Assembly (NCBI GenBank): GCA_029553545.1
Contig: JAKPKU010000001.1
Location: forward strand, 5,639-69,638
DNA length: 64,000 bases
Direction of reading: 5' to 3'
Source of the DNA: Candidatus Cloacimonadota bacterium
Lineage (GTDB): Bacteria; Cloacimonadota; Cloacimonadia; Cloacimonadales; WRIO01
Under the pieces are notes generated by a model. That model saw only the letters and a program-made list of their open reading frames with translations. It was not told where the DNA came from and searched no databases. Numbering within the stretch: position 1 is the stretch's first letter; each line of letters opens with the position of its first letter. Below are positions 1 through 64,000 of this stretch, one piece after another. Made by a program: the position numbers and the translations under genes.

Positions 1-509
1 GTAGTAAAGCTATTACTGGCTGTTATGAACTGTTTGTATGCTATTGTTGTTTCTTGATGAGAGTTGATATTATCTGCGATTATCACTGCATCGTTATCAA
101 GTTTTGGTATTATTTGCTGTATGTAGTTGATGTAAGATTTTTTATTAGCATCGATAAAAACGAAATCATAGGTACAGTCTAAAGATGGTATAATATCTTC
201 AGCTTTTCCAAAATGTATTATGATGTTTTTCCTACTTTTTAGGTTTTCCGTTGCCATATTGAAGCGCTTTTCATCGACTTCTATAGTATCAATTAAGCAA
301 TTATCATTTTGACAAGCGACACTCATCATAAATGATGAAAAACCATTGGATGTACCTATCTCTAAAATATGTTTAGGTTTTTTTATCTGTACAAGAAAGA
401 AAAGTAGGTTTGCTGATTCAGGATCAATATTCCAAAGTCGTCTAATTTCACTCTTTTGTTTATCAAACTGAGCAAACTCATTAATATATTGCTGCTTTAA
501 TTTTTCCAT
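1..509 (-). CDS. class I SAM-dependent O-methyltransferase (family 3, YrrM/caffeoyl-CoA OMT-like); 3' end lies outside the window
   Basis: Not in the ORF track because it runs off the window. The minus-strand ATG at 509-507 opens MEKLKQQYINEF...HILEIGTSNGFSSFMM...YDFVFIDANKKSY. The LEIGTxxG SAM motif I and DFVFIDAxK are typical of O-methyltransferase family 3. It overlaps the stop of the upstream GT2 gene by 13 nt, consistent with an operon. Confidence 0.6.
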   Translation of the reverse strand, partial: MEKLKQQYINEFAQFDKQKSEIRRLWNIDPESANLLFFLVQIKKPKHILEIGTSNGFSSFMMSVACQNDNCLIDTIEVDEKRFNMATENLKSRKNIIIHFGKAEDIIPSLDCTYDFVFIDANKKSYINYIQQIIPKLDNDAVIIADNINSHQETTIAYKQFITASNSFT

Positions 510-1618
510 TTATATGCCCCAAAAGTTCCTTTTAGTCCATAAAACAAAAAATATGGGATATAGAATAATTCCATAAACGGTAGTAATAATATGCTATTAT
601 ATAATTTCATTTTAATCTGCCATGTTATAATCAAAGCGGCATCTGCTATGGTTTTGATTAAAAAAACTACAAGAAATATATTCCATTTTGCAAGCCCTAA
701 AACTGAGAAAAGGAAGAGTAATAATAATAGAAAGTAAAAAATAGCAACTGACAATACAATGGTTTTAAGGTATGCAGGATAGTATTTTAACTTTGAAGCA
801 CGTCTTATTTCTTGTTGGTGATGTTCTGAAATTGTTTTGTCTTCAATAGATGGCACAATAGAATTTTGTGAGAACATAAAACTATGTTTATTAGTTAGTT
901 TTCTTTGCAATAGCAGCATTAAATCATCATCACCAGACTTTATATGCCCAATCTTGCTAAAACCTCCAGCATTAATAAAATTGGACTTTCTATATACCAT
1001 ATTTCGTGCAGTGCATGTCATTGGGATATTATGCCCAAAACTTGCAGAGGTAAGTGCAAATATAGACATTCTTTCAAAAGACTTAAAGGTATCAATAATA
1101 CTTGGGCGTTTATAGATTAATGGTGAATAGCCTGCAATAAAGTCAGTTTTATCGTCAATGTGTTTATTTATTTCATTAAGCCATTCTTCTGACGGCAAGC
1201 AATCGGCGTCTGTAAAGGCGAGGTACTCATATTTAGCATTGTCGATAGCAATTTGTAATGCTCTTTTTTTACCTATTAAATTAGAGTATTGTTTCTCATT
1301 GATAAAATCTTTAACTCTAAAAGTGTGTAAATTGCTCTTTAAAGTAAGCTTAGTGAGTAAGTGAAAAGTAGAATCTTCTGATCTATCATCGACTATAATA
1401 ATCTCGTAATGATCTTTGGGATAATTTTGCTTTGTGAGGATGTCACATAGCCTTGCAATGTGTTGTTCTTCATTACGTGCAGCTACAATGATTGAAAAAT
1501 TAGTGTAAGTACTCTTTTTATTATAATATCTATGTTTATAATGCCCAAAACTTAAATAAATAAAGAAAAGAAGGTAAATAAAAGATAAAAATAAAACTAT
1601 ATAATAAAGCGTTATCAT
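497..1618 (-). CDS. membrane-bound family 2 glycosyltransferase
   Basis: Contains GT2 signatures: FSIIVAARNEE...YEIIIVDDRSEDST...AFTDADC...GDDDLM. It has an N-terminal TM helix and several C-terminal TM helices, and overlaps the dnaX stop by 4 nt. Confidence 0.75.
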   Translation of the reverse strand: MITLYYIVLFLSFIYLLFFIYLSFGHYKHRYYNKKSTYTNFSIIVAARNEEQHIARLCDILTKQNYPKDHYEIIIVDDRSEDSTFHLLTKLTLKSNLHTFRVKDFINEKQYSNLIGKKRALQIAIDNAKYEYLAFTDADCLPSEEWLNEINKHIDDKTDFIAGYSPLIYKRPSIIDTFKSFERMSIFALTSASFGHNIPMTCTARNMVYRKSNFINAGGFSKIGHIKSGDDDLMLLLQRKLTNKHSFMFSQNSIVPSIEDKTISEHHQQEIRRASKLKYYPAYLKTIVLSVAIFYFLLLLLFLFSVLGLAKWNIFLVVFLIKTIADAALIITWQIKMKLYNSILLLPFMELFYIPYFLFYGLKGTFGAYKWKN

Positions 1619-3216
1619 GTAATTCTTGAATCTGTCATTTCAATAAACTGAGCTAAATTAGGTGATTCATTTTTAATGTCTTGAAGAGTCGGGTTCTTAA
1701 TTACATTAACAGTTTTATCCTGTACAAGCTCAAAGAATACTTTTATTTTCAAATTAAAATGCTTATAGAAAATTTCTTCTATGCCAGCTGTTTGTTTTTT
1801 TAGCATTTCAAAAGCTATTGTTTGATTTGTAATAAGGTGAAGTCCGTTGTTTTCAAATGCTTTAATGGTTAAGTTTTGGAAAAAAGCACCTATTACAGAG
1901 AATTCTTTATTTATTTTTTCACATATTGCAGCCCAGTTCTCTTTAATTGCCTCTAAAGTAATTTCATAGACTAAGGGGCTTGTATTCTTAACATCTTTAA
2001 TAATCTTTTCTTGTATAGCTTGTGTCTGTTTTTGGCTAATGTCCTGTATTTGGGTTGTTAGTTTGGTAATAGGTATTTGCTGGACGGTAATGCTACCTGA
2101 CTCAAGCTGTTCAAGTATATGATTAATTGACTTCATTTCTGATATTTTGGATAGTTTTATAAAACACATCTCAATTACTATATTGGAATTGTGGCTTTGT
2201 CTAATTTGGCTTTTAGTTTCTATAAGATACGACATAATGTAGATTAATTCGTCTTGGCTAAACTCTTTACATATTTCTTTCATCATGTCTACTTGAATTT
2301 GGTTAAGGTCTTTTGTAGGAATATTCAAATGTATTAGTAGCATATTTCTAAGATAGTCTAAATAAGAGTTGATAAATTCATTAATATCAAGACCTTTATC
2401 TGTCACAATAGCTAGAAGCTTTATCATTTCTGCAGGGTTGTGATTTGCGATAGCTTTCATCATATTATGAAAAATATCATTATCAACCATGCCAAAAATG
2501 GTCCTTACATTTTCGCTTGTTGTATGTTTATTGCCATAAGAAATCACTTGATCCATCAAAGATAAAGCGTCTCTCATGCCTCCATCAGCTTTCTTGGCAA
2601 TAACGAAAAGAGCTTCTTCATCTATGCTAATTTGTTCAATTTTACAGATTTCTTTTAGTCTTGCAACAATTGCTTCAACAGGGATTCTTTTGAAATCAAA
2701 GCGCTGGCATCTTGATATAATAGTTGGTAGTATTTTATGTGGTTCGGTGGTTGCAAAGATAAACAAGACATTTTTGGGAGGTTCTTCCAGCGTTTTTAAT
2801 AGTGCATTAAATGCATTTTTACTTAGCATGTGCACTTCGTCTATTATGAATATCTTAAATTTTGAATTATTGGTTGAGTACATTAATTCTTTTTGTAGAT
2901 CACGTATATCGTCAACACTTGTATTTGATGCACCGTCAATTTCAATAACATCAGCAGAATTTCCTTGTGTTATTTCAACACAATTAGTACAGATACCACA
3001 TGGGCTGATGGTCGGTCCATGTATACAGTTTAGGCTTTTTGCAAATATTCTGGCGAGAGAAGTTTTACCCACCCCTCTCGATCCTGTAAATAGATATGCT
3101 TGCCCTATTCGTTCGCTTTCAATAGCATTTTTAATAATTTGAACTATGTGATCTTGTGCATACACCTCAGTGAAGTTCTGCGGTCTATATTTTCTGGCTA
3201 AAACAATATATGACAT
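1615..3216 (-). CDS. dnaX: DNA polymerase III subunit gamma/tau
   Basis: The N-terminus LARKYRPQNFTEVYAQDHIV, Walker A GSRGVGKTS, zinc module CxxCxxC (CGICTNC), DEVHML and SRC motif (IISRCQRF) are all diagnostic of DnaX. Confidence 0.95.
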   Translation of the reverse strand: MSYIVLARKYRPQNFTEVYAQDHIVQIIKNAIESERIGQAYLFTGSRGVGKTSLARIFAKSLNCIHGPTISPCGICTNCVEITQGNSADVIEIDGASNTSVDDIRDLQKELMYSTNNSKFKIFIIDEVHMLSKNAFNALLKTLEEPPKNVLFIFATTEPHKILPTIISRCQRFDFKRIPVEAIVARLKEICKIEQISIDEEALFVIAKKADGGMRDALSLMDQVISYGNKHTTSENVRTIFGMVDNDIFHNMMKAIANHNPAEMIKLLAIVTDKGLDINEFINSYLDYLRNMLLIHLNIPTKDLNQIQVDMMKEICKEFSQDELIYIMSYLIETKSQIRQSHNSNIVIEMCFIKLSKISEMKSINHILEQLESGSITVQQIPITKLTTQIQDISQKQTQAIQEKIIKDVKNTSPLVYEITLEAIKENWAAICEKINKEFSVIGAFFQNLTIKAFENNGLHLITNQTIAFEMLKKQTAGIEEIFYKHFNLKIKVFFELVQDKTVNVIKNPTLQDIKNESPNLAQFIEMTDSRIT

Positions 3217-3237
3217 ACTTTTCCCTAAATGTATTTA

Positions 3238-4032
3238 TTAAAGGTTAAAAAGGTACTTTCTTATTCTCTTGCTAATCACCACAAAAAACAATGCAAGCCC
3301 GATCATTAGGGTAGATAATGAGTTTATTGTAGTAATAGTGCCTCGCCTTATAGCACCTTCGACATAGACAGGCAGCGTGTTAAAGCCTCTACCTGATGTA
3401 AAAAATGTGATCATAAAATCATCTATCGATAATGTAAAGGTAAGCAGAGCTGCGGCAATTATTCCAGGCATTAAAAGAGGAAGTTGAATCTTAAAGAAAA
3501 TCTGCCTTTTGTTTGCTCCTAAGTCCATTGCTGCGTCGATTAAATTGTAATCAAAGCCTTCAAGCCGAGATTGAATAACAATGATTGAATAAGAAACACA
3601 AAATGTTATATGTGCAAATAAAACAGTCAGCATACCCATTTTAATCTTTAAAAAGCTAAATAATAATGCTAATGAAACCCCCATTAATATATCTGGCATT
3701 ATCAGTGGTATAAATATTAATCCTTGAAAAAACTTTGCACCTTTAAATTTCTTATTTTCAAGTGCCAAAGCTGAAACTAAGCCAAGGATAGTAGAAAATA
3801 TTGTTGATAACACTGCAATAAGCATAGTGTTTTTAAAAGAGTTAATTATATCTTTATTTTTAAATAGTAATCCATAATACTTAAATGTAAATCCTCTCCA
3901 CGAAGATATAAACTTAGAGTCATTAAAGCTATATATAACAAGTAGTAATATTGGGATATAAAGAAAAATTATTACAAAAGTAAAGGTGGTAATATTGAAG
4001 ATATTAGATTTGTTTTTTTTAGTTTTCATCAA
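3238..4032 (-). CDS. potC: spermidine/putrescine ABC transporter permease
   Basis: Six-TM BPD-type permease with the EAA loop DAAMDLGANKRQIFFKIQLPLLMPG. It is the third gene of a potA-potB-potC order. Confidence 0.8.
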   Translation of the reverse strand: MMKTKKNKSNIFNITTFTFVIIFLYIPILLLVIYSFNDSKFISSWRGFTFKYYGLLFKNKDIINSFKNTMLIAVLSTIFSTILGLVSALALENKKFKGAKFFQGLIFIPLIMPDILMGVSLALLFSFLKIKMGMLTVLFAHITFCVSYSIIVIQSRLEGFDYNLIDAAMDLGANKRQIFFKIQLPLLMPGIIAAALLTFTLSIDDFMITFFTSGRGFNTLPVYVEGAIRRGTITTINSLSTLMIGLALFFVVISKRIRKYLFNL

Positions 4033-4906
4033 GCTCTACCATCTTTTCTTTAAACTTTATATGCAAGAAATAGAATAAAACAAGTAAAACTGAAATGAAT
4101 AACAATAAGATTAGTGACAAGGCAGAGGCGAGAGGCCAATTCCTTGGTATGTTTTTAATCTTATAAGTAATTATTTGTCCAATGTACAATGAGTCTTGTG
4201 AACCAACTAACTGAGGTATTATATATGCTCCTAAGGCAGGAATAAATACGAGGATTGAGCCTGCTAAGATTCCGTCTTTTGAGAGTGGTAAGGTGATTTT
4301 GTAAAATGCTTTAAGTTTGTTTGCGCCCAAATCCATAGCAGCATCTAATAGGCTAAAATCCATTTTTTCGATATTGCTGTATAAGGGGAGAATCATATAC
4401 GGTAGATAAACGTATACCATAACAAGAATGACAGCAAAATCATTACGAATGAGCATTAGTGGTGATTCTGTAAACTTAAAATAAATTAGTAAATTATTCA
4501 GTATTCCTTCTGGCGATAAAAATATTCTCCATGAGAAAATCCTAATTATAAAGTTAGTTAAAAAGGGGATAATAATCAGGACTAATAGTATATTTTTGAT
4601 TTTCTCTGAGCTCCTTGCTATTAAATATGCGGCAGGATAGCCTAATAATAAGCATACTATTGTCGATATTAATGCCAGTCTAAAAGAAAGATAAAAAGAA
4701 CGAAGGTATTCTACTGAAAATACTTCTCGATATGCATCTAAAGAAAAAACAGCTTTCACATCATAAATATCGGTTTGCAAAAAGCTGTAGATGATTATGA
4801 TAATATATGGAATTAAAAAGAAAAAAACAAGCCAAGCCATCGTTGGGAACGACAAAACCCAGCTATATAAGTTTTTCTTTTTCTGAAGATATTCTTCGCT
4901 TTTCAC
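4019..4906 (-). CDS. potB: spermidine/putrescine ABC transporter permease
   Basis: BPD-type permease with the EAA loop DAAMDLGANKLKAFYKITLPLSKDG. It abuts potA and overlaps potC. Confidence 0.8.
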   Translation of the reverse strand: MKSEEYLQKKKNLYSWVLSFPTMAWLVFFFLIPYIIIIIYSFLQTDIYDVKAVFSLDAYREVFSVEYLRSFYLSFRLALISTIVCLLLGYPAAYLIARSSEKIKNILLVLIIIPFLTNFIIRIFSWRIFLSPEGILNNLLIYFKFTESPLMLIRNDFAVILVMVYVYLPYMILPLYSNIEKMDFSLLDAAMDLGANKLKAFYKITLPLSKDGILAGSILVFIPALGAYIIPQLVGSQDSLYIGQIITYKIKNIPRNWPLASALSLILLLFISVLLVLFYFLHIKFKEKMVELDEN

Positions 4907-6046
4907 CTATTTTACGCTCTCCTTTACTTGTGGGATTTGTTCTTCAATTACAAATGAATCGATATCGTGCCAAAATAGATAAACTTCTTCTTCCCAGTCT
5001 AATGCTACATCATCAAAATATACACGTTTATGTTGATTAAACACACGGAACTTGTGTTTACCAACTCTTACAATATATTGCGTATGAGTGCCTAAATATA
5101 GTATATCTTCGACTATTCCTTTTATGATGTTAAAATCACTCTTTATGTTTGGTTGTTTTCTTGAGATTGCGATTTTCTCAGGGCGTAGAGAGAGCGTGAC
5201 TTTTTCGCCTACTTCAACTTTTAAGTGGCAAGAGCTATCTAATACTATTTTTTGACCATCCTGTTCAAGCTCAGTTTCTATTTCTATAAATTCATCTTCA
5301 ATACCAACTACCTCACCAGAAATAAGATTGGTATCACCTATAAAATATGCAGAGAATATGGAATTAGGTCTTTCATAAATATCACCAGGTTGCCCTGTTT
5401 GAACAATTTGCCCCTTATTCATAATTGTCATGCGATCAGAAACACTCATTGCCTCGCCTTGATCATGGGTAACATAAATAAAAGTAATTCCGACTAAATC
5501 GTGAATGTTCATTAACTCGATTATCATTCTTTGTCTTAATTTTAAGTCAAGCGCAGCTACTGGTTCATCGAGCAATAATACTTTTGGTTTATTTATGAGT
5601 GCTCTACCAATGGCAATCCTTTGTTTTTGCCCGCCGCTTATTTCATTTGGATATTTATCTTTATGTTCAAACATTTGTACAATATTTAGCATTTCATGTA
5701 CTTGTTTTTTTATTTCATTTTCAGGTACTTTTTTTATTCTTAAACCAAAAGCTACGTTTTCGAAGATACTCATATGTGGAAATAAAGAGTAGTTTTGAAA
5801 AATCGTATTGACTTGCCTTTTATAAGGAGGTAATTCAGTAATATCTTGATTTTCAATAAATATTCGACCTTCTGTAGGCATCTCAAAGCCAGCTATCATC
5901 CTTAATATCGTAGTTTTTCCACATCCGCTTGGTCCAAGAAAGGAAAAAAGTTCACCATTATTTATTGTTAGTGAAACATTGTCTACAGCTTTAAAATTGC
6001 CAAAATTCTTTGTAACATTTTCAATTCTTATTTCTCCCAATATCAA
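4907..6046 (-). CDS. potA: spermidine/putrescine ABC transporter ATP-binding protein
   Basis: Walker A GPSGCGKTT, signature ISGGQKQR and Walker B LLLDEP are present, plus a C-terminal TOBE-like regulatory domain. The start is TTG at 6046; a second TTG at 6040 has better spacing to the AAAGG. Confidence 0.9.
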   Translation of the reverse strand: MILGEIRIENVTKNFGNFKAVDNVSLTINNGELFSFLGPSGCGKTTILRMIAGFEMPTEGRIFIENQDITELPPYKRQVNTIFQNYSLFPHMSIFENVAFGLRIKKVPENEIKKQVHEMLNIVQMFEHKDKYPNEISGGQKQRIAIGRALINKPKVLLLDEPVAALDLKLRQRMIIELMNIHDLVGITFIYVTHDQGEAMSVSDRMTIMNKGQIVQTGQPGDIYERPNSIFSAYFIGDTNLISGEVVGIEDEFIEIETELEQDGQKIVLDSSCHLKVEVGEKVTLSLRPEKIAISRKQPNIKSDFNIIKGIVEDILYLGTHTQYIVRVGKHKFRVFNQHKRVYFDDVALDWEEEVYLFWHDIDSFVIEEQIPQVKESVK

Positions 6047-6087
6047 ACCTTTCTATAGATAATCTATATATATTGTATTTCTGTTAC

Positions 6088-6115
6088 AATATAATTAATG
6101 CCATCCATTTGTCAA
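6088..6115 (-). promoter_or_regulatory. putative sigma70-type promoter of the potABC operon
   Basis: On the minus strand, TTGACA (6115-6110) is followed by a 16-nt spacer and TATATT (6093-6088). It lies about 70 nt upstream of the potA start. Confidence 0.4.
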
Positions 6116-6300
6116 AGACTTTTTTATTTATTATTACTATACTCAAAAAGTAGACGTAGAATGTTGGTCTGATGTAGTGATTAATAGCAATAGCTCAAAG
6201 TATCTGTCATTAAAGATGCCATGCAAAATGCCCATTTTAAAAGCATTTTGATCTTAAAAAATTGCTGGCTATAAACTCTTTAATTAGTGATTGTTCTTTT

Positions 6301-6658
6301 TATATCGAGAGGATCGAAAAGCGATCTCAAATCACATCTTTTTCTATCTTTCAAAAGTTCGTAATAAATCTCCTTTTTATTCCCTTTTGATTCCTATAGA
6401 AATACCTTTCATTCTCCAAGATAGCAAAGGGAATGTAAGAGGAGTCGTGTAGGTATATTATAGATAAATAGCCTTATACATTAATAAATGAAAAATGAGC
6501 AAAAAGCTGGAAAATCAGGACCAGATTACAGAGATATTTGTTCTTTTATGACACTGTTTTCTTTTCAATAAGATCATTTTTAAACAGAGATTTTTAGTAG
6601 ATTATTTTTATTTATCGTGCAATAACTTCATACAGTAAAAAAACAGCTAAAATAGCAT
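6301..6658 (-). repeat. conserved intergenic element, copy 1 (minus orientation, co-oriented with potABC)
   Basis: The 30-nt core CATTCCCTTTGCTATCTTGGAGAATGAAAG lies at 6435-6406 on the minus strand. Flanks align by eye to the copies at about 21900, 32625 and 46783. No reading frame is conserved across copies. Outer boundaries are approximate. Confidence 0.8.
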
Positions 6659-6860
6659 TAATTCACACATTTGGTGCATTTTTAACTTATTATATGGCGG
6701 AAATACAAACGAGCCATGCAATCATATAAATGTAGTAAAAGTATTAATATATAGGTCTTTAAGTAATAAATAAATTTATTATCAAAAATATAAGTTGACA
6801 AAAATTAAAAGATATTTAAATTATATAATGTAATAGTAAATATGTTTTAAAGGAGATTTT

Positions 6861-7103
6861 ATGAAAAGCATATCAAAAGTTATAGGGTTGGGAAGTATTC
6901 TTGCCATGTTATTTCTTGCTGCATGTACGCCACCACCACCACCAATATCAAAAGATCAGCTAAGTAAAGCTGAAGAAGAGACAACTATGACGGAAAAAAG
7001 GGCTGCAGGCATAGCTAAACAAAGAGCAGAACTTCAACAAGAGGTTGATGAAAGAAATAGCAAGCTTTCTACTCTCAAGCAAATGGAAGCAGAAATGCAG
7101 TAA
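6861..7103 (+). CDS. small lipoprotein with coiled-coil C-terminus
   Basis: Signal peptide with lipobox LAAC, then PPPPP and a charged helical segment. AGGAG lies 7 nt upstream of the ATG. Confidence 0.6.
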   Translation: MKSISKVIGLGSILAMLFLAACTPPPPPISKDQLSKAEEETTMTEKRAAGIAKQRAELQQEVDERNSKLSTLKQMEAEMQ

Positions 7104-7117
7104 AGGGGTATGATTGT

Positions 7118-8029
7118 ATGAAAAAGATAATTTTAATTAGTTTAATACTTGTAGTATTGTTCCCTGTTACTCTTCGTGCTACTTTTACCTATCTAAATGA
7201 TGATGAGTATAAGAAATTAAGTAAAGCTGAAAGAGAACAGTATATCATCGAATTAGAAGGAAGATATGAATCACTAGGACAAAGAAGAGAGAGTGCTGAA
7301 GCAAATATCGAACGTGATATAGCAGCTATCGAAGAATTAAATAAGGAACTTGAAGATATAAACAAAGAGATTCAAAGACTATATGACACTTTAGGCATAA
7401 CAGAAGAAAATCTTAATGCATATCGTTCAACAATTAATTACTACAAAGATCAAGCTACAAATTGGGAGAGCATGAGCGATTCTCAGCTATGGGATAACGC
7501 AAAGGCTTTTAAAGAGTTGAATGTAGCATATGATAAAACAAAAGAAGAGCGTCTTGCAAAACTACCAGAATTCAAGAGAGAATTTAATGATTTAGACAGA
7601 AGATTTGTTGCAATTGATAATTCAATGAAGGCGTTTGCAAAAGCACAAAATGAGGCTAAACAAGCACAATCTCAAGATGGTTACAGTGAAGATAATTACA
7701 CAACCGTCAGAGGAGATTACTTATCCAAGATAGCAGCATATGACCACATATACGGTGATTCTAAAAAATGGGGAATTATTTATCGCGCGAATCGCGATCA
7801 GATCAAAGACCCCAATATCCTTAAAGAAGGAATGGAAATAAAGATTCCACGCGGATTACCTACTAGTTGGAAGGTTTATCGAGGCGAATCATTGTGGAAA
7901 ATCGCTGCATACCCAGAAGTATACGGAAAAGGAAGCAAATGGACGCTAATTTACCGGGCAAACAAAGATCAAATTAAGGATCCAAATATAATTTATCCAA
8001 ATCAAACATTCTCTATACCAAGAGATTAA
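7118..8029 (+). CDS. secreted coiled-coil protein with two C-terminal LysM domains
   Basis: N-terminal signal peptide and a long charged coiled-coil region. There are two LysM-like repeats (YTTVRGDYLSKIA...IKIP and YRGESLWKIA...FSIP). Confidence 0.7.
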   Translation: MKKIILISLILVVLFPVTLRATFTYLNDDEYKKLSKAEREQYIIELEGRYESLGQRRESAEANIERDIAAIEELNKELEDINKEIQRLYDTLGITEENLNAYRSTINYYKDQATNWESMSDSQLWDNAKAFKELNVAYDKTKEERLAKLPEFKREFNDLDRRFVAIDNSMKAFAKAQNEAKQAQSQDGYSEDNYTTVRGDYLSKIAAYDHIYGDSKKWGIIYRANRDQIKDPNILKEGMEIKIPRGLPTSWKVYRGESLWKIAAYPEVYGKGSKWTLIYRANKDQIKDPNIIYPNQTFSIPRD

Positions 8030-8043
8030 AATAATTTACGCCT

Positions 8044-8073
8044 AGTAGTCTCCTTTTGGAGACTACTTTTTTC
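8044..8073 (+). terminator. rho-independent terminator
   Basis: A perfect 10-bp stem AGTAGTCTCC / GGAGACTACT with a TTTT loop is followed by a T-run. Confidence 0.8.
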
Positions 8074-8081
8074 TCATTTAT

Positions 8082-10205
8082 ATGTATTATTATAAAAAAA
8101 ACCTTATCATTTCATTATTAGCTTCCTTTGTAATAGCACTTTGTTATTTCTTTTTTTCTTTTTTTTATGGTAACAATCCGCGTTACCAATTTCAGATAGG
8201 GCAAATATCTCAACAAGACATTAGGGCACCATTTGATTTTCCTGTTGAAAAACGTGAAACAGAAATCCAAAAAGAAATATATGAAATCACAAAAAACCTT
8301 GAGCCTATTTATAAAATCTCTGAAAATGCTAAATTTCAAATGCTCAAAGAGCTTGATTATCTTTTTATTGAAATAAATAGCATTTTTGAAGACGGTAATA
8401 TTGACAACTTTGTAGAACAGTTAGAAAAAAGCAAATATCACTTTACTAATGAAACATTTCAATATCTAAAATCAAGTAATAATCGACAAAATATATATAA
8501 TATTCTTAGTCTACAATTGCAAATAATAAACGAAGTGCCTATTTATGATGCAAGCTTTGAACCCCTTGAATTTCGATTAAATGAAAATGGTCAGTTAAAA
8601 AATTCTTCCAAATACTCAGTTTATTCAATTACTCAAGCAAGACAAAGAATATTAAAAACAATTAGATCCACTACACAAAAGCAAGTTGTTTCAAATTTTC
8701 TTGATAACCTCTTAATTGCAAACATTGAAGAGGATATTGAAGCTACTGATAATGAAAAACAAGAAATACGTAAAAACTTGAATATTGTTATAGCTAATAT
8801 TTCAAAAGATGAAATTATTATCTCCAAGAATAGACAGATTACGGAAAATGATTTAACTGTTATAGAATCTTTAAATAAGGCATATCAGGAAAAGAAGAGC
8901 ACACAAAAAATTGGAGATTATCTCATTTCAGCAATTGGACTAGTTATTTTCAATATGATTGTTTTTACTCTGTACTTTGTTATTACTTCTATATTTTTCA
9001 AACAACGCTATAATGAGTTAAGACATACATGGCTTGTTACATTGATGCTGCTCATTAATTCAATTTTTACCATAATAATTAGCTTTTCATTTGATAATAA
9101 GTACTTAATGATACTGCCATTTTCTTTATTTATAGTCATATTATCTTATTTATTCATACCTGCTTATTCTTTTGTATTTAGTTTTTTTAATCTGTTATTG
9201 TTAGCACAGTATTCCAACTGGAACTACTATTTTGTATTAAATAGCATATTCCCAAGCCTTTTTGCAATCTATAGTATTAAAAAGTATAAACATATAAATC
9301 TATTTATCTTGTTCTTGTATATGGTGTTTGGTTATATTATTACTATATTATCTATTAGCCTTTTCAAGCTGGATCATTGGACCAGTGTCGTATATAATAT
9401 CATTTATGGAGCAATTTCCAGCTTTATATCTATTCTACTGGCTCACCTATTATTGCCTGTGATTGAAAAACAGTTTTCATTTGCAAGTAAACAAACTCTT
9501 CTTGAACTTCTTGATTTTGATCAGCCGCTATTAAAAAGATTGTCAAAAGAAGCGCCTGGAACATACTTTCATTCACTGACAGTAGGCAATCTCGCTGAAG
9601 CTTCAGCAGAAGCAATAAGCGCAAACCCATTAATTGCAAGGGTGGGGAGTTATTATCACGATATAGGTAAACTATATAATCCAGAAGTATTTGTTGAGAA
9701 TAATCAAAATTCCAATGAAATACACGATAAAATACCTGCAAAAGAAAGCGCAACAATGATAAAAAACCACGTGAATAATGGAATAAAGCTAGCAAGACAA
9801 TACAAGCTGCCAAAGTTTATTTCTGATATTATCGTGCAGCATCATGGAGATAATAAGATCAAGTTCTTTTATCATAAAGCTCAAAAAAACTTGGAACCTA
9901 TTAATGAGAATGATTATTATTATACAGGTCCAACTCCACAAACAAAAGAGTCTGCTTTAGTAATGATTGCTGATATTGTCGAATCAACTGCAAAATCGTT
10001 AACGGAATATAGTTCTGAATCTTTAAAAAAAGTGATAGATGATACTGTAATTAAACTTATTCAAGAAAAGCAATTGGATGACACTCCATTAACTCTGTCA
10101 GAAATCAAAACAGTTAAAGATACAATGTTGCCAATTATGGAAAGTATTTATAGAAAAAGAATTGAATACCCTGAAGAGGTGAAAACAAGTAGTGAGCAAC
10201 GTTGA
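8082..10205 (+). CDS. pgpH: 7TM-receptor/HD-domain membrane phosphohydrolase (PgpH/YqfF family)
   Basis: Extracellular N-terminal domain, seven TM helices, and a C-terminal HD domain (HSLTVGNLAE...YYHDIGK...QHHG). It sits in the conserved neighbourhood upstream of ybeY. Confidence 0.8.
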   Translation: MYYYKKNLIISLLASFVIALCYFFFSFFYGNNPRYQFQIGQISQQDIRAPFDFPVEKRETEIQKEIYEITKNLEPIYKISENAKFQMLKELDYLFIEINSIFEDGNIDNFVEQLEKSKYHFTNETFQYLKSSNNRQNIYNILSLQLQIINEVPIYDASFEPLEFRLNENGQLKNSSKYSVYSITQARQRILKTIRSTTQKQVVSNFLDNLLIANIEEDIEATDNEKQEIRKNLNIVIANISKDEIIISKNRQITENDLTVIESLNKAYQEKKSTQKIGDYLISAIGLVIFNMIVFTLYFVITSIFFKQRYNELRHTWLVTLMLLINSIFTIIISFSFDNKYLMILPFSLFIVILSYLFIPAYSFVFSFFNLLLLAQYSNWNYYFVLNSIFPSLFAIYSIKKYKHINLFILFLYMVFGYIITILSISLFKLDHWTSVVYNIIYGAISSFISILLAHLLLPVIEKQFSFASKQTLLELLDFDQPLLKRLSKEAPGTYFHSLTVGNLAEASAEAISANPLIARVGSYYHDIGKLYNPEVFVENNQNSNEIHDKIPAKESATMIKNHVNNGIKLARQYKLPKFISDIIVQHHGDNKIKFFYHKAQKNLEPINENDYYYTGPTPQTKESALVMIADIVESTAKSLTEYSSESLKKVIDDTVIKLIQEKQLDDTPLTLSEIKTVKDTMLPIMESIYRKRIEYPEEVKTSSEQR

Positions 10206-10626
10206 TTTAATTAATGAGTCCTTTTTTGAAACCAAGAATATTGATGTATTTCAAAAAGTAGTTGATGCTTTTATTCAAAGTGGCATTTATAAAAAAGAAG
10301 ATATTCTTTGTTTAAAATTAGTGAGTGAGGAGAATATCAAAGCATATAATAAAAAATATCGTGGCAAGAATAGTGAGACTGATGTGTTGAGTTTTCCCTC
10401 AGAGTTTAAAGAATCAAACTTCATCGGTGACATAATTATTGATGTAAATGTTGCTAACCAGCAAAAAGACACCAGATATTTAAAAGACGAATTGATAGTC
10501 TTGTTTGTGCACGGTGTATTGCATTTATTAGGTTTTGATCATCTAAGAACAAATGATAAGAAAAATATGCAAGATCTTGAGAATCAGATATTAAACACCT
10601 TAAAAAATGAAGGGGTTTATTGCTGA
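10192..10626 (+). CDS. ybeY: rRNA maturation endoribonuclease YbeY
   Basis: Contains the HGVLHLLGFDH zinc-binding motif. Size and position next to the HD and CorC genes fit YbeY. Confidence 0.9.
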   Translation: MSNVDLINESFFETKNIDVFQKVVDAFIQSGIYKKEDILCLKLVSEENIKAYNKKYRGKNSETDVLSFPSEFKESNFIGDIIIDVNVANQQKDTRYLKDELIVLFVHGVLHLLGFDHLRTNDKKNMQDLENQILNTLKNEGVYC

Positions 10627-11882
10627 TGTATATTTCGATAGCTTTATTATTAGTGTTATCTGCTTTTTTTTCAGGGAGTGAGACTGCTTTTTTTTCATTG
10701 TCTAAAATACATATTAAAAAGCTTGAGAGGTCAAATAGTAAATCTGCAAAAAGAATACTAAGTTTGCTCTCTAAAACAAGACAACTTTTAATCACTGTTT
10801 TACTAGGCAACACATTAGTAAATATCCTATCTACAACAATTGCAACCTTAATAGCCATCGATATAGCAGAGAACTTTAGCCCCGATTATAAAGGCATTAT
10901 TATTGCAATTGAGATTTTAATTATGACCATACTTTTGCTCGTCATAGGAGAAATAGCACCAAAGATTATTGCATTTTCTATGCCTATCAAGTTTGCAAGC
11001 TTTAGTAGTTTCCCATTAACCATTTTTAAAGTAGTTATCTATCCATTTGTTTATGTTTTAGATAAATTCTTGGGCGTGTTTACAAAAAAGAATGATACAG
11101 TAAATAGCTTTAATGCTTCTATAACAAGTCAGGACTTTCATAATTTCATTAAATCCAATTCGTTAAATCACCCTTTAGAATCAAATGAGAAAAAAATAAT
11201 AGAGAGTATTTTTAGGTTTTCAACTACACAGGTAAAAGAAATAATAGTCCCACGAGTCGATGTTGTCGGTGTAGAGCTTTCTCAAAGTTTGGAATATGCA
11301 AAAAGTATAATCAATAAATCTGGCTATTCACGTATTCCTGTTTATAACCAAAATATTGATGATATTGTTGGCATGCTATATGCAAAAGATTTACTCTTAA
11401 AGCAAGACAATAAAACACTTAGCTCAATCATGAGAAAACCATTCTATGTTACAGAAAACATGAAAATACAAACTCTGCTCAACCAATTCAAAAAGAATAA
11501 AGTACAAATTGCTGTCGTAGTTGACGAATATGGTGGCACTTCTGGTTTAATAAGCCTTGAAGATGTTATTGAAGAGTTGGTCGGTGAAATCATGGATGAG
11601 TATGACGTTGAAAGCCCATTAATGACTCAAATAGGCGAAAAAAGTTACCTCATCAGTGGTATGATAAATATAGATATAATTAATACGAGTTTTAACTTAA
11701 ATATCGATGATGAATACGAGAATTTGGCTGCATTTATTTTTGATTCTTTAAATCATGTACCGCAAAAGAATGAAAAATTTATCATAGAAGGTAAAGCTGA
11801 ATTTACCATTACCCAGATAAAACGACAACGTATTCATTATGTAAAATTGCAGCTGCTTGAAGATAATATTGAAGAAAATTAG
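10620..11882 (+). CDS. CNNM/CorC-family membrane protein (DUF21 + CBS pair + CorC_HlyC)
   Basis: DUF21 TM region with FFSGSETAFFSL, a tandem CBS region and a C-terminal CorC/HlyC transporter-associated domain. Confidence 0.85.
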   Translation: MLMYISIALLLVLSAFFSGSETAFFSLSKIHIKKLERSNSKSAKRILSLLSKTRQLLITVLLGNTLVNILSTTIATLIAIDIAENFSPDYKGIIIAIEILIMTILLLVIGEIAPKIIAFSMPIKFASFSSFPLTIFKVVIYPFVYVLDKFLGVFTKKNDTVNSFNASITSQDFHNFIKSNSLNHPLESNEKKIIESIFRFSTTQVKEIIVPRVDVVGVELSQSLEYAKSIINKSGYSRIPVYNQNIDDIVGMLYAKDLLLKQDNKTLSSIMRKPFYVTENMKIQTLLNQFKKNKVQIAVVVDEYGGTSGLISLEDVIEELVGEIMDEYDVESPLMTQIGEKSYLISGMINIDIINTSFNLNIDDEYENLAAFIFDSLNHVPQKNEKFIIEGKAEFTITQIKRQRIHYVKLQLLEDNIEEN

Positions 11883-12582
11883 CCTTGTTTGTATTTGCTT
11901 ATCCTTAGCTTTGTGTCATCTCATAGCTGAGTCAATGAGCTTTAATATTAATTACTTAGGGGTATCTGTAGCCAAAGTTAATATGTCTGTGAACAAAGAT
12001 GTTTTATTGATCAAAGCTAAATCTACAGATATAACTAATTTTCTCTCGGATTCGATTGACAATACTTATAAAATAACATTTAATGATTCCTTTTTGCCAC
12101 TGACATACGAAAAGAATATCATACAAGCTAAGTATAAAGAAAAATCAATTACTGCCTATAATTATGATAATGCTTCTTATAAAGACTTAAATGCAAATAC
12201 TATATATGAATATCAGATAAAACCTAATTCTCGAGATATCTTCTCTGCATTAATTCATTTGCGTCGACTTAACCTAAAAAAAGATCATACTATGAACCTC
12301 GAAGTTAATAGAAATCTATGGCAAGTGAAAAGCACTTTTATGAAAATAGAAAAGGTAAATACCATTTTAGGTAAGAAGGATTGTCTTCTTGTAAAATTAG
12401 ATTTTAAAAAGACAAATATAAATAATAATTCAAAAAGTGATATTTTAACCAATAACCTTGTTAATGAAAATAATAGCCTTTACTTTTGGTTTACTGACGA
12501 CGATCAACGGATACCAATAAAAGCTAAATATGAAATGTCTCCTTTTTCTGTAATTTGGTTGTTGACAAATTATACTAATTAA
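11857..12582 (+). CDS. DUF3108-like secreted protein
   Basis: Signal peptide, and a C-terminal segment LYFWFTDDDQRIPIKAKYEMSPFSVIWLL that resembles the DUF3108 signature as I recall it. Confidence 0.5.
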   Translation: MKIILKKISLVCICLSLALCHLIAESMSFNINYLGVSVAKVNMSVNKDVLLIKAKSTDITNFLSDSIDNTYKITFNDSFLPLTYEKNIIQAKYKEKSITAYNYDNASYKDLNANTIYEYQIKPNSRDIFSALIHLRRLNLKKDHTMNLEVNRNLWQVKSTFMKIEKVNTILGKKDCLLVKLDFKKTNINNNSKSDILTNNLVNENNSLYFWFTDDDQRIPIKAKYEMSPFSVIWLLTNYTN

Positions 12583-12618
12583 TAAAATGTCATTTAACTA
12601 ATTTTGTAAAGGGTCATA

Positions 12619-12993
12619 ATGAAGAAATTAAGAAATATGTTTTGGGTTTGGGCAGTGTTGATTGCAGCAGTGTCATCGTATCCAAATCTTAAATCTCCAA
12701 TAAAATTTGCCGAAAACATATCATGGGATAAGGTAGCACACTTTTGTGAATACATGGTATTGGCATATTTGTATTATAAGTATAAGGTGTCAGCAGGGTT
12801 AGATCTTAAATCAATCAAAAAGCATTTGATATATATGCTGTTAATTATTCCTATCATTGATGAAGCTCATCAGTTACTTATACCTGGTCGCTCTTTTTCC
12901 TTTTTAGATATGCTTGCTGATGCATTAGGTTTTGCAACTATAATACTTTTGATTACAATAAAGCAATCGAGGCTTCAAAGATGCAAAGAGTAA
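12619..12993 (+). CDS. VanZ-like small membrane protein
   Basis: A 124-aa four-TM protein with DKVAHFxEY and DExHQ motifs typical of the VanZ family. Confidence 0.6.
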   Translation: MKKLRNMFWVWAVLIAAVSSYPNLKSPIKFAENISWDKVAHFCEYMVLAYLYYKYKVSAGLDLKSIKKHLIYMLLIIPIIDEAHQLLIPGRSFSFLDMLADALGFATIILLITIKQSRLQRCKE

Positions 12994-14252
12994 TAAATAA
13001 TATAGTTAATAACGATATATTGCCAAACGATGTTTGGAAATGGAACTATGTAGAAAACATTATTAGACAAACAATGGAGCTGTATAGTTTCAAAGAAATA
13101 AGAACTTCGATCATTCAGTCACAAGAGCTCTTTGAATCATATTTAAACTATTATTCAGAAGAAGAAAACTCATCTAAACGCCTACTTTTCAACTTAAATG
13201 GAGTGTCAAATTTAAGCTTAAGACCTGAAGGTACAATCACCGTATTGCATAGCTTGATGAAGAATAATATTAATGAACTGCAATCACGGCTTTTTTACAT
13301 TGGACCGATGTTTCGTAAACAAAATGATAATAAATTATCACAAATACATCAGTTTGGTGCAGAAATAATAGGCAGTGATGATTTGCTTACAGATAGCGAA
13401 ATAATACTTTTAGCAATTAAAGTTTTTAAAAGCTTAGAAATATTTAACTACCAGCTTGAGATAAGTAGCTTTGGATGTAGCAAATGTAGGATTAATTATG
13501 TTAAGGAACTAAATAAATTTATAAGATCACATCAAGATGAATATTGCCCTGAATGTCATTATAATATAAAATTAAACCCATTTCAAGTATTTCAATGCGA
13601 AAACAGTAATTGCGAGAACATCAGCAATTTAGCGCCAGTAATCAGCGATTATTTATGCAAAGACTGTAGCTCACATTTAAAGAAGCTTCAAAAAATGCTC
13701 TCAAACCTCGGTATAGCATTTGTCATAGCACCATATTTACCTACAGCTTTTAACTATTATAACAGAACAATCTTTAGATTTGTTATCGAAGAAAACGGTC
13801 ACAAAACAATATTAGCAAATGGAGGTAGATATGATTTTCTTGCTTCATCTGTGTTAAAGAAAAAGGTTCATGCTATAGGGTTTTCAGCTGATTTTGAGTC
13901 AATTATTAGAGTAATGGAAAATAGAAATATATTTATGATGCCAAAGAATCAGTTCAAGGTTTTAATATCCCCAATGGCACCGAATCTTGATGTCTTTGTT
14001 TTGCAAATTGCACAAGAAATGCATGAGAATAATATTCATACCATTATTTTAAGCTTTACAAAAGATTTTGATTATATGACTACAATTGCCGATAACTATG
14101 AAGCGGAAGTCGATATAAGGATATCAGATGAACTGATTAGAGAAGGCAAATTATTAGTTAAGAATAACCTTAAAAATCATCAAGAACCTGTACAAATAGC
14201 TGATATAGGCAACTATATCCAAACAATAAAAAAATCAACAATAATTCAATAA
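12981..14252 (+). CDS. histidyl-tRNA synthetase-like protein (HisS, or a HisZ-like paralogue) with degenerate motif 2
   Basis: LRPEGT (HisA box), GGRYDFL and AIGFS (motif 3 region), a Cys-rich insertion domain and a C-terminal anticodon-binding-like domain are all present. Motif 2 reads FRKQNDNKLSQIHQFGAEIIG instead of FRxERPQxGRxRxFxQ. Confidence 0.6.
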   Translation: MQRVINNIVNNDILPNDVWKWNYVENIIRQTMELYSFKEIRTSIIQSQELFESYLNYYSEEENSSKRLLFNLNGVSNLSLRPEGTITVLHSLMKNNINELQSRLFYIGPMFRKQNDNKLSQIHQFGAEIIGSDDLLTDSEIILLAIKVFKSLEIFNYQLEISSFGCSKCRINYVKELNKFIRSHQDEYCPECHYNIKLNPFQVFQCENSNCENISNLAPVISDYLCKDCSSHLKKLQKMLSNLGIAFVIAPYLPTAFNYYNRTIFRFVIEENGHKTILANGGRYDFLASSVLKKKVHAIGFSADFESIIRVMENRNIFMMPKNQFKVLISPMAPNLDVFVLQIAQEMHENNIHTIILSFTKDFDYMTTIADNYEAEVDIRISDELIREGKLLVKNNLKNHQEPVQIADIGNYIQTIKKSTIIQ

Positions 14253-14263
14253 ATGGAGGGAAG

Positions 14264-14635
14264 ATGAAATCAATTCATACTGAAAATGCACCTAAAGCTG
14301 TAGGTCCTTATTCTCAAGCTGCACTAAAGAATGGCATGCTTTTTGTTTCTGGACAATTAGGTATTAATCCAAAAGACGGTAATCTCGCAAGTACATTTGA
14401 AGAGCAAGCCAAATTAGTATTTCAAAATATTGACAATATACTTAAAGAAGCCAATATGTCTTTTAAAAACATTGTAAAGGCAAGCGTTTTTTTAACTGAT
14501 ATGGGCAGATTTGCTGAAATGAATGAAATATACAAACAATTCTTTATTGAACCATTTCCAGCACGCGAAGCAATTCAAGTTGCAGCACTACCAAAAGGTG
14601 GAGATATAGAAATATCTGTTATTGCAATGGCATAA
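14264..14635 (+). CDS. ridA: RidA/YjgF family reactive-intermediate deaminase
   Basis: A 123-aa protein: APKAVGPYSQA...GQLG...PAREAIQVAALPKGGDIEI. Confidence 0.9.
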   Translation: MKSIHTENAPKAVGPYSQAALKNGMLFVSGQLGINPKDGNLASTFEEQAKLVFQNIDNILKEANMSFKNIVKASVFLTDMGRFAEMNEIYKQFFIEPFPAREAIQVAALPKGGDIEISVIAMA

Positions 14636-14639
14636 TATT

Positions 14640-15797
14640 ATGACTGGCTACATTAATAAGATATTTGTAGTTACCATATCTTTATTTCTTTTTGCTTGTG
14701 GTATTAATGAGCAGATCGCTCATACTGATATCCAACAAACAAACGGGCTATTTACACAAGCTTTTGTAGATAATAATCAACTAATTGTAAATACAACAGA
14801 AGAAATATATTTACGCTTTGAATATTTCCAAAGAATCGATGGTGAAGATAAATATCTTGGTTGGTCAGTTAAAGAGAAGAGCGATGAATTTACCATTAAT
14901 TTACCATGTAAAAACATCAATAGTCAGTATTATATAAAAGTTAGAGCTGAAAACGAGAAAGCTTTTCAAGACACAGTCTTCTTTTTCTATTCAAGTAATA
15001 CGAATTACTCTTTTTTAGAAATGCACTTTATCGATGTTGAACAGGGAGATGCCATATATATAAAAACACCAGAAAATAATAATATCATTATTGATGGGGG
15101 ATATGGTACACGAGGGAATAATTCAACCGATTGGCAAGGGTTTGGGCAACCATTAGCGTTGAATTATATAAATGAACAGAATATTGACCATTTTGATTAT
15201 ATTATCGAGACACATCATCATGCAGATCATTATGGAGGGCTCAACGACATAAAAAACTCTGGCAACTATACATGGGATTATGATTTATCAAACAGTAATA
15301 CATATAATTATCATGTTGGTGACTTAATTAATCTAAAGAGTGATGTTCAGTTTAGAATACTCAGTATAGGTTATCCTCCAGCTTATAATCAAGATAATTT
15401 AAATAATACCAGTATCGTTCTAAAGGTAAACTACGGATATGCAGATTATTTATTAACTGGCGATGCTGAAGGGGCAGTGCAAACATTTATGATTCAAAAC
15501 CCATGGAGTTTGAGTGCAGATCTATTTAAAGTTTCTCATCATGGTAGTTCTTCAAACTCAACATGTAATTCAACCTTTCTTGACGCTATATTTACTAAAT
15601 ACACCAAAATTGGTATTATAAGTTTTGGGACAAATAATTCATATGGACATCCAAAGGCATTGTATCGCTTTGCTAATGACTATATTTTTGGCACAGGCAC
15701 GCCACCTACTTCTTCGCCGTATCCAAATCATTACTTTAACTGTGGAACAATTAAAACATATAGTGATGGGCAAGCAATAATAGTTAATATAGAATAA
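14640..15797 (+). CDS. secreted metallo-beta-lactamase-fold lipoprotein (ComEC/Rec2 MBL-domain-like)
   Basis: Lipobox LFLFAC after the ATG at 14640 (the ORF-track start 14622 overlaps ridA). MBL motif ETHHHADHYGG, and later KVSHHGS. Confidence 0.6.
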   Translation: MTGYINKIFVVTISLFLFACGINEQIAHTDIQQTNGLFTQAFVDNNQLIVNTTEEIYLRFEYFQRIDGEDKYLGWSVKEKSDEFTINLPCKNINSQYYIKVRAENEKAFQDTVFFFYSSNTNYSFLEMHFIDVEQGDAIYIKTPENNNIIIDGGYGTRGNNSTDWQGFGQPLALNYINEQNIDHFDYIIETHHHADHYGGLNDIKNSGNYTWDYDLSNSNTYNYHVGDLINLKSDVQFRILSIGYPPAYNQDNLNNTSIVLKVNYGYADYLLTGDAEGAVQTFMIQNPWSLSADLFKVSHHGSSSNSTCNSTFLDAIFTKYTKIGIISFGTNNSYGHPKALYRFANDYIFGTGTPPTSSPYPNHYFNCGTIKTYSDGQAIIVNIE

Positions 15798-15836
15798 TAA
15801 ATAATTTGCAAAACAAAAACGAGTATTTATCTTGAA

Positions 15837-17612
15837 ATGAAAAGGCTATTTCATCCGAACCAGGTTTTATTTATAGTTCAGCTATGTTTTTTGCTTTTTT
15901 TTATGGGCTTAAATGCTGAAGCAAGTAACGATACATTAATAAAGAAAACTCTTGTCAAAGCCTTCACAAGAGGATCTACTGACAATTACAATGATTCTTT
16001 GAGGGTAATCCATGCGATGTTTAAATATGAATATTTTACCCAATTTGAAGGATTAGAAATTGACTCAATAGCATTCATTGTAATTGAGCCATTTGAAGAA
16101 GACATTTCTAAAAGTAACTTCTTCGAAACAGGTAAATCTATAGCAAATAACTTGCATATTAAAACAAAAGAGACTTTTCTAAGGAATAACATATTATTCA
16201 AGGAGGGCGATCTTGTTGAACCATTTCTTTTTGTAGAGTCAGAAAGATATTTACGTCAAAACTCTTTTATTTACGATGCAAGCATTATTCTGGAAAATAC
16301 AGAAGATGATAAAGTAAATGCATTGGTATTTATTCAAGATGTCTGGAGTTTGCAAGTAAATCCAGACATTGGCTTCTTTCAAGAGAAGGGAAATTTGAGG
16401 TTAAAAGATACAAATCTTGGGGGATTAGGGGGTTCGTTTTCTATTACTATTAAAAAGAATAATGAATGGAAGGATAATTATAAGCCAGATATTGAATATA
16501 AGTTCTCAAGATTGTTTAATAAGCATGGTATTGGTCATATTTATTATAATTCTGATGTGGATTATACTAAATATGGGTTTGGTATTAATAGCTCATACAT
16601 TCAAGAGGATTTGAAGTTATTAGGTGGATTTAATGTAGATGTTTATAAAATATCAAAAGAATTGATAGAACCAGATTCAATCCATTTAACTCTTGATTAT
16701 CATGAAAAAGACTTGTGGGCTGCTTATAATATCTCTTCAGAAACAGAAGGTAAAAAATATAATAAATATAAGCATATTATCTTAGGCTCACGCATTGTCC
16801 AGAAACTTAATCACAAAGATCCTTCCGTCGATAATCATTATTATCAAGATAATGTTTCTGTTTTAGTTGGGCTAACATATTTGAATAGAGCATATCTTCA
16901 AGATACATATTTATTTGCGCTTGGTAAAACTGAAGACGTTCCTGTAGGAAATAAGTTCGAGCTTGTTTTAGGGCGTGAATTTCAAGTTTCTCCAGCAAGA
17001 GACTATCTTGGGCTATCGTCTACTGTAGCAAACTACATAAGCAATATTGGTTATTTACTAAGTAGCACAAAATTTGGGTTTTATCTCAAAGACAATAATT
17101 TAGATCATGGTATACTTGATTTTGATACTATTTATTTCTCTCCGTTAATGTCGCTTAAGCCTTTTATGTTTAGAAACTTTATTTCAGCAAGATATTCAAA
17201 AGCTATTAACCCATATAGTGTCGATCAATTACTGGATCTTAAAAGTAATATTCGTGGCTTTAGTAGCGATAATTTTAAAGGTGATAAAAGAGCATTACTC
17301 AGTTTAGAGAATAATATTATTCTACCAATTAATCTTATCCATTTTAAATCTGCTTTTGTGTCTTTTGCTGATTTCGCCCTTATTTCTGATGTAGGAGAGT
17401 CAATAATTGAGCATAATTTAAAGTCTTCTGTTGGCTTTGGCTTGCGTATTAATAATGATAGGCTCGTGTTTCCAACAATTCAGCTATCTTTTGTTTATTT
17501 TCCTGATAATGATTATATGGGCACGGATCAATACCATTTTATCTCTGAAAAAACAAACTTCTATCAATTCGATAAAATGACATACCATAAACCTCACATT
17601 TTTAATTGGTAA
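15837..17612 (+). CDS. outer-membrane beta-barrel protein (Omp85/surface-antigen-like)
   Basis: Signal peptide, alternating beta-strand pattern and a C-terminal aromatic residue (…IFNW). No clear POTRA repeats were recognised. Confidence 0.4.
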   Translation: MKRLFHPNQVLFIVQLCFLLFFMGLNAEASNDTLIKKTLVKAFTRGSTDNYNDSLRVIHAMFKYEYFTQFEGLEIDSIAFIVIEPFEEDISKSNFFETGKSIANNLHIKTKETFLRNNILFKEGDLVEPFLFVESERYLRQNSFIYDASIILENTEDDKVNALVFIQDVWSLQVNPDIGFFQEKGNLRLKDTNLGGLGGSFSITIKKNNEWKDNYKPDIEYKFSRLFNKHGIGHIYYNSDVDYTKYGFGINSSYIQEDLKLLGGFNVDVYKISKELIEPDSIHLTLDYHEKDLWAAYNISSETEGKKYNKYKHIILGSRIVQKLNHKDPSVDNHYYQDNVSVLVGLTYLNRAYLQDTYLFALGKTEDVPVGNKFELVLGREFQVSPARDYLGLSSTVANYISNIGYLLSSTKFGFYLKDNNLDHGILDFDTIYFSPLMSLKPFMFRNFISARYSKAINPYSVDQLLDLKSNIRGFSSDNFKGDKRALLSLENNIILPINLIHFKSAFVSFADFALISDVGESIIEHNLKSSVGFGLRINNDRLVFPTIQLSFVYFPDNDYMGTDQYHFISEKTNFYQFDKMTYHKPHIFNW

Positions 17613-17621
17613 GCATTTACA

Positions 17622-18557
17622 ATGAGTGGACTCGACGAGAGAATCAACACTTTTTCAAAACACTACAAAAATAAGTATGGTAGGAAAATGTTTAAAATTG
17701 GTTTGTCTACCGGCTTGGAGTGCCCACAAAGAGTCAATAACTCACCGTGCATATTTTGCGAGCCAAAAAGCTTTATTGACAATGAATCAAAAGAATTAGG
17801 CTCTATTACACAACAGATTGACTATCTAACAAATAAGATTTCAAAGCAATATAGAGACATTGGATTTATCGCCTATTTTCAAGACAATACGAGCACCTAT
17901 GGTGATTTTGCATTTCTTAAAAAACTATTTACTGAAGCGATCAATCATCCGCTAATTAATGAAGTAATAATATCCACAAGACCTGATTATATTAATGAAG
18001 ACTTACTCTCTTTTTTTAGTCGTATGGAAAAGGACGTGACATTTGAATTGGGTATCCAAACCATTCATGATAAAAGTCTTCAATTTCTAAATAGAAATCA
18101 TAGCCATCAACATAGTATTGATGCAATTAATCTATTAAAAAAGTATTCGTTTCGAGTAGGCGCCCATATATTGCTTGGTATTCCAAATGAAACAAAAGCT
18201 GACATACTTTCTACAATTGATTTTATAAATAGAGCTGGTGTGGATGATATAAAAATTCACCATCTTATTGCCTATAAAAATACTCAATACGGCGCTATTT
18301 ATGATTCAGTGATACATAGCATAGCCTATTCTTCTTTAGACGAATATTGCGATTTATTAATAGAGATTATTAGGGTGTTAAATCCAAATACAATCATATC
18401 AAGGCTCTTCACTTCAAATCTCAATAGGCAAGGTAATGCAAAAAATCAATTTGCTGGAGTAAAGAGACAATGGATAAATCATTTGACAAAAATGCTTAAT
18501 GAAAAGAATATCGTCCAAGGTGTGAATTATATAGATTATCGGAGTGTTTGTGAATAA
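17622..18557 (+). CDS. radical SAM protein, TIGR01212-like family
   Basis: Cluster motif CPQRVNNSPCIFC (C-x9-C-x2-C variant) and TIM-barrel-like core, with overall similarity to the YhcC/TIGR01212 family. Confidence 0.65.
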   Translation: MSGLDERINTFSKHYKNKYGRKMFKIGLSTGLECPQRVNNSPCIFCEPKSFIDNESKELGSITQQIDYLTNKISKQYRDIGFIAYFQDNTSTYGDFAFLKKLFTEAINHPLINEVIISTRPDYINEDLLSFFSRMEKDVTFELGIQTIHDKSLQFLNRNHSHQHSIDAINLLKKYSFRVGAHILLGIPNETKADILSTIDFINRAGVDDIKIHHLIAYKNTQYGAIYDSVIHSIAYSSLDEYCDLLIEIIRVLNPNTIISRLFTSNLNRQGNAKNQFAGVKRQWINHLTKMLNEKNIVQGVNYIDYRSVCE

Positions 18558-21500
18558 TAATATACAGCAGAGTGAGCTAAATAGCGAACTGTTAAAAAGA
18601 ATCAAAGCAATATGTTTAAAGCAAAATATAATCATTTGGTTATTAGCTGTAATACATACTGCTATTCTATTTTTTGTCTCTTTACAGTTGATTTTTACTA
18701 TTACATTATTTGAGGGGCTCACCCCATTTCAAGAGTTTTTCCTTGCATTGGGTGTACGTGTATTATTAATTTTACTAATTATCTACCTGTTTCTCAAATC
18801 TCAAAAGGATGAGATATCGATCAATACTATTGCCTATCAGTTCGATCAGCTTTTTGATGATAAGTCTGATACTATTTCTAATGCTTTAGATTTTTATTTA
18901 ACGCCCACTCATGGCAGCAATGATATTAAGAATAGGTATATTAACCAAGCGTTAAGTCGAATAAACTCTACTAAATTCAATTATAACTTTTTCAATATAA
19001 AGTCCTTAATTCTGATGCTTGTGGTATTAATGGCAGGCACAGCAATTACTTTTTATTATATGCCTGATAACTATAGCCAAACATGGAAACTCTTTAGGGC
19101 TCGACGTGCTGAAATTTTAACATACAATAAGTATATTCAACTAAAACCTCAAAATGTGCAATTAAGCCGTAATTCTAATTTAAGAATTGAGGTTATAGAT
19201 CCTGAAAAAGGGGCTCAATATGTACTATGGACGAGCCAAGGTGAAGTATGGAAAAAAGAGAATTTAGATAATGCCTCAAAGCTTATGTATCATATTGAAA
19301 ACTCTTTTCATTATTGTATAAAAACACAATATGGCAGCTCTGACACATTTTATGTTCAAGTAATTGATGAGCCAGTAGTTAAAAAACTACATATCAAGAT
19401 CAACTACCCAAGCTATACAAAGATCAAGCCTTCTTATTTTGAAAATACAGATGGAAATATTACAGTGTTAAAAGGCTCCGATTTATCTTATGAAATTGAA
19501 ACTGACATTAGTATTAAAGACGCAAAGTTTGTCATTAATGAACAGTCCTTTTCACCATTAAAGCAAATTGGCAAAACAAATTGGAGTATCGATTTAAAGG
19601 CAAAAGAGACATATAATTACTTTTTCACTTTGACAAATAAGCTTGGCATTGAATCCAAACCGATTATTAAGACGCTAAATGTGATCACCGACACAGAACC
19701 GCGTATTGATATTGTTTTTCCTCAGTCAGACACGGTTATCAATCAAAACATGAAGTTTAGCACACTATTTCAGGCTGTAGATGATTTTGGATTACAGAAT
19801 TTAAAGATTCACTACCAGATTAATGATCTCATTTTTCATAGTAAAACCATTAAGAATTATATTCCTGGTTCGTTTTACGAGTCAACTTATATGCTTGATT
19901 TGGATGAGTTTATGCTATTCCCAGGCGACATAGTCACCTATTGGCTTGAAGTTGAAGATAATTCTCCTCTAAAGCAAAAAGGTGTTTCAAAAAGAATAAA
20001 GCTAACATTCCCTTCAATGGATGAAATATTCAAACAGTCTGAAAAGCAAGAGAATATCAACAAAGAAAACCTTGAAATGGTACTAAAAGAGTCAAAAAAA
20101 CTACAAGATGAATTTGAAAAGAAAAGACGTGAGCTTCTCAGAAAAAATGAACCAAATGCCGACGACAAGAGCGATGTACAACAATTACTAAAGAAGCAAG
20201 ATGACTTTAATAAAATTGTCGATAACGTAGCCAATGAATACCAAAAAATGATCAAGAATCTTGAAAACAACAATGCTATCAATGAAGATATAATCGAAAA
20301 GATGCAAAAGATTCAAGAGATAATGGAAGAAATTACAAGTCCTGAGTTACAAGATTTGCTGAAGGAAATGCAAAGAAATATCAATCAAATGAGTCCTGAT
20401 CAGCTAAAGAAGACAATGGAAGATTTTAAGTTTTCTTTAGAAGATTTCAACCAAAGACTACAACAAACGCTTGACTTGCTTGAATCAATAAAAAAAGAAA
20501 TGGCTTTGCAAAAGCTAAGTGAGCTTGCTAAAGAAATGGAAAAAATGCAAGCATCTATTAATGAGAAGACAAAAGACGCTAAGTCTCAATCTGATTTATC
20601 AAAAGAACAACAACAAATTAAAGATATGCTCGAGAAATTGCAAGATGAGATTAATAAAAGTAAAGATCTATTCGATCAACAGAAAGATAAAGAATACCTC
20701 GATGCACTCGATCAACTTAGCCAAGACATTGATCAAGACGGATTAATGCAAGACTTAGAGGATGCAATAAAGAATTTAGAGCAGAATAATAAAGAAAAAG
20801 CACAAAAGAGTCAAAAAAGCTCTTTACAGAAAATGGCTCAATTAAGCCAAAAGCTCGAAAAGATGCGCTCTTCAATGGGCGGTAGTGACGCTCAGGAGAT
20901 GATCGAAATTGTGCAAAATACTATCAAAAGGCTTTTGCTTATGTCAAAGCTTCATGAAGATTTAAACAATAGATTTGTCCATGATCCTTTGCCAATTATG
21001 CCTGAAATGATAGCAAATTATGACGCTATACAGTTATCTTTAAAGTATTTGTATTCAGCACCTCAAATACTCATGTTCTTAGGGCAAAAGTATTTCTATG
21101 ATGTATCAGAAACACAAAACGCTTTTCGTGCATTCTTTTCTGATATTCAGGATAATAAACTTCATACAGCCAAGACCAATATGCAGAATATTCTAAAGGG
21201 CTTAAATCTAATAATATTTGACTTGATGCAAACTTTGGATAATATGAGCGGCGGTGGTGGAGGTGGTAGTGGTATGCAAAGCCTTATGCAACAATTACAA
21301 CAGATGGGGCAAGAGCAACTGGCAATGAATATGCTCACTCAATCAATGATGGAACAAATGATGCAGAATGGCAATCAAATGTCACAGCAAATGAGACAGC
21401 AAATGCAAAGGCTTGCTTCTGAAGAGCAGAGGCTTGCAGATAATCTAAACAGAGCTTTGCAAACCAATCCAGAAGCTCAAAAGCATACGCAACAGATAAA

Positions 21501-21810
21501 ACAACTCACTGAAGAGTTGGAAGCAATATCAAGACAATTAAAGCAAGGTAAGTTAGATAAGTCTTTGTTAGATAGACAAAACAACATTATGTCAAAGCTA
21601 TTAGATATTGAAAAATCTATTCAAAAAAGAGAGCACTCACAGAAACGAAAAGGTGAAACAGGTAGGCAAGAAGACTGGGATGTGCCTGATAGCGTGAAGA
21701 ATAGATTTAAAGACCAACTGCGAAGAAATCAGCTACAAGAAGAGTTAAAAGCATATCCAAAAGAATACCAAGACTTGATAAAAGAATACTTAAAATCAAT
21801 TAATGAATAA
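18544..21810 (+). CDS. large membrane-anchored coiled-coil protein (DUF4175-like) with a Gly6 and Met/Gln-rich low-complexity tract
   Basis: N-terminal TM helices, a beta-rich middle region, a roughly 400-aa charged coiled coil, then SGGGGGGSGMQSLMQQLQQMGQEQLAMNMLTQSMMEQMMQNGNQMSQQMRQQMQ. Confidence 0.5.
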   Translation: MFVNNNIQQSELNSELLKRIKAICLKQNIIIWLLAVIHTAILFFVSLQLIFTITLFEGLTPFQEFFLALGVRVLLILLIIYLFLKSQKDEISINTIAYQFDQLFDDKSDTISNALDFYLTPTHGSNDIKNRYINQALSRINSTKFNYNFFNIKSLILMLVVLMAGTAITFYYMPDNYSQTWKLFRARRAEILTYNKYIQLKPQNVQLSRNSNLRIEVIDPEKGAQYVLWTSQGEVWKKENLDNASKLMYHIENSFHYCIKTQYGSSDTFYVQVIDEPVVKKLHIKINYPSYTKIKPSYFENTDGNITVLKGSDLSYEIETDISIKDAKFVINEQSFSPLKQIGKTNWSIDLKAKETYNYFFTLTNKLGIESKPIIKTLNVITDTEPRIDIVFPQSDTVINQNMKFSTLFQAVDDFGLQNLKIHYQINDLIFHSKTIKNYIPGSFYESTYMLDLDEFMLFPGDIVTYWLEVEDNSPLKQKGVSKRIKLTFPSMDEIFKQSEKQENINKENLEMVLKESKKLQDEFEKKRRELLRKNEPNADDKSDVQQLLKKQDDFNKIVDNVANEYQKMIKNLENNNAINEDIIEKMQKIQEIMEEITSPELQDLLKEMQRNINQMSPDQLKKTMEDFKFSLEDFNQRLQQTLDLLESIKKEMALQKLSELAKEMEKMQASINEKTKDAKSQSDLSKEQQQIKDMLEKLQDEINKSKDLFDQQKDKEYLDALDQLSQDIDQDGLMQDLEDAIKNLEQNNKEKAQKSQKSSLQKMAQLSQKLEKMRSSMGGSDAQEMIEIVQNTIKRLLLMSKLHEDLNNRFVHDPLPIMPEMIANYDAIQLSLKYLYSAPQILMFLGQKYFYDVSETQNAFRAFFSDIQDNKLHTAKTNMQNILKGLNLIIFDLMQTLDNMSGGGGGGSGMQSLMQQLQQMGQEQLAMNMLTQSMMEQMMQNGNQMSQQMRQQMQRLASEEQRLADNLNRALQTNPEAQKHTQQIKQLTEELEAISRQLKQGKLDKSLLDRQNNIMSKLLDIEKSIQKREHSQKRKGETGRQEDWDVPDSVKNRFKDQLRRNQLQEELKAYPKEYQDLIKEYLKSINE

Positions 21811-21899
21811 ACTTATAATTTTAGTACTATTATAAGCTTTCACTAACAAAGCAATCATCTATCTCTTCAATAATCACATTAAAAGCTCTCTATATTGAG

Positions 21900-22235
21900 A
21901 TGCTATTTTACAAAATATCATTATACCTTTTTTAAAAAATTAGCCTGAAAATTGCTATATTTATTTACTAAAATAGACACGAAAATAAATCAAATAATCC
22001 CATTATCAGGTCAATTTTTCTCCATTTACATCTTTTATTTAATCATTGTTGTATATGACTATTTTTCAATTATATGTCTATATGATACCTCTTGCATTCC
22101 CCTTGCTATCTTGGAGAATGAAAGAGATTCTTATAGGAATTAAAAGGGAAGGGAAAGGAGATTTATTAATCATTTTTATGAGATAAATAGAAGGTGTTTT
22201 ATTGTCCATATTTTTAAGTAATGGTGATCGCTTAA
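21900..22235 (+). repeat. conserved intergenic element, copy 2 (upstream of the radical-SAM/SPASM-lon unit)
   Basis: Core at 22095-22124. Direct repeats TATATGACTAT (22052-22062) and TATATGTCTAT (22071-22081). The ORF-track ORF 21952..22143 runs through it, but its frame is not conserved in the other copies. Confidence 0.8.
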
Positions 22236-22405
22236 TTTGTTATTTGGAGATTATGGATCAGCTTCATAAAAAAATACAGTTACAAGATATCAAATAGTTA
22301 CTTTGTCTGAGAAGAAGAGTTTTTTCTGGCAATAGAAACAGGTTACTATTAACTAAAAACTTGACATAAATTCTTATCTCAAAAATGTAGTAATTAGGAG
22401 AAAGA

Positions 22406-23422
22406 ATGTTTGAATATTTGCTAATGATTTTTAATTATATGTCGTTTAAGCGGGTTGTGAACCTAATTAAGGCATATTTATCATATTATATATCAATACT
22501 TATTGGCAGACCCTTTGTATGGGGCTATCCACCAATATTGATGATTGAGCCAACTAATATTTGTAATTTGAAATGCCCTCTCTGCCCTTCTGGTACAGGT
22601 CAGCTTAAGCGAGAGAAGGGGTATATGAATATTGCCACATTTGAGAGGGTGATAAATGAGATTTCGCCCTATACTTTCATGTTGATTATGTGGAATCAGG
22701 GGGAACCTTTTTTAAATAAAGACTTTATCCAGATGTGTAAGATTGCCAAGTCAAAGAAGATGCTTTTGCTTGTTTCTACAAATGCTAATGTTTTACCAAA
22801 TGCCAAAGAGATAGTTGAAGCGGGCATTGATAGATTGATAGTTTCTGCAGACGGAGCAAGCCAAGATACGTATAATATGTATCGAAGAAATGGAGTATTA
22901 CAGACAGTTGTAGATAATGTTGAGTCAATTATTAAAGCTAAAAAAGAGGCTAAAACCAGCTTGCCGAAGGTGATTTGGCAATTCATCGTCATGAAGCATA
23001 ATGAGCATGAAATAGAAGAAATTAAAGAAATTACACGTAAAATAGGCGTTGATAAACTTCAACTCAAAACTGTTCAGATATATGCTAAAGATGATATATA
23101 TACCTTCTTGCCAAATAACCCTAAGTACCGCCGTTACAAGATAACAGGTGATGATTTTGAACTTAAATATGGAATCAAAAATAGGTGTAGACGTATTTGG
23201 ACACAACCTGTTGTAAATTGGGATGGTGAAGTTGCTGTATGCTGCTTTGATAAAGATAATGACTTTAAGATCGGTAATATTCAACAGCAAAGCTTTAAAA
23301 ACTTATGGCATGGTAAAGAGTATAATAAATTTAGACGTCAGATTCTTAAAGATCGAGCTAAAATTGATATGTGTAAGAATTGTGGCGAAGGGGTATCATT
23401 AAAAATAAAGAACAAAGGGTGA
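22406..23422 (+). CDS. radical SAM protein with C-terminal SPASM/twitch-type Cys-rich domain and N-terminal TM helix
   Basis: CNLKCPLC (CxxxCxxC) follows an N-terminal hydrophobic helix. C-terminal cysteines CRRIW...VAVCCFD...CKNCGEG are typical of auxiliary 4Fe-4S SPASM domains. Confidence 0.75.
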   Translation: MFEYLLMIFNYMSFKRVVNLIKAYLSYYISILIGRPFVWGYPPILMIEPTNICNLKCPLCPSGTGQLKREKGYMNIATFERVINEISPYTFMLIMWNQGEPFLNKDFIQMCKIAKSKKMLLLVSTNANVLPNAKEIVEAGIDRLIVSADGASQDTYNMYRRNGVLQTVVDNVESIIKAKKEAKTSLPKVIWQFIVMKHNEHEIEEIKEITRKIGVDKLQLKTVQIYAKDDIYTFLPNNPKYRRYKITGDDFELKYGIKNRCRRIWTQPVVNWDGEVAVCCFDKDNDFKIGNIQQQSFKNLWHGKEYNKFRRQILKDRAKIDMCKNCGEGVSLKIKNKG

Positions 23423-23426
23423 TTAA

Positions 23427-25871
23427 ATGAAAAAATATGAAGATATAATAAAAGATATTGAAGATCAACAAAATGAAAGAAATGAAAAGTTAGAAAAGAG
23501 CTTACCTATCATTCCTCTTCGTGATCAATTGCTTTTGCCATTTGTCATTTTCCCTGTTGTAGCTGGTAGACAGGGGACTATTGATGCGATTAATATTTCA
23601 CTTGATAAGTTTGAAAGCAGAATATTTGCTGTACCACAGATCGAGGACAATGGTTCAGAGAATTATCCAACAGCAGGAGAATTGCATCGTGTGGGCACAA
23701 TTTGCATGATCAATCAAGTGTTTAAAATGCCAGATGGCTCATTGAGAGTGATATTGCAAGGCATCAAGAAAGCCAGAGCAAAAAAGTATATTAAACAGAA
23801 GAGCTATTATCAGGCAAATCTCCACTCATACCCTTATAAAGCAGAAATTGAAAGTATGGAATTTCAAGGCTTGATAAACGTTTTTATGGACACATTAGAC
23901 GAATACTTAGCCAAAGATAGAGGTATAACGATTGATTTGATTAAGAGTATCAAAGCATTTAAAAACCCTTATGAGATCTACCATTTTACGCTTGCTAATC
24001 TTGAAATACCATTGAAAGATAAGATAAAATACTTCGAAATTGATGATTTGGAAGAAGGCTTCAATGAACTTATTGGTTTCTTAGCAGAACAAATTGAAGT
24101 CATGAGAATCCAAAATGATTTAGAAATGAAAGTTAAAAGGCAGATTAGCAAATCACAAAAAGAGTATTTCCTCAATGAGCAGCTTCGTATAATTCATAAA
24201 GAGCTCGGCTATGATGATGATGAAAAAGATAATCTTGCAAGTATAAAGATGAGATTAAATGAACTTGATCTACCTAAAGAAGTTAGGAAGAAAGCAGATG
24301 ATGAGTTTAAAAAGCTTAGCAAGCTGTCACCAAGTATGCCTGAACATTTTGTTGTGTATAATTATCTTACCTGGATTTTAGATTTACCATGGGCAAAGCC
24401 AGTTTATAAGGACTTTGACATAAAAGAAGCTGCTGCAATACTGGATAGAGATCACTATGGATTGGAAAAAGTAAAAGATAGAATATTGGAATATCTGGCT
24501 GTATTGAAAATCAGTGATAAAATCAAAGGGCAGATCATTTGTCTTGTAGGACCTCCGGGAGTTGGTAAAACCTCTATCGGACGCTCTATCGCTGAGTCTC
24601 TGGATAGAGAGTTTATTCGTATATCGCTGGGTGGTGTTCGTGACGAATCTGAGATAAGAGGGCATCGAAGAACTTATATCGGCGCTATTCCTGGTGTCAT
24701 TATGCAAAGTATGAAAAAGGCAGGTACAACTAATCCGCTGATTATGCTTGATGAGATAGATAAAATGAGTATGGACTTCAAAGGTGACCCTGCCTCTGCT
24801 TTACTTGAAGTGCTCGATCCTGAACAAAACAAGAGCTTTAGAGACCACTTTTTAGATTTTGGTTATGACCTCTCAAATGTACTATTTATCACTACAGCAA
24901 ACTCTTTATCTTCAATTCCACGCCCACTTTATGACAGAATGGAGATTATCAGTATGCCAGGATATACTGAGATCGAAAAGCGTGAAATTGCAATGCGACA
25001 CTTGATTAAAAAGAAGCTTGATGAGTTTAATATCGAAGATAAAATTAAAATAAATATCAGTGAACAAATCATTACTCAAATCATTAATAAATATACCAGG
25101 GAATCTGGTGTACGCGAGTTGGAACGCAAAATAGGCACAATCCTAAGAAAGATAGTAAAGAAGTATGTGGGTAATGAAATTAAAAAATCTTATACAGTCA
25201 AATTAAAAGACCTAAAGGAATTCCTGGGCTATGAACCATATTTACTCTCAGATATACCACAAAAAGATACTTTAGGCGTAGCTGTAGGCTTGGCATGGAC
25301 ACCTGTTGGGGGAGATATTTTGCTGCTCGAGGCTCTCAAGTTACCTGGGAGTGGCAAGATTACCATTACAGGAAAGATAGGACAAGTCATGCAAGAGTCT
25401 GCTAAAGCGGCTTATAGCTATGCAGTTAGTCAATGTGAGAAATTTGGTATCTATAAGGATTATAAAAAAGTAGATTTGCACCTTCATATCCCTGAAGGAG
25501 CAGTGCCTAAAGATGGACCTTCAGCAGGAATAGGCTTGGCTTGTATTATTATATCTGTTTTGTCTGACAGACCTATTTATCATCATATTGCAATGACTGG
25601 CGAGATTACACTAACAGGCAGAGTGTTGGCAATAGGTGGCTTGCAAGAAAAACTTATGGCAGCAAAACAAGCTAAAATTAAAAAAGTTATTGTGCCTGCT
25701 GCAAACCGTCCAGAGCTTGAAGAGATTAAAGAAGAGATAAAAGAGGGTTTGGAGCTGATCTTTGTTGATAATGTCGATGAAGTAATTAACCTTTGTTTGC
25801 ACCCAAAAAAGAAAAGAACAAATGAAAATAAAACAAGTAAAAAAAGTAGTCAATCAAGATCAGACAAATAG
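23427..25871 (+). CDS. lon: ATP-dependent Lon protease (LonA)
   Basis: Lon N-domain, Walker A GPPGVGKTS and protease motif PKDGPSAG. It starts 4 nt after the stop of the radical SAM gene. Confidence 0.95.
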   Translation: MKKYEDIIKDIEDQQNERNEKLEKSLPIIPLRDQLLLPFVIFPVVAGRQGTIDAINISLDKFESRIFAVPQIEDNGSENYPTAGELHRVGTICMINQVFKMPDGSLRVILQGIKKARAKKYIKQKSYYQANLHSYPYKAEIESMEFQGLINVFMDTLDEYLAKDRGITIDLIKSIKAFKNPYEIYHFTLANLEIPLKDKIKYFEIDDLEEGFNELIGFLAEQIEVMRIQNDLEMKVKRQISKSQKEYFLNEQLRIIHKELGYDDDEKDNLASIKMRLNELDLPKEVRKKADDEFKKLSKLSPSMPEHFVVYNYLTWILDLPWAKPVYKDFDIKEAAAILDRDHYGLEKVKDRILEYLAVLKISDKIKGQIICLVGPPGVGKTSIGRSIAESLDREFIRISLGGVRDESEIRGHRRTYIGAIPGVIMQSMKKAGTTNPLIMLDEIDKMSMDFKGDPASALLEVLDPEQNKSFRDHFLDFGYDLSNVLFITTANSLSSIPRPLYDRMEIISMPGYTEIEKREIAMRHLIKKKLDEFNIEDKIKINISEQIITQIINKYTRESGVRELERKIGTILRKIVKKYVGNEIKKSYTVKLKDLKEFLGYEPYLLSDIPQKDTLGVAVGLAWTPVGGDILLLEALKLPGSGKITITGKIGQVMQESAKAAYSYAVSQCEKFGIYKDYKKVDLHLHIPEGAVPKDGPSAGIGLACIIISVLSDRPIYHHIAMTGEITLTGRVLAIGGLQEKLMAAKQAKIKKVIVPAANRPELEEIKEEIKEGLELIFVDNVDEVINLCLHPKKKRTNENKTSKKSSQSRSDK

Positions 25872-26064
25872 CTATTATATCCAAGTTCCGAGAAATGAGG
25901 TAATATTCATGGGATCAATACTCGAATCGCTTGAAGGTTGGTGCAACTATACCACCTGCGATAAAACTGAATCAGTATTGTTTGTCGATGTTGCAAAAGA
26001 TTATATAGAACAGTTTGAAAACCTTTTAACTAATATAGAACAATTCGATTTTATTAATGGCTGA
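25822..26064 (+). CDS. small conserved hypothetical protein (DUF4911-like, from memory)
   Basis: An 80-aa ORF overlapping the lon 3' end by 50 nt. YYIQVPRNEVIFMGSILESLEGW resembles the roughly 80-aa DUF4911 family. Confidence 0.4.
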   Translation: MKIKQVKKVVNQDQTNSYYIQVPRNEVIFMGSILESLEGWCNYTTCDKTESVLFVDVAKDYIEQFENLLTNIEQFDFING

Positions 26065-26115
26065 TATACAATATTAGATTTAATGTGATTTATTTTGAAA
26101 AAGAGAAAAAAAAGA

Positions 26116-26144
26116 TTGACAGAAAAGACTATGTTTAATATCAT
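26116..26144 (+). promoter_or_regulatory. putative sigma70-type promoter
   Basis: TTGACA (26116-26121), a 17-nt spacer and TATCAT (26139-26144). It lies about 45 nt upstream of the TTG start at 26189. Confidence 0.45.
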
Positions 26145-26188
26145 AAACATCATTTTATGTTAATTAGAAGAGAAGAAGGAGATATTAC

Positions 26189-26875
26189 TTGCTAAACCCA
26201 AATCAAGCTCTACGGAATATTCTTATAAAGTCAGAACAAAGACTGCTTATTTTGTTTGTGTCTTTGTTTTTAACAGGGCTATTTTTGTCTCACTATAAAT
26301 TAGTATATGCATCAAATGCAATATCAGAGCAAGTTGAAAACTTAAAAAAAGAAATAGAAACTGATTATATTCAGACATTTGATCTTAACACAGCTACTTA
26401 TGATGAACTACTGACTGTTAAAGGAATCGGACCCAAAAAAGCGACAGATATTATAGAGTATCGCAAAGGTAAGAGCTTTACAAGTGTTGAACAACTAACT
26501 GAAATCAAGGGTATTGGCAAGAAGACTCTGGAAAAACTAAGTCCTTTTTTCTTTGTAGTGAAGGATGATAAACCTACTTTTTTTGTAGTGTCTACTGATA
26601 GTCAACCTACAAAACAAAAAGATCTACCAATGAATCAAAAAATCGATATTCTTACAGCAAGTCAGTCTGAATTATTAAAGCTCAACGGTATTGGGGAAGT
26701 CAAAGCTAAAGCAATTATTGAGTACAGGGAAACGCATACAATAAGCACATTTGAAGATTTATTAAATATAAAAGGGATAGGACCAAAAATACTTGAAAAG
26801 ATCAAACAACAAGCAATAATAGGAAAAACATCAAAGCCAAACACGGATACTTCCATAGCAGAAAGCGGTGTTTAG
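26189..26875 (+). CDS. ComEA-like DNA-binding protein with duplicated helix-hairpin-helix modules
   Basis: N-terminal TM anchor and two copies of the (HhH)2 module (LLTVKGIGPKKATDIIEYR...IKGIGKKTLEKL and LLKLNGIGEVKAKAIIEYR...IKGIGPKILEKI). Confidence 0.7.
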   Translation: MLNPNQALRNILIKSEQRLLILFVSLFLTGLFLSHYKLVYASNAISEQVENLKKEIETDYIQTFDLNTATYDELLTVKGIGPKKATDIIEYRKGKSFTSVEQLTEIKGIGKKTLEKLSPFFFVVKDDKPTFFVVSTDSQPTKQKDLPMNQKIDILTASQSELLKLNGIGEVKAKAIIEYRETHTISTFEDLLNIKGIGPKILEKIKQQAIIGKTSKPNTDTSIAESGV

Positions 26876-26907
26876 AATATGTATAGTCTATTTTTGAGGA
26901 GATGTTT

Positions 26908-27504
26908 ATGAGTAATAATAACAACAAGATAGCACCTACAATTACTCTTGCTCAGTTATACGAAGCTCAGCAACAATACTTTGATGCTTACTTGACCTAT
27001 AAAAAGATTTATGATAATAATAATGATGAGCTTATCTTTGAAAAGATGAACACATCTAAAAGAAAGATTTTTGAAGAACCAACACTTAAATATCATTACC
27101 TTGTTCAAGGTATTTTCTCTGCAAATGACCTTTCTCAGTTTAAAATATTACCTCAAGAACTATATGAAAACTACCAAAAGTCTTTGACTGACACTATTGA
27201 AGAAGTAGAGTTTATTGATGAAGAATTTGAAGAAAATGAAAATGATATGACAGAAGCTGAAGAGATAGAGCTTGCTTATGAGCCCGAAACCATTGTAGAA
27301 GCTCCAGCGAAGGATATAAACACCCCTATCTTTAAAGAAAGCATCGATATGTTTAATATCAATTCTATTGCAAAGATTAATAAAAGCCCTATGTCTGTGG
27401 CAGACTTATGCAGCTTTCTAACTGATTTTTTAGGTTCAGACAAAAGAGTATCAGACATTAGTATAGCAGAGTTATTTTATATAATAGATAAAGTAAAGAA
27501 GTAA
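26908..27504 (+). CDS. acidic hypothetical protein
   Basis: An ORF with no recognisable family and a highly acidic middle region (EEVEFIDEEFEENENDMTEAEE). The ATG at 26908 is better spaced from GAGGAG (26896-26901) than the track start 26902. Confidence 0.45.
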   Translation: MSNNNNKIAPTITLAQLYEAQQQYFDAYLTYKKIYDNNNDELIFEKMNTSKRKIFEEPTLKYHYLVQGIFSANDLSQFKILPQELYENYQKSLTDTIEEVEFIDEEFEENENDMTEAEEIELAYEPETIVEAPAKDINTPIFKESIDMFNINSIAKINKSPMSVADLCSFLTDFLGSDKRVSDISIAELFYIIDKVKK

Positions 27505-27508
27505 AAAC

Positions 27509-27661
27509 ATGACAGATAAAAACCATGATATTAATAAATTATGTGATAAATGTATCAAGGAATGCAAACAACCTTACAATGCAACGTTGATTGCTTGCCC
27601 AAACTATAAGAAAAAACCAAAACAATTAGAGTTTCAATTTAAATTTCGTAAAGTGAACTGA
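27509..27661 (+). CDS. 50-aa Cys4 mini-protein (putative zinc-ribbon-like), absent from the ORF track
   Basis: Translates from the ATG as MTDKNHDINKLCDKCIKECKQPYNATLIACPNYKKKPKQLEFQFKFRKVN, followed by TGA. It exactly fills the 170-nt gap between two co-oriented genes. The spacing is CxxCxxxC...C, with a basic tail. Confidence 0.4.
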   Translation: MTDKNHDINKLCDKCIKECKQPYNATLIACPNYKKKPKQLEFQFKFRKVN

Positions 27662-27674
27662 AAGGATTAGTAAA

Positions 27675-28562
27675 GTGGAATTTTATAAAATTGAATTAGA
27701 AAAACTTGACTACTTACCCACAATGCCAAGCGTGTTAAAAAAGCTACTTGAAATACTAAATGACAATTCCGTATCCAATAAGGAAATAGCAAAAATAGTG
27801 TCATTAGACTCATCGATATCAGCAAAGATATTATCTATAGCAAATAGTGCTATATTTGGTGGGTATTCACCAATAAATGACTTAAATTTGGCAATTACAA
27901 GATTGGGTAGAGTTGATGTTAAGACTATTGCTATGACGCTTTTTATTTCTACCATGCTTAAAAAATTTAAGTTAAAAAATATCGTTATTGAGAACTTCTG
28001 GAGACATAATCTTGCTGTGTCATTTATTGCCAGAAGAATTGCACAGTATTTAAAGAAAGATGTTGATTTTACAGAAGAAGAGCGTGTTGTATTATATTTA
28101 ACAGGCTTGTTCCATGATATTGGTTATATATTGTTTGACCAAGTCAATCCTGATATAATGCTACTTATAAAAAATCAAGCAATAGAGCAAGATGAACCTT
28201 TTATCGAATTGGAAAGAATCATCGTACATACTACTCATGCGCAAGAAGGTGCAGAACTTTTAAAATACTGGAATTTGCCAAAAGAGATAACAGATACAGT
28301 TCGCTATCATCATGAGCCATACGCTGCAACAGATAAGAGTATTCAAAAATGTGCAAAGATTATTAATATGGCAGACTACTTAGCTAATCTCTTTGAAATG
28401 TCTACATTTAAGGAAGTTAGATATGGTGTTGCCTTTGAGAATTTGTGGAATGAATTTGAGTTTTCTTCTTATACCAAGGAAGAGTTTACAGAATTTAAAA
28501 ATGAACTGGCAAGTCAAACAAACTTGTTCATTTCTTTCTCAGAGCTCGCTTTAAACATATAA
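27675..28562 (+). CDS. HDOD domain signalling protein
   Basis: LPTMPSVLKKLLEIL...ISAKILSIANSAIFG and later GLFHDIGYILF match the HDOD family pattern. The start codon is GTG. Confidence 0.75.
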   Translation: MEFYKIELEKLDYLPTMPSVLKKLLEILNDNSVSNKEIAKIVSLDSSISAKILSIANSAIFGGYSPINDLNLAITRLGRVDVKTIAMTLFISTMLKKFKLKNIVIENFWRHNLAVSFIARRIAQYLKKDVDFTEEERVVLYLTGLFHDIGYILFDQVNPDIMLLIKNQAIEQDEPFIELERIIVHTTHAQEGAELLKYWNLPKEITDTVRYHHEPYAATDKSIQKCAKIINMADYLANLFEMSTFKEVRYGVAFENLWNEFEFSSYTKEEFTEFKNELASQTNLFISFSELALNI

Positions 28563-28563
28563 A

Positions 28564-29109
28564 ATGAGAGTTATCGCAGGGATATACAAAGGTAGAGAAC
28601 TATCTACTATAAAAGGAGATGCAACACGACCTACTACCAGTTTTAATAGAGAGCTGATTTTTTCTACCTTGTATGATGTGGAGGATTTGTCTGTATTAGA
28701 TTTGTATGCTGGCAGTGGTGCATTAGCTTTTGAAGCTTTGTCACGAGGGGCTAATGATGCATGTTTGGTTGACATGAGTGACAAAGCCTTAACTGTTATT
28801 TTACAAAATGCAAATCGTCTTAATTGCAAAGATAAAATCATTGTCCAAAAGATGAAGGTAGAACTATTCTTAAAAAAGACAGAAAGACAGTTTGACCTTA
28901 TACTTGCTGACCCTCCTTTCAATAAGAATTGTGTTAATGCAATCTTGGAATTAATCTTTGAAAGAAATGTAATTGCAGAAGACGGTATGCTTGTTTTGGA
29001 GCACAGTTGTAATGAATTAATTGATCAAAAATTCATGCCATATATTGAAAAACAAAAAGTAAATGGAAATATCACAATTAGCTTTTTTAGCAAAAGCAAT
29101 AATACATAG
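28564..29109 (+). CDS. rsmD: 16S rRNA (guanine966-N2)-methyltransferase RsmD
   Basis: MRVIAGIYKGREL...RPTTSFNRE...LDLYAGSGALAFEALSRGA...ADPPF. Confidence 0.85.
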   Translation: MRVIAGIYKGRELSTIKGDATRPTTSFNRELIFSTLYDVEDLSVLDLYAGSGALAFEALSRGANDACLVDMSDKALTVILQNANRLNCKDKIIVQKMKVELFLKKTERQFDLILADPPFNKNCVNAILELIFERNVIAEDGMLVLEHSCNELIDQKFMPYIEKQKVNGNITISFFSKSNNT

Positions 29110-29127
29110 AAAGCCATTATAGGAGCG

Positions 29128-30519
29128 ATGATGAGAGTTTATAATACAATGACAAGAAAAAAAGATGAGTTTGTCCCTGTGAATGCAGGTAAAATAAATA
29201 TGTATGCTTGTGGACCTACTGTCTATAATTATTTTCATATAGGAAATGCACGCCCATTCTTGTTTTTTGATGTTGTGCGTAGGTATTTTACTTACCTTGG
29301 GTATGATGTCACTTATGTCCAAAATATTACTGATATTGACGATAAAATCATCGAGCAAGCTAATCAGGAAGGGTCAAGCTTTGAAGATATAGCAAAGAGA
29401 TATACACAAGCTTTCTTTGATGATTTAAAGCTCCTGAATATCAATCCAGCAGACTATAACCCAAAGGCTACAGAGTACATTCAGCAAATGATTGAGTTAA
29501 TAGATATACTTGTAAAAAAGGGCAATGCTTATGAGGCTAATGGTGACGTCTATTTTGCTGTTGAATCTATACCTACTTATGGAAAATTGTCAGGCAAGAA
29601 CCTTGAAGATTTACAGGCTGGAGCACGTGTTGAAGCTAATACCCAAAAGAAAAACCCTGCAGACTTTACCCTTTGGAAAAAAGCTAAAGAGGGTGAGCCT
29701 AAATGGGATAGCCCCTGGGGTGAGGGAAGACCTGGTTGGCATACTGAGTGCGTCGTGATGTCACGCAAGATGCTTGGACAAACCTTTGATATACATGGGG
29801 GAGGGGTGGATTTAGTATTCCCACACCATGAAAATGAGCTGGCACAAGCCTATGCACTTGATGGCAGGCCTTTAGCAAATTATTGGATGCATAATGGCTT
29901 CTTGAATATTGACGGCAATAAAATGTCCAAAAGCTTGAATAACTTCTTTACCACACGTGATATAATGAAAAAATATGACCCAGAAGTAATTAGGTTTTTC
30001 TTTTTGTCAAAGCATTACCGCAGCCCTATTGACTTTAATGAAGACATTATTATTGAATCCAAAAAAGCTTTAGCAAACTTTTACTCTGTATTCAAAGAAG
30101 TCGATATCTTAAACTTAGAGCTTGATTCAATTGATAAATCTGCATTTATTAGCACTGTAGAAGCCTTTAAGGAAGCTATGGATGACGACTTCAATACAGC
30201 AAAAGCTTTGGCATCGCTATTTGACCTTGCTAAAGAAGCTAAAGCAAAGAAGAATTCAATAGAAGTTAGGCAAGCTGCTGCAGTCACTCTTTTAGAATTA
30301 GGTAAGGTTTTAGGCTTTTTCTCAAATCTTGAAAAGACCCTGGAGACCTCTGTTGACCAACATGCTGAGAAGTTAATCGAATTACTCATTTCTTATAGAT
30401 TAGATGCAAAAAAAGAGAAAAACTATGCACTCTCAGACAAGATTAGAAAAGACTTATTAGAGCTGGGTATTGAGCTCCAAGATACACCTCAAGGTACTAT
30501 TTGGAAGATAAAAGACTAA
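29128..30519 (+). CDS. cysS: cysteine--tRNA ligase
   Basis: Contains the HIGH motif (FHIGNARP), the WHTEC zinc site and KMSKS. Confidence 0.95.
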   Translation: MMRVYNTMTRKKDEFVPVNAGKINMYACGPTVYNYFHIGNARPFLFFDVVRRYFTYLGYDVTYVQNITDIDDKIIEQANQEGSSFEDIAKRYTQAFFDDLKLLNINPADYNPKATEYIQQMIELIDILVKKGNAYEANGDVYFAVESIPTYGKLSGKNLEDLQAGARVEANTQKKNPADFTLWKKAKEGEPKWDSPWGEGRPGWHTECVVMSRKMLGQTFDIHGGGVDLVFPHHENELAQAYALDGRPLANYWMHNGFLNIDGNKMSKSLNNFFTTRDIMKKYDPEVIRFFFLSKHYRSPIDFNEDIIIESKKALANFYSVFKEVDILNLELDSIDKSAFISTVEAFKEAMDDDFNTAKALASLFDLAKEAKAKKNSIEVRQAAAVTLLELGKVLGFFSNLEKTLETSVDQHAEKLIELLISYRLDAKKEKNYALSDKIRKDLLELGIELQDTPQGTIWKIKD

Positions 30520-30534
30520 TAAGTGAGTGATTAA

Positions 30535-31512
30535 TTGTTATATATTTTTTTAGCAATACTCGGTGGTTTAGCGATAGGCACAGTTTTAAAAAGAGTGAAT
30601 TTTATCTTTTTCATATCAAATATCTTTGCTTCTATCTCTGTTTATTTTTTACTTTTCTTTTTAGGTATGTCAACCGCTCATAAAAAAGATCTTTTTACAA
30701 ACTTCAAAGAGCTTGGTGCTGAGTCGATTATCCTCTGCTTAGCTGGTATGCTTGGAAGTGTGCTTGCACTAATCCCACTGAATAAATATTTAACAAAAAA
30801 CAAAAAAATACTATGGTCGCACCTTGAATTAAAGAGTAATGCTAATCCAAGCGAACAGGTCCAACAACATAATATTAGCGTCGAAGATCAATCTCAAAGT
30901 ACTGCGAAAGAAAAGAACATGACACTTGAGATGATACTGCCTTTATTGAGCTTTTTAATAGGGTTTTTTGTGACTATATTATGGTTGGGCGATAAATGTA
31001 CTTGGAGCAGTTTTGCTGCTGATATTTCTCTTTATTTGCTCGTATTCTTCATAGGTATTGGGATAGGGAAGATAAATATCATCGCATTAATAAAGAGATA
31101 CCATGCTTTTGCTATTCTCATACCTCTGACTGCTATGTTGGGATCAATGTTGATGGGGTTAATTATAGGCTTGATTATCAATAAAATTGATATTAGACAG
31201 GCTATTACAATATGCTCAGGGATGGGATATTACAGCCTATCAGCAATGGTATGTAGCCAGAAGTTTGGAGAGGTTGTCGGAGTCATAGCACTCTTATCAA
31301 ATCTATTAAGAGAATTGCTAACTATGATGTTTGCACCTCTCTTGGTCAAGGCTTTTGGCAATCTTGCACCTATCGGTACAGGGGGTGCTACAGCAATGGA
31401 TACGACCTTGCCCTTTATCAAAAAGAGTGCTGGTTCAGAATATGCTATTATCGGCTTTATCAGTGGTGTTGTTTTGACTGTTTTAGTGCCTATTGTAGGA
31501 GTTTTGCTATAG
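30535..31512 (+). CDS. LysO/DUF340-family membrane protein (putative lysine exporter)
   Basis: Polytopic membrane protein with two DUF340-like halves separated by a hydrophilic linker. The start codon is TTG. Confidence 0.5.
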   Translation: MLYIFLAILGGLAIGTVLKRVNFIFFISNIFASISVYFLLFFLGMSTAHKKDLFTNFKELGAESIILCLAGMLGSVLALIPLNKYLTKNKKILWSHLELKSNANPSEQVQQHNISVEDQSQSTAKEKNMTLEMILPLLSFLIGFFVTILWLGDKCTWSSFAADISLYLLVFFIGIGIGKINIIALIKRYHAFAILIPLTAMLGSMLMGLIIGLIINKIDIRQAITICSGMGYYSLSAMVCSQKFGEVVGVIALLSNLLRELLTMMFAPLLVKAFGNLAPIGTGGATAMDTTLPFIKKSAGSEYAIIGFISGVVLTVLVPIVGVLL

Positions 31513-31534
31513 TAATAATAGTGATAATAAGCTG

Positions 31535-32572
31535 TTAGTAGGGCTTAATTCTGGTCATTTGTTTTATGGTATCCAGATCAAGATATTTCCAAATTGAGGC
31601 GCCTGGTGTGTAACAAGTGTTCCAGCAACCCCTACATTCTTTTATCTCTTGTTTTCTCTCTTTCCATGCCTGGCTGCTGAATATCTCTTTGGCTGTCTGC
31701 TTTGCTAAGTTGCCAATGGGGTCACCGATGCATACTTTCACATCGCCATTGGGTTGGATAAAGAACTTGCTCCCTAAAACAGGGGAGTTGATGTAAGGGC
31801 AGATCTTTTTATAATTATTATTAAGATAGTCTTCATATCCTTTGTACAGCCAGATTGGCGTTTTCAGATAGGGTGACTTGATGATTCTTTTGATGATTTT
31901 ACTCAGCATCTCATTCTCAGTAACTTTCATGTCATCATTTTCACGGTGTGCCTTTGAAGTAAAGCGATAGATATCGATATTGAAGTTCCAACCGATAGAT
32001 TCAATATAGTCAAGAATATCAGGTATTTGTGCAAGATTCTTTTGAGAAATAACGATGTTTACTGATGTTTTAATAGGATTAGAGATCCTTTTGTTTTCAT
32101 CAATTATTTTTTGCATATTCTTCTGAACAGTATCCGAGACATTTTCTGCTTGCCTGATTTCATCAACAGTGCTGCCAAAGCCATCGAACGAACATGAAAT
32201 GGAGAGCTTGTGTCTAAACACAGTTTCGATAGTTTTATCGACTAATTCTTCTGGTCCATATAGAGTTGATAGCAAATGTACCCTTTTAAATTGTTTACTC
32301 TTGGCGTACTTAGCAAAGTCGTCAAGTTGTGGATGAAGCATTGGCTCCCCACCAGATAGAGTAATTCCTTGCGCTCCAGAGTTATCCAAACGATCAATCA
32401 CAGTATTAAAAACATCTTCGGTCATAAATGGTATCTCAGACTTCATAAAAGGAATATTACACTGCAAGCATCTTTGTGTACAGTGATAAGTAAGTAGTAT
32501 ATTATTCATGGTAAAGCTGGGGGTCCGTGTTGCAATGTTTTTAAGAATCTGTATATTTCTTTTTTTTATCAT
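31535..32572 (-). CDS. radical SAM protein with C-terminal SPASM/twitch-like Cys motif
   Basis: CTQRCLQC (CxxxCxxC), the GGEP motif (LSGGEPMLHP) and C-terminal cysteines CPYIN...VKVCIGD...CRGCWNTC. Confidence 0.75.
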   Translation of the reverse strand: MIKKRNIQILKNIATRTPSFTMNNILLTYHCTQRCLQCNIPFMKSEIPFMTEDVFNTVIDRLDNSGAQGITLSGGEPMLHPQLDDFAKYAKSKQFKRVHLLSTLYGPEELVDKTIETVFRHKLSISCSFDGFGSTVDEIRQAENVSDTVQKNMQKIIDENKRISNPIKTSVNIVISQKNLAQIPDILDYIESIGWNFNIDIYRFTSKAHRENDDMKVTENEMLSKIIKRIIKSPYLKTPIWLYKGYEDYLNNNYKKICPYINSPVLGSKFFIQPNGDVKVCIGDPIGNLAKQTAKEIFSSQAWKERKQEIKECRGCWNTCYTPGASIWKYLDLDTIKQMTRIKPY

Positions 32573-32624
32573 AGCATATCCTAATAGTTTTTTACTAAGC
32601 TTATACGAACCACTTTTAAGTCAA

Positions 32625-32866
32625 GAAAAAATTGCAGTATTCAAATAATACTTAACTAAAATAAAGTTGATTCCTGTTTTTTCTTTCTTTTTACTAATTT
32701 TTTAGATGAATATTGTATATGATTATTTAACAATAATATGTCTATGACATTCCCTTTACATTCCCCTTGCTATCTTGGAGAATGAAAGGTAGTTTTATAG
32801 GAATCTAAAGGGAATATAAAGAAGATCAATTGCTGATTTTTAAGAGTTGGGAAAGATCAGTCTTGT
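32625..32866 (+). repeat. conserved intergenic element, copy 3 (between the divergent radical SAM gene and trmB; co-oriented with trmB)
   Basis: Core at 32759-32788. Direct repeats TATATGATTAT (32716-32726) and AATATGTCTAT (32735-32745). The 5' arm is shorter than in the other copies. Confidence 0.8.
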
Positions 32867-33046
32867 AACCTATAGTTTTTTATTAATAATGATAGTTTAA
32901 TTAATCGTATGGAGATAATGCTACAGCCTTTTCTAATAAGTTTGTTATCATTCTTTAGACTAATATTCAAAAAAAAGATCGTTCTTTTTACTTTTTGTTT
33001 GACATATTTTGATTAATACAAGAAATGGGTTATAAAAGGAATTATT

Positions 33047-33694
33047 ATGGAAATAAATGAAAAAATAGAGTATTTTGTAATTGAGAAAAAAGATAATGAG
33101 GTACTAAACTTTGAAAAAATCTTTAACAATAATAACCCTATACACATTGAAATAGGTAGCGGAAAGGGTGAATTGTTGCAATTACAGTCATTTTTTCATA
33201 AAAATATTAACTATATTGGAGTGGAAGTAAAGTCAAAACGCATAATGAATACAGTAAAAAAGCTTGATATAAAAATCAATAAGAATGTAAGGTTATTGAA
33301 TCTTTTTATCGATGAAAACATCAACAAGTGGGTTAAGCCTCAAACAATTAGTGAAATTATAATATTTCACCCCGATCCTTGGCCCAAAAGAAAACACCAT
33401 AGCCGTCGATTAATTCAGCATGATTTTATAAACAGCTTATCATATTTACTTAAAGATAATGGCTTTTTGAAACTGTCAACCGACCATACTGATTATGCTA
33501 ATTGGATAATAAAGCACTTTCAAGAACGTGACGACTTTGAACCTATCTTTGAGAATGATAGCCAATATATCTTTCCTGAAGATCACTTTACAACCTATTT
33601 TGATGAACTAAAAGAGAGTGAAGGATTCCCACCGCAATTCTTATATTATCGAAAGATAAAGAGTCTCTCAGAAAGAAAAGTTGCAAATGTTTGA
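33047..33694 (+). CDS. trmB: tRNA (guanine46-N7)-methyltransferase
   Basis: IEIGSGKGE SAM motif and FHPDPWPKRKHHSRRL, which is diagnostic of TrmB. Confidence 0.9.
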   Translation: MEINEKIEYFVIEKKDNEVLNFEKIFNNNNPIHIEIGSGKGELLQLQSFFHKNINYIGVEVKSKRIMNTVKKLDIKINKNVRLLNLFIDENINKWVKPQTISEIIIFHPDPWPKRKHHSRRLIQHDFINSLSYLLKDNGFLKLSTDHTDYANWIIKHFQERDDFEPIFENDSQYIFPEDHFTTYFDELKESEGFPPQFLYYRKIKSLSERKVANV

Positions 33695-34841
33695 CCAATC
33701 AAGATTGAAAGATATCTACGAAATAATAAATAATAGTCGCTATAATTATTCTGACTATGCTTTTAGAGACGAAAATGCTTGGCGCACATATCCTGAAGAA
33801 AAACAACACTTGCGCACGCCGTTTGCCGTTGACCGTGATAGAATCTTATACAGTGGGGCTTATCGTAGATATCATGGCAAAACACAGGTCTTTTCATTTT
33901 CTAATTTTATCGATGAAGAAATGACAAATAGAAATCTTCATACGACATATGTTTCGCAAATATCCAGAACAATAAGTAAAGCCTTGGGGCTTAATCTTGA
34001 GCTCACAGAAGCTATAGCACTTGGGCATGATTTAGGGCATTCTCCTTTTGGGCATGATGGTGAGCGTGCACTTAGCCAGCTATGCGAATCACACGGCATT
34101 GGGCAATTTCATCATAATGTTGAAAGTCTTCATATAGTCGATCATATCTCGCGTAGAGGGCACGGTTTAAATCTGACTTTTCAGACCAGAGATGGTATTA
34201 TATCACATGATGGCGAAGTTCACAATACACAATTACAACCCCATTTAAATAAAACTCAAGAAGATATTACTGACTATATTCTGAAAAAAACTGCTGGAGA
34301 AAAGTGTCATACTATGCCAGCAACAATGGAAGCTTGCGTTGTTCGAGTGACTGATACAATAGCATATATTGGACAAGATATCGAAGATGCAATTAGGCTT
34401 AATATTTTGAAAAGAAATGAATTACCAAGTGATTGTGCCACGTATTTAGGAGATAATAATAGCAAGATAATTGATACGCTTGTTAAAAGTGTTATTTTAA
34501 ATAGTTATGAGAAACCTTACATAAGTTTTGATGCTGAAACATCTGACTACTTATTTAAGTTGAAACAGTTTAATTACCAAAGAATATATCTAAATGAAGA
34601 GATAAAAAAAGCAAACAGAATTATCAAAAGAAGTATGGAAATCCTGTTTGAGAAGTACTTAGAAGATATTGCCAACAATGACACAGAATCAAAAATATTC
34701 AAACACTTTCTTTCGTATAAGAATAGTGATTATTTGGAATCATACTCTGAAGCAGAAAAAGTGCGCGACTTCATTGCAACAATGACCGACAGGTATTTTA
34801 ATGAAGAAGTTAAAGACTACCTATTACCTTGGAAACTATAA
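33681..34841 (+). CDS. dgt: dGTPase-like HD-domain triphosphohydrolase
   Basis: RTPFAVDRDRILYSGAYRRYHGKTQVF and LGHDLGHSPFGHDGE motifs of the Dgt family. Confidence 0.8.
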   Translation: MQMFDQSRLKDIYEIINNSRYNYSDYAFRDENAWRTYPEEKQHLRTPFAVDRDRILYSGAYRRYHGKTQVFSFSNFIDEEMTNRNLHTTYVSQISRTISKALGLNLELTEAIALGHDLGHSPFGHDGERALSQLCESHGIGQFHHNVESLHIVDHISRRGHGLNLTFQTRDGIISHDGEVHNTQLQPHLNKTQEDITDYILKKTAGEKCHTMPATMEACVVRVTDTIAYIGQDIEDAIRLNILKRNELPSDCATYLGDNNSKIIDTLVKSVILNSYEKPYISFDAETSDYLFKLKQFNYQRIYLNEEIKKANRIIKRSMEILFEKYLEDIANNDTESKIFKHFLSYKNSDYLESYSEAEKVRDFIATMTDRYFNEEVKDYLLPWKL

Positions 34842-34854
34842 TTATGGAGGATAA

Positions 34855-35959
34855 ATGGATTTACAAGACTATATAAAAACATATGAAGATATATTAGATA
34901 GAATAAAAGACCTGTGGAGTTTTCTTTGACAAAGATAAACTTGCTAAAGAGCTGGAAGCCCTTGAAAGCCAAATGCATAGTGCCGACTTTTGGAATAATC
35001 AATCTAATGCGAAAAGAGTTACTCAACAAGTATCTATTTTAAAAGATGATCTTGAAGATAATAAAAAACTATATTCCATTGCAGAAGAGTTGACCACATA
35101 TGTGGATATCTTACAAGATGAGTGGAATAATGAGCTATTTAATGAAGCAGTAAGCTTCTTGCATGATGCAGTTGAATTTGTCGAGAAGCTTGAAGTAAAG
35201 CTCTTATTAAATGGAAAATACGATATGAATAATGCCATTTTAACAATTCATCCAGGCGCTGGCGGTACTGAATCACAGGACTGGGCAGAAATGCTTTTGA
35301 GAATGTTTAAACGCTGGGCAGAAAGGTCAAAATATGGGTTTAATATCGTTGACTTTCAGGCAGGTGATGAGGCAGGGGTAAAGAGTGCAACTGTTGAGAT
35401 TACTGGCGAGTTTGCTTATGGGTATTTAAAGGGCGAAGCAGGAGTTCATCGTTTGGTCAGGATTTCCCCTTTCAATGCACAAGGTAAAAGGCAAACATCT
35501 TTCACTTCTATCTATGTTTATCCTATGATAGATGACGATATTGAAGTTGAAATAAATCCTTCAGATCTTAAGGTGGACACATATCGCGCAAGCGGTGCAG
35601 GTGGACAACACGTAAACACAACAGATTCTGCTGTCAGAATAACACATATACCAACCAATATTATTGTTCAGTGCCAAAATGAACGTTCACAAATACAAAA
35701 CAGAGAAAAAGCAATGCAAATGCTTAAATCAAGACTCTTTCAACTTTATGAACAAGAAAGAGAAAAAGAAAGACAGAAAACTGAGTCATCCAAGACTGAG
35801 ATTGGCTGGGGTAATCAAATTCGCTCTTATGTCTTTGCTCCATATCAAATGGTCAAAGATCATAGAACCAACTATGAAACAGGAAATATTAGCCCCGTAA
35901 TGGATGGGGAAATAGATGAATTTATTAATGCTTTTTTAAAGTGGAATGCAGATAAATAG
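34855..35959 (+). CDS. prfB: peptide chain release factor 2, expressed through a programmed +1 frameshift
   Basis: Frame 0 (34855-34926) encodes MDLQDYIKTYEDILDRIKDLWSFL and ends at CTT TGA C. Skipping T34927 joins the frame of the ORF 34973..35959, which carries the SPF and GGQ (SGAGGQHVNTTDSAVR) motifs. Confidence 0.9.
34916..34930 (+). promoter_or_regulatory. RF2 autoregulatory +1 frameshift site
   Basis: GGAG (SD-like), TTTT, then CTT TGA C. This is the same architecture as the canonical prfB shift site (SD-like element, CUU UGA C). Confidence 0.85.
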
Positions 35960-35972
35960 ATGGATTGCAGTT

Positions 35973-36707
35973 ATGAATTATAAAGATTTAATAAAACAAC
36001 TTGATAAGAATTTACCCGATCATATTGGTGTTATTATGGACGGTAATGGTAGATGGGCAAAGAAACAGGGTGCAGGACGTCTGTGGGGACATAAAAACGG
36101 GGTAGAATCTGTCAGAGCATTAGTAGAAGCCTCTGTAGAAATTGGTCTAAAATACTTGACAATTTATGCCTTTTCAACAGAGAATTGGACAAGACCTGAT
36201 GATGAGGTAAAAGGGCTATTAAAACTTATATTAGATTCATTAATTAATGAAATTGACTCTATGAGTAAACAAAACATTGTCGTCAGATTTTTGGGTACAG
36301 ATATCGGTCTATCAAAAGAATATCAAAGTAAAATTAATAAAGAATGTCAAAAAACATATAATAACAATGGTTTAAACTTTAATATCGCTTTTAATTATGG
36401 GGGTAGGCTGGAATTGATTGAAGGTATTAGAAGCATTGCAACAAAGATCCAGAATAATACATTAACCATTAATCAAATCAATGAAGAGACTATTTCACAA
36501 GAACTTTATACTGCAAACATGCCAGATCCTGATCTGATTATTCGTACGAGTGGAGAAAAAAGACTATCAAATTTCTTAATATGGCAATCTGCTTATGCAG
36601 AGTTTTATTTTACAGACACGCTTTGGCCTGATTTTCGTAAAAGCGAATTTATCGAGGCAATTTTGGATTATCAAAAAAGACAGAGACGTTATGGAGGGAC
36701 AAAATGA
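35973..36707 (+). CDS. uppS: undecaprenyl diphosphate synthase (cis-prenyltransferase)
   Basis: HIGVIMDGNGRWAKKQG and RTSGEKRLSNFLIWQSAYAEFYF. The ATG at 35973 lies just after the prfB stop; the track start 35946 would overlap prfB. Confidence 0.9.
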   Translation: MNYKDLIKQLDKNLPDHIGVIMDGNGRWAKKQGAGRLWGHKNGVESVRALVEASVEIGLKYLTIYAFSTENWTRPDDEVKGLLKLILDSLINEIDSMSKQNIVVRFLGTDIGLSKEYQSKINKECQKTYNNNGLNFNIAFNYGGRLELIEGIRSIATKIQNNTLTINQINEETISQELYTANMPDPDLIIRTSGEKRLSNFLIWQSAYAEFYFTDTLWPDFRKSEFIEAILDYQKRQRRYGGTK

Positions 36708-37495
36708 TTGAGCTAATAAAGAGGGTTTTAATATCAGTCATAGCTATACCACTATTGTTATTTATCTATTATTACGGTCAGATTCCACTAATCATATTTC
36801 TTATTCTTTTGAGCTTAATTAGCTCTTATGAGTTGTCTAAAATGTTAAAAAATAAGTCACTCTATCTTATGGCTTCAGTTATACCTTTCACTGCACTAAT
36901 GTGCTATATGTCTGCAAAATATGACTTGGAATACTCGCTCTACTTATTGTTTTTTGCATTAGCTTTATTTGGTGCAGAAGAAATATTTAGAAATAGAATA
37001 GAAAATGCCATCTATAGAGTAAGCTCTTCTTTAATGATAATGGTTTACTGCGGGGTAAGCCTGGGCTTTGTATATCGCCTTCATGGCTTAAAAAACGGTA
37101 ATTACTTGCTACCATTCATAGCAATCCTCATTTGGATAACAGATACATTTGCTTACTTTATTGGAGTATGGTTAGGTAGACATCGTAATATCTTTAATGT
37201 TAGCCCCAAAAAGTCAATTGAAGGATTTATTGGTGGTTTTGTCTTTGCTGTTTTGTTTGCTATAATTGCTCATTTCATTGTTCCAAACAAAATAAGCCTA
37301 TTTTGGGCTCTTCTCATGGGTATTGTTATAGGTACAATTGGGCAGTTTGGAGACCTATTTGAATCACTGCTCAAGCGTGACTGTGGGGTAAAAGATAGCT
37401 CAAACCTAATACCAGGACATGGAGGTATTTTAGATAGGTTTGATAGCTTTATGATAGCTGTTCCCGTTATTTATATCCTTTACAGTGTATTATAG
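36704..37495 (+). CDS. cdsA: phosphatidate cytidylyltransferase (CDP-diglyceride synthase)
   Basis: Polytopic membrane protein with the C-terminal signature SLLKRDCGVKDSSNLIPGHGGILDRFDS. Confidence 0.9.
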   Translation: MIELIKRVLISVIAIPLLLFIYYYGQIPLIIFLILLSLISSYELSKMLKNKSLYLMASVIPFTALMCYMSAKYDLEYSLYLLFFALALFGAEEIFRNRIENAIYRVSSSLMIMVYCGVSLGFVYRLHGLKNGNYLLPFIAILIWITDTFAYFIGVWLGRHRNIFNVSPKKSIEGFIGGFVFAVLFAIIAHFIVPNKISLFWALLMGIVIGTIGQFGDLFESLLKRDCGVKDSSNLIPGHGGILDRFDSFMIAVPVIYILYSVL

Positions 37496-37508
37496 GAGTA
37501 TTATTTTA

Positions 37509-38984
37509 ATGAAAAAATATGTAATGATGTTAGTGCTGTTCATCTTTCTTTTTTCTGTTTTAAATGCTTTCATATTTCAAAACTCTAAAAAGAAAAACAC
37601 TAATACAGACTCAGATATAGATGCCTTGATTAATGTAGATTCTCTATATCAGATAATCGAAAAGCAGTCTCTGACAATTTTTGAATTACAGTCTATCATA
37701 GACGACATTTACTGTCAGCTTGATTCTTTGCAACAGGGTGGCTTTGAAAATGATTACAATACAGGCAAAGACTTTGTGCTGCCAGAATCCTATGAGTTTG
37801 CAGGCGTATCATTTGATCTGAAGAATGAGCGAATGAGAAACAAATTACAGACAATTTTTGAATATGAACTAAAAAGAGCCCCTGTTTTTCTTGCCAGAAG
37901 CTCTTGTTATTTCCCAATATTTGAATCGTATTTCCAAGAACATGGCGTTCCTGATGATGCTAAATATTTAGCAGTTGCAGAAAGTAATCTAAGTTATATG
38001 GCGTTCTCTTCCGTTGGGGCTGCTGGTATTTGGCAATTTATGCCAGGTACAGCAAAGCTTTTTAACTTGAATATTAATGATTATATTGATGAGAGAAGAA
38101 ATGTGTTTAAATCAACAGACGCAGCTTGTAAGTACCTGATGGATGGGTATAATAATTTACAAAAAAGAGATATTGACGACTGGCTCTTGGCTATGGCAAG
38201 CTACAATGCTGGAATGGGAAACATTTACAAAGCAATTAATGAGCAAGGAGCACAGAGCTTTTTCTCTTTAATTATGCGTCATGATGAGACAAATAACTAT
38301 ATCTGGCGAGCAATTGCGATAAAAATGATATTTGAAAACGAAGAACAGCTCTTTGGAAAAAGATTTACAAGAGATTCATACTTACTTGATCAAGCCAAGC
38401 TTGTTGATATAGAGTTAAAAGGGCATCATAATCTCAATGAATGGGCTATTGCTCAAGGGACAAACCTCTCAACAGTTTGGGAATTAAATCCTTGGATTAA
38501 GATTAATAAACGTAATCAGGGCAAGTACTCAAAGATAAATGAAATACTTCTACCACCTGGACAATACCAAATACTCGTACCTATTGATGCTATTGCTGAT
38601 ACTATGCTCCTTGCCAAAGCAGAAAAGACGTTTGCCGCACCAACAACGACAGTAAGTAAGTATCACAAAGTTCGATCAGGTGAGACCTTAAATAGTATTG
38701 CCAAAAAATATGGAACTACAGTAAATCACTTAAAGTCATTGAATAATATGAAATCTGATAGATTAAATGCTGGCAAAAACCTATTAGTTACCGGCTCAAA
38801 TGGGACTACTTCAAAATCATCAACTTCAAGCTACACTGTTAAAGATGGAGATAATCTATACAAAATCTCAAAAAAACTTGGAGTTAGTATTCAACACCTA
38901 ATGTCAAAGAATAATTTAAAGATAAAAAAAATCAAAGGCAAAGAAGTTGTAAATCTACGCAAAGGGCAGGTATTAGTATATTAA
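37509..38984 (+). CDS. membrane-bound lytic murein transglycosylase (MltD-like: SLT domain + two LysM domains)
   Basis: Signal peptide after the ATG at 37509, SLT motifs AVAESNLSY...GIWQFMPGTA...ASYNAG, and two C-terminal LysM repeats. Confidence 0.75.
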   Translation: MKKYVMMLVLFIFLFSVLNAFIFQNSKKKNTNTDSDIDALINVDSLYQIIEKQSLTIFELQSIIDDIYCQLDSLQQGGFENDYNTGKDFVLPESYEFAGVSFDLKNERMRNKLQTIFEYELKRAPVFLARSSCYFPIFESYFQEHGVPDDAKYLAVAESNLSYMAFSSVGAAGIWQFMPGTAKLFNLNINDYIDERRNVFKSTDAACKYLMDGYNNLQKRDIDDWLLAMASYNAGMGNIYKAINEQGAQSFFSLIMRHDETNNYIWRAIAIKMIFENEEQLFGKRFTRDSYLLDQAKLVDIELKGHHNLNEWAIAQGTNLSTVWELNPWIKINKRNQGKYSKINEILLPPGQYQILVPIDAIADTMLLAKAEKTFAAPTTTVSKYHKVRSGETLNSIAKKYGTTVNHLKSLNNMKSDRLNAGKNLLVTGSNGTTSKSSTSSYTVKDGDNLYKISKKLGVSIQHLMSKNNLKIKKIKGKEVVNLRKGQVLVY

Positions 38985-39430
38985 TGGAATGTAATATTAA
39001 AAAAATGACTGAAGAAGATTTTGACCAAGCTCTCGCCATAGAAATGGATTTAGAACAAGACACTTGGGGTGTAGATGGATTTAAAATATCTTTTATACAT
39101 GATGAGGCTTTTGCTTTAACCATAAATGACAATAAAGATATTATTGGCTTTTTATTTGGTTATGAAACAGTCGATGAATTTAATATTTCAAATATTGCTA
39201 TAAAAAAAGAGTATAGACATAAGGGCTTCGGATACTATTTATTAAGCAATATTATCGAAATGAAAAAGCATATAAAAAACTTCTTTTTGGAAGTAAGAAC
39301 AACAAATACTCCCGCATTAAGCTTATACCAGAAAATGGGGTTTAAGCCGCTGTACATTAGAAAAGGGTATTATCAAAACCCCACTGGTGATGCATTAATA
39401 ATGTGTTTATCAATTAATAATCATATATAA
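38984..39430 (+). CDS. rimI: GNAT N-acetyltransferase (RimI-like)
   Basis: A 148-aa GNAT fold with the acetyl-CoA site (IAIKKEYRHKGFGYYLL). The RimI assignment rests on size and motif only. Confidence 0.5.
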   Translation: MECNIKKMTEEDFDQALAIEMDLEQDTWGVDGFKISFIHDEAFALTINDNKDIIGFLFGYETVDEFNISNIAIKKEYRHKGFGYYLLSNIIEMKKHIKNFFLEVRTTNTPALSLYQKMGFKPLYIRKGYYQNPTGDALIMCLSINNHI

Positions 39431-39448
39431 TAAGGGTCAGGAGGTAAC

Positions 39449-41047
39449 ATGTACCAATATGATTTCTTAGTTTTAGGGTCTGGAATTGCAGGCTTAGTAT
39501 ACGCTTTAGAGGTCTCACGACTTGGCAAAGTAGCAGTCATAACAAAGAAAGAACTTTTCGATTGCAATTCAGACTATGCACAAGGTGGAATAGCTGCTGT
39601 AATCGATGACCATGATAGCTTTCATTCTCATGTAGAAGATACATTTATAGCAGGTGCTATGTTGGGAAAGAAGAAAATAATTGAGATTATTGTAAAAGAA
39701 GGACCTGAAGCAATTGAATATTTACTACAAAAAGGCACTCTCTTTACAGTAAAAAACCCACTTTTAGATAGGTCTATAGAGAATCTATCTCTCACAAAAG
39801 AGGGAGGACACTCAAAGCAACGTGTCGCTTATGCTGCAGATTCTACTGGGCATGAGATTATGCAAGCTCTTATTCACAGCTGTAAACAGAACCCGCAAAT
39901 TGATGTTTTTGAAAACCACATAGCTGTCGATCTCATTACCCAACACCATATTCCGCAAACAGATGGTTTCATTCCTCGTATAGCATGTTGGGGAGCTTAT
40001 ATTTTAGATATAAATGATAATAAAATTAAAACCTTTGTGAGCAAAAAAACAATGTTAGCTACAGGCGGTGCTGCACAGGTCTATTTGCAAAGCACTAATC
40101 CAGATGTTGCAACAGGAGATGGAATTGCTATGGCAAGACTGGCAGGAGCCCGTGTAGCTAATATGGAGTTTATTCAATTTCATCCTACAGCATTTTATTC
40201 ACCAGATGGACATACTTTCTTAATTACCGAAGCACTGAGAGGTGAAGGAGCTATTTTAAGATTGCAAAATGGAAAAACATTTATGGAAAACTATCATGCT
40301 ATGGGCTCATTAGCACCACGTGACATAGTCTCAAGAGCTATTGATTTTGAGTTAAAAAAGCGTGATGAAAAGTATGTTTACCTCGATGCAACACAAGTCG
40401 ATCATAAAAAACTTAAAACACATTTCCCCTATATTGATAAAAAATGCTTAAAAAGAGGGATTGATTTTACTAAAGATTATATTCCTGTTGCACCAGCAGC
40501 ACATTATTTCTGTGGCGGTATTTTAACAACAATAAATGGTGAAACAGATATTGCTAACTTATTTGCAGCAGGTGAAGTTGCGTGTACAGGATTACATGGA
40601 GCAAACAGATTAGCCTCTAATTCACTCTTGGAAGCTTTAGTCGTAGCGAAGCGAGCAGGAAACCATCCATCTAATTTAGAAGAAGTAGAGTTTCCACAAA
40701 TACCAGAGTGGAGGGAAGTTGGAGTCTTTAATGAAAATGACTGGGTTGTAATCTCGCACAATAGAGAAGTTGTCAAGCATACTATGCAGAATTATGTTGG
40801 TATTACAAGAAGTCGAAGGCTGCTCAAGTATGCGCAAACGCGGCTAAACTCAATCTACCAAGAGATAGATAATTTCTATCATCACAATAATATTAGAAAA
40901 GAAGTTATCGAAACCAGAAACCTTGCTATTATTGCAAACTTAATCATCAAATCAGCTTTACAAAGGAAAGAAAGTCGTGGTTTGCATTTTGTAACTGACT
41001 TCCAAGAAAGAAATGATGAATTATATCAGAAAGATACCATTATTTAA
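39449..41047 (+). CDS. nadB: L-aspartate oxidase
   Basis: FAD motif VLGSGIAGL, the HPT...EALRGEGA and GLHGANRLASNSLLE motifs, and the ESRGLH C-terminal motif. Confidence 0.9.
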   Translation: MYQYDFLVLGSGIAGLVYALEVSRLGKVAVITKKELFDCNSDYAQGGIAAVIDDHDSFHSHVEDTFIAGAMLGKKKIIEIIVKEGPEAIEYLLQKGTLFTVKNPLLDRSIENLSLTKEGGHSKQRVAYAADSTGHEIMQALIHSCKQNPQIDVFENHIAVDLITQHHIPQTDGFIPRIACWGAYILDINDNKIKTFVSKKTMLATGGAAQVYLQSTNPDVATGDGIAMARLAGARVANMEFIQFHPTAFYSPDGHTFLITEALRGEGAILRLQNGKTFMENYHAMGSLAPRDIVSRAIDFELKKRDEKYVYLDATQVDHKKLKTHFPYIDKKCLKRGIDFTKDYIPVAPAAHYFCGGILTTINGETDIANLFAAGEVACTGLHGANRLASNSLLEALVVAKRAGNHPSNLEEVEFPQIPEWREVGVFNENDWVVISHNREVVKHTMQNYVGITRSRRLLKYAQTRLNSIYQEIDNFYHHNNIRKEVIETRNLAIIANLIIKSALQRKESRGLHFVTDFQERNDELYQKDTII

Positions 41048-41081
41048 GGCTATTTAGCTTTAATAAAGATTTGGAGAACAA

Positions 41082-41711
41082 ATGAAAGGTTTTTTTATAA
41101 CATTTGAAGGAATCGAAGGATGTGGTAAATCAACACAAGCAAAACTATTGTTTGATTATTTAGTTGAAAATGGCTACAATGTTACTCTCACACGTGAGCC
41201 AGGCGGTACTGATATTAGTGAAAAAATACGCGAGCTTCTGTTGGACTGTCAGAATTCTAAAATGAACAAAGAGACTGAAATTTTATTATATATGGCATCG
41301 CGGTCTCAACACACAGGAGAATTAATTATCCCTGCTCTTGAGAGTGGCTCAATAGTGTTATGTGATCGTTATTTTGATTCAACTTTGGCTTATCAAGGCT
41401 ATGCAAGGGGTATTGAAATAAGCACGATTAAGACAATTAATAGTTATGCGAGCTTTGGTCTTATACCCGATCTTACATTCTTTTTAGATATTACAATTGA
41501 CGAGAGCTTTAGAAGGATTAAGGATAAAAAACCAGATAGGCTTGAATATGAACCGAGAAGCTTTCATGATAAAGTGAAAGAAGGCTTTAATAGAATAATT
41601 CTTGACAACCCTACCAGGTTCGTTAGTATAAATGGACAAAATAGTGTATGTGATGTTTTTAATGAAATAAAGGAGACAACTTTATGGAAGATGAAAGAAG
41701 GTCAAAGATGA
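41082..41711 (+). CDS. tmk: thymidylate kinase
   Basis: FITFEGIEGCGKSTQ P-loop, the DRY motif (CDRYFDST) and the lid region. Confidence 0.9.
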   Translation: MKGFFITFEGIEGCGKSTQAKLLFDYLVENGYNVTLTREPGGTDISEKIRELLLDCQNSKMNKETEILLYMASRSQHTGELIIPALESGSIVLCDRYFDSTLAYQGYARGIEISTIKTINSYASFGLIPDLTFFLDITIDESFRRIKDKKPDRLEYEPRSFHDKVKEGFNRIILDNPTRFVSINGQNSVCDVFNEIKETTLWKMKEGQR

Positions 41712-43315
41712 AGATTCTAAGAAAGAATAAAATAATATTCTACTCAATTTTAATTATATGGATATTTGCAGGCACACTTATTTTCAATTACTCTATAGGT
41801 CATGCACAAAACCATAGCGATACAGATGATTTATATAAATACTTGAAATTGTTCAGAGATACCATGTATATGGTAAAGCAAAACTATGTTGAAGAGCTCA
41901 AAATTCAAGATCTCTTTGAATACGCTGTAAATGGCATGCTTAATGATGTTGACCCGCATACAAATTTTATGAAGCCAGAAGACTTTGAAGATTTCCAAAC
42001 AAGTACAAAAGGCGAATTTGGTGGCTTGGGTATAACAATCGATAAACAGGGAGATTACATTACTGTTGTCTCACCAATAGAAGGTACTCCAGCTTATAAA
42101 ATGGGCATTATTGCTGGTGATAAAATAGTAAAAGTAGATGGTGCAAATGTTGTTGGCATTTCAACAGATGATGTTATAAAAAAGATGCGAGGCGATAAAG
42201 GCACAAAAGTAGTCATTACTATTTCAAGACCTGGTGTAAATAACCCTTTAGACTTTGAGATTATTAGAGATATTATTAAGATTAAAAGTATTCCATATGC
42301 ATTTAAACTTGATAATGGAATAGGCTATGTACGTATTAGACAATTTAATGCAAACACTACTCAAGAACTTAGACAAAGCATTGACAATCTCGAAAAAGAA
42401 GGAATAAGAGGACTGCTTATAGACCTTAGATTTAACCCTGGTGGTTTACTTAACGAAGCGGTAGATACTGTTAATGAATTTATTGGACCTAATAAACTCG
42501 TTGTTTCAACAAAAGGAAGGCTTGATTATTATAATCAAAACTATAATACTCGTTTTAATAGAATGAGAACTGGATATCCTGTAATAGTTTTAGTAAATGA
42601 AGCCAGCGCAAGCGCATCTGAAATATTTGCAGGCTCTTTACAAGATTGGGACAAAGGCTTAGTTGTTGGTAAAACCACATTTGGAAAAGGCTCTGTTCAA
42701 CAGCTTTTCCCACTATCTGAAGGATATGGTATCAAAATTACAATCTCGAAGTATTATATTAAATCTGGACGCTGCATACATAAAGACATAAATGATAAGA
42801 TCCTTAAAGGAAAAGAAGTAACTGCAGATGAAAAGAAAATGATAGAAAAAGATATTAATGAACACATTTATAAGACAGTAAATGGAAGAACAGTTTATGG
42901 TGGCGGTGGAATCACTCCAGACATTGAAATTGAGCAAGACAAACTTACAGAGCTTGAAATGGAAATACGAAGACTAAATCTCTTCTTTGAATACTCAATC
43001 GACTACTATACAAAAAATAAGCAAAGTATTACTGAAGATTTTGTGGCAAGTGATGCACTAATTCAAGACTTCCTCAGCTTTGGCAAAAACAAAGGTCTGA
43101 AATATGAATCCAGCACATTAGATAGCTCCTATGCTTTCATAAGAAATTCTTTAACAAGCAGTATTATTGACAAGAAGTTTGGCGAAATTGCTGGTTACAA
43201 AGCTGGATTGGCAATTGATAGACAGCTAATGGATGCGATATCTATTTTCGATAAATACCCAACTCTTGACAAGATGTTTGAATATGCAAAGACAGTACAA
43301 ACAACTGAAAGATAA
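41708..43315 (+). CDS. ctpA: S41 family C-terminal processing peptidase
   Basis: PDZ domain (GGLGITI...VSPIEGTPAYKMGIIAGDKIVKVDG), catalytic region (LIDLRFNPGGLL...ASASASEIFAG...GKGSVQ). The ATG at 41708 forms an ATGA overlap with the tmk stop. Confidence 0.85.
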   Translation: MKILRKNKIIFYSILIIWIFAGTLIFNYSIGHAQNHSDTDDLYKYLKLFRDTMYMVKQNYVEELKIQDLFEYAVNGMLNDVDPHTNFMKPEDFEDFQTSTKGEFGGLGITIDKQGDYITVVSPIEGTPAYKMGIIAGDKIVKVDGANVVGISTDDVIKKMRGDKGTKVVITISRPGVNNPLDFEIIRDIIKIKSIPYAFKLDNGIGYVRIRQFNANTTQELRQSIDNLEKEGIRGLLIDLRFNPGGLLNEAVDTVNEFIGPNKLVVSTKGRLDYYNQNYNTRFNRMRTGYPVIVLVNEASASASEIFAGSLQDWDKGLVVGKTTFGKGSVQQLFPLSEGYGIKITISKYYIKSGRCIHKDINDKILKGKEVTADEKKMIEKDINEHIYKTVNGRTVYGGGGITPDIEIEQDKLTELEMEIRRLNLFFEYSIDYYTKNKQSITEDFVASDALIQDFLSFGKNKGLKYESSTLDSSYAFIRNSLTSSIIDKKFGEIAGYKAGLAIDRQLMDAISIFDKYPTLDKMFEYAKTVQTTER

Positions 43316-43330
43316 AAACTCACTTTAATA

Positions 43331-43365
43331 AAAAAAAAGCCACTCTTGACTGGGTGGCTTTTTTA
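43331..43365. terminator. bidirectional rho-independent terminator between convergent genes
   Basis: The sequence is an A-run, GCCAC, TCTTGACTGG, GTGGC and a T-run. The stem is flanked by A- and T-tracts, so it can serve both convergent genes. Confidence 0.65.
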
Positions 43366-43379
43366 ATATAAATCTTATT

Positions 43380-44597
43380 TTACTTTTTAACTATTCTATC
43401 CACCTTTGGTGCTCTGATTCTCGCTGGCTGTGCAAAGTCTGAACCAATCAGAGGGGCACAATAAGATATAAAGTCATTTGTTATATAGTTTCCATTGCTA
43501 TTGATATATTCATCAGGCATTAACCGTGTCTTTGCAGCTATTTCTTTCAAAGGTACGGGTTTATACTCGACAGCATAATTGCCAACTCTCTGAATTGTGA
43601 TTGAGCAGTTGATATTGTGCCAGATTGCAAAGTGTGCTGCTTTTTCACCAACTTCTCTTGCTTCAATTTGGTCAATATCAGACACGCAAGGCATGAAGGA
43701 GCGTTGTAGGTAACCAAAAGTATCAGAACGAACCCTGCTAATCTTGAGGTTTTTCTTTATATAATCTGACAATAAATCACCCAGCGCGCCTGTCCCTGAC
43801 AATTGGACATTGCCATGTGCATCTTTTTCAACTGTCTCGCTTAAAGTGCTTATAATAGGGGTTCCATTTTTATCTGTAATACCTTCAGAAACAGCGATTA
43901 CACAGCGTCCATACTTATCATAGGTGTTTTTTACATCTTGCAAAAACTGCTCTTTATCAAAGACCCTTTCAGGTAAATAGATTAAGTGTGGACCGTCATC
44001 AGGGAACTTCTTTGCCATTGCAGAGGCTGCAGTTAAAAAGCCTGCATGTCTACCCATTACTATGCCAATATAAACGCCAGGTAATGATCTATTGTCGAGA
44101 TTGGCACCAATGAAAGCTTCAGCTACAAATCGTGCTGCAGAGCCAAACCCTGGAGTATGATCATTTAAAACAAGGTCATTATCAATGGTTTTTGGGATAT
44201 GAATTGCTCTAAAGTCATAATTCTCCTGAATAGCCTTTTCGTTTATAATTCTAACAGTGTCCGATGAATCATTGCCACCAATATAGAAAAAGTATCTAAC
44301 ATCATGTGCTTTCATCACATGAAATGCTTCTGTACAATAATCATCATCAGGTTTATCTCGTGTAGATAACAAAGCAGATGATGCACTAATAGCAACTTGC
44401 TCAAGGTTATGTGTAGTTTCTTGTGATAAATCGAGAAAATCTTCATTAATGATGCCTCTGATTCCGCCTACTGCACCGTATATCTTGGTTATCTGTGAAA
44501 ACTTTTTTGATTCTAATATTGCACCTACCAGAGATTGATTAATCACTGCAGTTGGTCCTCCACCTTGTGCTATGACGACTTTACCTTGCAAATTCAT
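43380..44597 (-). CDS. pfp: pyrophosphate-dependent (or ATP-dependent group III) 6-phosphofructokinase
   Basis: GGGPTAVINQS, FYIGGNDS, IPKTIDNDL and MGRHAGFL motifs in a 405-aa short PFP-type PFK. Phosphoryl-donor specificity cannot be fixed by eye. Confidence 0.75.
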   Translation of the reverse strand: MNLQGKVVIAQGGGPTAVINQSLVGAILESKKFSQITKIYGAVGGIRGIINEDFLDLSQETTHNLEQVAISASSALLSTRDKPDDDYCTEAFHVMKAHDVRYFFYIGGNDSSDTVRIINEKAIQENYDFRAIHIPKTIDNDLVLNDHTPGFGSAARFVAEAFIGANLDNRSLPGVYIGIVMGRHAGFLTAASAMAKKFPDDGPHLIYLPERVFDKEQFLQDVKNTYDKYGRCVIAVSEGITDKNGTPIISTLSETVEKDAHGNVQLSGTGALGDLLSDYIKKNLKISRVRSDTFGYLQRSFMPCVSDIDQIEAREVGEKAAHFAIWHNINCSITIQRVGNYAVEYKPVPLKEIAAKTRLMPDEYINSNGNYITNDFISYCAPLIGSDFAQPARIRAPKVDRIVKK

Positions 44598-44661
44598 TTT
44601 TACTCCTCCTATTTAATATGCTTATGTTTAATATACATAATCGTCTTTTTTTGTCAATAAA

Positions 44662-44693
44662 TAAAAACGCCCCTCTGAAAAACAAAGGGGCGT
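44662..44693 (-). terminator. rho-independent terminator
   Basis: On the minus strand, ACGCCCCT - loop - AGGGGCGT is followed by TTTTTAT. It lies 17 nt downstream of the stop of the 44710 gene. Confidence 0.8.
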
Positions 44694-44709
44694 AATCATT
44701 TAAAATATT

Positions 44710-46524
44710 TTATTTCATTAAGATAGCTTTTCTAACTTCAGAATGATTATCTGATTGTAACCTATAAAAATAAATACCAGAAGGCATATTATTATTATTA
44801 TCATCTTTACCATTCCAATTTACTGTATGATTACCTGCTGCTACGTATTCGTTGATTAATGTTCTTACTTTTTGTCCTTTTGAATTGAAAACAGCGATAT
44901 TAACATTATTTGCTTTGCTGATTTGGAAAGCAATTGTTGTGTTTGGATTTAATGGGTTTGGATAATTGCCCTGAAGCATCTTTGTTTTGCTGATTACTTC
45001 TGTTTCTGTAGCAACCCATGCAAAGTCAGACAACATACGACTTCCAACAAATCTGCCATCTACTCTTTCATGTGGGATACATGCCATTGTTATTGTTCCT
45101 GTTGGAATTGCTGTATCGATATAGTCTGCATCATAAAAAGATGTACGGAAGTTTGCATTACCTGTTCCATCAGTTATTACATAAGATGTGCCAGTTGCAA
45201 ACTCTCCTGATGCATTTACAAAAGATAGACCACTGATAGCTACAAGTCGAGATTCATATGTATCGAAGTTTGCATTTAATTCTTGTATTGTAACAGGTAC
45301 AGCGGTAATTGGATTATTTGTTGAGCTTGGTGCAGTTATATTCGCAACAGGAACGAATTGCAACATGCCATTAAATTCTTCTATTTTACCTGATAAACCA
45401 GTGATACCGTCTCCAATGTTGAAATTAGTTGTGATTACATTTGAATAGTCGTCAATTAATAAACCAGCATTGGCATCTTGTACAAATATTTGATTTCTAA
45501 AGCTTTGTGTGTAGCTAACATATACTTCACCTATTACAGTATAAATTGTTGTTCCATCCGCATTTTGTTGTTTCAACTCGCTCAAGTTCGCAACAGAAGC
45601 AGTAAATGAATATGTGGCGCTAACTGTATTGCTTGGTGTGTAGCCATCTTTAAATGCTTTAGCTTTCAATGTTGTTGTTTGTGATAAATTGATTGGGTTT
45701 TGATACAATGTTGAGGACTGGCTTGGCTCGTCACCATTAGTTGTATAGTAAATTAAAGCGCCTTCTGTTGGACAAAAAATACTAACATTTATAGTTGAGC
45801 CATATACTCCACCTGCAGGATCAAAAGAAGGAGTTAAAACTACTGTACCAGCTGTACTTGCAAAAGTTAAGTTGTCATAGCGATAAGTTCCGCCAGTTGC
45901 ATATGAACCAGTTGGGTTTGCAGGACCATAAGCATTTGTGCCAAATTCAAATGAAGATACAATTTTAATTCCAAAGTTAGGGTTATTATTTGCTTCTGGA
46001 ATTGATGCAAAACTTGCTTTGCGATAAAACCAAGTCGCACCTGCATCTATGATATATAAGCCATTATCGAAACCTGAATCGTTATTTGTGACAGTATTAG
46101 TGTTGAATGCATTTGTTGAATTTGCGATAAAATCGTTCCAATTTACACCATCCAAAGTATATTGTACACACATACGACTTGATGCAGTGTTGCTATTTCT
46201 TTGATGCCAGGTGATTTCAATGTTTTCTTTACCAACAGTCGAGACCATTGCTTGAATTCCTGCTGTTTTATTGCCAGTACCTTGAGCAGGGTAACCTGTT
46301 GTTTGAAGCGCTAAGCCGCCTGTACCTGTTCCTGTAAAACCTGTGATAAACTCATAAGAGATTCCACCTAATGTTGTAAGAGTGCCTGTTCCGCTTGCTG
46401 GGTTAAGATTGCTTGCTTCGAAATCCCATTGTGTAAAACTTGTTTGTGCAAACATTAAACTTACAGATAACATAATAACCAACATAAGAGTAATGTTTTT
46501 GATTCTTGAAATATTTACGTTCAT
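44710..46524 (-). CDS. secreted surface protein with T9SS (Por) C-terminal sorting domain
   Basis: Signal peptide after the ATG at 46524, which has GGAGGA 5 nt upstream (the track GTG at 46536 lies inside the RBS). It has a chitobiase/hexosaminidase-C-like Ig domain (IYYTTNGDEPSQSS...KAKAF) and an OB-like module. The C-terminal roughly 80 aa (YPNPLNPNTTIAFQ...SGIYFYRLQSDNHSEVRKAILMK) is typical of T9SS type A CTDs. Confidence 0.7.
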   Translation of the reverse strand: MNVNISRIKNITLMLVIMLSVSLMFAQTSFTQWDFEASNLNPASGTGTLTTLGGISYEFITGFTGTGTGGLALQTTGYPAQGTGNKTAGIQAMVSTVGKENIEITWHQRNSNTASSRMCVQYTLDGVNWNDFIANSTNAFNTNTVTNNDSGFDNGLYIIDAGATWFYRKASFASIPEANNNPNFGIKIVSSFEFGTNAYGPANPTGSYATGGTYRYDNLTFASTAGTVVLTPSFDPAGGVYGSTINVSIFCPTEGALIYYTTNGDEPSQSSTLYQNPINLSQTTTLKAKAFKDGYTPSNTVSATYSFTASVANLSELKQQNADGTTIYTVIGEVYVSYTQSFRNQIFVQDANAGLLIDDYSNVITTNFNIGDGITGLSGKIEEFNGMLQFVPVANITAPSSTNNPITAVPVTIQELNANFDTYESRLVAISGLSFVNASGEFATGTSYVITDGTGNANFRTSFYDADYIDTAIPTGTITMACIPHERVDGRFVGSRMLSDFAWVATETEVISKTKMLQGNYPNPLNPNTTIAFQISKANNVNIAVFNSKGQKVRTLINEYVAAGNHTVNWNGKDDNNNNMPSGIYFYRLQSDNHSEVRKAILMK

Positions 46525-46782
46525 AACTTCCTCCACTTTCCATATTTATTACCAATTTAATAAACATTCAAAATAATGCAAGATCTTTTTTAAATAATAG
46601 CATAAATTTTTTTATTCTTTCAAATAGTGCATGTTCGACTCTTTTATAATGCAGGTGATTGATACCAAAAAACTAATCTATGATAGGAAAAAATACAGAA
46701 CCTTTTAAGAGAAAAGAAGAAAAATAGTGTTTTGCATGTAATGAACAGCGATTTTTTATAATATAAAACCATAATAATCATC

Positions 46783-47145
46783 GTGATATTTTACGATCAA
46801 TGAATGGAAAATTGAACCGTACACAAAACAATTTATAAAAAAGAGAGCTTGAAAATTACTTTTTTTCTACTTTTATATCATCTCAAAAACTTACAAAATT
46901 CCCTTTAATTAACCCAGATTTTCTCTCATTTCACTAATTTTCTATTAATAAGTGTATATGTCTATTTTTCAAATATATGTCTATATGAATCCCCTTACAT
47001 TCCCCTTGCTATCTTGGAGAATGAAAGGTAATTTAAAAGGAATCTAAAGGGAATGCAAAGGAGGTTTATTATGAATTTTATGAGAGAGAAAAACAATGTG
47101 TCTTATTATTGTTTTTTTAAGTCATAAAGATAAGTCGCAGGTGAG
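46783..47145 (+). repeat. conserved intergenic element, copy 4 (upstream of the isoprenoid ether-lipid operon)
   Basis: Core at 46998-47027. Perfect 11-bp direct repeat TATATGTCTAT at 46955-46965 and 46974-46984. GGGAATG (47049-47055) is perfectly complementary to CATTCCC. AAAGGAGG (47057-47064) is followed by an ATG at 47071 that only this copy has. Confidence 0.8.
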
Positions 47146-47342
47146 GTATTTGAAGTTTTTTGAACAAAGATAGACTGCCATCATTATTAATAGATATATT
47201 CGATTTGTTACTAATTATTAGTCTTTTATTTTTGATTTATCAAACTATTTTTGATAAGATACAGTTTTTTATTGACAATATAATCATATTTATTATTCTT
47301 AGATTTATAAAAGAATATTTAAACTATAGAATAGGAGTCAAC

Positions 47343-48233
47343 ATGATACTACCAAAATACTTTGATGATCGAGCTAAGATGCTGGATAGAGTGCTTGATC
47401 AGTATTTAACCCCAGAAACAGAAGAGCCCAAGGATTTGTATGCAGCCATGAGATACTCTGTATTTAGTGGAGGCAAGAGATTAAGACCTATTCTATTTTA
47501 TGCAACTTATGAGATGCTGGTAAAAAAAGCAACTGAACATCAAATGGAACAAGCATCATTAATCGCAGCAGCTCTTGAAATGGTGCATACAGCGTCTTTG
47601 ATTCATGATGATTTGCCTTCAGTTGATAATTCTGATGAGCGAAGAGGTAAGGAGTCATGTCATGTCAAGTTTGGTTCTGCGACTGCTATCTTGGCTGGTG
47701 ATGCTCTATTGACAAAAGCTTTTGAAATGATTACCAAACTGGAAGATCCACGAAAAGCTGTACACTGTATTAGAGTCTTGTGCAATTTAGTGTCTACTCA
47801 AGGGATGATAGGCGGGCAAACAGTAGATATTATCTCATCATCCAAACAAAATATCCCTATTACTGTTATCAAATATGTACACTTAAAAAAGACAGGAGCA
47901 TTACTTGAAGCGGCTTCTCATCTTGCTTGCGTTATGGCAGATGCAGATGAGAATACCACAAATAATATGGTGAATTATGCACAGAATTTAGGTCTTGCAT
48001 ATCAGATAATTGACGACATTTTGGATGATATTGGTGACTTTGAAATGCTTGGTAAAGAGCCTTATGAAGATGCTCGTAATTTCAAATCTACATACCCTTC
48101 TATATTAGGGCTTGATAAAGCAAGACAAACCGCTGAGAAACTCATAAGTGATTCAAGCAAATTGATTAAAAACTTGCCTAATAATCATATATTAATAGAA
48201 TTCGTAAAAATGATAAAGGATAGACTGCCATAA
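47343..48233 (+). CDS. trans-polyprenyl diphosphate synthase, predicted geranylgeranyl diphosphate synthase
   Basis: FARM DDLPSVDNSDERRG and SARM DDILDD. A small residue (Ala) sits 5 positions before the FARM (HTASLIHDD). The ATG at 47343 is preceded by AGGAG. The track extension back to 47160 translates AT-rich intergenic sequence. Confidence 0.8.
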   Translation: MILPKYFDDRAKMLDRVLDQYLTPETEEPKDLYAAMRYSVFSGGKRLRPILFYATYEMLVKKATEHQMEQASLIAAALEMVHTASLIHDDLPSVDNSDERRGKESCHVKFGSATAILAGDALLTKAFEMITKLEDPRKAVHCIRVLCNLVSTQGMIGGQTVDIISSSKQNIPITVIKYVHLKKTGALLEAASHLACVMADADENTTNNMVNYAQNLGLAYQIIDDILDDIGDFEMLGKEPYEDARNFKSTYPSILGLDKARQTAEKLISDSSKLIKNLPNNHILIEFVKMIKDRLP

Positions 48234-48237
48234 GATA

Positions 48238-49107
48238 ATGACCTCGATTGAAAGATATAAAATATTAAATGCTGTAAAATCTACACGTATTATTAGACCA
48301 CTAAACTGCATCTTTAGTTTCATTTGTGTGCTATTTGGAACCTATTACTCAGGTGGACTAAACATTAGAATAGAGACCTTCTTAATAGCTTTGTCTGCTA
48401 CATTAATAGCTGGAGCAGGGTATGTGGTTAATGATATTTTTGATTTGGAAATTGATAAAATAAATCAACCTCAAAGAGTTTTACCGCAAGGACTGCTTAA
48501 TATTAAACAAGCAAGCATAATTACCTTTATTTTATTGACTATAGGGCTACTTTTAAGCCTGAGTAGTGATAGTGTATGGCATTTGCTTATCGCTACTATA
48601 AATGCACTACTATTACTGTTTTATGCTATATATTTTAAAAAGATAGGTTTGATAGGTAATTTGGTCGTAGCATGGACAGCTGCTTCAACTTTTCTCTATG
48701 GGGCATTATTAACAAATAGTATTAAAAAAGTATTGCCTATTATGATATTAGCTTTTTTATACACGCTCATTAGAGAATGGACAAAGACCATTGAAGACTA
48801 TGAAGGCGATAAAAGCCAGAATGCTAAAACTGTCGCTATTATGCTTGGTAAAGCGAAAACAGTGTGGTTACTTTTTGTTCCTGCTATTTTGTTATTAGTC
48901 TTTATCTTTGTGTTTTACAGAATGAATATCACCAATCCCTTTGAGTTTTTATGGCTAAATATACTTGTGGTAGTGCCATTAGCTCTATTTTTAATAATAT
49001 TACTTCGTTCGCAGAATAAGATTATCGTAAAGACTGTTCACAAATGGATGAAGATAGATATGTTAATTCTATTGTTAATTTATGTTGTATCTTATTTATT
49101 AGACTGA
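48238..49107 (+). CDS. UbiA-superfamily prenyltransferase, digeranylgeranylglyceryl phosphate synthase-like
   Basis: About 8-9 TM helices, with the Asp-rich motifs NDIFDLEIDKINQPQR and EDYEGD. It lies between the polyprenyl synthase and the GGGPS-family gene. Confidence 0.7.
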   Translation: MTSIERYKILNAVKSTRIIRPLNCIFSFICVLFGTYYSGGLNIRIETFLIALSATLIAGAGYVVNDIFDLEIDKINQPQRVLPQGLLNIKQASIITFILLTIGLLLSLSSDSVWHLLIATINALLLLFYAIYFKKIGLIGNLVVAWTAASTFLYGALLTNSIKKVLPIMILAFLYTLIREWTKTIEDYEGDKSQNAKTVAIMLGKAKTVWLLFVPAILLLVFIFVFYRMNITNPFEFLWLNILVVVPLALFLIILLRSQNKIIVKTVHKWMKIDMLILLLIYVVSYLLD

Positions 49108-49122
49108 ATTTAGGTGGATAAT

Positions 49123-49875
49123 ATGAAAACAGAAATATATTTAAAGCTATTAGAAATGAGAAAAAAGCATCCTTGTTTGTTTTGTCTTATTGATCCAGAT
49201 AAAAATGATATTTTGACCAATGTTCGCCTTGCTGAGATATACGAAAAATGCAATGCTGATGCAATTCTAATTGGTGGTAGTATCATGATTGAAGATAATT
49301 ATGAAGAGACTATTTTGCAGATCAAGAAATCTGTAAAGATACCTGTGATTATCTTTCCTGGACTGTTTAACTTTGTAAGCGGTTATGCTGATGCTATTTT
49401 ATTATTGAATATGCTAAGTAGTCGAAATCCTCAAGTGTTGATTGAAGAACAAGTGAGATGTGCTCCTCAGCTTTACCATACAGGGTTGGAGAGCATTCCA
49501 ACAGGTTATATTTTGATTGAGTCGGGCAATCTCTCTTCTGTTCAGTATATGAGCCACAGTTTACCTATACCACGAAAGAAAAATGATATTGCTCTCATTC
49601 ATGCTCTGGCAGGTCAATATATGGGTATGAAGATGATTTATTTGGAAGCGGGAAGTGGTGCTAAAGAAGCAATTCCCAATGAGATGATAAAATATGTTGC
49701 AAATAAGCTGGATATCCCATTAATAGTGGGTGGAGGGATAAGAACCGCTGAGTCTGCAAAAGAAAAAGCTGATGCAGGAGCTGATTTTATAGTAATTGGA
49801 ACAGTACTTGAAGAATTAGATAACTATACTCTTGTTAAAGATATTGCTGATGCTATACATAGTGTTCAAAAATAG
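49123..49875 (+). CDS. geranylgeranylglyceryl phosphate synthase family protein (PcrB/GGGPS TIM barrel)
   Basis: DAILIGGS, IIFPG, YLEAGSGA and PLIVGGGIRT...GADFIVIGT are characteristic of the PcrB/GGGPS family. The ATG at 49123 lies 5 nt after GGTGG. Confidence 0.8.
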   Translation: MKTEIYLKLLEMRKKHPCLFCLIDPDKNDILTNVRLAEIYEKCNADAILIGGSIMIEDNYEETILQIKKSVKIPVIIFPGLFNFVSGYADAILLLNMLSSRNPQVLIEEQVRCAPQLYHTGLESIPTGYILIESGNLSSVQYMSHSLPIPRKKNDIALIHALAGQYMGMKMIYLEAGSGAKEAIPNEMIKYVANKLDIPLIVGGGIRTAESAKEKADAGADFIVIGTVLEELDNYTLVKDIADAIHSVQK

Positions 49876-50682
49876 ATGGATGGAGAAACTATGATTGATA
49901 TTCACAACCATATTTTACCCGGTCTTGATGATGGATCAAAAGATATTAATACTACAATCAATTATTTACAATTAGTTCAGGCTTCAGGGGTTAAAAAGCT
50001 TGTCTTTACACCTCACTATATGCCTGGTTTTTATGATAGTACGAGAGAAAAGGTCTCTGCTATCTTTAAACAAATAATAGACTTAAAGACTGTGCATGCC
50101 CCTGATGTAGAATTTTATCATTCTGCTGAAGTATATTTAAATGGAGAAAACATAGTCAATGATATTATTAAAGAAAATTTCTTTATAAATAACTCACAGT
50201 ATGTCTTAGTTGAAAATAACTTAAATGGCTTTACAGAAGATTTGTATCAATTGCTTTACCAAATGAACCGAAAGGGCATGAGACCTATCTTGGCACATCC
50301 AGAGCGCTATATGGAGATTAAGAATGATCCCAGTAGGGCTGATGACTTTTTGCAAAGAGATGTGTATTTACAAATCAATACGGGTAGTATTTTAGGAGGG
50401 TATGGACAACAAGTACAAAATGCTGCCTTTGAGCTGATAGATAGAGGATGGGCTCACTTTTTGGGTTCAGATTGTCACTGTCGCTCAGGCGTTTATGATT
50501 ATCCTCAAGCAGTTGAAGTAATACGCAATGAATTTGATGACAAAATCGCTACACTTTTGTCATCTACGTTCCCCGAGAGAATGCTTAAAAATGAGATAAT
50601 CCCGCACTTTTACATGGTGAAAAAAACAATACCCAAGAAGAAAAGCTTTTTGGAAAAAGTGCTTGATTTCTTTGGAGAGTAA
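49876..50682 (+). CDS. PHP-family metal-dependent phosphatase (CpsB/YwqE-like)
   Basis: MIDIHNHILPGLDDGS, FTPHY, LAHPERY and GSDCH motifs. It starts immediately after the stop of the GGGPS gene. Confidence 0.75.
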   Translation: MDGETMIDIHNHILPGLDDGSKDINTTINYLQLVQASGVKKLVFTPHYMPGFYDSTREKVSAIFKQIIDLKTVHAPDVEFYHSAEVYLNGENIVNDIIKENFFINNSQYVLVENNLNGFTEDLYQLLYQMNRKGMRPILAHPERYMEIKNDPSRADDFLQRDVYLQINTGSILGGYGQQVQNAAFELIDRGWAHFLGSDCHCRSGVYDYPQAVEVIRNEFDDKIATLLSSTFPERMLKNEIIPHFYMVKKTIPKKKSFLEKVLDFFGE

Positions 50683-51660
50683 TTGGAAACACTATTAATC
50701 ACAGGTATTACGGGGTTTATCGGTAAAAGCGTTGCCAGATTATTGGTTGGAAATTATCAAATAACAGCTTTAATACGACCCAATACAGATAAAAAGAGAT
50801 ATCAAGAATTTGCTAATAAGATAGAGTTTGTTGAGCTTGATTTGACTGATACTCGAGGGCTTAGAGAATACTTATTCAAAAAGTCTTTTAAATATATCTT
50901 ACATATTGGAGCACTAAGGGGTGGTAGAAAGTTTACTAAAGAAGATTACTTGAAAGCAAATGTGTATGCTACAGAGCAGTTGGTATTACATGCTGTGAAA
51001 CATCAGTCAAAGATGATATTTTGCTCGTCTGTTGGCGTCTTTGGAGCAATTCCAATTGAGTTGCCTGCCAATAATTTGAGCCCCAAACAAGAAGATAATT
51101 ATTATCACTTCACCAAAATTAAAAGTGAGGCTATTATTCAAAAATATGTGCTTGAAAAAGGATTGAATGCATGTATACTCAGACCAGCAATTACATATGG
51201 GGGAGAGGATTATGGCTTTCCATTTACCTTGATGAAACTAATTAAAAAGAAGCTTTTGTTTTATCCAAAACGGACTATAAGAATACATATGACTCATATA
51301 GATTTGATTAGTGAAGCTTTTGTTAGAGTTCTAAAAAATGAGTTTAAACCAGGCAGTCAATGGAATGTGGCTGATGATAAACCCGTGATTTTCGATGAAT
51401 TAGTACAGTTTATCTCTATTAAGATTAATCAACGACTATATCCTGCAAATAGGAGAATCGATAAGGGTTGGTTTGAGCTTGGTGAGCGCATTAGCCGTTT
51501 TTTTAAAAGCGAATTATGGGTAAGTAGATTTGAGCTTATTTCCAAAAGCTGGTACTACGATGTAGAGGCTACTTATCGCGATTTAAACTTGAAGAAGGCT
51601 ACAACAGTGCCAGGATTTAAAAAGTCAATAGACTGGTATATGAAAAGAGAAAAAAGATAG
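50683..51660 (+). CDS. NAD-dependent epimerase/dehydratase (extended SDR)
   Basis: Rossmann motif LITGITGFIG and catalytic YxxxK (YHFTKIK). The start codon is TTG, directly abutting the upstream stop. Confidence 0.7.
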   Translation: METLLITGITGFIGKSVARLLVGNYQITALIRPNTDKKRYQEFANKIEFVELDLTDTRGLREYLFKKSFKYILHIGALRGGRKFTKEDYLKANVYATEQLVLHAVKHQSKMIFCSSVGVFGAIPIELPANNLSPKQEDNYYHFTKIKSEAIIQKYVLEKGLNACILRPAITYGGEDYGFPFTLMKLIKKKLLFYPKRTIRIHMTHIDLISEAFVRVLKNEFKPGSQWNVADDKPVIFDELVQFISIKINQRLYPANRRIDKGWFELGERISRFFKSELWVSRFELISKSWYYDVEATYRDLNLKKATTVPGFKKSIDWYMKREKR

Positions 51661-52503
51661 ATGGCAATACCAATTTTACACTTTTGGGATAAGTATTATA
51701 CTAATCCAGACGAAGGATTGGGGTCAACTTATGAACGCTTTATTATCAATAGGATACTCTATAAGGCTGTGAAGCACTTTCAAATAAAGACAGTTCTCGA
51801 AGCGCCCTCTTTTGGGTTTACAGGTATGAGTGGGATTAATAGTATGGGACTGGCTTTGAAGGGCTGTGAAGTGAGTCTATTAGATCATGATATGAATAGA
51901 CTTGATAATATCAAATCAACATGGAAGACGCTAAACTTGCCTCTCAGAGCTGAATATGTTGATGATTATAGTCGTTTGAATTTTGCAGATAAGAGCTTTG
52001 ATATGTCATGGAATTTCTCAGCATTATGGTTTGTAAAAGACTTGCAAATGTTCTTATCAGAACTAGATCGAGTGACAAAGAGAGTAATATTAATCATGGT
52101 TCCCAATCAAGCTGGATTGGGCTATGTTCAACAGCGCTACTTTGGCCAAGAAGACCTGAAAAAGTATTTGATTGAGTCGCATATCAGACCCAAAACAATA
52201 AAAGCTGAGATGGAAAAACTCAACTGGAAACTGCTTCATCACGAACTATTAGATTGCCCCTTGTGGCCCGATATAGGAATGTCGAAAGAAGACTTTTTAA
52301 AGAAGTTAGGGATTGGTGCCTTTTCTTTTAAAAAGGACGACAATAAAGTTGAGAAGAGACCAATAACTATACTGGATTATTACTCTGGTAGAAACTCGGA
52401 TATGCCTGGTCAATTTGAGAAGTATGAACTGTTTGAAAAGCATGCACCAGAATCATTTAAGAGATTTTGGGCTCATCATCAATACTTACTCTTTATTCGA
52501 TAA
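51661..52503 (+). CDS. methyltransferase-like protein with divergent motif I
   Basis: VLEAPSFGFTGMSG...VSLLDHD...FDMSWNFSALWFV resembles a class I methyltransferase fold, but motif I is atypical. It directly abuts the upstream gene. Confidence 0.35.
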   Translation: MAIPILHFWDKYYTNPDEGLGSTYERFIINRILYKAVKHFQIKTVLEAPSFGFTGMSGINSMGLALKGCEVSLLDHDMNRLDNIKSTWKTLNLPLRAEYVDDYSRLNFADKSFDMSWNFSALWFVKDLQMFLSELDRVTKRVILIMVPNQAGLGYVQQRYFGQEDLKKYLIESHIRPKTIKAEMEKLNWKLLHHELLDCPLWPDIGMSKEDFLKKLGIGAFSFKKDDNKVEKRPITILDYYSGRNSDMPGQFEKYELFEKHAPESFKRFWAHHQYLLFIR

Positions 52504-52513
52504 ATAAAAGGCT

Positions 52514-53542
52514 ATGAAAAAGAAGAATTATATAAAGCTGGCTGTAGGTGTGCTAACTGGCATTGCGCTTCTGTTATTTTGGTTTAAATGGGTCAATTTT
52601 GATGAGCTTGTAAGTTATCTAAAACAAGTGAATGTTTATTTAGCAAGCCTTGCCTTTGTGATATATGTATTATCCTATTTTATAAGAGCTTATCGTTGGA
52701 AGATACTACTCTCAACCAATGCAAAAATAAGCCAAAGAGATAGCTTTTTATACCTGATGGCAGGTAACTTTATTAATTACCTGATACCTATTAGAGCTGG
52801 AGAAGTAGCAAAGTGCCTCTTTTTGAAAGAAAATCATGAGATTGAGTTCTCTAAAGGCTTTTCTTCCGTTTTTTTAGATAAACTATTCGATACACTGGGC
52901 ATCTTTGTGGTATTAACTCTATTGTTCTTTTTGCCAATTCAATTAAACTCGTATTTATTAAGCTTGATAGGATTTTTACTGATTATATTTATGCTTGGAG
53001 CTCTGATCTTAGTATTTGCTGCGATTAGAAAAGACAACGTAGTGAAGAGTTTGCAAAAGATATTCTTCTTTTTACCACTGAGATTTCGTTTGAAGATAGA
53101 CGAGTTCATCTTGAACTTTATTGAAGGGATAGCTATATTTAGGAACCATTTAAGTTTACTATTTCCAGCAGTTGCCTTGACTCTTGGTGCAGTCTTTTGT
53201 GACAGTTTATTCTTTTGGTTACTGTTTAAATCGTTTGCACAAAGCATAAGTTTTACTTATGTTTTATTTGGTTATACACTAATCTATTTGAGTTATATTT
53301 TACCACACCCACCAGCTCAGATAGGCTCAAATGAGCTGATTATGGTGTTGATTTTTTCAATAGGCTTTGGACTCAATAAAGAAATGGTGAGCGCTGTAAT
53401 GGCTTTTTCGCACATAATAACAGGTATTATTGTTATCACTGTAGGGATAGTTGGATTGAACTATGCAGGGATGAAATTTTTTGATTTTATAAATAATGGA
53501 GATAAAGATGACACAACCACAAAACAATATGGAACTACTTGA
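52514..53542 (+). CDS. UPF0104/TIGR00374 flippase-like membrane protein (LPG-synthase TM-region family)
   Basis: About 8 TM helices, with the family-typical YFIRAYRWKILL motif after TM2. Confidence 0.65.
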   Translation: MKKKNYIKLAVGVLTGIALLLFWFKWVNFDELVSYLKQVNVYLASLAFVIYVLSYFIRAYRWKILLSTNAKISQRDSFLYLMAGNFINYLIPIRAGEVAKCLFLKENHEIEFSKGFSSVFLDKLFDTLGIFVVLTLLFFLPIQLNSYLLSLIGFLLIIFMLGALILVFAAIRKDNVVKSLQKIFFFLPLRFRLKIDEFILNFIEGIAIFRNHLSLLFPAVALTLGAVFCDSLFFWLLFKSFAQSISFTYVLFGYTLIYLSYILPHPPAQIGSNELIMVLIFSIGFGLNKEMVSAVMAFSHIITGIIVITVGIVGLNYAGMKFFDFINNGDKDDTTTKQYGTT

Positions 53543-54503
53543 TAATCTACAAAATACGAAAGACCAGATTATCAGTGAATTACATAAGGTAATTATCGGT
53601 CAAGATAAAGTAATTGAACAGATAATGATAGCCTTATTTGCTAATGGTCATTGTTTGATTGAAGGGGTGCCAGGTTTGGCTAAGACTCTGATGATATCAA
53701 CATTGGCAAAGATCTTACAATTGAAATTTAGCCGTATTCAATTTACACCAGATTTGATGCCCTCAGATATCACTGGTACTGAGGTTTTAACAGAAAATAA
53801 GAGTGATGGTACAAAGTACTTCCAATTCATCAAGGGACCTATATTTGCTAATTTAATTTTGGCAGATGAGATAAATAGAACGCCACCAAAGACACAGTCA
53901 GCACTATTGCAAGCAATGCAAGAGTTTCAAGTGAGTGTAGGCAATACCACATTTCCACTTAGCTCACCTTTTTTAGTAATTGCTACTCAAAACCCAATTG
54001 AGCAAGAAGGTACTTATCCTTTACCAGAAGCTCAATTAGATAGATTTATGTTGAATATTATAATTGATTATCCAAACTTTGAAGAAGAAAAAGAAATAGT
54101 ACTGAGTACAACAAGTAAGCAAGTCAATGAACCACAGGCAATTATTACACAAGAATCAATTTTAGGTATTCAATCTGCCATCTATGATATACCTGTCAGT
54201 GAGCATGTTTTATCTTATGCAGTTCGCCTTGTGAGAGCTACCAGACCTAATGAGATAGATTCTCCAGAATACATTAAAAGGTGGGTGAATTGGGGTGCAG
54301 GTCCAAGAGCATCGCAGTATTTGGTTCAAGCAGCAAAGATATTTGCAGCATTAAAAGGCAGATTGTCGCCATCTATTGATGATATTAGGGCTGTTGCTGA
54401 TATAGTTTTGAGGCATAGAGTATTAGTTTCATATGCAGCAGAGGCAGATGGCTTTAAATCAAGCCAAATCATAGAAAAACTATTAAAAGAGACTATTAAT
54501 TAA
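53508..54503 (+). CDS. MoxR-family AAA+ ATPase
   Basis: VIIGQD...LIEGVPGLAKT Walker A, ADEINRTPPKTQSALLQAMQE Walker B/sensor region, and ATQNPIEQEGTYPLPEAQLDRF. The ATG at 53508 is preceded by GGAGA; the track start is 53496. Confidence 0.85.
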   Translation: MTQPQNNMELLDNLQNTKDQIISELHKVIIGQDKVIEQIMIALFANGHCLIEGVPGLAKTLMISTLAKILQLKFSRIQFTPDLMPSDITGTEVLTENKSDGTKYFQFIKGPIFANLILADEINRTPPKTQSALLQAMQEFQVSVGNTTFPLSSPFLVIATQNPIEQEGTYPLPEAQLDRFMLNIIIDYPNFEEEKEIVLSTTSKQVNEPQAIITQESILGIQSAIYDIPVSEHVLSYAVRLVRATRPNEIDSPEYIKRWVNWGAGPRASQYLVQAAKIFAALKGRLSPSIDDIRAVADIVLRHRVLVSYAAEADGFKSSQIIEKLLKETIN

Positions 54504-54530
54504 ATAGTTTTTGATATTATGTTATTTTTG

Positions 54531-54558
54531 TTGACAGAAAGAATTAATTATATATTAT
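54531..54558 (+). promoter_or_regulatory. putative sigma70-type promoter of purA
   Basis: TTGACA (54531-54536), a 16-nt spacer and TATTAT (54553-54558). Confidence 0.4.
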
Positions 54559-54609
54559 ATCTTTTTATGTTAAATATGAAGTATAAAAAGGTTTATAAGG
54601 AGTAATGAA

Positions 54610-55872
54610 ATGAGCGTAACAGCGGTTTTGGGATGCCTTTTTGGAGATGAAGCAAAGGCTAAAATTGTGGATGTGCTTGCTAGCGATGCAGATATTATTG
54701 TACGCTTTCAAGGAGGTAGTAATGCTGGACATACAATACAATTTAATAATCAGAAATTTGTGATGCACTTGATTCCTTCAGGCATATTTCATGAAGGCAA
54801 GAAATGCGCTTTAGGTTCTGCTGTTGTTATAGACCCAGAACAACTTGAAAAGGAAATGAACGCTTTGATAGAGAAGGGTGTAGATCTTAAAGGAAGATTC
54901 TTGATCGACCAGCGAGCTTCAATAGTTTTACCTCTTCATAAGCAACTTGATGAGCGACAAGAAGAGCTATCTGGAGATAAAAAAATCGGCACAACAAAGC
55001 GCGGAATAGGTCCTTGCTATTCAGACTCAATTGCACGTATAGGCATAAGAATGACTGATTTAAATGATTTAAAGGTACTAAAATATAAGTTGTCTTATTT
55101 AAGTAAATATCATCACCTTGAAATGGATGATGATGCAGTAAAAGCCCAAGCTGAAAGCTTATTTGCTTTTGGTGAACGGATGAAAGATTGCTTTGTTAAT
55201 TTGCCTTATATTTTGAATAAATATTATATTGAGGATAAAGAAATACTCTTTGAAGGTGCGCAAGGGACTCTATTAGATATCTATTTTGGCACCTATCCAT
55301 ATGTGACTTCATCTCACACTGTTTCTGGGGGCATCTCTATTGCTACAGGTTTTGCACCTAATAAGATTGATCTCTTGATCGGGGTATTCAAAGCATACTT
55401 TAGCCGTGTTGGGTCTGGTCCATTTCCTACAGAATTGAGCTGTCAGATAGGAGAAAAAATTAGAAAGCAAGGTAATGAGTTTGGCTCTACAACTGGGCGG
55501 CCACGTCGTTGTGGCTGGTTTGATGCTGTGGCTGCTAAATACTCTATTATGGTTAATGGAATTGATAATATTGCACTTACTCTGCTCGATGTTTTAACAG
55601 GCTTTGATGAATTAAAAATCTGCACTGGATATATGATCGATGGTAAATTGATTACAGAGTTTCCTGCAGACCAAAGAATATTGGAAAATGCTGAACCTGT
55701 TTATACTGTTATGGACTCTTGGCAAGAAGATATTACTCAATGCAAAACTTGGGAGTCTTTACCATTAAATGCACAACTTTATGTTAAAAAGATAGAGAGC
55801 TTACTCGAACGACCTGTATCAATTGTATCTGTAGGACCAAATCGAGAACAGACGATATTTTTAAGTGAATAG
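54610..55872 (+). CDS. purA: adenylosuccinate synthetase
   Basis: GGSNAGHT, TTKRGIGPCY, GAQGTLLDI and EFGSTTGRPRRCGW motifs. The P-loop reads GDEAKAK rather than the usual GDEGKGK. Confidence 0.9.
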   Translation: MSVTAVLGCLFGDEAKAKIVDVLASDADIIVRFQGGSNAGHTIQFNNQKFVMHLIPSGIFHEGKKCALGSAVVIDPEQLEKEMNALIEKGVDLKGRFLIDQRASIVLPLHKQLDERQEELSGDKKIGTTKRGIGPCYSDSIARIGIRMTDLNDLKVLKYKLSYLSKYHHLEMDDDAVKAQAESLFAFGERMKDCFVNLPYILNKYYIEDKEILFEGAQGTLLDIYFGTYPYVTSSHTVSGGISIATGFAPNKIDLLIGVFKAYFSRVGSGPFPTELSCQIGEKIRKQGNEFGSTTGRPRRCGWFDAVAAKYSIMVNGIDNIALTLLDVLTGFDELKICTGYMIDGKLITEFPADQRILENAEPVYTVMDSWQEDITQCKTWESLPLNAQLYVKKIESLLERPVSIVSVGPNREQTIFLSE

Positions 55873-55881
55873 GAGAAGACA

Positions 55882-57066
55882 ATGAAACATTTGTCACTTA
55901 TCATTATGCTTTTAATAAGCTTTTGCCTCTTTGCAGAGCCTGTAGACTATGCAGGTCCCGATTTTGCACAAGGCTTTTATGACATGTATTCAAAGAACTT
56001 TATCAATGCAGAAATGGCTGGTAGAGGGCACTCAGGTATTGCTTTTACTGGTGGGGCTGAGTATGGTAATCATAATCCTGCTACACTGCTTGATACCTAT
56101 AATAATCTGTATTTTGAGATTGCTATAAAGCCCAGAGTTACTGAGTTTAACGAACTTCAAGATAATAAATACCAGTCAAATTCACCTATTAATGCTGTTG
56201 GATTTACACTTGCACCTTTTGGCAACTTCCATTTAGGCTTTATGTACAGTCTTGAGAACTCTCTTGAGTATTATTCTTTTAGTAGAACATTACCACAAAC
56301 AACTACAACTATTGACTATACCCCTGAATACTATAATCATCGAATTAGTCTTATGTTTGCACATCAACTGACAGATAAGCTGTCTTATGGGATTAACTCA
56401 AACCTTCATATACATAGTTTTAAAGAATATAGAAATGAAGGCAAAGTCGATTTATTAAACTTTCAAGAGTCTTTTCTTCAGCTTCAGCCAGGCGTCTTGT
56501 ATCAGACAGATTATGTGAATATTGGGGCTTCTTTTTTGCCATCTGTTGATGTTGATTACAAGTACAAATATATAGACTATAAGATGACAATTCCTGCCGA
56601 GATAAATGCTGGTGCAACACTAAAGCTCAAAAACAACTTGTATATTTTAGCTGATACTGATTATACCTTTTATAGCCAACAAGCCGATTATATGGAAAAT
56701 CAGCTGACATGGAAACTTGGTATTGAAAAACAAGTAAAGAACCCATTTGATATGCTTGGGGACTATTCTCTCAGAGCAGGCTATATTTATAAGCCAAAGG
56801 TTTTCTCAGGTGAGTATAATGTTCCAGACTATTCAAATCCTGCACATGATGAATTTCACCCCAATTTTTATCATGACATCCCCTCAATGGGGCGTATTAG
56901 CGCCGTTGATATGTCGTATTTAACAGTTGGCACAAGCGTAAGAATTAATCATGATGTAGAGCTTAATTTAGCTTACCTTGCCGATCTTAAGGGCGACTTG
57001 AAGCTCAATCAATTCATTAGCTCTTTGAAATTTGACTTAGCTGTTTTTAAATATTTAAAAAAATAG
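55882..57066 (+). CDS. outer-membrane beta-barrel protein (FadL/PorV-like)
   Basis: Signal peptide, an N-terminal AGRGHSGIAFTGGAEYGNHNPATL motif reminiscent of FadL/PorV-type barrels, and an alternating beta pattern. Confidence 0.4.
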   Translation: MKHLSLIIMLLISFCLFAEPVDYAGPDFAQGFYDMYSKNFINAEMAGRGHSGIAFTGGAEYGNHNPATLLDTYNNLYFEIAIKPRVTEFNELQDNKYQSNSPINAVGFTLAPFGNFHLGFMYSLENSLEYYSFSRTLPQTTTTIDYTPEYYNHRISLMFAHQLTDKLSYGINSNLHIHSFKEYRNEGKVDLLNFQESFLQLQPGVLYQTDYVNIGASFLPSVDVDYKYKYIDYKMTIPAEINAGATLKLKNNLYILADTDYTFYSQQADYMENQLTWKLGIEKQVKNPFDMLGDYSLRAGYIYKPKVFSGEYNVPDYSNPAHDEFHPNFYHDIPSMGRISAVDMSYLTVGTSVRINHDVELNLAYLADLKGDLKLNQFISSLKFDLAVFKYLKK

Positions 57067-57132
57067 CTTGCAATATAAAACAAAATATGATAAATTATGC
57101 TTAGGCGTTTAAACAAAGATAGTAAAATATAA

Positions 57133-57915
57133 ATGGAGGTTGATAAAAAAAAGATGTATCCTAAGATAACTTTTGTTAATACTGATTTAAAAGCAAATCA
57201 TAAAAAGCTCGATCAAAACATGGATCAACTTACTGTAAGTGATTTTGTTTCTGAAGTTAATAATTGTGCTAAGGATGATACAGTTTATATTTTTGAAAAC
57301 CTCAACCACTTTTTGAATATCAACATAGATAGAATTATTGCATTTAATACCATCTTCTTTTACTTCAATAGCTATCAAGATGTGATAGATGGGCTCTCAA
57401 GATCAACTAATAAAGACATTTCAGCCATTTGCGATAAAATAAAGACTGAACACTTACTAAAAGATGTGGTTCATATGTCTACATTAATAAAACAAGAATT
57501 TTGCCATAACCAGTGTAAGTCTGTATTCTGCCACGTTGAAAGCTGTCATGAGGACATAGATAATGTATCAGACTTATTGGGAAAATTTATTAACAATCAT
57601 TATCGTGATATTACAAAGCTTGAGTTTTTTGAGTTTAATCTCGTATTACGTGAGCTATTAACTAATGCTGTCAAGCATGGCAATAAACTCGATAAAACGA
57701 AAGATATAATATTTGCTGTTTTTTTGAATATCGACGAAGGCAGGATAGGCTTTGCAGTTAAGGACGAAGGAGAAGGTTTTGATTTTAAAGGGCATCTTCA
57801 TTCAATCGAAAAGGATGAGCTTCGTATTAATGAACGAGGGTTGTTTTTGATTAACGAATTTTGTAATAAAATATATAGTAATAATAATCTAATAATTGTT
57901 GAACTAAAAAAATAG
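57133..57915 (+). CDS. RsbW/SpoIIAB-like anti-sigma-factor serine kinase domain protein with an uncharacterised Cys/His-rich N-terminal domain
   Basis: C-terminal HATPase_c_2-like region (LVLRELLTNAVKHGN...FAVKDEGEGFDF...ERGLFLI). The N-terminal roughly 150 aa contain HNQCKSVFCHVESCHED. Confidence 0.6.
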   Translation: MEVDKKKMYPKITFVNTDLKANHKKLDQNMDQLTVSDFVSEVNNCAKDDTVYIFENLNHFLNINIDRIIAFNTIFFYFNSYQDVIDGLSRSTNKDISAICDKIKTEHLLKDVVHMSTLIKQEFCHNQCKSVFCHVESCHEDIDNVSDLLGKFINNHYRDITKLEFFEFNLVLRELLTNAVKHGNKLDKTKDIIFAVFLNIDEGRIGFAVKDEGEGFDFKGHLHSIEKDELRINERGLFLINEFCNKIYSNNNLIIVELKK

Positions 57916-57929
57916 AAAAGGGAGAGTAC

Positions 57930-58232
57930 ATGGAAGCTGTCATAAAAGAAAATGTTATGGAGTTAGTTGCAAAATCAAACTTGGTTGCATCTACTATTGA
58001 TAGTCAAACCAGCCTTGCTAAAGATGCACTGGCACAAAACCCCAATATTGAAAATATAGTTTTAAACCTCGGTAATGTCGCAGAAATTGACTCTATGGGT
58101 ATAAATTTCGTCGTAGGACTTTACAAAGAGATTCATGCAGAAAACAGGAACTTTTCCGTTATTAATACATCACGTGCGATACTCAATCTCTTCAATTTAT
58201 TCAAATTAACTTCGTATTTTGAAGTGTCTTAA
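57930..58232 (+). CDS. STAS-domain anti-sigma-factor antagonist
   Basis: A 100-aa protein. VLNLGNVAEIDSMGINFVVGLYKE contains the conserved DS(M/A)G phosphorylatable-serine motif of SpoIIAA/RsbV. Confidence 0.7.
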   Translation: MEAVIKENVMELVAKSNLVASTIDSQTSLAKDALAQNPNIENIVLNLGNVAEIDSMGINFVVGLYKEIHAENRNFSVINTSRAILNLFNLFKLTSYFEVS

Positions 58233-58250
58233 TTAAGTAAGGAGGTGTTC

Positions 58251-61200
58251 ATGGTCGGACAAGATCCTGAAATGTTACAAATGTTTCTTGAAGAAGCAAA
58301 TGAACATTTAAATAGTTTAGAACCTGATTTATTGCTTTTAGAATCTAATAAAGAAAACCCAGATCCAGAATTGATAAACCGCATTTTTAGAGCAGTTCAT
58401 AGTCTAAAAGGATCAGCAGGGTTTTTTGGTTTTCAAAACATAACTTCTTTAAGCCATGTGATGGAAAGCTTGCTGTCAATGGTAAGAGATGGAAAACTTG
58501 CGCCAACTTCAATAATGATTACTAAGTTGTTGGAAGGAACCGACTTGCTTAAGCAAATGGTAGAAGATATTGATAATAGCGAAGCTGTTGATGCAGTCGA
58601 TGTTATAAAAAAATTAGATGGATTTTTGACTGGTGAAGCAGCTGTTGAAATGGTGGAAATACCTGTGGAGAATAAAGATAGCTTGCCAGAAAAGCTTTCC
58701 AAACAATTCCAAATACCCGTCTCAGAGCTTAAAAAAGCATTGGCTCATGGGCATTTTCTATATTCAGTTCATGCTTTTACTAAAAAAGATATGAAGCAAA
58801 AAGGAAAGACACCTTTAGACTATCTCAAAAATATTGAAAAGCTTGGTAGATTAATCGGTTCTTATGCTGACTTATCGACAATTAGCGGACTGGATAACTC
58901 CATTTCTGATAATGATATGTCTTTTGTATACCTGTTTTCATCTGTATTAGAGCCAGACTTGATTGCAATTGGCCTTGAGGTAGATGACTCGCAAATATTA
59001 ACGTTGGATATACCAGAGTTTATTGATAAAGAATTTAAAGTGTTGCACAGTGCTCATAAAAGCCCTGAAGTATTGCCTGAAGAGAACAAAAAAGAAGAAG
59101 AACCACAAAAGAAAAAGAAGGCTAAAAAAGAAGAGCCCGTAGAAGCAGAAATTGAGCCTATAGAAGAAACACTTCAAGAAGCAATTCCTCATACAGCTGA
59201 AGTTGAAAAGACCGTAAACTCATCAAAAAAAGATACAACTCATCACCAAGAGACATTGAGAGTATCTGTCTCTCTGTTAAATAATTTGATGGCTTTTGCT
59301 GGCGAGCTCGTCTTAGCAAGGAATCAGCTTTTGAGAATGGCTTCAGAGCCTGCAAAAGAGGTACCAGGTCTCTCAGCAGTTTTGCAAGATATTGATATGA
59401 CAACTTCTGTTCTACAAGAAAAGATAATGAATACCAGAATGCAGCCTATCTCCCTTGTATTTAACAAGTTCCCACGTATGATTAGAGAGCTTGGTATGAA
59501 GCTTGACAAAAAAATCGTGCTTGAAACTTCAGGTAATGACGTTGATTTGGATAAATCTATCATCGAAAATCTATCTGACCCAATGACTCACCTTGTGCGT
59601 AATTGTGCAGACCATGCAATTGAAATTCCTGCAGATAGACTTAAAAAAGGCAAACCTGAGCAGGGTACTGTATGGCTGAAAGCTTATCATGAAGGTGGTA
59701 AGGTTAATATCGATGTGATTGATGATGGAGCTGGAATAGACGCCAAGAAGATAATGAAAAAAGCTATTGAGAAGAATGTTATCTCAAAAGAAGATTGTGA
59801 TAAGTTGTCAGAAAAACAAATGCTTGAATTAATATTTGCACCTGGATTCTCTACTGCAGAGCAAGTCTCTGATGTATCAGGGCGTGGCGTCGGTATGGAT
59901 GTGGTCAAAACAAATATTGAAAAGCTCGGTGGCTCAGTTAGTATAGAATCAACTATTAATGTAGGAACTAAAATTAATCTGAAATTGCCACTTACCTTAG
60001 CAATCATTCCATCGTTAATTGTCAAGACTAATGAGATGCATTTTGCTTTACCACAAGTGTCTTTGAAAGAGCTTGTTAGAGTTAAAAATGATGACGAAAA
60101 TAGAAAAATAGAGAAAGTAAACGAATCGCCTGTATTAAGACTTAGAAATAAGCTCTTGCCAATAATCTATCTTAGTGAAGTACTGGGAATTGAAGAAAAG
60201 CATGGGGATAGCGAAATTACACGTGTCTTAGTCTTAAAACATGATTTGAACGAATTTGGGCTCGTGGTTGATGAGATCGTTGGGGTTGAAGAGATCGTTG
60301 TGAAATCTATTCCTCTTTTCTTCAAAAACACAAACTGCTACTCAGGCACTACAATTATGGGTGATGGGTCTGTCTCTTTAATTCTTGATATCTCAGGGCT
60401 TGCCAATAAAGCTGGGCTGAATTTTGCAAGCATAAGAGAACAAGAGAAGGCGCTTGATATCGACGAAGATATAGCCGTTGGTGATTCCTCAGAACATCAA
60501 GATATTCTACTATTTGAAAATGCTGAAGAAGAGTATTTTGCACTTAATTTAGACCTGATTAAACGCATTGAAAAACTGTATGATGATGATTTTGAGCTGG
60601 TGGGTGAAAAAGAATATATCGAGCATGAAAACAAAAGTCTACGAGTCATAAGATTAGAGCATTTCCTACCTGTAAAGGCACGTCAAGAGCAACAAGATTT
60701 TCGTTATGTGATTATTCCCAAACTGCTTGAAAACCCTATTGGCATTGTCGCTCATAAAATCATTGATTCATTATCAACAAAGATTCATATAGACACTGAG
60801 AATATTACTTCAAAAGGATTGATTGGCTCTGCCTTATTAGATGATAAACTTGTATTATTCCCTGATATTTATCAAATTGTTGAACTTGCTGAACCAGAAA
60901 AGAGTTTGTTGAAAATGAACAATAAGAACTCTAAATATAGAATCTTGATAGTAGAAGATACGTCTTTCTTCCGTACACTTGAAAAACAGTATTTCGAATC
61001 AGCTGGATTTAAAGTGGATACAGCAATTGATGGATTAGATGCATTAAAGAAGATAACAAAAACCAATTACGATCTTTTCGTCGTAGACTTACTTATGCCA
61101 CGAATGGATGGCTATGAGTTTACTCGTGAGGTACGTAAGAATGCTAAGTTCATCAATACCCCTTGTGTAGCTGTTACTACTTTAACAAGTGATGAGAGTA

Positions 61201-61307
61201 GAGCTAAAGCAAAAGATGCAGGTTTTGATGCTTATGAAATCAAGATTCATAAAGAAAAACTAATTGAAACAGTAACCTCTCTCTTACATGCAGAGAAGTT
61301 TGAATAA
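58251..61307 (+). CDS. cheA: hybrid chemotaxis-type histidine kinase CheA with two CheW-like domains and a C-terminal receiver domain
   Basis: Hpt (AVHSLKGSAGFFGF), dimerisation domain, HATPase (HLVRNCADHAIE...DDGAGID...GRGVGMDVV), two CheW-like segments, and REC (ILIVEDTSFF...VVDLLMPRMDGYEF). The ATG at 58251 lies 5 nt after GGAGG. Confidence 0.85.
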   Translation: MVGQDPEMLQMFLEEANEHLNSLEPDLLLLESNKENPDPELINRIFRAVHSLKGSAGFFGFQNITSLSHVMESLLSMVRDGKLAPTSIMITKLLEGTDLLKQMVEDIDNSEAVDAVDVIKKLDGFLTGEAAVEMVEIPVENKDSLPEKLSKQFQIPVSELKKALAHGHFLYSVHAFTKKDMKQKGKTPLDYLKNIEKLGRLIGSYADLSTISGLDNSISDNDMSFVYLFSSVLEPDLIAIGLEVDDSQILTLDIPEFIDKEFKVLHSAHKSPEVLPEENKKEEEPQKKKKAKKEEPVEAEIEPIEETLQEAIPHTAEVEKTVNSSKKDTTHHQETLRVSVSLLNNLMAFAGELVLARNQLLRMASEPAKEVPGLSAVLQDIDMTTSVLQEKIMNTRMQPISLVFNKFPRMIRELGMKLDKKIVLETSGNDVDLDKSIIENLSDPMTHLVRNCADHAIEIPADRLKKGKPEQGTVWLKAYHEGGKVNIDVIDDGAGIDAKKIMKKAIEKNVISKEDCDKLSEKQMLELIFAPGFSTAEQVSDVSGRGVGMDVVKTNIEKLGGSVSIESTINVGTKINLKLPLTLAIIPSLIVKTNEMHFALPQVSLKELVRVKNDDENRKIEKVNESPVLRLRNKLLPIIYLSEVLGIEEKHGDSEITRVLVLKHDLNEFGLVVDEIVGVEEIVVKSIPLFFKNTNCYSGTTIMGDGSVSLILDISGLANKAGLNFASIREQEKALDIDEDIAVGDSSEHQDILLFENAEEEYFALNLDLIKRIEKLYDDDFELVGEKEYIEHENKSLRVIRLEHFLPVKARQEQQDFRYVIIPKLLENPIGIVAHKIIDSLSTKIHIDTENITSKGLIGSALLDDKLVLFPDIYQIVELAEPEKSLLKMNNKNSKYRILIVEDTSFFRTLEKQYFESAGFKVDTAIDGLDALKKITKTNYDLFVVDLLMPRMDGYEFTREVRKNAKFINTPCVAVTTLTSDESRAKAKDAGFDAYEIKIHKEKLIETVTSLLHAEKFE

Positions 61308-61316
61308 GACATTAAC

Positions 61317-61352
61317 AAGGCATACTTTTAATCAAGTATGCCTTATTTTTTT
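61317..61352 (+). terminator. rho-independent terminator
   Basis: A perfect 11-bp stem AAGGCATACTT / AAGTATGCCTT with a 6-nt loop is followed by ATTTTTTT. The ORF-track start at 61338 lies inside this stem. Confidence 0.85.
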
Positions 61353-61370
61353 GGACAGACAGCAGACTGC

Positions 61371-62282
61371 ATGAGTCAAGGCTTTCTCTATGCGCTAATT
61401 GCACTTTTTCTTTGGGGCATACATGGTCCTGCCGGGCGTTATTTATCTTTGCAAGGCGTGGACATGTATTTCGTCTTTGCCTTGCGTTTTTGGCTTGGGA
61501 GCTTAGTTCTTTTTTTGTATTTAATGATCAAAAAATCTCTGAGATTCGCCTGGTTTGAAAATAAAAAACAAATACTACTCATCGCTATTGTTGGCATCTT
61601 TGGTAACTCATTATTGTATCATTTAACTTTGAATTATTTGCCTGGTACACTGGTGATGGTTCTTGAAAACCTCTCTCCAATATTTGTTTTATTTGCTTCT
61701 TTTTATTATTTGAGAGTAAAGCCTAGCCTTAAAGAGATTGCTGCTCTGTTAGTTTCTTTTATAGGTATAGGATTAATTATTCTCAGCAAAGATAAATTCC
61801 CTGAACTTCAAGATGGATACACAGTTGGCGTTATATTAGGTATCTTTACAGGCTTATCATTTGGGGCGTATATCTTTTACTCAGCTCAGTATGTACAACC
61901 GCTTAAAAATGATCCCATAAAGATTATCCAATTCTTATTGAAGGTATTTGTTGTCTCTGCTGTGTTGGGTACACCTTTTTTATTTACTAGCAAAGCACCA
62001 CCAGCGAACTCCATAGAGTGGTTTTGGCTGATAGAGATGGGAGTCTTTCAGTCAGGATTTGCTTATATCTTTTGGAATTATGCATTGTCTCGATTAAACA
62101 CGAATACAGCGTCGATTCTTTTTCTCTTAACTATCGTGTTTACAACTATAAATGAAATCTTGTTTTTAGGTTTAAGATTAAATACCTATCTTGTAGCAGG
62201 TTCCATAATGATCTTTCTTGCAGGCTACCTATTATCGTTTCAATCTAAATCAAGTGTAAAAGTGATTGACATAAAAGGTTAA
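61371..62282 (+). CDS. EamA/DMT-family transporter
   Basis: Ten TM helices in two EamA repeats. The ATG at 61371 (MSQGFLYALIALFLWG) is preferred because the upstream ATG sits inside the terminator hairpin. Confidence 0.75.
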   Translation: MSQGFLYALIALFLWGIHGPAGRYLSLQGVDMYFVFALRFWLGSLVLFLYLMIKKSLRFAWFENKKQILLIAIVGIFGNSLLYHLTLNYLPGTLVMVLENLSPIFVLFASFYYLRVKPSLKEIAALLVSFIGIGLIILSKDKFPELQDGYTVGVILGIFTGLSFGAYIFYSAQYVQPLKNDPIKIIQFLLKVFVVSAVLGTPFLFTSKAPPANSIEWFWLIEMGVFQSGFAYIFWNYALSRLNTNTASILFLLTIVFTTINEILFLGLRLNTYLVAGSIMIFLAGYLLSFQSKSSVKVIDIKG

Positions 62283-62326
62283 GATTACAAAATGACATCA
62301 ATAAAAATATTAAAAATGGAGGCTAA

Positions 62327-63400
62327 ATGAACTACCGTATACTATCAATTAATCCAGGTTCTACATCAACCAAAATATCTGTGTTTGATGATGAGAAAGA
62401 AATCTTTATCAAGACACTAAGACACGACCCTGCTGAGCTTGACAGAGTAGGCACAATCTTAGAACAGGACCAATTCCGTAAAGGATTGGTAATAGAGGCA
62501 ATGAAAGAGAACAATGTTGATCCTGCTACATTAAATGCAGTAGTAGGACGTGGGGGATTGGTTCGCCCTGTGAGCGGTGGTGTTTATAAGATTACCACTA
62601 AAATGCTTGAAGATTTAAAAGACCCAACAATTTGGGGCAGAATACATGCTTCAAATCTCGGTGCTTTTATTGCTACTGCGATTGCTAAAGAGCTCGATAT
62701 TCCTTGCTATATTGTTGACCCAGTTACAGTAGATGAGTTTGATGATATTGCTCGCATTTCAGGTATTCCCGAAGTCGAAAGAAAGTCTCTTTTCCATGCT
62801 TTAAATATCAGATACACAGCAAGAAAGCTTGGCGATAAACTGAACAAGAATTTTGAAGAGACAAACATGGTTGGCGTTCATATGGGTGGTGGAATAACAG
62901 TAGCTGCCATCAAACAAGGTAGAGTTGTTGATGTTAATAATGCTCTTTTAGGTATGGGACCTTTCTCTCCACAGCGTGCTGGTGCACTTCCCATAGGAGA
63001 TGTAATAGATTTATCTTACTCTGGAAAGTATACCAAAAAAGAATTGAATACCTATCTCACAAAGACCGCAGGCTTAATGGCTTATCTCGGTACAGACGAT
63101 GGTAGGGTAGTTACTGAAAGAATCGAAGCAGGTGATCAAGAAGCAAAGAAAATATTTGATGCGATGATATATCAAATTGCAAAAGAGATTGGTGCTTGTG
63201 CTACAGTCCTCAACGGCAAAGTAGATGGCATCTTCTTAACAGGTGGTTTGGCTTACGGAAAGTATATCGTTGAAGAATTAAGCAAAAGAGTAGAGTTCAT
63301 TGCACCTGTACATGTCTTCCCTGGAGAATTTGAAATGGAAGCTCTCACTCAAGCTGGTGTAAGAGTATTAAAAGGGCAAGAAGAAGCTAAAGAATATTAG
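62327..63400 (+). CDS. buk: butyrate kinase
   Basis: ILSINPGSTSTKISVFDDE N-terminus, VGRGG, HASNLGA and GVHMGGG motifs of the acetate/butyrate kinase family. The length and sequence are Buk-like. Confidence 0.9.
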   Translation: MNYRILSINPGSTSTKISVFDDEKEIFIKTLRHDPAELDRVGTILEQDQFRKGLVIEAMKENNVDPATLNAVVGRGGLVRPVSGGVYKITTKMLEDLKDPTIWGRIHASNLGAFIATAIAKELDIPCYIVDPVTVDEFDDIARISGIPEVERKSLFHALNIRYTARKLGDKLNKNFEETNMVGVHMGGGITVAAIKQGRVVDVNNALLGMGPFSPQRAGALPIGDVIDLSYSGKYTKKELNTYLTKTAGLMAYLGTDDGRVVTERIEAGDQEAKKIFDAMIYQIAKEIGACATVLNGKVDGIFLTGGLAYGKYIVEELSKRVEFIAPVHVFPGEFEMEALTQAGVRVLKGQEEAKEY

Positions 63401-63450
63401 AATAAAAAAACCAATCTATCTTTTGTAAGAGAGATTGCATATGAAACAAT

Positions 63451-63477
63451 AAAGGGTGTTGTATAACACCCTTTTTC
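63451..63477 (+). terminator. rho-independent terminator downstream of buk
   Basis: AAGGGTGTT - GTAT - AACACCCTT followed by TTTT. Confidence 0.8.
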
Positions 63478-63504
63478 ATAATAAAAGTAAACTTGCTACT
63501 AAAT

Positions 63505-63540
63505 AAAAAGAGTGGTAGTTTGTCTCTACCACTCTTTTTC
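63505..63540. terminator. second, bidirectional rho-independent terminator
   Basis: AAAAAGAGTGGTAG - loop - CTACCACTCTTTTT. The flanking A- and T-tracts allow it to work for the convergent minus-strand SIS gene as well. Confidence 0.75.
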
Positions 63541-63583
63541 AATAGTTGATGTAGTTAGTAACAGTCTTTGTCAATTCATCATA

Positions 63584-64000
63584 TTAATAAAGTTCAGGGA
63601 ATAGTATTCTTTCAACTTCTTCGATAATAGAGTGCAGAATAAGCATGTGAATTTCTTGTATTCGATCCGATGTTTCACCTGGTATGATAAGTTCATAATC
63701 GCACATGCCTTTAATTTTTCCACCGTCTTTACCTAATAATGCTAAGGTAATCATCTGTTTACTTTTTGCTTCTTCAATGGCTTTGATGATATTTTCTGAA
63801 TTACCGCTTGTTGATATACCAATAAAAAAGTCGTCTTCTTTTCCATAAGCTTCAACTGCTCTTGAAAAAATATAATCAAAACCAAAATCATTGCCAACAC
63901 AAGTGATATGAGAGCTATCTGTTAGTGATATTGCGGGCAAGGCTTTACGGTTTTTTCTATATCTTCCTGTAAATTCTTCTGCAAAATGCATTGCATCGCA
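63584..64000 (-). CDS. SIS-domain phosphoheptose isomerase (GmhA/DiaA-like); 5' end lies outside the window
   Basis: [22 protein letters not shown] and QEIHMLILH motifs of GmhA-type SIS proteins. The frame stays open through position 64000, beyond the internal Met used by the track. Confidence 0.7.

Follow-up and report, generated by a model that had tools for sequence, protein, structure and literature searches.

A dispersed palindromic intergenic repeat family with an invariant centre in Cloacimonadota

The uncultured Cloacimonadota abound in anaerobic digesters, where they live as syntrophs, and to our knowledge almost nothing is known of their gene regulation. In the window analysed here (the whole 64,000-nucleotide stretch; G+C about 33%), each of the four long inter-ORF gaps holds one copy of the same element and the remaining gaps are all shorter than 200 nt, which raises the question of what this element is, on which strand it might act and which neighbouring gene, if any, it serves. 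The initial annotation had described a near-invariant 30-nt core within each gap and had suggested either a leader RNA of the co-oriented downstream genes or the signature of a regulon. The core itself is retrieved by exact matching, with CATTCCCYTTGCTATCTTGGAGAATGAAAG occurring four times in the window with a single C/T difference, against 0.00 occurrences expected from shuffled sequence. Aligning the four regions confirms the sharp drop in conservation from core to flank that had been noticed; the flanks have a mean column identity of 65% and carry many substitutions and indels. Positions within the element are given below as idx, where idx 0 is the first T of the 18-mer TTGCTATCTTGGAGAATG.

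6406-6435, minus strand: invariant 30-nt core of copy 1, exact match, carrier of the single C>T
6363-6479, minus strand: phased 116-nt region of copy 1, with its hairpin at 6393-6453
22095-22124, plus strand: invariant 30-nt core of copy 2, exact match
22051-22167, plus strand: phased 116-nt region of copy 2, with its hairpin at 22077-22137
32759-32788, plus strand: invariant 30-nt core of copy 3, exact match
32715-32831, plus strand: phased 116-nt region of copy 3, with its hairpin at 32741-32801
46998-47027, plus strand: invariant 30-nt core of copy 4, exact match, on the strand first annotated; the proposed RNA would be the complement
46954-47070, plus strand: phased region of copy 4, about 116 nt of 11-nt units, including the five units GGAGAATGAAA / GGTAATTTAAA / AGGAATCTAAA / GGGAATGCAAA / GGAGGTTTATT
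46955-46965 and 46974-46984, plus strand: direct repeats TATATGTCTAT of copy 4
46980-47040, plus strand: imperfect hairpin or palindrome of copy 4, with arms at idx -26..-1 and 10..34 and loop TTGCTATCTT
46761-47221, plus strand: larger type A module of copy 4, approximate extent, its ends decayed here

Copies 1, 3 and 4 lie in the only three divergent intergenic regions of the window (6047-6860, 32573-33046 and 46537-47342), and copy 2 is the sole one between two co-directional genes. Genes of the window lie on the minus strand up to about 6.0-6.9 kb and mostly on the plus strand from there on, and no tRNA genes were found in the window.

A phased and dispersed non-coding element

Searching with TTGCTATCTTGGAGAATG recovers about 79 distinct copies among the matches listed, once chance matches and duplicates are dropped, all of them intergenic and all in Cloacimonadota MAGs or metagenomes; two of these loci (L047 and L071) are from the window's own genome. 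Many related genomes thus carry the element. Among species-representative genomes, one Candidatus Cloacimonadales MAG has eight sites and the other matches are chance occurrences inside unrelated coding DNA. At least 107 stretches match in metagenome contigs, the real ones being AT-rich and from digester and sludge samples. The 18-mer has no match in viral contigs, and BLASTN of the element against plasmid and phage collections gave none. Copy number reaches tens per genome, and each of four sequencing runs yielded an independent Logan contig that breaks off within the invariant core (L138 1-20, L139, L140 1-30 and L137), as expected where an assembler meets a repeat. A profile search of 955 kb of collected loci found no copy with an altered 18-mer; variant cores were later reached via a linked protein (TTCCTATCTTGGAGAACT, ...GGAGAATT, and two whose loop is shorter by one base), and all of these retain CTATCTTGGAGAA.

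The absence of a known RNA family, as had been supposed, holds at both stringencies used: Rfam 15 gave no match at gathering thresholds across the whole window, and at E<=10 the 751 nt around copy 4 gave only two sub-threshold matches to plant and viral miRNA precursors, reflecting the hairpin shape. Rfam on the related loci returned a tRNA only, and a literature search found no published account of such an element.

Across about 75 copies the register is free of indels from about idx -52 to +64, whereas indels are common outside. The right side consists of five 11-nt units (GGAGAATGAAA, GGTAATCTTAT, AGGAATCnAAA, GGGAATGnAAA and GGAGATTTATT) and the left side of complementary units (TGATTCCCTTT and ACATTCCCC), so that ATTCCC-type units on one side face GGGAAT-type units on the other, two or three of the ATTCCC-type units having their complements within the hairpin. 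The phased purine-rich units of the initial annotation are therefore present, although they number five rather than four and keep a strict register; the two 11-bp direct repeats and the core hairpin that it noted are likewise found, the former in copy 4 and the latter as a prediction on folding. The hairpin is imperfect and about 25 bp long (idx -26..-1 against 10..34, loop TTGCTATCTT), with two mismatches and one bulge conserved; its cap is the invariant centre, with the common heart CTATCTTGGAGAA, and two further GGA units lie beyond it.

This unit occurs in three architectures. Type A, represented by the four window copies and about 40 elsewhere, embeds the unit within a conserved module extending from about idx -245 to +215. 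Type B, found in the Candidatus Cloacimonadales MAG, has two to four perfect tandem TACCATCCCGT units plus GGGGAT units and nothing else conserved, and type C adjoins a gene for a 190-aa protein.

The element is non-coding, as first proposed: no frame is open throughout on either strand of the 75 copies, and no single frame is open in more than 10 of them. A small peptide or RiPP precursor starting after AAAGGAG-N7-ATG was rejected, since only about half of the copies have the ATG, the stops vary in position and the frame is not conserved. On the reverse-complement strand, an ORF of about 20-25 codons (M..KREKNRP.NRIIC...) spans about idx -56 to -135 (e.g., in L019, L023, L109 and L122); it was rejected as a gene, since no more than about 15 of 41 type A copies have it, and is probably a by-product of conserved nucleotides.

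Taken as a whole, the element is a Cloacimonadota-specific, previously undescribed family of dispersed palindromic intergenic repeats under unusually strong constraint, and the earlier claim of selection on a genuine non-coding family is upheld. Identity over 13-30 nt at dozens of sites per genome in many species ranks among the strongest non-coding constraints of the phylum and points to a specific partner molecule.

Neighbouring genes and orientation

The downstream genes to which a leader had been assigned (potA, radical SAM, trmB and GGPP synthase) do not bear out that assignment. The downstream gene is co-oriented with the element in 36 of 66 copies and, after dereplication of loci by flanking-protein clusters, in 24 of 40, neither value being different from chance, and in 27 copies or more the element faces a convergent gene whose 3' end is 90-220 nt away. 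Because three of the four window gaps are divergent, any orientation of the element in these three would appear co-oriented with a downstream gene. The TTGACA boxes noted downstream do exist; however, they are proximal sigma-70-type promoters of the flanking genes and lie outside the element. Both genes of each divergent pair in the window have their own such promoter, and the window type A copies therefore need not be in the 5' UTRs of these genes.

6115-6088 (minus strand) and 6795-6822 (plus strand): TTGACA promoter pair of the copy 1 gap, proximal to the flanking genes
46623-46594 (minus strand) and 47272-47299 (plus strand): TTGACA promoter pair of the copy 4 gap, proximal to the flanking genes

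Relatives also keep a supposed target operon without the element. The trio encoding a radical SAM/SPASM protein, a Lon protease and a DUF4911 protein (window 22406-26064) is retained in three relatives (L134, L135 and L136) at 64-77% protein identity, its upstream neighbour differing in each genome, and the element is absent upstream of it in all three, where the gaps measure 106 and 157 nt or, at 486 nt, contain no copy by profile search. In L134, a type B copy lies downstream of the DUF4911 gene, at 8196-8297. Nor does a regulon emerge from the neighbours, which have no common function: Pfam on 38 non-redundant neighbours gave 87 families, almost all matched once, and clustering of the neighbour proteins revealed no common theme.

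The census of orientations is, in contrast to the chance-level downstream side, biased on the other. In the orientation first annotated, 54 of 72 copies, and 33 of 43 dereplicated loci (p=6e-4), have their left-side gene on the opposite strand, the remaining 10 of 43 having the reverse arrangement; for type A alone the ratio is 20:9 (p=0.06). The sequence evidence favours the opposite strand and the opposite neighbour from those initially proposed.

The clearest case is the 190-aa family. At no fewer than 11 loci the element directly precedes a conserved 190-aa ORF of the opposite strand and lies between a conserved gene-strand promoter and the Shine-Dalgarno (SD) sequence and start codon. This promoter consists of an A-tract, TTGCYA or TTGACA, a 16-17-nt spacer and TATATT, scoring 9-11 of 12 (forms include TTGACA-17-TATATT, at 11/12, and TTGCAA-16-TATATT), and the SD of the gene follows 20-60 nt after the element. 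From this promoter-element-SD order, the element would be transcribed as its reverse complement within the 5' UTR of the 190-aa gene.

L066, L074, L016, L079, L116, L088, L123 and L129 (e.g., L123 4001-4606 and L129 1501-2133): loci of the 190-aa family, with the element always in the 5' leader

The 190-aa protein is confined to Cloacimonadota, where a MAG encodes several paralogs whose C-terminal tails vary. Neither Pfam nor PHROG gives a match, its medium-confidence AF2 model matches no PDB fold, and no DNA-binding domain or fold is recognisable in it. On one side of the core these loci remain homologous for about 125 nt, and on the other the homology breaks off within the coding region for the variable C-terminus. 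More distant paralogs do not have the canonical element arrangement and carry a different conserved upstream block instead. This block of about 90 nt (CCAAACC.GCTCTG.AAGCCTATTTGCAAAATGAATGAAATTTAGTTTT.ACAAACCCCC.TTTTGTCCTGCGTATTA..GTAGAGGGG) has no Rfam match, and tandem repeats of about 55 nt (GTAGTTAGTTGTAAAAAAGAAAGTTAGTTGTTGTTCGTATAAGTTCGAT) also occur upstream of a 190-aa paralog (L127 1170-1290; L128 12-130).

L127 ~1230-1320, L131 ~1290-1380 and L133 ~1210-1300: ~90-nt block upstream of distant 190-aa paralogs

Hairpin, strand and competing explanations

We compared the pairing of the two hairpin arms across 75 copies with slid and shuffled controls. Hairpin cells are paired in 78% of cases, a share that drops to 38-52% on sliding the partner by 1-3 columns, and double changes occupy 45 cells, against 27.9 +/- 4.2 in shuffles. 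Most of these double changes come from two pairs, AT>TA and TA>CG, by which sub-families differ, and pairs with double changes are no more numerous than in shuffles. RNAalifold on 41 type A copies retains the top seven pairs only, with a covariation term near zero (-0.24), and the counts of U.G and C.A mismatches are similar (118 vs 79). The palindrome is thus real and is probably being maintained, with modest support from covariation.

The two strands are not equivalent. The hairpin is more stable as the reverse complement in 51 copies, as against 23 with the reverse preference (Wilcoxon p=0.002), and in all four window copies. For copy 4, the reverse complement folds at -16.5 kcal/mol (z -3.2) and the written strand at -11.9 (z -1.8); over the window, z-scores range from -3.2 to -3.8 for the reverse complement (three copies) and from -1.8 to -2.9 for the written strand. 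The difference arises because a conserved C.A mismatch turns into G.U on the reverse complement. That strand has a perfect 8-bp top stem (CAUUCUCC/GGGGAAUG, with one G.U) beneath the loop AAGAUAGCAA. The 5' flank on this strand consists of CU-rich, anti-Shine-Dalgarno-like units (UCUCCUUU and AUUCCCUUU). Since the units are repeated, the G-rich arm has two possible pairing partners, and its pairing with the distal units is the predicted minimum-free-energy fold in three of the four window copies, although this alternative helix displays no covariation.

Based on the orientation bias, the promoter-element-SD order at the 190-aa loci and the strand asymmetry of the hairpin, we tentatively prefer a reading, to which we give somewhat less than an even chance, in which the element is a hairpin module transcribed on the strand opposite to that first annotated and read by a putative factor. 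The element would then act mainly as RNA, being included in the 5' leader or intergenic transcript of the left-side gene. The putative trans-acting factor would recognise the invariant loop and the top of the stem, and the G-rich arm would have the proximal and the distal CU-rich units as alternative partners, a two-state fold that could free or mask a ribosome-binding site or alter RNA stability. In the window copies, all of type A, the unit forms part of a conserved module of about 450 nt placed centrally in divergent promoter regions, and this module may represent either a transcription unit of its own or the decayed remnant of a mobile cassette. It is possible, if unlikely, that the invariant centre is the recognition site of an undescribed, Cloacimonadota-specific trans-acting factor, conceivably the 190-aa family itself, which has the element in its own leaders, and that the dozens of copies per genome form a lineage-wide post-transcriptional or nucleoprotein network of a hitherto undescribed kind.

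What speaks against an RNA is the strict 11-nt phasing over 116 nt, which extends well beyond the hairpin and which a DNA-protein array fits at least as well. A duplex-DNA site, which we consider unlikely, would comprise two head-to-head arrays of 11-bp iterons (consensus TnnAAAGGGAAT) around an invariant asymmetric centre, serving the assembly of a protein (a regulator, nucleoid protein, recombinase or transposase are candidates) in a layout like that of iteron arrays flanking a core promoter. The helical-repeat phasing holds across 116 bp in about 75 copies with no indel and continues outside the hairpin, in the direct repeats ATGnCTAT spaced 19-22 bp apart and in units 4-5; the centre is invariant yet not palindromic; the two to four perfect tandem TACCATCCCGT units of type B are as expected for iterons expanding by slippage; mismatch types have no clear G.U preference; and the copies lie in divergent promoter regions, including all three of the window. 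However, unit-specific deviations are mirrored on both arms and compensatory changes occur at two pairs, as base pairing predicts, and the strand asymmetry of hairpin stability is not expected of duplex DNA. No candidate protein was found, the linked 190-aa protein having no recognisable DNA-binding domain. Mobility would account for other features, and it is quite unlikely, in our estimate, that the element is a decayed MITE-like repeat whose type A module (about 350-450 bp) spread by transposition and is now mostly immobile, the centre being kept for reasons of its own or through exaptation. Inverted repeats of 10-14 bp bound some type A copies (GAGGGTGTTGCATA/TATGCAACACCCTC in L025, AAGAGGATATTGCA/TGCAATATCCTCTT in L112 and TGCTGTTTCA/TGAAACAGCA in L058); they also occur at L070 (with L025), are weaker in L073, L119 and L120, and cannot be recognised in any of the four window copies. 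L025 and L058 alone have possible 5-bp duplications (ATTAA and AATCT). Tens of copies per genome, assemblies that break at the core, relatives without the element at the corresponding place (where the upstream gene also differs) and homology between related loci that stops near the element's edge are all in keeping with transposition. Yet conservation peaks in the centre and falls to its minimum at the ends, opposite to the pattern of a MITE; types B and C have only the centre in common, without terminal repeats; the collected loci contain no clean filled/empty pair, the synteny between L134 and the window ending at that very point; no transposase is linked to any copy, the only recurrent neighbour being the 190-aa protein; there are no matches in viral, plasmid or phage collections; and neutral decay cannot account for an 18-30-mer that is invariant in about 79 copies.

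The least probable of these explanations, and an improbable one, is a small RNA of the plus strand, as the initial annotation had offered in the alternative. Here an internal promoter (TT(T/G)ACA-17-GAGAAT) would drive an RNA of about 100 nt that contains three or four GGA or SD-like motifs, ends at an AT-rich hairpin plus T run and could sponge a CsrA-like protein; at the 190-aa loci it would be antisense to the 5' UTR of the gene. At a single fixed position, the only one with a sharp peak, 34 of 67 copies reach 9/12 or more for this promoter, which promoter scoring also flags in the window and in L129; about 12 copies have a T>G change that yields a perfect TTGACA at the cost of one hairpin pair, and some have a hairpin and T run at +95..+135. 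Against this, one promoter-like match per 116-nt AT-rich element is expected by chance (the background being about 7 per 800 nt), GAGAAT has neither the first T nor a TG extension, and the promoter is lost in variants (GAGAAC in L123; no -35 in L127 and L131). Moreover, the invariant heart would fall in the promoter spacer, the terminators are positionally inconsistent (about 10 of 67) and the orientation bias concerns the other side.

Several narrower candidates were also discarded. A long-range helix closing a large RNA is contradicted by complementarity in a minority of copies only, which terminal repeats explain equally well; inspection of the core yielded no convincing match to a sigma-54, ECF or Bacteroidetes-type promoter; and an intrinsic terminator at a fixed distance is not supported, its position being inconsistent and the clear terminators belonging to loci with a convergent gene.

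Relation to known repeats and RNAs

The ERIC/IRU, REP/BIME, BOX and Correia elements are dispersed intergenic palindromic repeats of Enterobacteria, pneumococcus and Neisseria. Like them, the present element has tens of copies per genome, is strictly intergenic, forms imperfect palindromes that could fold once transcribed, and is modular with a variable number of sub-units; with ERIC in particular it shares a conserved central core. A mobile origin is possible in both cases, and the effects would be expected to depend on orientation relative to the neighbours. Unlike these repeats, to which it has no sequence similarity, the Cloacimonadota element is built of strictly phased 11-nt units, has a 13-30-nt centre that is invariant across many species, is restricted to this phylum, and has no RAYT or transposase partner that we could find. 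The parC-type centromere or operator, in which two sets of 11-bp iterons bound by ParR flank a core promoter, resembles it in having 11-bp iterons on both sides of a core with -35 and -10-like hexamers; however, the parC arrays are direct, whereas those in Cloacimonadota are inverted and occur in dozens of chromosomal copies with no par genes nearby.

Among RNAs, Qrr, LhrC and CsrB/RsmZ are families of paralogous small RNAs or GGA-rich sponge RNAs. The resemblance lies in several paralogous copies with an invariant stretch and in repeated GGA or UCCC-type motifs complementary to ribosome-binding sites, but the Cloacimonadota element has no promoter-terminator unit common to all copies, its invariant part would be a promoter or loop instead of a seed, its copy number is higher, and it has no Rfam match. 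Translational control hairpins and leader RNAs of 5' UTRs are similar in their position between promoter and Shine-Dalgarno, as in the 190-aa family, and in having anti-SD-like repeats and two alternative predicted folds. In contrast to these, the Cloacimonadota element also lies far from any start codon, sometimes between convergent genes, and adjoins genes of unrelated function.

Whatever its mode of action, the element can serve as a lineage marker and as a defined bait for pulling down its putative factor, and it explains assembly breaks in metagenomes. If it is only a decayed mobile repeat, it should still be masked in searches for regulatory RNAs in the intergenic regions of Cloacimonadota.

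An invertible promoter was also considered and rejected for the collected loci, as 81 comparisons of homologous flanks all have the same arrangement, the exceptions being due to another repeat (GTACCTAACCCGCAGCGAAGCGAGGACC and GGGCGAGCTTTGCTCGTCAG). This other dispersed repeat of the same genomes, recognisable by these two motifs, occurs in the flanks of L016, L066, L086, L093 and L122. In L107 and L122 the element is closely followed, about 160-240 nt to the right of the core, by a tRNA-like sequence (GCATCTATAGCTCAGTTGGTAGAGCAACTGACTCTTAATCAGTGGGTCGTA).

Follow-up and report, generated by a model that had tools for sequence, protein, structure and literature searches.

A segment of 73 bases (46998-47070), flagged in a first-pass annotation as a possible RNA switch or sponge, is the middle of a miniature transposable element (MITE) of the Cloacimonadota, about 355-360 bp long. 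It lies in a 64-kb stretch of chromosomal DNA from a Candidatus Cloacimonadota/Cloacimonadales bacterium, hereafter the window. The ends of intact relatives, their target duplications and an IS5-family insertion sequence (IS) with an identical end all support reading the segment as the interior of a non-autonomous MITE. By homology, the cargo of the element is a copy of the promoter and leader of an orphan gene family, and does not derive from the IS. We consider it reasonably probable that this gene-leader cargo, carried by the MITE, acts as a protein-binding regulatory platform.

Copies of the element in the window and beyond

The window is ordinary chromosomal DNA, and the neighbours of the element's copies in it are ordinary housekeeping genes. 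A 26-nt core occurs four times (6410-6435 on the minus strand; starting at 22095, 32759 and 46998 on the plus strand), compared with zero occurrences expected by chance. The likeness among these four copies extends over about 360 bp, beyond the flagged 73 nt. No transposase or recombinase adjoins the copies, and no tRNA or tmRNA was found in the window. In Rfam, no family matched the window at the gathering score; only noise was returned at E values up to 10. The left end of copy 3 adjoins the start codon (32572) of a minus-strand radical-SAM gene (31535-32572), and an identical version of copy 2 is present at a metagenome locus (L048). The four copies, and the features of the one that contains the flagged segment, are as follows.

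6261-6629, minus strand: MITE copy 1, with its core at 6410-6435
21897-22265, plus strand: MITE copy 2, with its core at 22095-22120
32573-32930, plus strand: MITE copy 3, with its core at 32759-32784
46806-47173, plus strand: MITE copy 4, containing the flagged segment and aligned with the full-length elements L010 and L004; ends approximate, terminal inverted repeats decayed
46952-46986, plus strand: conserved upstream block GTGTATATGTCTATTTTTCAAATATATGTCTATAT, specific to the MITE family (alignments)
46987-47008, plus strand: two pyrimidine-rich 11-nt units, GAATCCCCTTA and CATTCCCCTTG, leading into the centre (alignments)
46994-47022, plus strand: candidate promoter-like CTTACA-N17-GAGAAT, coinciding with the invariant centre
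46995-47025, no strand assigned: invariant centre TTACATTCCCCTTGCTATCTTGGAGAATGAA, including the quasi-palindrome CATTCCCC-N10-GGAGAATG
47019-47061, plus strand: four purine-rich 11-nt units, approximately the reverse complement of the upstream units (Tandem Repeats Finder)
47057-47073, plus strand: Shine-Dalgarno (SD)-like AAAGGAGG and the ATT/ATG start of a mini-ORF; on the minus strand this lies just downstream of the -10-like box
47075-47104, minus strand: promoter-like AAGACA-N18-TAAAAT, reading leftwards through the module (promoter scan)

Among 185,579 species-representative genomes the core occurs once, in a Cloacimonadales MAG in which the 31 nt of TTACATTCCCCTTGCTATCTTGGAGAATGAA are identical and both flanks are unrelated. 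Digester and sludge metagenomes yielded more than 107 stretches with a 19-nt version of the core, although about six are chance matches in GC-rich coding DNA; the metagenome copies all lie in Cloacimonadota contexts. With four copies in 64 kb, the density of the MITE in the window is about one per 16 kb. A phage origin was considered and dropped, given that the 19-nt pattern is absent from viral contigs and that the 14-mer matches are due to chance. In the literature, we found no description of a Cloacimonas repeat or non-coding RNA.

Terminal repeats, target duplications and a parent insertion sequence

In the main family, a block far upstream, GAGGGTGTTGCATA, has its reverse complement far downstream, approximately 355 bp away. 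These 14-bp terminal inverted repeats (TIRs), GAGGGTGTTGCATA/TATGCAACACCCTC, bound an element of about 355 bp at at least ten loci. Exact 5-bp target site duplications (TSDs) were identified at six independent insertions (L004, L010, L042, L054, L059 and L065; duplications AGGTA, ATTAA, CGTTA, ATATA, ATAAT and TCTAT). The element is small, multi-copy and non-coding, and it has no conserved ORF. A second MITE family, 277-315 bp in length, shares the TIRs, has a wholly different interior and is flanked by a TTAGA duplication in one case (L057).

The same end also belongs to an autonomous element. At locus L235, an identical TIR end (GAGGGTGTTGCATAG) is followed by ORFs that encode DUF772 and DDE_Tnp_1 domains and carry the JGI name 'IS5 family transposase'; the TIR match concerns one end of this parent IS, whose right end lies outside the captured sequence. 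An IS end with the identical TIR is also inserted into a MITE at L087, and L040 represents the same locus without the IS. The element thus has four defining features of a MITE: TIRs, a TSD of fixed length, a small multi-copy non-coding body and ends in common with an autonomous element. A Cloacimonadota IS5-family transposase, encoded in an element with exactly this end, mobilises it in trans. A Tn3-family origin, hinted at by the 5-bp TSD and long TIRs, was abandoned once the IS5-family parent had been identified.

The four window copies are assigned to the MITE by their homology to intact copies. Their TIRs have decayed, with at least five mismatches in 14 positions, and no target duplication is recognisable at any of the four; with their decayed ends, they are older than the intact elements. 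One TIR-like match in the window, at 63451, is a terminator hairpin. Among the loci examined, we found neither a clean empty MITE site nor the flipped or deleted configurations of an inverton, the cross-matches being attributable to other repeats in the flanks.

An orphan gene family carries the same module in its leader

The module, consisting of the centre and its 11-nt units, was found in three contexts: inside the MITE, together with tandem CCATCCCGTTA units, and upstream of a family of genes encoding proteins of about 190 aa. The upstream block GTGTATATGTCTATTTTTCAAATATATGTCTATAT is missing from the latter two. In the gene-linked context, the module is positioned 37-185 nt upstream of the gene at about 20 loci, at least 12 of them distinct, in one fixed divergent geometry, and every family member within the loci has it in that constant arrangement. 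A paralogue that was found independently of the DNA pattern (L112) carries a variant module that keeps TTCTCCAAGATAGCA and uses CCTACTACTCT units; three other paralogues have no module.

In 11 aligned paralogues, the leader consists of an A-tract, the promoter TTGnCA-N16-TATATT, about 60 nt, units, centre, further units, GGAGG and the start codon. The promoter is nearly invariant among these paralogues and is directed opposite to the strand considered in the first-pass annotation. Four to five pyrimidine-rich 11-mers precede the centre (AAGATAGCAA on that strand), and two to three purine-rich 11-mers separate it from GGAGG. In this native setting, the A-tract and promoter would fire against the plus strand, and the transcript would run through the pyrimidine-rich 11-mers, the centre, the purine-rich 11-mers, GGAGG and the start codon.

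The minus strand of the MITE interior aligns with this leader, with a weak alignment upstream of the -10 box. The MITE copies have nnnACA-N17/18 before a -10-like TAAAAT, TATAAT or AATATT, which lies 59 nt from the centre compared with 60 nt in the gene family. Consensus hexamers at 16-18 nt and their conservation among homologues identify a putative sigma-70-type promoter on the minus strand, and the homology as a whole indicates that the MITE cargo was copied from the promoter-plus-leader of the gene family and not from the IS. Given this alignment, the 'SD + ATT-NNN-NNN-TTT' arrangement described on the plus strand is the -10 box and the beginning of the leader, read in reverse complement. 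The ATT mini-peptides reported there are present as described, but neither their start-codon position nor the peptide is conserved across copies. Similarly, the last unit is SD-like in copy 4, but no more than about half of the copies overall have an SD-like or GGAG sequence. Next to the gene family, this fourth unit is GTGGACAT, ATAGACAT or ACAGATAT, none of them SD or GGA; GGA is replaced there by GAC, GAT or GGT. The general idea of a cis-regulatory leader was right, but this leader reads from the opposite strand, comes from another gene family and is carried here by a mobile element.

Gene orientation around the element was counted for 58 non-redundant MITE copies. The gene on the minus-strand side points away from the element at 33 of 48 copies (p = 0.013), in agreement with a minus-strand leader; on the plus-strand side, 24 of 42 genes are co-oriented, which is not significant.

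The protein family is restricted to the Cloacimonadota, with several paralogues per MAG, and is always annotated as hypothetical; only 33 clusters were found among 1.8 billion representatives. An AlphaFold model (pLDDT 67.7) contains a confident helical domain. Foldseek searches of this model against the PDB and BFVD gave nothing with an E value below 0.4, and a PDB profile search, PADLOC and PHROGs also returned nothing. The protein matches no defence-system or phage family and displays no recognisable DNA-binding domain or fold, no resolvase or integrase signature and no Y1/HUH transposase domain. Distant members give hints of Spo0A_C and HMG-box, all sub-threshold. A link to CsrA rested on a sub-threshold NCBIfam match (E=0.053) and was rejected, as AlphaFold with Foldseek and the PDB profile search provided no backing.

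An invariant centre flanked by phased 11-nt units

The module is a quasi-palindrome in which pyrimidine-rich 11-mers lead to the invariant centre and purine-rich 11-mers follow it, and its profile matches its own reverse complement. The four downstream units noted in the first-pass annotation are real, with Tandem Repeats Finder reporting a period of 11, 4.0 copies and 72% matches at 47019-47061, but they are only part of the pattern: to either side of the centre, G+C, WW and AT content all follow a period of 11-11.5 nt across 132 nt, or about 12 helical turns, and the periodicity power is 4-5 times the shuffle mean. The suggestion of phased, bent DNA fits this strong periodicity, curvature itself being a candidate property. 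Repeats at a spacing of one helical turn thus flank a promoter-like core, a feature of iteron/parC-type sites.

Three lineages have different 11-nt units in equivalent positions (CCATCCCGTTA or CCTACTACTCT elsewhere), and the unit length is always 11 nt. In the tandem CCATCCCGTTA context there are up to 5-6 copies, with 5.4 near-perfect copies in L012, and L092 has the reverse complement of the CCATCCCGTTA units on the other side of the centre. These arrays expand on one arm only (L012, L092), which argues against arm-to-arm pairing as the functional form.

In a profile search of 0.92 Mb of collected sequence, the 19-nt centre showed zero variants in 112 copies, while the positions flanking it are only 50-90% conserved. 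The invariant 10-nt loop of the original description is therefore real, but it represents only part of a 19-31-nt block that has no variant in these copies. Nine orthologous pairs differ by 0.7% in the 31-nt centre and by 5-6% in the units, in the remainder of the element and in its flanks, a contrast that is partly an ascertainment effect, from which the 112-copy search is free. The centre persists at sites whose TIRs have decayed, which places the constraint in situ, and this maintenance suggests that the host, or a dedicated factor, uses the sites. A purely selfish repeat with no host function, its centre uniform through recent spread or gene conversion, is quite improbable for the same reason. 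The element is a MITE and many of its copies are closely similar, as that explanation would have it, but the centre has accumulated 0 changes in about 2000 sites, next to flanking units that diverge by about 20% and TIRs that have decayed, and it is also kept in non-MITE contexts and in lineages with different units.

The centre also reads as TTTACA/CTTACA/TTGACA-N17-GAGAAT in 52 of 84 copies and the spacer is always 17 nt, yet an invariant 17-nt 'spacer' fits no ordinary promoter or operator. Inspection led us to reject sigma-54, extended -10 and Bacteroidetes-type (-33/-7) readings as well, which would require a different spacing or other key bases. One gene call runs through the centre (PFILQDSKGNVKGI in P0012), but a coding reading was also rejected, as all codon positions are invariant.

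Tests of RNA structure

The first-pass annotation proposed that the plus strand folds into two mutually exclusive helices, forming a switch or attenuator, or that it acts as a sponge for CsrA or the ribosome. On checking the sequence, we confirmed the complementarities themselves. The proximal helix pairs CATTCCCC (46998-47005) with GGAGAATG (47016-47023) across TTGCTATCTT, giving 7 of 8 pairs and one C.A mismatch; the distal partners GGGAATG (47049-47055) and AGGAAT (47038-47043) are present, and copy 1 carries a single C>T change in the core.

Covariation was examined in an alignment of 85 unique copies. The proximal hairpin shows none: paired cells make up 82.8%, compared with 82.3% after shuffling, and 18 of the 85 copies break the one pair in it that is unconstrained. 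The distal pairing does co-vary between sub-families, with 19 double-change cells against 5.7±2.1, above all shuffles (for example, CCATCCC/GGGGTGG in L026), but there is no G.U bias, and the same co-variation would be expected from inverted copies of a single repeat unit that differs between sub-families. RNAalifold, the fold that the first-pass annotation had called for, returned four pairs at -0.99 kcal/mol with no compensatory change. Minimum free energy z-scores are modest and similar on both strands (plus strand: -1.6, -3.3, -2.8, 0.0; minus strand: -1.6, -3.6, -2.4, -2.7), and the wobble outcomes of single transitions (G.U 19, A.C 14) show no strand bias. No terminator or dedicated plus-strand promoter was found for the module, nor any local hairpins presenting GGA motifs. 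The apparent alternative helices can be explained by the module being an imperfect DNA palindrome of inverted 11-nt units.

These results largely refute the proposed plus-strand model, which we now regard as extremely unlikely. In its favour, the complementarities and the GGA/SD-like units exist in the main family and the distal pairing co-varies. A switch or attenuator finds no proximal covariation, RNAalifold structure, strand bias or Rfam family to support it, and the z-scores are modest. A sponge is contradicted by the loss of SD/GGA units in other contexts, with an unsupported CsrA-like match and, again, no Rfam family. For both versions, the orientation of downstream genes is not significant, and a terminator and dedicated promoter are lacking.

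Possible functions of the module

As a protein-binding platform, the module would provide a phased assembly surface of iteron-like units, one per helical turn and all on one helical face, to both sides of the centre, and the adjacent gene may encode the protein that binds there. By transposition, the MITE would have scattered a regulated promoter/operator through intergenic regions, with the centre remaining under selection after TIR decay. In its most complete form, this proposal makes the module a nucleoprotein assembly site of a hitherto undescribed kind, with an invariant centre of about 30 bp and lineage-specific inverted 11-bp iterons, bound by the adjacent ~190-aa family. The IS5-derived MITE would have spread this site to about 100 intergenic regions, creating one Cloacimonadota-specific regulon or chromosome-organising system in which the centre is selected at each site. 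The complete form is tentative and, taken whole, unlikely.

RNA-level control from the minus strand is similarly doubtful. Here, the C-rich, G-poor 11-mers (CCUUU, UCUCC) would serve as anti-SD or Rho-loading (rut-like) sequences, with alternative pairing to the purine units or the real SD. The location of the module, after the conserved promoter of the gene family and before its SD, is consistent with this idea, as are a core hairpin that on this strand forms its full 8 bp with one G.U, z-scores of -1.6 to -3.6 and the co-varying distal pairing. However, RNAalifold finds no consensus structure, G.U outcomes are not favoured over A.C, and the C>T change at the eighth position of the core would give A.C on the minus strand. 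One-sided array expansions would also break the pairing, and pairing does not need a loop that is invariant together with its arms. We hold about the same low expectation for an outward mobile promoter on the plus strand, in which CTTACA/TTGACA-N17-GAGAAT drives rightward genes and the helices are irrelevant because the 5' arm lies upstream of the transcription start. The 31-nt invariant block spans exactly the -35-like to -10-like hexamers, 13 copies have a perfect TTGACA, and all four window copies point at a downstream operon. Against this, the bias of right-hand genes (24/42) is not significant, each window operon has its own TTGACA box near its start, GAGAAT is weak as a -10 hexamer, and shuffled sequences contain promoter-like matches at least as often; the invariant spacer is also left unaccounted for.

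The strict invariance of the centre, and the phased accessory repeats on both sides of it, would also be expected of a site for site-specific recombination (res/IRS/attP-like), with inverted 8-9-bp arms, an asymmetric 8-10-bp overlap whose identity is required for strand exchange, and accessory repeats. A location upstream of a small gene is likewise typical of res sites. We nevertheless judge this very improbable: recombinase genes are absent from the vicinity, the 190-aa protein lacks a resolvase/integrase signature, no flipped or deleted configurations were found, and roughly 100 dispersed sites in both orientations would scramble the chromosome.

Relation to known elements

The element resembles Correia elements (CREE/NEMIS, Neisseria), ERIC, RUP and Nezha in being short, TIR-bounded, TSD-flanked, non-coding, intergenic and present in many copies; MITEs of this regulatory type can also carry promoter-like sequences and protein-binding sites that affect their neighbours. 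The Cloacimonadota element differs from these MITEs in its 5-bp TSD, its IS5-family TIRs, an interior captured from a gene leader, and its hyper-invariant centre with 11-nt phased units. The captured passenger, which does not derive from the IS, the hyper-invariant centre and the linked orphan protein set the element apart from the known systems compared here. Transposon ends that flank a passenger unrelated to the transposase gene are known from Tn3-derived TIMEs/MICs and from plant Pack-MULEs; in contrast to those, the passenger here is a non-coding promoter-leader module and the transposon family is IS5. The REP/REPIN and RAYT system offers another parallel, in that palindromic repeats dispersed between genes are also found flanking a small lineage-specific gene, but the 190-aa protein lacks a Y1/HUH domain and is multi-copy, and the dispersed copies have TIRs and TSDs and rely on an IS5 transposase.

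The parC site of plasmid R1, which is bound by ParR, consists of two arrays of 11-bp iterons flanking a core of about 39 bp that contains the operon promoter. The ParR filament assembles on one face of the DNA and autoregulates; the R1 repeats are direct, and there is one site per plasmid. The module resembles parC in its 11-bp repeat arrays around a promoter-like core, but its arms are inverted, it occurs at about 100 chromosomal sites and no ParR/RHH homology was detected. With the CsrB/RsmZ GGA sponge RNAs, the main family shares several A(N)GGA-like motifs in a purine-rich stretch. Unlike in those RNAs, the motifs lie outside hairpin loops and are not conserved elsewhere, and there is no dedicated promoter or terminator, Rfam match or CsrA support.

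Cloacimonadota are abundant uncultured syntrophs of anaerobic digesters, and to our knowledge almost nothing is known of their gene regulation. The element would provide a concrete and testable example of how a transposon can carry a ready-made promoter/operator cassette to many places in a genome, and it connects an orphan protein family found only in this phylum with a defined target in DNA or RNA, offering a route to its function. If the assembly-site reading is true, many unrelated operons would be wired into one Cloacimonadota-specific regulon or chromosome-organising system. For genome annotation, the element accounts for a recurrent conserved intergenic block of about 360 bp that could otherwise be mistaken for a riboswitch or sRNA gene.

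Genes and partial matches in the window

The operons that follow the MITE copies downstream in the window each carry a TTGACA box of their own 40–70 nt before the start codon, so the operon genes beyond these copies need no element-borne promoter. At window 32570-32600, the left end of MITE copy 3, which has decayed, constitutes the sequence directly upstream of the start codon of a radical-SAM gene, and the AGGA located about 8 nt before the ATG of this gene is supplied by the element.

Features of the window adjoining the MITE copies
31535..32572, minus strand: radical-SAM gene; start codon adjoins the left end of MITE copy 3
6030-6120, 22360-22400, 32990-33040, 47270-47300: TTGACA-box regions of the downstream operons

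The 12-mer of the module's centre also has two matches with one mismatch each (CTGCTATCTTGG), both within coding regions (window 7725-7736 and 47683-47694). Given that 0.47 such matches are expected by chance in the whole window, these two are probably fortuitous.

Gene calls through the module

Gene callers at times treat the module, read in gene orientation (…PFILQDSKGNVKGI…), as part of an ORF, yielding the N-terminal extension of P0012, a protein of the ~190-aa family, and an upstream-ORF/extension call at locus L002:9298-9477. Because the centre is invariant at all codon positions, such calls are probably artefacts.

Related elements and repeats

An IS5-family element (DUF772 + DDE_Tnp_1), apparently frameshifted, interrupts an A-type MITE, one of the main family studied, within its purine units (L087:4974-6082). 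Since L040:2726-2830 is the same locus lacking the insertion, the two represent an occupied/empty pair.

A second MITE family (277–315 bp) shares the TIRs of the studied element around an unrelated interior (…AAACCCGCTGGTAGTAGGCATCTGCTGATTTAGGTGAAAAT…TATATATAGAGGG…). Sequence similar to this family lies upstream of the module-less 190-aa-family paralogues (L109-L111).

Copies of the second MITE family
L045:8094-8371
L057:4910-5195
L105:11269-11556
L055:2280-2595 (= L107:3012-3327)

A third type of 11-nt unit, CTCCTACTACA / GTAGTAGGAGT, occurs as 2–3 tandem copies. In L112, a paralogue locus, they lie on both sides of a variant centre; in L011 and L028 they make up a module-like site of their own, about 300 bp away from the standard module.

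Third-type 11-nt units
L011:7945-7985
L028:9127-9226
L112:1400-1450

Directly downstream of the 190-aa gene, a ~37-bp repeat is present in about four tandem copies (L045:2904-3064; also L002, L052 and L057). It is common to several loci, inverted in some, and spurious ORFs over it read …FGTTKIDCTY…. Beyond the gene-family promoter lie AACACACTAT/CAACACAC-rich repeat arrays (L002:8700-9300; also L066 and L063), which include recurring ~50-nt units (TTTTTAAACAACACACTACAACTCACTGAAACACACTATTCCGAACA).

Follow-up and report, generated by a model that had tools for sequence, protein, structure and literature searches.

Predicted archaeal-type core pathway for diether lipids, encoded at the start of an eight-gene operon in a Cloacimonadota bacterium

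The window analysed here, a stretch of 64,000 nucleotides from a Candidatus Cloacimonadota bacterium, carries on its plus strand, between positions 47343 and 49875, three open reading frames encoding a prenyl synthase, a DGGGPS-like UbiA enzyme and a group-II geranylgeranylglyceryl phosphate synthase (GGGPS). The first and second genes are separated by 4 nt and the second and third by 15 nt, as in the original prediction, if the third begins at the ATG at 49123, or by 6 nt if it begins at an alternative GTG at 49114; the ATG, with AGGTGG just before it, is probably the start. The operon end, previously placed at 49875, falls short, since five further genes on the same strand reach 54503, and the junctions following the GGGPS gene measure, in order, 0, 0, 0 and 10 nt, ending with a 47-nt overlap. 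The three-gene core is the head of an eight-gene operon spanning 47343-54503. The GC content of the operon (0.33-0.35) equals that of the remainder of the window, and its flanks hold typical bacterial genes, namely those for a T9SS-tailed protein and PPi-PFK, purA and cheA. The top match of the GGGPS is a protein of a Cloacimonadota MAG (99% identity), while the best identities among GTDB representatives are 76-81% for the GGGPS and 67-69% for the methyltransferase of the same operon.

The product of the first gene (47343..48233, plus strand), 296 residues long, is a trans-prenyl diphosphate synthase of the short-chain, IspA/CrtE type and is matched by Pfam polyprenyl_synt (PF00348) with an E-value of 9.5e-57. 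The FARM, DDLPSVDNSDERRG, begins with residue 89 (nt 47607) and carries a two-residue insertion, and its SARM, DDILDD, lies at residue 224 (nt 48012). In the context preceding the FARM (HTASLIHDD), Ala and Ser occupy positions -5 and -4, where E. coli IspA has Tyr-Ser (HAYSLIHDD); the small Ala-Ser pair, which gives the chain-length region a GGPPS-like character, is also found in all six aligned relatives. The Pfam match and the motif positions agree with the earlier description of a trans-prenyl synthase with FARM, SARM and Ala at -5. Among the NCBIfam models, the protein exceeds the FPPsyn subfamily NF045485 (293 bits vs a cut-off of 275) and falls below both the GGPPS model CrtE NF045685 (261 bits vs 460) and the archaeal type-I GGPPS model NF041003 (164 bits vs 500). 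GGPP is suggested as its product solely because the small Ala-Ser pair, with its Ala at -5, precedes the FARM, and the gene may simply be the housekeeping IspA equivalent of the organism.

The second gene (48238..49107, plus strand) encodes a 289-residue DGGGPS-like prenyltransferase of the UbiA family (Pfam UbiA, PF01040; E = 1.9e-34), which is predicted to form the second ether bond. Both of the Asp-rich motifs attributed to it were located, NDIFDLEIDKIN at nt 48430-48465 and DYEGD at nt 48796-48810, and the corresponding NDIFDLEIDKIN and EDYEGD segments align with NDIFDIEIDRIN and EDMEGD of M. jannaschii DGGGPS. A crude hydropathy scan detected seven strong segments, as against the nine transmembrane segments noted earlier. 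Residues 17-285 align end to end with M. jannaschii DGGGPS (PDB 6M31) at 121 bits (E = 6.7e-34), as compared with 47 bits (3e-11) for chlorophyll synthase in the PDB. The NCBIfam ranking is headed by the DGGGPS models (171, 164 and 123 bits), followed by ChlG (78), EboC (62), UbiA (45) and MenA (23.5), with no match to haem O synthase. By sequence similarity, DGGGPS is the nearest of the UbiA subfamilies in NCBIfam and the PDB alike. The protein is named DGGGPS-like because it lies below all the archaeal DGGGPS equivalog cut-offs (NF009521, 171 vs 296 bits; NF009522, 123 vs 353 bits), and conservation within the block is lowest for this protein (33-60% identity).

The third gene (49114..49875 from the GTG, plus strand) encodes the group-II GGGPS, a TIM barrel of the PcrB family (Pfam PcrB, PF01884; E = 6.7e-43) predicted to form the first ether bond. 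Its assignment to the PcrB/GGGPS family is borne out by Pfam and NCBIfam matches and by the location of three motifs, YLEAGSGA (nt 49639-49662, residue 176), GGGIRT (nt 49729-49746, residue 206) and ADFIVIGT (nt 49780-49803, residue 223); the glycerol-phosphate-binding elements (Y-L-E, the GGG loop and G-T) align with those of the structures 4JEJ and 4MM1. The protein scores above the cut-offs of the GGGP equivalog TIGR01769 (205 vs 161.55 bits) and of NF003198 (285 vs 247 bits), and far under that of the HepGPS model NF003197 (36.9 vs 260 bits). Similarity to the GGGPS structures amounts to 188 bits for 4JEJ (E = 1.3e-54), 170 for 4MM1, 150 for 6NKE and 141 for 6JO3, as against 31 bits for the Bacillus-type PcrB (B. 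subtilis/Geobacillus; 3VZX/1VIZ).

The start codon of the fourth gene (49876..50682, plus strand) immediately adjoins the GGGPS stop codon. It encodes a predicted CpsB/YwqE-like metal-dependent phosphoesterase of the PHP family (Pfam CpsB_CapC, 6.2e-47; PDB YwqE 3QY6, E = 8.9e-30), and such a gene comes after GGGPS or GGPPS in 62 of 80 related loci. The fifth (50683..51660, plus strand) encodes an extended SDR with an NAD-dependent epimerase/dehydratase fold (Pfam Epimerase, 4.8e-26), in which the TGxxGxxG and YxxxK motifs are intact and conserved in the alignment. The top fold match of its structure model (pLDDT 88.6) is Gox2253 (TM 0.80), followed by NDP-sugar epimerases/dehydratases (TM about 0.7). 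The SDR gene stands beside the methyltransferase gene in 79 of the 80 loci, and the two are fused in other phyla. This methyltransferase (51661..52503, plus strand) is a class-I SAM-dependent enzyme of a narrow family, most of it from Cloacimonadota (Pfam Methyltransf_11, 1.6e-7), with no match among the NCBIfam families, and its fold search returned a generic class-I methyltransferase at TM about 0.5. Invariant motifs (EGLGS-YER, PSFGFTG-SGINS and DCP-WPDIGM) characterise the family, which has 509 homologues with at least 50% identity across the phylum and 626 representatives at E <= 1e-3 among 1.84 billion proteins. It is followed, in 63 of the 80 loci as in the window, by a polytopic membrane protein of the LPG_synthase_TM or 'flippase-like' type (52514..53542, plus strand; TIGR00374, AglD/MprF/HpnL-related), supported by Pfam LPG_synthase_TM (7.4e-45) and TIGR00374 (113 bits vs a cut-off of 43.2). 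The conserved block closes with a gene (53496..54503, plus strand) that overlaps the preceding one by 47 nt and encodes a MoxR-type AAA+ ATPase, whose orthologue in the relatives carries bpMoxR/AAA_3/AAA_5, shows 59-85% identity and is collinear in 57 of the 80 loci. The purA gene begins 106 nt further on, with a promoter-like site ahead of it at 54531-54558.

The full block is collinear in 23 of the 46 informative Cloacimonadota loci from GTDB, although the flanking genes vary. Eight of the 46 keep the order GGPPS-PHP-SDR-methyltransferase-LPG_synthase_TM-MoxR with neither DGGGPS nor GGGPS nearby, and six retain the SDR and the methyltransferase alone. The five downstream genes are a conserved module tied to the isoprenoid-lipid genes in Cloacimonadota, and not strictly dependent on GGGPS and DGGGPS.

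The conserved element reported ahead of the operon is real. A copy of this intergenic repeat of about 160-190 nt (46919..47110, plus strand) lies some 240 nt ahead of the first gene, with one copy of its core, CATTCCCCTTGCTATCTTGGAGAATGAAAG, at 46998-47027. A repeat search of the window yielded a family of three copies with 75-78% identity, and the window contains four occurrences of the 30-nt core, against none expected by chance. The element has no match in Rfam, and none of 87 related loci contains the exact 30-nt core.

About 10 kb upstream of the operon, the window also encodes the bacterial uppS (35946-36707, plus strand; TIGR00055 at 283 bits, above the cut-off, and NF011405 at 325 bits vs 304) and cdsA (36704-37495, plus strand), which overlap by 4 nt and had both been reported earlier. 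The latter is identified from its CdsA-type C-terminal sequence and from a match to NF008635 over the C-terminal part (103 bits, below the cut-off of 385), and it is weakly similar to CarS (8.9e-6). The ORF translations and family scans of the 64-kb window revealed no G1P dehydrogenase (EgsA/AraM), no CarS and no geranylgeranyl reductase (GGR), which upholds the local lack of G1P dehydrogenase and CDP-archaeol synthase that had been claimed; a complete archaeal phospholipid pathway is thus not encoded within the window.

The original prediction is correct in stating that such gene pairs have been reported in Ca. [quoted passage not shown] Cloacimonetes NIOZ-UU1-4 (Villanueva et al., ISME J 15:168, 2020/21; PMC7852524). 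The NIOZ-UU3 GGGPS produced GGGP in vitro from GGPP and G1P and accepted G3P too, PG-archaeol with 8 unsaturations appeared in E. coli only on co-expression of both synthases, in situ transcription of the two genes was shown, and the scaffold was confirmed by environmental PCR (PMC7852524). The DGGGPS activity of the NIOZ-UU3 orthologue is accordingly one deduced from co-expression-dependent formation of PG-archaeol in E. coli (PMC7852524). The Cloacimonetes MAGs lack egsA/araM and carS and possess a bacterial CdsA, other bacterial lipid genes and GGR homologues; among bacteria, co-localised GGGPS and DGGGPS are restricted to Cloacimonetes, and both the substitution of CdsA and the idea of a mixed membrane have been discussed (PMC7852524).

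The locus in the window shares with NIOZ-UU3 its phylum, the gene order prenyl synthase-DGGGPS-GGGPS, the absence of egsA/araM and carS and the presence of a bacterial CdsA. The syntenic orthologues show 52% identity for the prenyl synthase, 41% for the DGGGPS (over 193 aligned residues, about two-thirds of the protein) and 59% for the GGGPS. The organism of the window is, however, another species, and its PHP, SDR, methyltransferase, LPG_synthase_TM and MoxR genes are contiguous, whereas the NIOZ-UU3 series is interrupted after PHP by a gene on the opposite strand. The NIOZ-UU3 cluster is preceded by priA. As the published work covers the orthologues, the missing genes, CdsA and the mixed membrane, the core cluster is already known, and the points earlier held to be notable (CdsA, no G1P dehydrogenase, no CarS, a mixed membrane) are not new because all of them are treated explicitly there (PMC7852524). 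The parts of its text and supplements that were available make no mention of the downstream PHP, SDR, methyltransferase, LPG_synthase_TM and MoxR genes. The sole addition beyond the published work is that the core forms part of a conserved block extending to eight genes. One survey found the two synthases in only 24-30% of 46 Cloacimonadota genomes, and the trait is therefore dispensable.

Taken together, the locus is best read, with a probability of about 80%, as the form that the archaeal-type core pathway of diether lipids takes in Cloacimonadota, placed at the front of an eight-gene operon. The placement of the proteins in families and against structures, along with the synteny with NIOZ-UU3, supports the earlier proposal that a GGPPS-type synthase, GGGPS and DGGGPS would build the archaeol backbone in a bacterium. 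The first enzyme would elongate DMAPP/IPP to a C15-C20 allylic diphosphate, the group-II GGGPS would transfer geranylgeranyl onto glycerol phosphate to form the first ether bond, and the DGGGPS-like enzyme would add the second geranylgeranyl to yield DGGGP. Activation and head-group addition could then be performed by ordinary bacterial CdsA and Pgs/Pss-type enzymes, giving unsaturated archaetidyl lipids next to normal ester phospholipids. The steps from GGGPS onwards have been demonstrated in vitro and in E. coli with the NIOZ-UU3 orthologues, whose identities are 59% and 41% (PMC7852524); orthology, synteny and conserved motifs suggest that they also operate at the locus in the window, and a mixed membrane in Cloacimonadota may be envisaged.

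Compared with the canonical archaeal archaeol pathway (EgsA, GGPPS, GGGPS, DGGGPS, CarS and GGR), the locus resembles it in the predicted chemistry of the three core steps, in the Asp-rich motifs of DGGGPS, in the Y-x-E/GGG/G-T elements of GGGPS and in the small residue before the FARM. It differs in that the window is devoid of G1P dehydrogenase, CarS and GGR, that the prenyl synthase is of the bacterial type-II (IspA/CrtE-like) kind with a two-residue FARM insertion, and that the host also has the full bacterial lipid machinery. The closest solved structure to the GGGPS is that of Flavobacterium johnsoniae (4JEJ), with identical IYLEAGSGAK and GGGI motifs; in loci of the Flavobacterium type, however, GGGPS stands alone in 33 of 33 cases, with no homologue of the eight other query proteins (the seven other proteins of the block and a GFO oxidoreductase) within 8 kb, in agreement with the restriction of the co-localised pair to Cloacimonetes.

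The alternative that fares best, though we consider it rather unlikely, is that the locus serves an envelope lipid of a specialised, tailored kind, either an isoprenoid glycerol ether or one linked to prenyl phosphate, instead of a bulk mixed-membrane phospholipid. In that case, removal of the phosphate, decoration of the lipid (a sugar or polyol, modified or methylated, being one example) and its translocation might fall to the PHP, SDR-methyltransferase and flippase-like proteins. It is conceivable, at similarly modest odds, that the PHP, the SDR-methyltransferase pair, the LPG_synthase_TM protein and MoxR represent unrecognised later steps in the bacterial synthesis of isoprenoid-ether or prenyl-phosphate lipids, yielding a lipid whose head group or cap would be new, in place of plain archaetidyl phospholipids. 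In Bacillus, the PcrB product, a prenyl-glycerol ether, is dephosphorylated and capped by acetylation, a course of processing to which the PHP and methyltransferase genes of the operon may correspond. Such tailoring is favoured by the absence of any gap between the genes from GGGPS to the methyltransferase, by the maintenance of the block at 40-60% protein identity despite changing flanks, and by the recurrence of PHP right after GGGPS or GGPPS. It also accords with the occurrence in Calditrichota of the SDR-methyltransferase pair with GT2, a PMT_2-type GT-C, a prenyl synthase and another UbiA enzyme, with SDR::methyltransferase and methyltransferase::GT2 fusions, one Actinomycetota fusion adjoining a GT2 gene, and with the modelled resemblance of the SDR fold to NDP-sugar enzymes.

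The LPG_synthase_TM family is, moreover, recurrent near isoprenoid-lipid genes, as with HpnL, and the hopanoid-associated HpnA (an SDR named a 'sugar epimerase') and HpnL are likewise an extended SDR and a protein of this family encoded beside such genes. The SDR matches the HpnA model over its full length at 65 bits; this score, however, compares with a cut-off of 367, the membrane protein matches the general TIGR00374 and not HpnL, and the locus has no squalene-hopene cyclase. Other observations tell against a tailored lipid. The loci without DGGGPS or GGGPS nearby keep the module, which therefore works without local ether-lipid genes, and others hold the SDR and methyltransferase only. PHP is parted from SDR by the opposite-strand gene in NIOZ-UU3, the operon lacks a glycosyltransferase, and the methyltransferase fold search gave no better than TM about 0.5. 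The synteny comes essentially from one phylum, so that shared ancestry contributes to it, and the two synthases alone sufficed for PG-archaeol in E. coli (PMC7852524).

It is highly improbable that the PcrB homologue is instead a Bacillus-type HepGPS and the UbiA protein a quinone, haem or chlorophyll prenyltransferase, with no archaeol-type lipid being made. The mixed 'GGGPS/HepGPS' subfamily name of NF003198 and the position of the UbiA protein under all DGGGPS equivalog cut-offs would fit such an arrangement. B. subtilis PcrB shares the TIM-barrel family, but belongs to the group I clade with another chain length, and the GGGPS structures score 141-188 bits (188 for the Flavobacterium enzyme) against its 31, with NF003197 far from its cut-off. 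The UbiA protein likewise scores 121 bits with M. jannaschii DGGGPS against 47 with chlorophyll synthase, with the UbiA and MenA models at 45 and 23.5 bits and haem O synthase unmatched. Neither of the two placements that would have overturned the original prediction is seen. For the orthologues, GGGPS activity was measured and that of DGGGPS deduced from co-expression (PMC7852524). Misbinning or misassembly of archaeal DNA into a bacterial contig, or its very recent horizontal acquisition, could be imagined from the archaeal or Bacteroidetes origin of the nearest characterised homologues of the second and third genes, but the uniform GC and the setting between ordinary bacterial genes (T9SS-tailed protein, PPi-PFK, purA, cheA) speak against contamination, and this explanation is ruled out by cross-species synteny, since dozens of Cloacimonadota species carry the same block, in some cases on complete chromosomes or contigs of Mb scale. 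The NIOZ-UU3 scaffold was, in addition, PCR-verified (PMC7852524).

The diether core pathway concerns the 'lipid divide', as it would mean that bacteria can produce archaeal-type ether lipids as well as ester lipids; this significance has already been set by the published work, to which the window adds one more Cloacimonadota species (PMC7852524). Reconstitution has so far employed the two synthases only, while the native unit is the eight-gene block, and its five strongly conserved, phylum-centred downstream genes are candidates for the later fate of the lipids, such as head-group addition, capping or flipping. If this were true, the 'archaeal' lipids of Cloacimonadota would belong to the envelope as tailored products bearing a novel cap or head group.

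Three open reading frames on the plus strand constitute the core of the locus, in agreement with the original prediction. The first (47343-48233) encodes a prenyl synthase (Pfam polyprenyl_synt, E = 9.5e-57) whose FARM, DDLPSVDNSDERRG, lies at residue 89 and whose SARM, DDILDD, lies at residue 224; the second (48238-49107) encodes a UbiA-family protein (Pfam UbiA, E = 1.9e-34) with NDIFDLEIDKIN and DYEGD, and the third (49123-49875) a PcrB homologue (Pfam PcrB, E = 6.7e-43) with YLEAGSGA, GGGIRT and ADFIVIGT, all of these motifs having defined coordinates. The genes are separated by 4 nt and 15 nt, as predicted, when the PcrB homologue is read from the ATG at 49123, upstream of which lies an AGGTGG box; an alternative GTG start at 49114 would reduce the second gap to 6 nt. 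Alignment with E. coli IspA (taken from NC_000913) confirmed the Ala five residues before the FARM of the prenyl synthase, a position held by Tyr in IspA and by Ala in all six aligned relatives.

The three proteins were placed by contrasts of their HMM and PDB scores. The PcrB homologue exceeds the curated GGGP equivalog cut-off (TIGR01769; 205 bits vs 161.55) and that of the GGGPS/HepGPS subfamily (285 vs 247), and scores 188 bits against the solved structure of Flavobacterium johnsoniae GGGPS (4JEJ), 170 bits against that of Methanothermobacter (4MM1) and 31 bits against the heptaprenylglyceryl-phosphate synthase PcrB of Bacillus/Geobacillus. On these scores the protein is a group-II GGGPS. 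For the UbiA protein, the five highest-scoring NCBIfam models (171 to 84 bits) all represent DGGGPS or archaeal prenyltransferases, and ChlG (78), EboC (62), UbiA (45) and MenA (23.5 bits) score lower; the protein's sole strong PDB match, over the full length, is the DGGGPS of M. jannaschii (6M31, E = 6.7e-34), the next being chlorophyll synthase (3e-11); it is labelled DGGGPS-like here because its scores lie under the curated equivalog cut-offs. The prenyl synthase is a bacterial IspA/CrtE-type enzyme that scores over the NCBIfam cut-off of the FPP-synthase subfamily (293 vs 275) and under that of CrtE (261 vs 460), with cyanobacterial and plant short-chain synthases, deposited as FPP-synthase and as GGPP-synthase, as its closest structures. 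GGPP is its presumed product, as judged from the Ala-Ser pair only. Membership of the PcrB homologue in the Bacillus HepGPS clade, or of the UbiA protein in a quinone or haem clade, is excluded by the score contrasts. The uniform GC content, the bacterial flanking genes and a synteny maintained over dozens of species, including complete chromosomes, rule out an archaeal contaminant or a misassembly.

The best GGGPS match (99% identity) comes from a Candidatus Cloacimonadota MAG, as do essentially all named homologues. The earlier description of such gene pairs in Ca. Cloacimonetes, mentioned in the original prediction, is that of Villanueva et al. (ISME J 2020/21, PMC7852524), who described the co-localisation of GGGPS and DGGGPS, limited among bacteria to this phylum, on a scaffold that also carries a polyprenyl synthase and PriA, and the transcription of these genes in the Black Sea. 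In the same study, purified GGGPS converted GGPP and G1P to GGGP, with G3P accepted too, co-expression of GGGPS and DGGGPS in E. coli yielded PG-archaeol with eight unsaturations, and egsA/araM and carS were found to be lacking, CdsA and bacterial head-group enzymes being proposed as substitutes. A later pangenome study makes the same point, with the genes present in 24-30% of 46 genomes. The observation is thus confirmed and its interpretation supported, and the finding is correct but already known, having been published with biochemistry; the features singled out earlier as still notable, namely the bacterial cdsA, the missing G1P dehydrogenase and CarS and the mixed membrane, are likewise not new.

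The operon is preceded, as had been noted, by the fourth copy of an intergenic repeat. Its core of 30 nt is found at 6406-6435 (minus strand, one mismatch), 22095, 32759 and 46998, is identical in three copies and is expected zero times by chance. The entire repeat of about 160-190 nt, delimited on the plus strand at 22016-22176, 32680-32840 and 46919-47110, includes AAAGGAG after an inverted repeat, CATTCCC...GGGAATG, and every copy is intergenic and oriented towards the operon that follows (potA, a radical SAM gene, trmB and GGPPS, respectively). The structure that RNAalifold gave for the four copies is weak (-14.5 kcal/mol) and shows little covariation, the exact core was not found in 87 related Cloacimonadota loci, and the repeat is left unclassified because an Rfam search of the window returned no family. 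Two radical SAM/SPASM-type proteins, at 22406-23422 (plus) and 31535-32572 (minus), each adjoin a copy; neither received an equivalog assignment, the best match being a tungsten-cofactor maturase model far under its cut-off. Homologues of GrsA, the archaeal ring synthase, have been reported in 7 of 42 Cloacimonadota MAGs in a Black Sea study (PMC11868695).

The three genes predicted as an operon are indeed its core; the predicted end at 49875 does not hold, as five more genes follow GGGPS on the same strand. A CpsB/YwqE-like PHP phosphoesterase (49876-50682), an extended SDR (50683-51660) and a class-I SAM methyltransferase (51661-52503) succeed one another with junctions of 0 nt, beginning with that to GGGPS, and are followed after 10 nt by an LPG_synthase_TM 'flippase-like' membrane protein (52514-53542), the gene for which overlaps that of a MoxR AAA+ ATPase (53496-54503) by 47 nt. 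A scan for sigma-70 promoters and terminators gave 55 sites against 38 expected, barely over background in this AT-rich DNA, and therefore does not define the operon ends. The same eight genes occur in the same order in four relatives (GGGPS identity 54-68%), the flanking genes of which differ. On the scaffold of NIOZ-UU3, the Ca. Cloacimonetes whose orthologues were tested by Villanueva et al., the order is PriA, GGPPS, DGGGPS, GGGPS, PHP, an opposite-strand T9SS-type gene, SDR, methyltransferase and LPG_synthase_TM, with identities to the window of 52% for GGPPS, 41% for DGGGPS and 59% for GGGPS.

Conservation of the block was surveyed with the methyltransferase as probe and one genome per GTDB species, giving 185 loci, of which 80, almost all from Cloacimonadota, were kept. 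The SDR gene adjoins the methyltransferase gene in 79 of these 80 (tblastn of the window proteins). Flanking sequence was sufficient in 46 loci: the full block is present in 23 of them, eight carry GGPPS-PHP-SDR-methyltransferase-LPG_synthase_TM-MoxR, six carry GGGPS-PHP-SDR-methyltransferase-MoxR with or without LPG_synthase_TM, and six have the SDR-methyltransferase pair alone. Since such truncated architectures exist, the module is not strictly dependent on an adjacent GGGPS or DGGGPS. No homologue of the other eight query proteins was found within 8 kb of 33 Flavobacterium-type GGGPS loci, and no description of the eight-gene block was found in the literature on the downstream genes, PDB entry 3WJ7 and the LPG_synthase_TM family.

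The lipid block repeatedly has at its flanks large secreted proteins whose C-termini are of the FlgD_ig/Por_Secre_tail (T9SS) type, in the window (44710-46536, minus) and in the related loci L001, L002, L006, L007 and L084, the last being the NIOZ-UU3 scaffold, where such a gene interrupts the block; these neighbours may reflect only the abundance of such genes in the phylum.

All window ORFs of at least 130-140 aa were read and the ambiguous ones family-scanned, and no ORF of the Fe-ADH/G1PDH or CarS families was detected, which bears out the predicted local absence of both. The uppS and cdsA genes noted earlier are present (35946-37495), the latter with no more than the expected weak similarity to CarS (8.9e-6). 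The release factor 2 ORF (34973-35959; 328 aa) starts inside the protein, an ordinary feature that usually marks the programmed +1 frameshift of prfB. A candidate for the missing G1P dehydrogenase was a GFO/IDH/MocA oxidoreductase, whose gene immediately precedes the operon in the related loci L001 (7120-8151), L002 (7190-8227) and L004 (7234-8271). Among the 46 informative loci it has this position in 17 of the 23 with the full block, and it occurs only where DGGGPS is present. It was rejected, being close to PDB 3Q2K and 3Q2I (E = 2.5e-106) and absent from the window, where a 766-bp intergenic region with the repeat takes its position. The PDB table labels these two entries only 'oxidoreductase' and 'dehydrogenase'; we take them to be the WlbA/WbpB UDP-sugar 3-dehydrogenases. 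Nor is there support for an SDR dedicated to the reduction of G1P or alkyl-DHAP precursors, that is, a G1P or alkyl-DHAP reductase, as the SDR-methyltransferase pair occurs without a local GGGPS and the SDR has a fold like that of NDP-sugar enzymes.

The SDR and the methyltransferase constitute narrow families, with 436 and 509 homologues, respectively, in a search of 5.8 billion proteins; the methyltransferase profile retrieved 626 proteins at E <= 1e-3 from a library of 1.84 billion representatives. Outside Cloacimonadota, the methyltransferase representatives include at least six fusions of an N-terminal extended SDR to a C-terminal methyltransferase (P0367, P0389, P0404, P0424 at L171 8001-9980, P0434 and P0452) and one methyltransferase::GT2 fusion (P0498). 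These natural fusions show that the SDR and the methyltransferase act together. One of the SDR-methyltransferase fusions comes from an Actinomycetota MAG and has a GT2 gene and a SPASM-domain protein as its neighbours. In a Calditrichota MAG (loci L005/L019, 9032-18811), the pair lies within a different cluster, with a GT2, a double GT2, a PMT_2-type GT-C enzyme, a short-chain prenyl synthase (Ala at -5), a Laminin_G-like protein and a UbiA enzyme unlike DGGGPS, which suggests a prenyl-lipid-linked glycosylation system.

In the alignment, the SDR retains the TGxxGxxG and YxxxK motifs, and its model (pLDDT 88.6) is closest in fold to Gox2253 (TM 0.80), followed by NDP-sugar epimerases/dehydratases (TM about 0.7). 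The AlphaFold model of the methyltransferase (pLDDT 84) matched generic class-I methyltransferases in Foldseek (TleD, FPP C6-MT, BioC and PEAMT), and a reading of its function from the fold was dropped, generic matches at TM of about 0.5 being uninformative. The SDR-methyltransferase pair could plausibly contribute to a modified sugar or head group carried by an isoprenoid lipid. What the present analysis adds to the known lipid genes of the phylum is an extended conserved operon with an uncharacterised SDR-methyltransferase/PHP/flippase-like module.

Follow-up and report, generated by a model that had tools for sequence, protein, structure and literature searches.

Five uncharacterised genes adjoining the ether-lipid genes of Cloacimonadota may process an isoprenoid membrane lipid

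The gene block and its boundaries

The DNA analysed here is a 64-kb stretch (the window) from a Candidatus Cloacimonadota bacterium. Eight of its genes lie on the same strand, spaced by 0–10 nt or overlapping, in the order IDS-UbiA-PcrB-CpsB-SDR-MT-UPF0104-MoxR, and the region under study makes up the 3' two-thirds of this predicted operon. The features are:

47343..48233, + strand: short-chain trans-isoprenyl diphosphate synthase (IDS) of the FPP/GGPP synthase type, first gene of the block (Pfam polyprenyl_synt, 192 bits)
48238..49107, + strand: UbiA-family prenyltransferase, DGGGP-synthase-like (Pfam UbiA, 119.5 bits)
49114..49875, + strand: PcrB-family GGGP synthase (Pfam PcrB, 147 bits)
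49876..50682, + strand: CpsB/YwqE-type PHP metal-dependent phosphatase (Pfam CpsB_CapC, 160 bits)
50683..51660, + strand: extended SDR oxidoreductase, first half of the SDR–MT unit (Pfam Epimerase, 92 bits; 3Beta_HSD, 53 bits)
51661..52503, + strand: atypical class I methyltransferase-fold protein (MT), second half of the SDR–MT unit and marker of the family (Methyltransf_11, 32 bits; Pfam gathering score 21)
52514..53542, + strand: UPF0104/LPG_synthase_TM flippase-like polytopic membrane protein (Pfam PF03706, 154 bits)
53496..54503, + strand: MoxR-type AAA+ ATPase, last gene of the block (Pfam AAA_3, 212 bits; AAA_lid_2; bpMoxR)
54531..54558, + strand: sigma-70-like promoter match, TTGACA-16-TATTAT, 11/12, the best of the region and a consensus match only

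The tight junctions that an earlier note had reported were all confirmed on the ORF positions, and every motif quoted there was found in the translations. The TAG of PcrB (49873-75) abuts the ATG of CpsB (49876), the TAA of CpsB (50680-82) abuts the TTG of the SDR (50683), and the TAG of the SDR (51658-60) abuts the ATG of the MT (51661); a 10-nt gap precedes the UPF0104 ATG at 52514. MoxR starts at the ATG at 53496, or at 53508 in the JGI contig gene call, and its overlap with UPF0104, which stops at 53542, is 47 or 35 nt depending on the start chosen. The IDS reading frame formally opens at a TTG at 47160, with the ATG at 47343 the probable start (JGI call, 296 aa). Upstream of this ATG lies a second promoter-like site (47272-47299, 10/12), and no terminator-like site above chance was found within the block. 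Judged from sequence, the site at 54531-54558, between MoxR and purA, probably marks where the transcription unit ends at its 3' side, and the co-transcription claimed earlier is plausible. The same note had set apart a module of four genes; the conserved block is real, but it takes in MoxR as well.

The core isoprenoid and ether-lipid genes

IDS scores 292 bits on the NCBIfam FPP synthase subfamily (cutoff 275), and PcrB passes two NCBIfam cutoffs, NF003198 with 285 bits (247) and TIGR01769 GGGP with 205 bits (161.55). The top NCBIfam models for UbiA are those of DGGGPS, at 171 bits, under the cutoff of 296. Across the matched part, UbiA is 41% identical to the protein of NIOZ-UU3 (locus L079), a homologue whose activity was demonstrated in E. 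coli (PMC7852524); GGGP and a diether lipid are made by the orthologous PcrB and UbiA (PMC7852524).

The locus is of the type described by Villanueva et al. (2021, ISME J, PMC7852524) for the Cloacimonetes GGGPS and DGGGPS genes. Their NIOZ-UU2, UU3 and UU4 were recovered among our loci (L040, L079 and L081) with the same order of polyprenyl synthase, UbiA and PcrB, and the full array is present in the published NIOZ-UU MAGs. That work, which demonstrated enzyme activities for NIOZ-UU3, covers the three core genes alone, while the five conserved downstream genes go undiscussed: its main text contains none of the terms "operon", "gene cluster", "epimerase", "methyltransferase", "flippase" or "phosphatase", and its supplement holds per-gene annotation tables only. 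Head groups are assumed there to be supplied by bacterial CdsA/PgsA enzymes. The earlier proposal of a route differing from the CDP-archaeol one is not implied by the locus, since cdsA is present in the 64-kb window and bacterial CdsA is reported to be able to form CDP-archaeol (PMC7852524).

Conservation across Cloacimonadota

Synteny was counted at species level over about 62 Cloacimonadota loci whose upstream or flanking DNA was long enough. The conservation on which the earlier proposal depended is there: 37 of them carry IDS-UbiA-PcrB-CpsB-SDR-MT-(UPF0104)-(MoxR). This order holds at protein identities of only 31-85%, whereas the sequence on either side of IDS to MoxR differs. PcrB and CpsB are adjacent in 44 of the 62, and CpsB adjoins PcrB in every locus having PcrB. 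Insertions or breaks occur between UbiA and PcrB, CpsB and SDR, or MT and UPF0104, and never between PcrB and CpsB or SDR and MT. UPF0104 follows the MT in most loci and is absent in four type-C species; MoxR follows UPF0104 (or the MT) in nearly all loci extending that far, and the genes beyond it vary among lineages. By gene order and spacing, the eight genes form one conserved Cloacimonadota operon.

Several lineages depart from this arrangement. IDS-CpsB-SDR-MT-UPF0104-MoxR persists in a 12-species clade in which neither UbiA nor PcrB lies within 10 kb; GGGPS, DGGGPS and GGR have been reported absent from Cloacimonadia Clade A (PMC12590816). In an 11-species clade the SDR–MT pair stands with no CpsB, UPF0104 or MoxR nearby, and two clades have lost IDS-UbiA from the locus with PcrB still joined to CpsB-SDR-MT. 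Type E loci read SDR-MT-GT2-GT2-PMT_2-IDS-x-UbiA. The architecture types are clade-coherent and therefore reflect few independent evolutionary events. In the outgroup-rooted methyltransferase tree the lineages without UbiA/PcrB at the locus branch first, albeit weakly, and the two ether-bond genes could therefore have been inserted later. The operon holds no head-group-adding transferase, and no glycosyltransferase lies in or beside it in Cloacimonadota.

The phosphatase and the membrane protein

By Pfam and alignment, CpsB belongs with the Mn-dependent PHP tyrosine phosphatases CpsB/Wzh/YwqE, and its nearest characterised relatives are protein-tyrosine phosphatases. Its alignment with YwqE of B. 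subtilis runs full-length (E 9e-30), at an identity estimated by eye as about 30-35%, and takes in the N-terminal HxH and HPER motifs; on the Cps4B equivalog it reaches 110 bits against a cutoff of 400. The CpsB of capsule loci sits with capsule genes, whereas the window type is fixed beside PcrB or IDS. The UPF0104 protein scores 113 bits on TIGR00374, is without a synthase domain, and has no match among solved structures.

The kinship of CpsB bears on the view that the block serves no shared pathway, an inherited operon order simply joining unrelated envelope and housekeeping functions. CpsB would then be a regulatory tyrosine phosphatase, the product of SDR–MT would be a soluble metabolite, and the roles of UPF0104 and MoxR would lie elsewhere. 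We consider this improbable. The end-to-end alignment with the tyrosine phosphatases YwqE and CpsB speaks for it, as do the gene subsets found apart (SDR–MT alone, or MoxR straight after the MT without UPF0104), the restriction of the conserved block to one phylum with architecture types that track clades, and a MoxR with no evident lipid role. However, the gene order outlasts the turnover of the flanks at the divergence given above, the junctions are zero-spaced or overlapping, no BY-kinase or CpsC/CpsD-type kinase lies adjacent to CpsB or among the scanned window genes, and in other lineages SDR–MT has come to lie beside IDS and UbiA again, independently.

The SDR–MT unit

The SDR carries TGxxGxxG, Ser115, Tyr141-x3-Lys145 and an Arg32 after strand beta-2, and the catalytic Ser/Tyr/Lys and Arg32 are invariant (alignment A4). 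Its top NCBIfam model is HpnA (65 bits), with GalE at 57 and all scores far under the cutoffs; the best profile matches are lipid-associated families. In the AF2 model (pLDDT 89.6) the top Foldseek match is Gox2253, followed by RmlB/GalE (TM 0.75-0.79), a fold equally near to NDP-sugar dehydratases and epimerases. Of the earlier label of SDR epimerase, Pfam bears out the extended SDR, and the epimerase part stays putative.

For the MT, structure prediction, recommended earlier, gives a SAM-methyltransferase fold, of which we are confident on the strength of the model: AF2 pLDDT is 88.5, and Foldseek matches SAM methyltransferases with probability 1.0 at a TM of about 0.5, among them TleD, FPP C6-MT, PMT and RebM. 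The motif I once called "degenerate" is unusual and invariant across the family, not decayed; the invariant motifs comprise EGLG..YER, ExPxFGFTGxSGINS, D75, WNF, DxPPWPD and WAHH. The MT has relatives in 187 GTDB species genomes; among 1.84 billion representatives, 81 clusters contain relatives at E<=1e-30. In six proteins from other lineages (P0126, P0148, P0163, P0190, P0196 and P0212) SDR and MT are naturally fused in the same order as the genes; the fused SDR of locus L090 reaches 188 bits on HpnA, 163 on OleD and 140 on SdmB, versus 70 on GalE. Because of these fusions, the strict adjacency and the invariant catalytic and signature residues, the SDR and MT are read as one functional, coupled unit.

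An Arg after strand beta-2 follows the general SDR rule for an NADP(H) cofactor. It is typical of NADP(H)-dependent ketoreductases and, together with the intact catalytic residues and a position two genes downstream of PcrB, would suit an enzyme that supplies or corrects the glycerol stereochemistry, either by reducing DHAP to G1P or by inverting C2 of G3P or GGGP via a keto intermediate. Cloacimonadota are apparently unable to make that stereochemistry, with egsA and araM absent, and G1P dehydrogenase genes were undetected in four Black Sea Cloacimonetes MAGs (PMC7852524). Such a role is nonetheless very improbable, as it leaves the constant pairing and fusion with the MT unexplained, many clusters and clades have the pair but no PcrB, and the SDR does not resemble any known G1P or G3P dehydrogenase.

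SDR–MT outside Cloacimonadota

Elsewhere the unit belongs to a GT2–radical-SAM–SDR–MT cassette, with GT2 genes before SDR–MT in 27 of 28 such loci and a radical SAM/SPASM gene in 24. One metagenome arrangement (pattern 1) reads GT2-GT2-rSAM-SDR-(GT-C-like)-MT-GT2-IDS-x-UbiA-GGR. Where 4 kb or more of downstream sequence was available (26 loci), UbiA is found in 14, IDS in 10 and a GGR-like gene in six; roughly half of the cassettes have IDS and UbiA downstream, the remainder being located in polysaccharide clusters. Pattern-2 clusters contain RmlC, a second SDR and Wzx, with isoprenoid genes absent. The best matches of the small GT2 are the polyprenyl-phosphate glycosyltransferases ArnC, AglJ, PpgS and PgfS, and GT-C/PMT_2 proteins are found in the cassette as well. 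CpsB, UPF0104, PcrB and MoxR occur in none of the 80 non-Cloacimonadota loci. The earlier note held that finding its genes in ordinary capsule or LPS clusters would count against a role in lipid tailoring; this is so in part, for distant SDR–MT pairs in Wzx/RmlC clusters free of isoprenoid genes.

These cassettes lend some weight to a pathway that builds a glycan or glycolipid on the ordinary polyprenyl-phosphate carriers, which we regard as rather unlikely. SDR–MT would tailor a nucleotide- or carrier-linked sugar, the PHP protein would be a sugar-phosphate or carrier phosphatase, UPF0104 would flip the carrier-linked product, and UbiA and PcrB would be neighbours solely through proximity to the IDS that feeds them. 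The GT2 and radical SAM genes ahead of SDR–MT, the nature of the small GT2 and GT-C/PMT_2 proteins, the pattern-2 clusters and the NDP-sugar enzymes among the structural neighbours of the SDR all agree with it, and the block survives without UbiA/PcrB in 12 species whose kind, on weak evidence, branches first. Against it stand the lack of a glycosyltransferase at the Cloacimonadota operon, the lipid-associated profile matches of the SDR, and PcrB joined to CpsB-SDR-MT in the two clades minus IDS-UbiA. In addition, about half of the distant cassettes have their own IDS and UbiA and six a GGR-like gene; a dedicated isoprenoid lipid is therefore indicated, not a housekeeping carrier.

Comparison with known systems

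In B. subtilis, HepGP is dephosphorylated and acetylated by YvoF to give the Ac-HepG carrier, which is used outside the membrane by LhaT and for which outer-leaflet shuttling is proposed (PMC12345273, PMC9179154); the abstracts of the two papers name no dedicated phosphatase or flippase gene. The PcrB pathway so outlined has the same proposed logic as the present block, namely a phosphatase, then modifying enzymes acting on free glycerol hydroxyls, then a translocator. Its product, however, is a C35 monoether where a C20 mono- or diether is expected here, its decoration is YvoF acetyl transfer where SDR–MT would act here, and its accessory genes are not homologous to those of the window.

The hopanoid hpn cluster likewise combines isoprenoid-lipid genes with an SDR (HpnA), a GT2 (HpnB) and a UPF0104/AglD-type protein (HpnL), all three functionally uncharacterised. 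While HpnA is the top model for the window SDR, and a much stronger one for its fused relatives, the window protein is far under the HpnA cutoff (65 versus 367 bits), and its UPF0104 neighbour has no match to HpnL TIGR03476. The hpn clusters are without a methyltransferase-fold partner, PHP phosphatase or MoxR, and the lipid of the window would be a glycerol ether or polyprenyl rather than a hopanoid.

The mycobacterial decaprenyl-phospho-arabinose route uses the UbiA-type Rv3806c, the phosphatase Rv3807c, epimerisation by DprE1/DprE2 (an SDR), in which a lipid-linked sugar is epimerised via a keto intermediate, and GT-C transferases. The enzyme classes around the isoprenoid carrier (UbiA, phosphatase, SDR and, as PMT_2 in type E and pattern 1, GT-C) are shared. 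In contrast, there is no DprE1-like flavoenzyme here, the phosphatase is PHP and not PAP2, and the window UbiA is DGGGPS-like; the UbiA proteins examined here reach just 19-23 bits on DPPR-synthase models. A gene set of this composition was not found in the searched literature, in agreement with the earlier note.

A possible pathway

The likeliest reading, put forward tentatively and with its chemistry predicted, is a system of two sub-modules that finishes and exports a lipid-anchored head group. In it we infer the substrate of the phosphatase, the chemistry and substrate of SDR–MT, the translocating function of UPF0104 and whatever role MoxR has. In the first, IDS, UbiA, PcrB and the PHP phosphatase would make an isoprenoid glycerol ether, from which the phosphatase would probably remove the phosphate to leave a neutral (di)geranylgeranylglycerol, the needed acceptor or anchor. 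In the second, SDR–MT, UPF0104 and MoxR would finish and move a membrane-anchored product. SDR–MT may be a two-step enzyme combining NAD(P)H-dependent oxidation or reduction of a hydroxyl or keto group with SAM-dependent methyl transfer on a hydroxylated head group (a sugar or polyol) that is on, or destined for, an isoprenoid lipid, and the UPF0104 protein may carry the lipid-linked product across the membrane.

The original idea of tailoring the ether core itself is upheld in part, by the conserved synteny, by PcrB being fixed to CpsB and by SDR–MT near IDS/UbiA elsewhere, but not by the 12-species loci that miss UbiA/PcrB or by the clade that keeps SDR–MT only. Because the module has no obligatory link to the ether core, an isoprenoid-anchored head group is a more probable substrate class than DGGGP specifically. 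What is newly found is the coupling of the SDR–MT unit and its recurrence beside IDS and UbiA in unrelated architectures; the five uncharacterised genes that accompany the ether-lipid genes of Cloacimonadota probably process an isoprenoid membrane lipid.

Organization of the operon

Eight consecutive open reading frames (ORFs) are read from one strand between 47.2 and 54.5 kb of the window, and together they make up the block discussed here.

Genes of the block in the window (coordinates; strand; product; profile evidence)
47343-48233; same strand as block; isoprenyl diphosphate synthase (IDS); polyprenyl_synt
48238-49107; same strand as block; UbiA prenyltransferase; DGGGP synthases are the best models
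49114-49875; same strand as block; PcrB-type GGGP synthase; exceeds the cutoffs of two GGGPS models
49876-50682; same strand as block; CpsB/CapC-type PHP phosphatase (CpsB); CpsB_CapC, 160 bits
50683-51660; same strand as block; extended SDR; Epimerase, 92 bits
51661-52503; same strand as block; methyltransferase-fold protein (MT); Methyltransf_11, 32 bits
52514-53542; same strand as block; UPF0104/LPG_synthase_TM membrane protein; 154 bits
53496-54503; same strand as block; MoxR AAA+ ATPase; AAA_3, 212 bits

The junctions described in the earlier note are borne out, with TAG/ATG, TAA/TTG and TAG/ATG codons abutting, a 10-nt gap, and then an overlap; all of the motifs it quoted are found in the translations. 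The block is confirmed as real, and MoxR is added to it as a member. The gene calls are identical in the matching 75.6-kb JGI metagenome contig over the stretch compared, and its relatives place the sequence in Cloacimonadota. A scan of the block found no terminator-like sites above chance inside it. The best promoter-like match of the region lies 3' of MoxR and 5' of purA, and a further promoter-like site (47272-47299) lies directly upstream of the IDS ATG at 47343. The IDS ORF opens formally at a TTG at 47160, which gives a hydrophobic-looking extension of 61 residues (47160-47342); the public gene call starts at the ATG.

Some of the neighboring genes should also be mentioned. Upstream of the operon, and divergent from it, a gene at 44710-46536 (-) encodes a large secreted protein that carries, at its C-terminus, a sorting domain for type IX secretion; proteins with this type of domain recur beside or within the block at other loci. 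Downstream of purA, the stretch 57133-61307 encodes a HATPase_c_2 protein of the anti-sigma type, a STAS protein and a hybrid kinase resembling CheA, with Hpt, H-kinase_dim, HATPase_c, CheW and receiver domains; all are unrelated to the operon.

Conservation of the block in Cloacimonadota

Synteny was followed with the MT protein, since no other gene of the block is as specific. One genome per GTDB species was scanned; a single MT protein as query gave no matches, while an alignment query worked and found MT relatives in 187 GTDB species. The best 80 of the 187 are essentially all Cloacimonadota, with NIOZ-UU2, UU3 and UU4, known from the study that established the ether-lipid genes (PMC7852524), among them. 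The eight window proteins were compared with these loci by tblastn, and the approximately 62 loci having at least 4.5 kb of upstream sequence were counted.

Architectures of the block (type; gene order; species loci of approximately 62)
Type A; IDS-UbiA-PcrB-CpsB-SDR-MT-(UPF0104)-(MoxR); 37
Type B; IDS-CpsB-SDR-MT-UPF0104-MoxR, without UbiA or PcrB; 8 (12 with shorter contigs)
Type C; PcrB-CpsB-SDR-MT-..., without IDS or UbiA; 7, of which 4 also lack UPF0104 and keep MoxR
Type D; SDR-MT alone; 6
Type E; SDR-MT-GT2-GT2-PMT_2-IDS-x-UbiA (GT2, a glycosyltransferase class); 2
Other architectures; 2

Each of types A to E was confirmed in Pfam-annotated example loci. The order which the earlier note proposed to follow across genomes is indeed conserved, since type A alone accounts for 37 of the approximately 62 Cloacimonadota loci. 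The proteins of the relatives are 31-85% identical to those of the window and the flanks beyond IDS and MoxR vary by lineage, which argues that the block is a selected unit rather than residual synteny. That its genes share no pathway at all is thus a reading we consider unlikely, even allowing for the partial architectures. In a tree of SDR and MT every architecture falls into one or two clades, pointing to few independent rearrangements. Breaks and insertions occur at the UbiA/PcrB, CpsB/SDR and MT/UPF0104 junctions and at neither PcrB/CpsB nor SDR/MT; these positions suggest that the block is made of two sub-modules, one being IDS-UbiA-PcrB-CpsB and the other SDR-MT-UPF0104-MoxR. Of the 3' genes, MoxR is kept most constantly. 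In four species (loci L027, L046, L049 and L051) it directly follows PcrB-CpsB-SDR-MT with no UPF0104 gene, so its retention is stricter than that of the flippase-like protein. In the experimentally studied scaffold of NIOZ-UU3 (locus L079), two reverse-strand ORFs of 676 and 114 aa lie between CpsB and SDR (6330-8876) and split the block into two transcription units; the C-terminus of the 676-aa ORF resembles secretion-tail proteins. A comparable gap of about 3 kb is seen between CpsB and SDR at another locus, L064.

Type B deserves separate consideration. Its members, which include 'Candidatus Cloacimonas sp.' and digester MAGs, form a coherent clade. A 2025 survey reported that GGGPS, DGGGPS and geranylgeranyl reductase (GGR) are absent from Cloacimonadia Clade A, for which Ca. 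Cloacimonas acidaminovorans was chosen as the representative, and present in Clade B (PMC12590816). When PcrB homologues were sought down to 60% identity, they were present on type A and C chromosomes and none were found on those of types B and D, which is at most suggestive of type B and D chromosomes having no PcrB elsewhere. In an MT tree rooted with distant relatives, the type B lineages lie nearest the root, although this placement is weak and unstable; UbiA-PcrB may have been inserted beside IDS into a pre-existing operon. In any case, CpsB, SDR, MT, UPF0104 and MoxR can be kept where neither of the two ether-bond enzymes is encoded in cis, and this weakens a strict reading of the block as tailoring of DGGGP. 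The proposal of head-group tailoring of an ether core therefore stands in so far as the order is conserved together with the ether genes, and is undercut by the clade that keeps the block without UbiA and PcrB. As one clade has retained the accessory genes longer than those for the ether lipid, they are not usable alone as markers of ether-lipid synthesis.

The SDR and its methyltransferase-fold partner

When 1.84 billion representative proteins were searched with a profile, 529 MT relatives came out, 81 of them at E<=1e-30. Six of the relatives (P0126, P0148, P0163, P0190, P0196 and P0212) are natural fusions of an N-terminal extended SDR with a C-terminal MT-like domain, the same order as that of the genes in the window; P0126 is 35% identical to the window SDR and 42% to the window MT. 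By the evidence of these fusions, SDR and MT are one unit. Further fusions join MT to DUF362 (P0213) and a canonical methyltransferase to an MT-like domain (P0147), and these mirror the DUF362/ferredoxin or UbiE-like genes inserted after MT in some Cloacimonadota. There, the gene for a DUF362 protein containing two 4Fe-4S motifs stands between MT and UPF0104, and a digester contig has one after a fused SDR-MT; examples of both kinds are drawn from L056 7833-8948, L067 10785-11960 and L090 11775-12914. The DUF362 protein is probably a third partner of the unit. In several lineages a canonical UbiE-like methyltransferase gene stands beside the atypical MT (L084 10839-11555, L089 11752-12591, L091 11747-12580), and given this company the atypical MT is perhaps not the sole, or even the actual, methyl-transferring enzyme.

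The window SDR carries the TGxxGxxG motif as TGITGFIG, with catalytic S115 and Y141-HFT-K145. Across 36 SDR sequences no variation is seen at G8, G11, G14, Y141 or K145, and conservation of S115 reaches at least 90%. Arg32, following strand beta-2, is also invariant in the SDR alignment; an Arg at this place speaks for a reductase dependent on NADP(H) rather than an enzyme that binds NAD+ tightly, and several of the relatives are labelled 'dihydroflavonol-4-reductase' by JGI. The epimerase label given earlier is not borne out, and a reading as GalE was rejected: on the GalE model TIGR01179 the protein reaches 57 bits where 262 would be needed, over residues 4-167 only, and the NADP-type Arg is present. 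The best NCBIfam model is the uncharacterised hopanoid-associated HpnA (TIGR03466), at 65 bits against a cutoff of 367, and no shc or hpn genes lie nearby. A fused relative at L090 scores 188 bits for HpnA, 163 for OleD and 140 for SdmB, far above the 70 for GalE. The AF2 model (pLDDT 89.6; TM 0.75-0.79 to solved extended SDRs) is equally close to NDP-sugar dehydratases and epimerases, and so it accommodates a sugar and a lipid substrate alike. The SDR was also considered as the missing G1P dehydrogenase, a reading that was rejected because it would leave its obligate MT partner and the PcrB-less clusters unexplained. A stereochemical role for the SDR strikes us as very improbable.

The MT matches Methyltransf_11 with 32.3 bits against a gathering score of 21.2. 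Structure prediction, proposed earlier for this protein, confidently gives a class I methyltransferase fold (AF2 pLDDT 88.5). Foldseek aligns it to TleD, FPP C6-MT, PMT and RebM with probability 1.0 and E of about 1e-9, at TM values of only 0.46-0.56, and the top structural matches are small-molecule and terpenoid methyltransferases. By its modelled fold it is predicted to be a class I SAM-dependent methyltransferase. The motif I loop, E47-A-P-S-F-G-F-T-G-M-S-G-I-N-S, is non-canonical when compared with E/D-x-G-x-G-x-G; nevertheless it is invariant across the family, as are Asp75 at the end of beta-2 and the signatures EGLG..YER, WNF, DxPPWPD and WAHH. Such invariance indicates a constrained protein rather than a relic, and a decayed pseudo-enzyme was rejected on this ground. 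The earlier description of a degenerate motif I is thus right about the fold and the unusual motif, and wrong if degenerate means decayed.

Phosphatase, membrane protein and core enzymes

CpsB matches PF19567 with 160.4 bits (gathering score 27), over profile positions 1-233 of 234. The tyrosine phosphatases YwqE and CpsB align with it from end to end, and in the alignment to YwqE (3qy6) the metal-site motifs are kept (MIDIHNHILP/MIDIHCHILP, AHPER/AHPER, SDCH/SDAH). It falls below the Cps4B equivalog cutoff (NF041488, 110 bits vs 400). No kinase-type partner (CpsC/CpsD) was seen in the annotated Cloacimonadota loci or the scanned window genes, and with its position fixed beside PcrB or IDS, a role as capsule regulator was rejected. 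Two reports (PMC9179154, PMC12345273) describe the dephosphorylation of Bacillus heptaprenylglyceryl phosphate before further modification. By analogy with this precedent, and from the fixed place after PcrB, a lipid phosphate is a plausible substrate for CpsB.

The UPF0104 protein is by sequence a clear member of its family (PF03706, 154 bits vs 33.4, profile positions 3-302 of 302; TIGR00374, 113 bits vs 43.2), and would be flippase-like by homology. No solved relatives were found among structures. The likeness to MprF drawn earlier is good for the family of the transmembrane region; the protein of 342 aa has no aminoacyl-PG synthase domain and is not MprF. Nor is it HpnL, since TIGR03476 gives no match.

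The GGGPS and DGGGPS genes are present and adjacent. PcrB is above both of its cutoffs; for UbiA the DGGGPS models are the best, yet at 171 bits against a cutoff of 296. The scores of UbiA on DPPR-synthase models are negligible, and membership in the mycobacterial DPA pathway was rejected. The NIOZ-UU3 orthologues of PcrB and UbiA are active, and CarS and G1P dehydrogenase were reported missing from four Black Sea Cloacimonetes MAGs (PMC7852524). Neither of the latter two was seen among the scanned window genes, and from the missing carS it had been argued that head groups are added by a non-CDP route. This argument fails. A bacterial cdsA (CDP-diglyceride synthase) lies at 36704-37495, and a bacterial enzyme of this type is reported to form CDP-archaeol (PMC7852524); cdsA could activate DGGGP, a CDP route is thus available, and the absence of carS is no argument for a different one. 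The cdsA gene overlaps uppS (undecaprenyl diphosphate synthase), the pair occupying 35946-37495, about 10 kb upstream of the operon.

The SDR-MT unit in other lineages

The surroundings of three fused or distant members include GT2 and GT-C (PMT_2) genes together with radical SAM/SPASM, UbiE-like methyltransferase and DUF362/ferredoxin genes, and two of their three contigs look archaeal. A metagenome scan with the distant subfamily, using a 12-sequence subset alignment as the 35-sequence one was too diverse, gave 80 loci, whose ORFs were clustered and annotated. Where at least 4 kb of upstream sequence was available, GT2 was found in 27 of 28 loci and a radical SAM gene in 24 of 28; with at least 4 kb downstream, a divergent UbiA of 360 aa was found in 14 of 26, IDS in 10 and a geranylgeranyl-reductase-family gene in 6. 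One pattern reads GT2-GT2-rSAM-SDR-(GT-C-like)-MT-GT2-IDS-x-UbiA-GGR-PEP-synthase-like (rSAM, radical SAM). At its 3' end are a geranylgeranyl-reductase-family flavoprotein and a PEP-synthase/PigC/rifampicin-phosphotransferase-like enzyme (L118 14721-15938, L127 13485-15962 and similar loci), which hints that the isoprenoid is saturated and that activation at one step uses ATP. The other pattern, on GC-rich metagenome contigs (~55% G+C), has the make-up of a polysaccharide cluster: besides a second SDR it encodes RmlC, a FemAB/GNAT protein and the flippase Wzx, and isoprenoid genes are absent from it.

CpsB, UPF0104, PcrB and MoxR are absent from all 80 of these non-Cloacimonadota loci. The earlier note would have given up its proposal had the four accessory genes turned up in capsule-like clusters free of isoprenoid genes; SDR-MT does occur in such clusters, and CpsB and UPF0104 do not. 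With IDS and UbiA found beside SDR-MT in differing architectures, the linkage has arisen repeatedly, and glycan clusters are also home to the unit. The main rival to an isoprenoid-anchored product is a glycan or glycolipid pathway on ordinary carriers, the adjacency of UbiA and PcrB being incidental to IDS. Favoured by the glycan clusters and weighed against by the repeated linkage, it is in our judgment a serious but rather unlikely reading. What the SDR-MT contexts have in common seems to be work at the membrane on a head group that is glycosyl or hydroxylated. The window itself has two radical SAM/SPASM genes, at 22406-23422 (+) and 31535-32572 (-); the latter is 24-27% identical to the SDR-MT-associated radical SAM gene, too weak for an orthologue call.

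Possible function and significance

The reading we favour, though tentatively, is that a membrane product anchored by an isoprenoid is both made and finished by the operon. The PHP phosphatase would take off a phosphate, the polar end or the sugar on it would undergo redox modification and methylation by SDR-MT, and the UPF0104 protein would translocate the product. The operon is comparable to the hpn accessory genes, both being accessory genes of an isoprenoid-lipid cluster, and HpnL is the hopanoid-cluster cousin of the UPF0104 protein. A bolder and quite doubtful proposal is that isoprenoid glycerol ethers of bacteria are finished by the PHP phosphatase, SDR-MT and UPF0104 along a CDP-independent route not described before, with the SDR-MT chemistry reused in the GT2-radical-SAM-SDR-MT-IDS-UbiA-GGR cassette. 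In such a route (D)GGGP would lose its phosphate, and the end thus freed would be altered by redox chemistry and methylation or would receive a modified sugar or polyol. Flipped outward, the product would be a bulk neutral ether lipid, or a carrier or anchor lipid like Bacillus Ac-HepG; in other bacteria, and probably in archaea, the widespread cassette would make isoprenoid glycolipids with saturated chains.

In the published model, head groups are assumed to be added by ordinary bacterial enzymes, and the paper on the NIOZ-UU MAGs does not discuss the five downstream genes (PMC7852524). As the earlier note had supposed, no described pathway of this composition was found, for the operon or the wider cassette, in the literature searched, the coverage of which was incomplete. 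To our knowledge, Cloacimonadota are the main example of bacteria potentially making archaeal-type ether lipids, and the actual lipids have never been seen. A conserved operon that includes the core genes offers concrete candidates for the steps after DGGGP, namely a phosphatase, a reductase-methyltransferase, a flippase-like protein and an ATPase. The predicted mass shifts could be sought, directly and cheaply, in lipidomes from the environment and with the E. coli expression system already available. Together with its fusions and the GT2-radical-SAM-IDS-UbiA-GGR cassette, the SDR-MT family makes up a sizeable uncharacterised system that may yield isoprenoid-linked products in several lineages.
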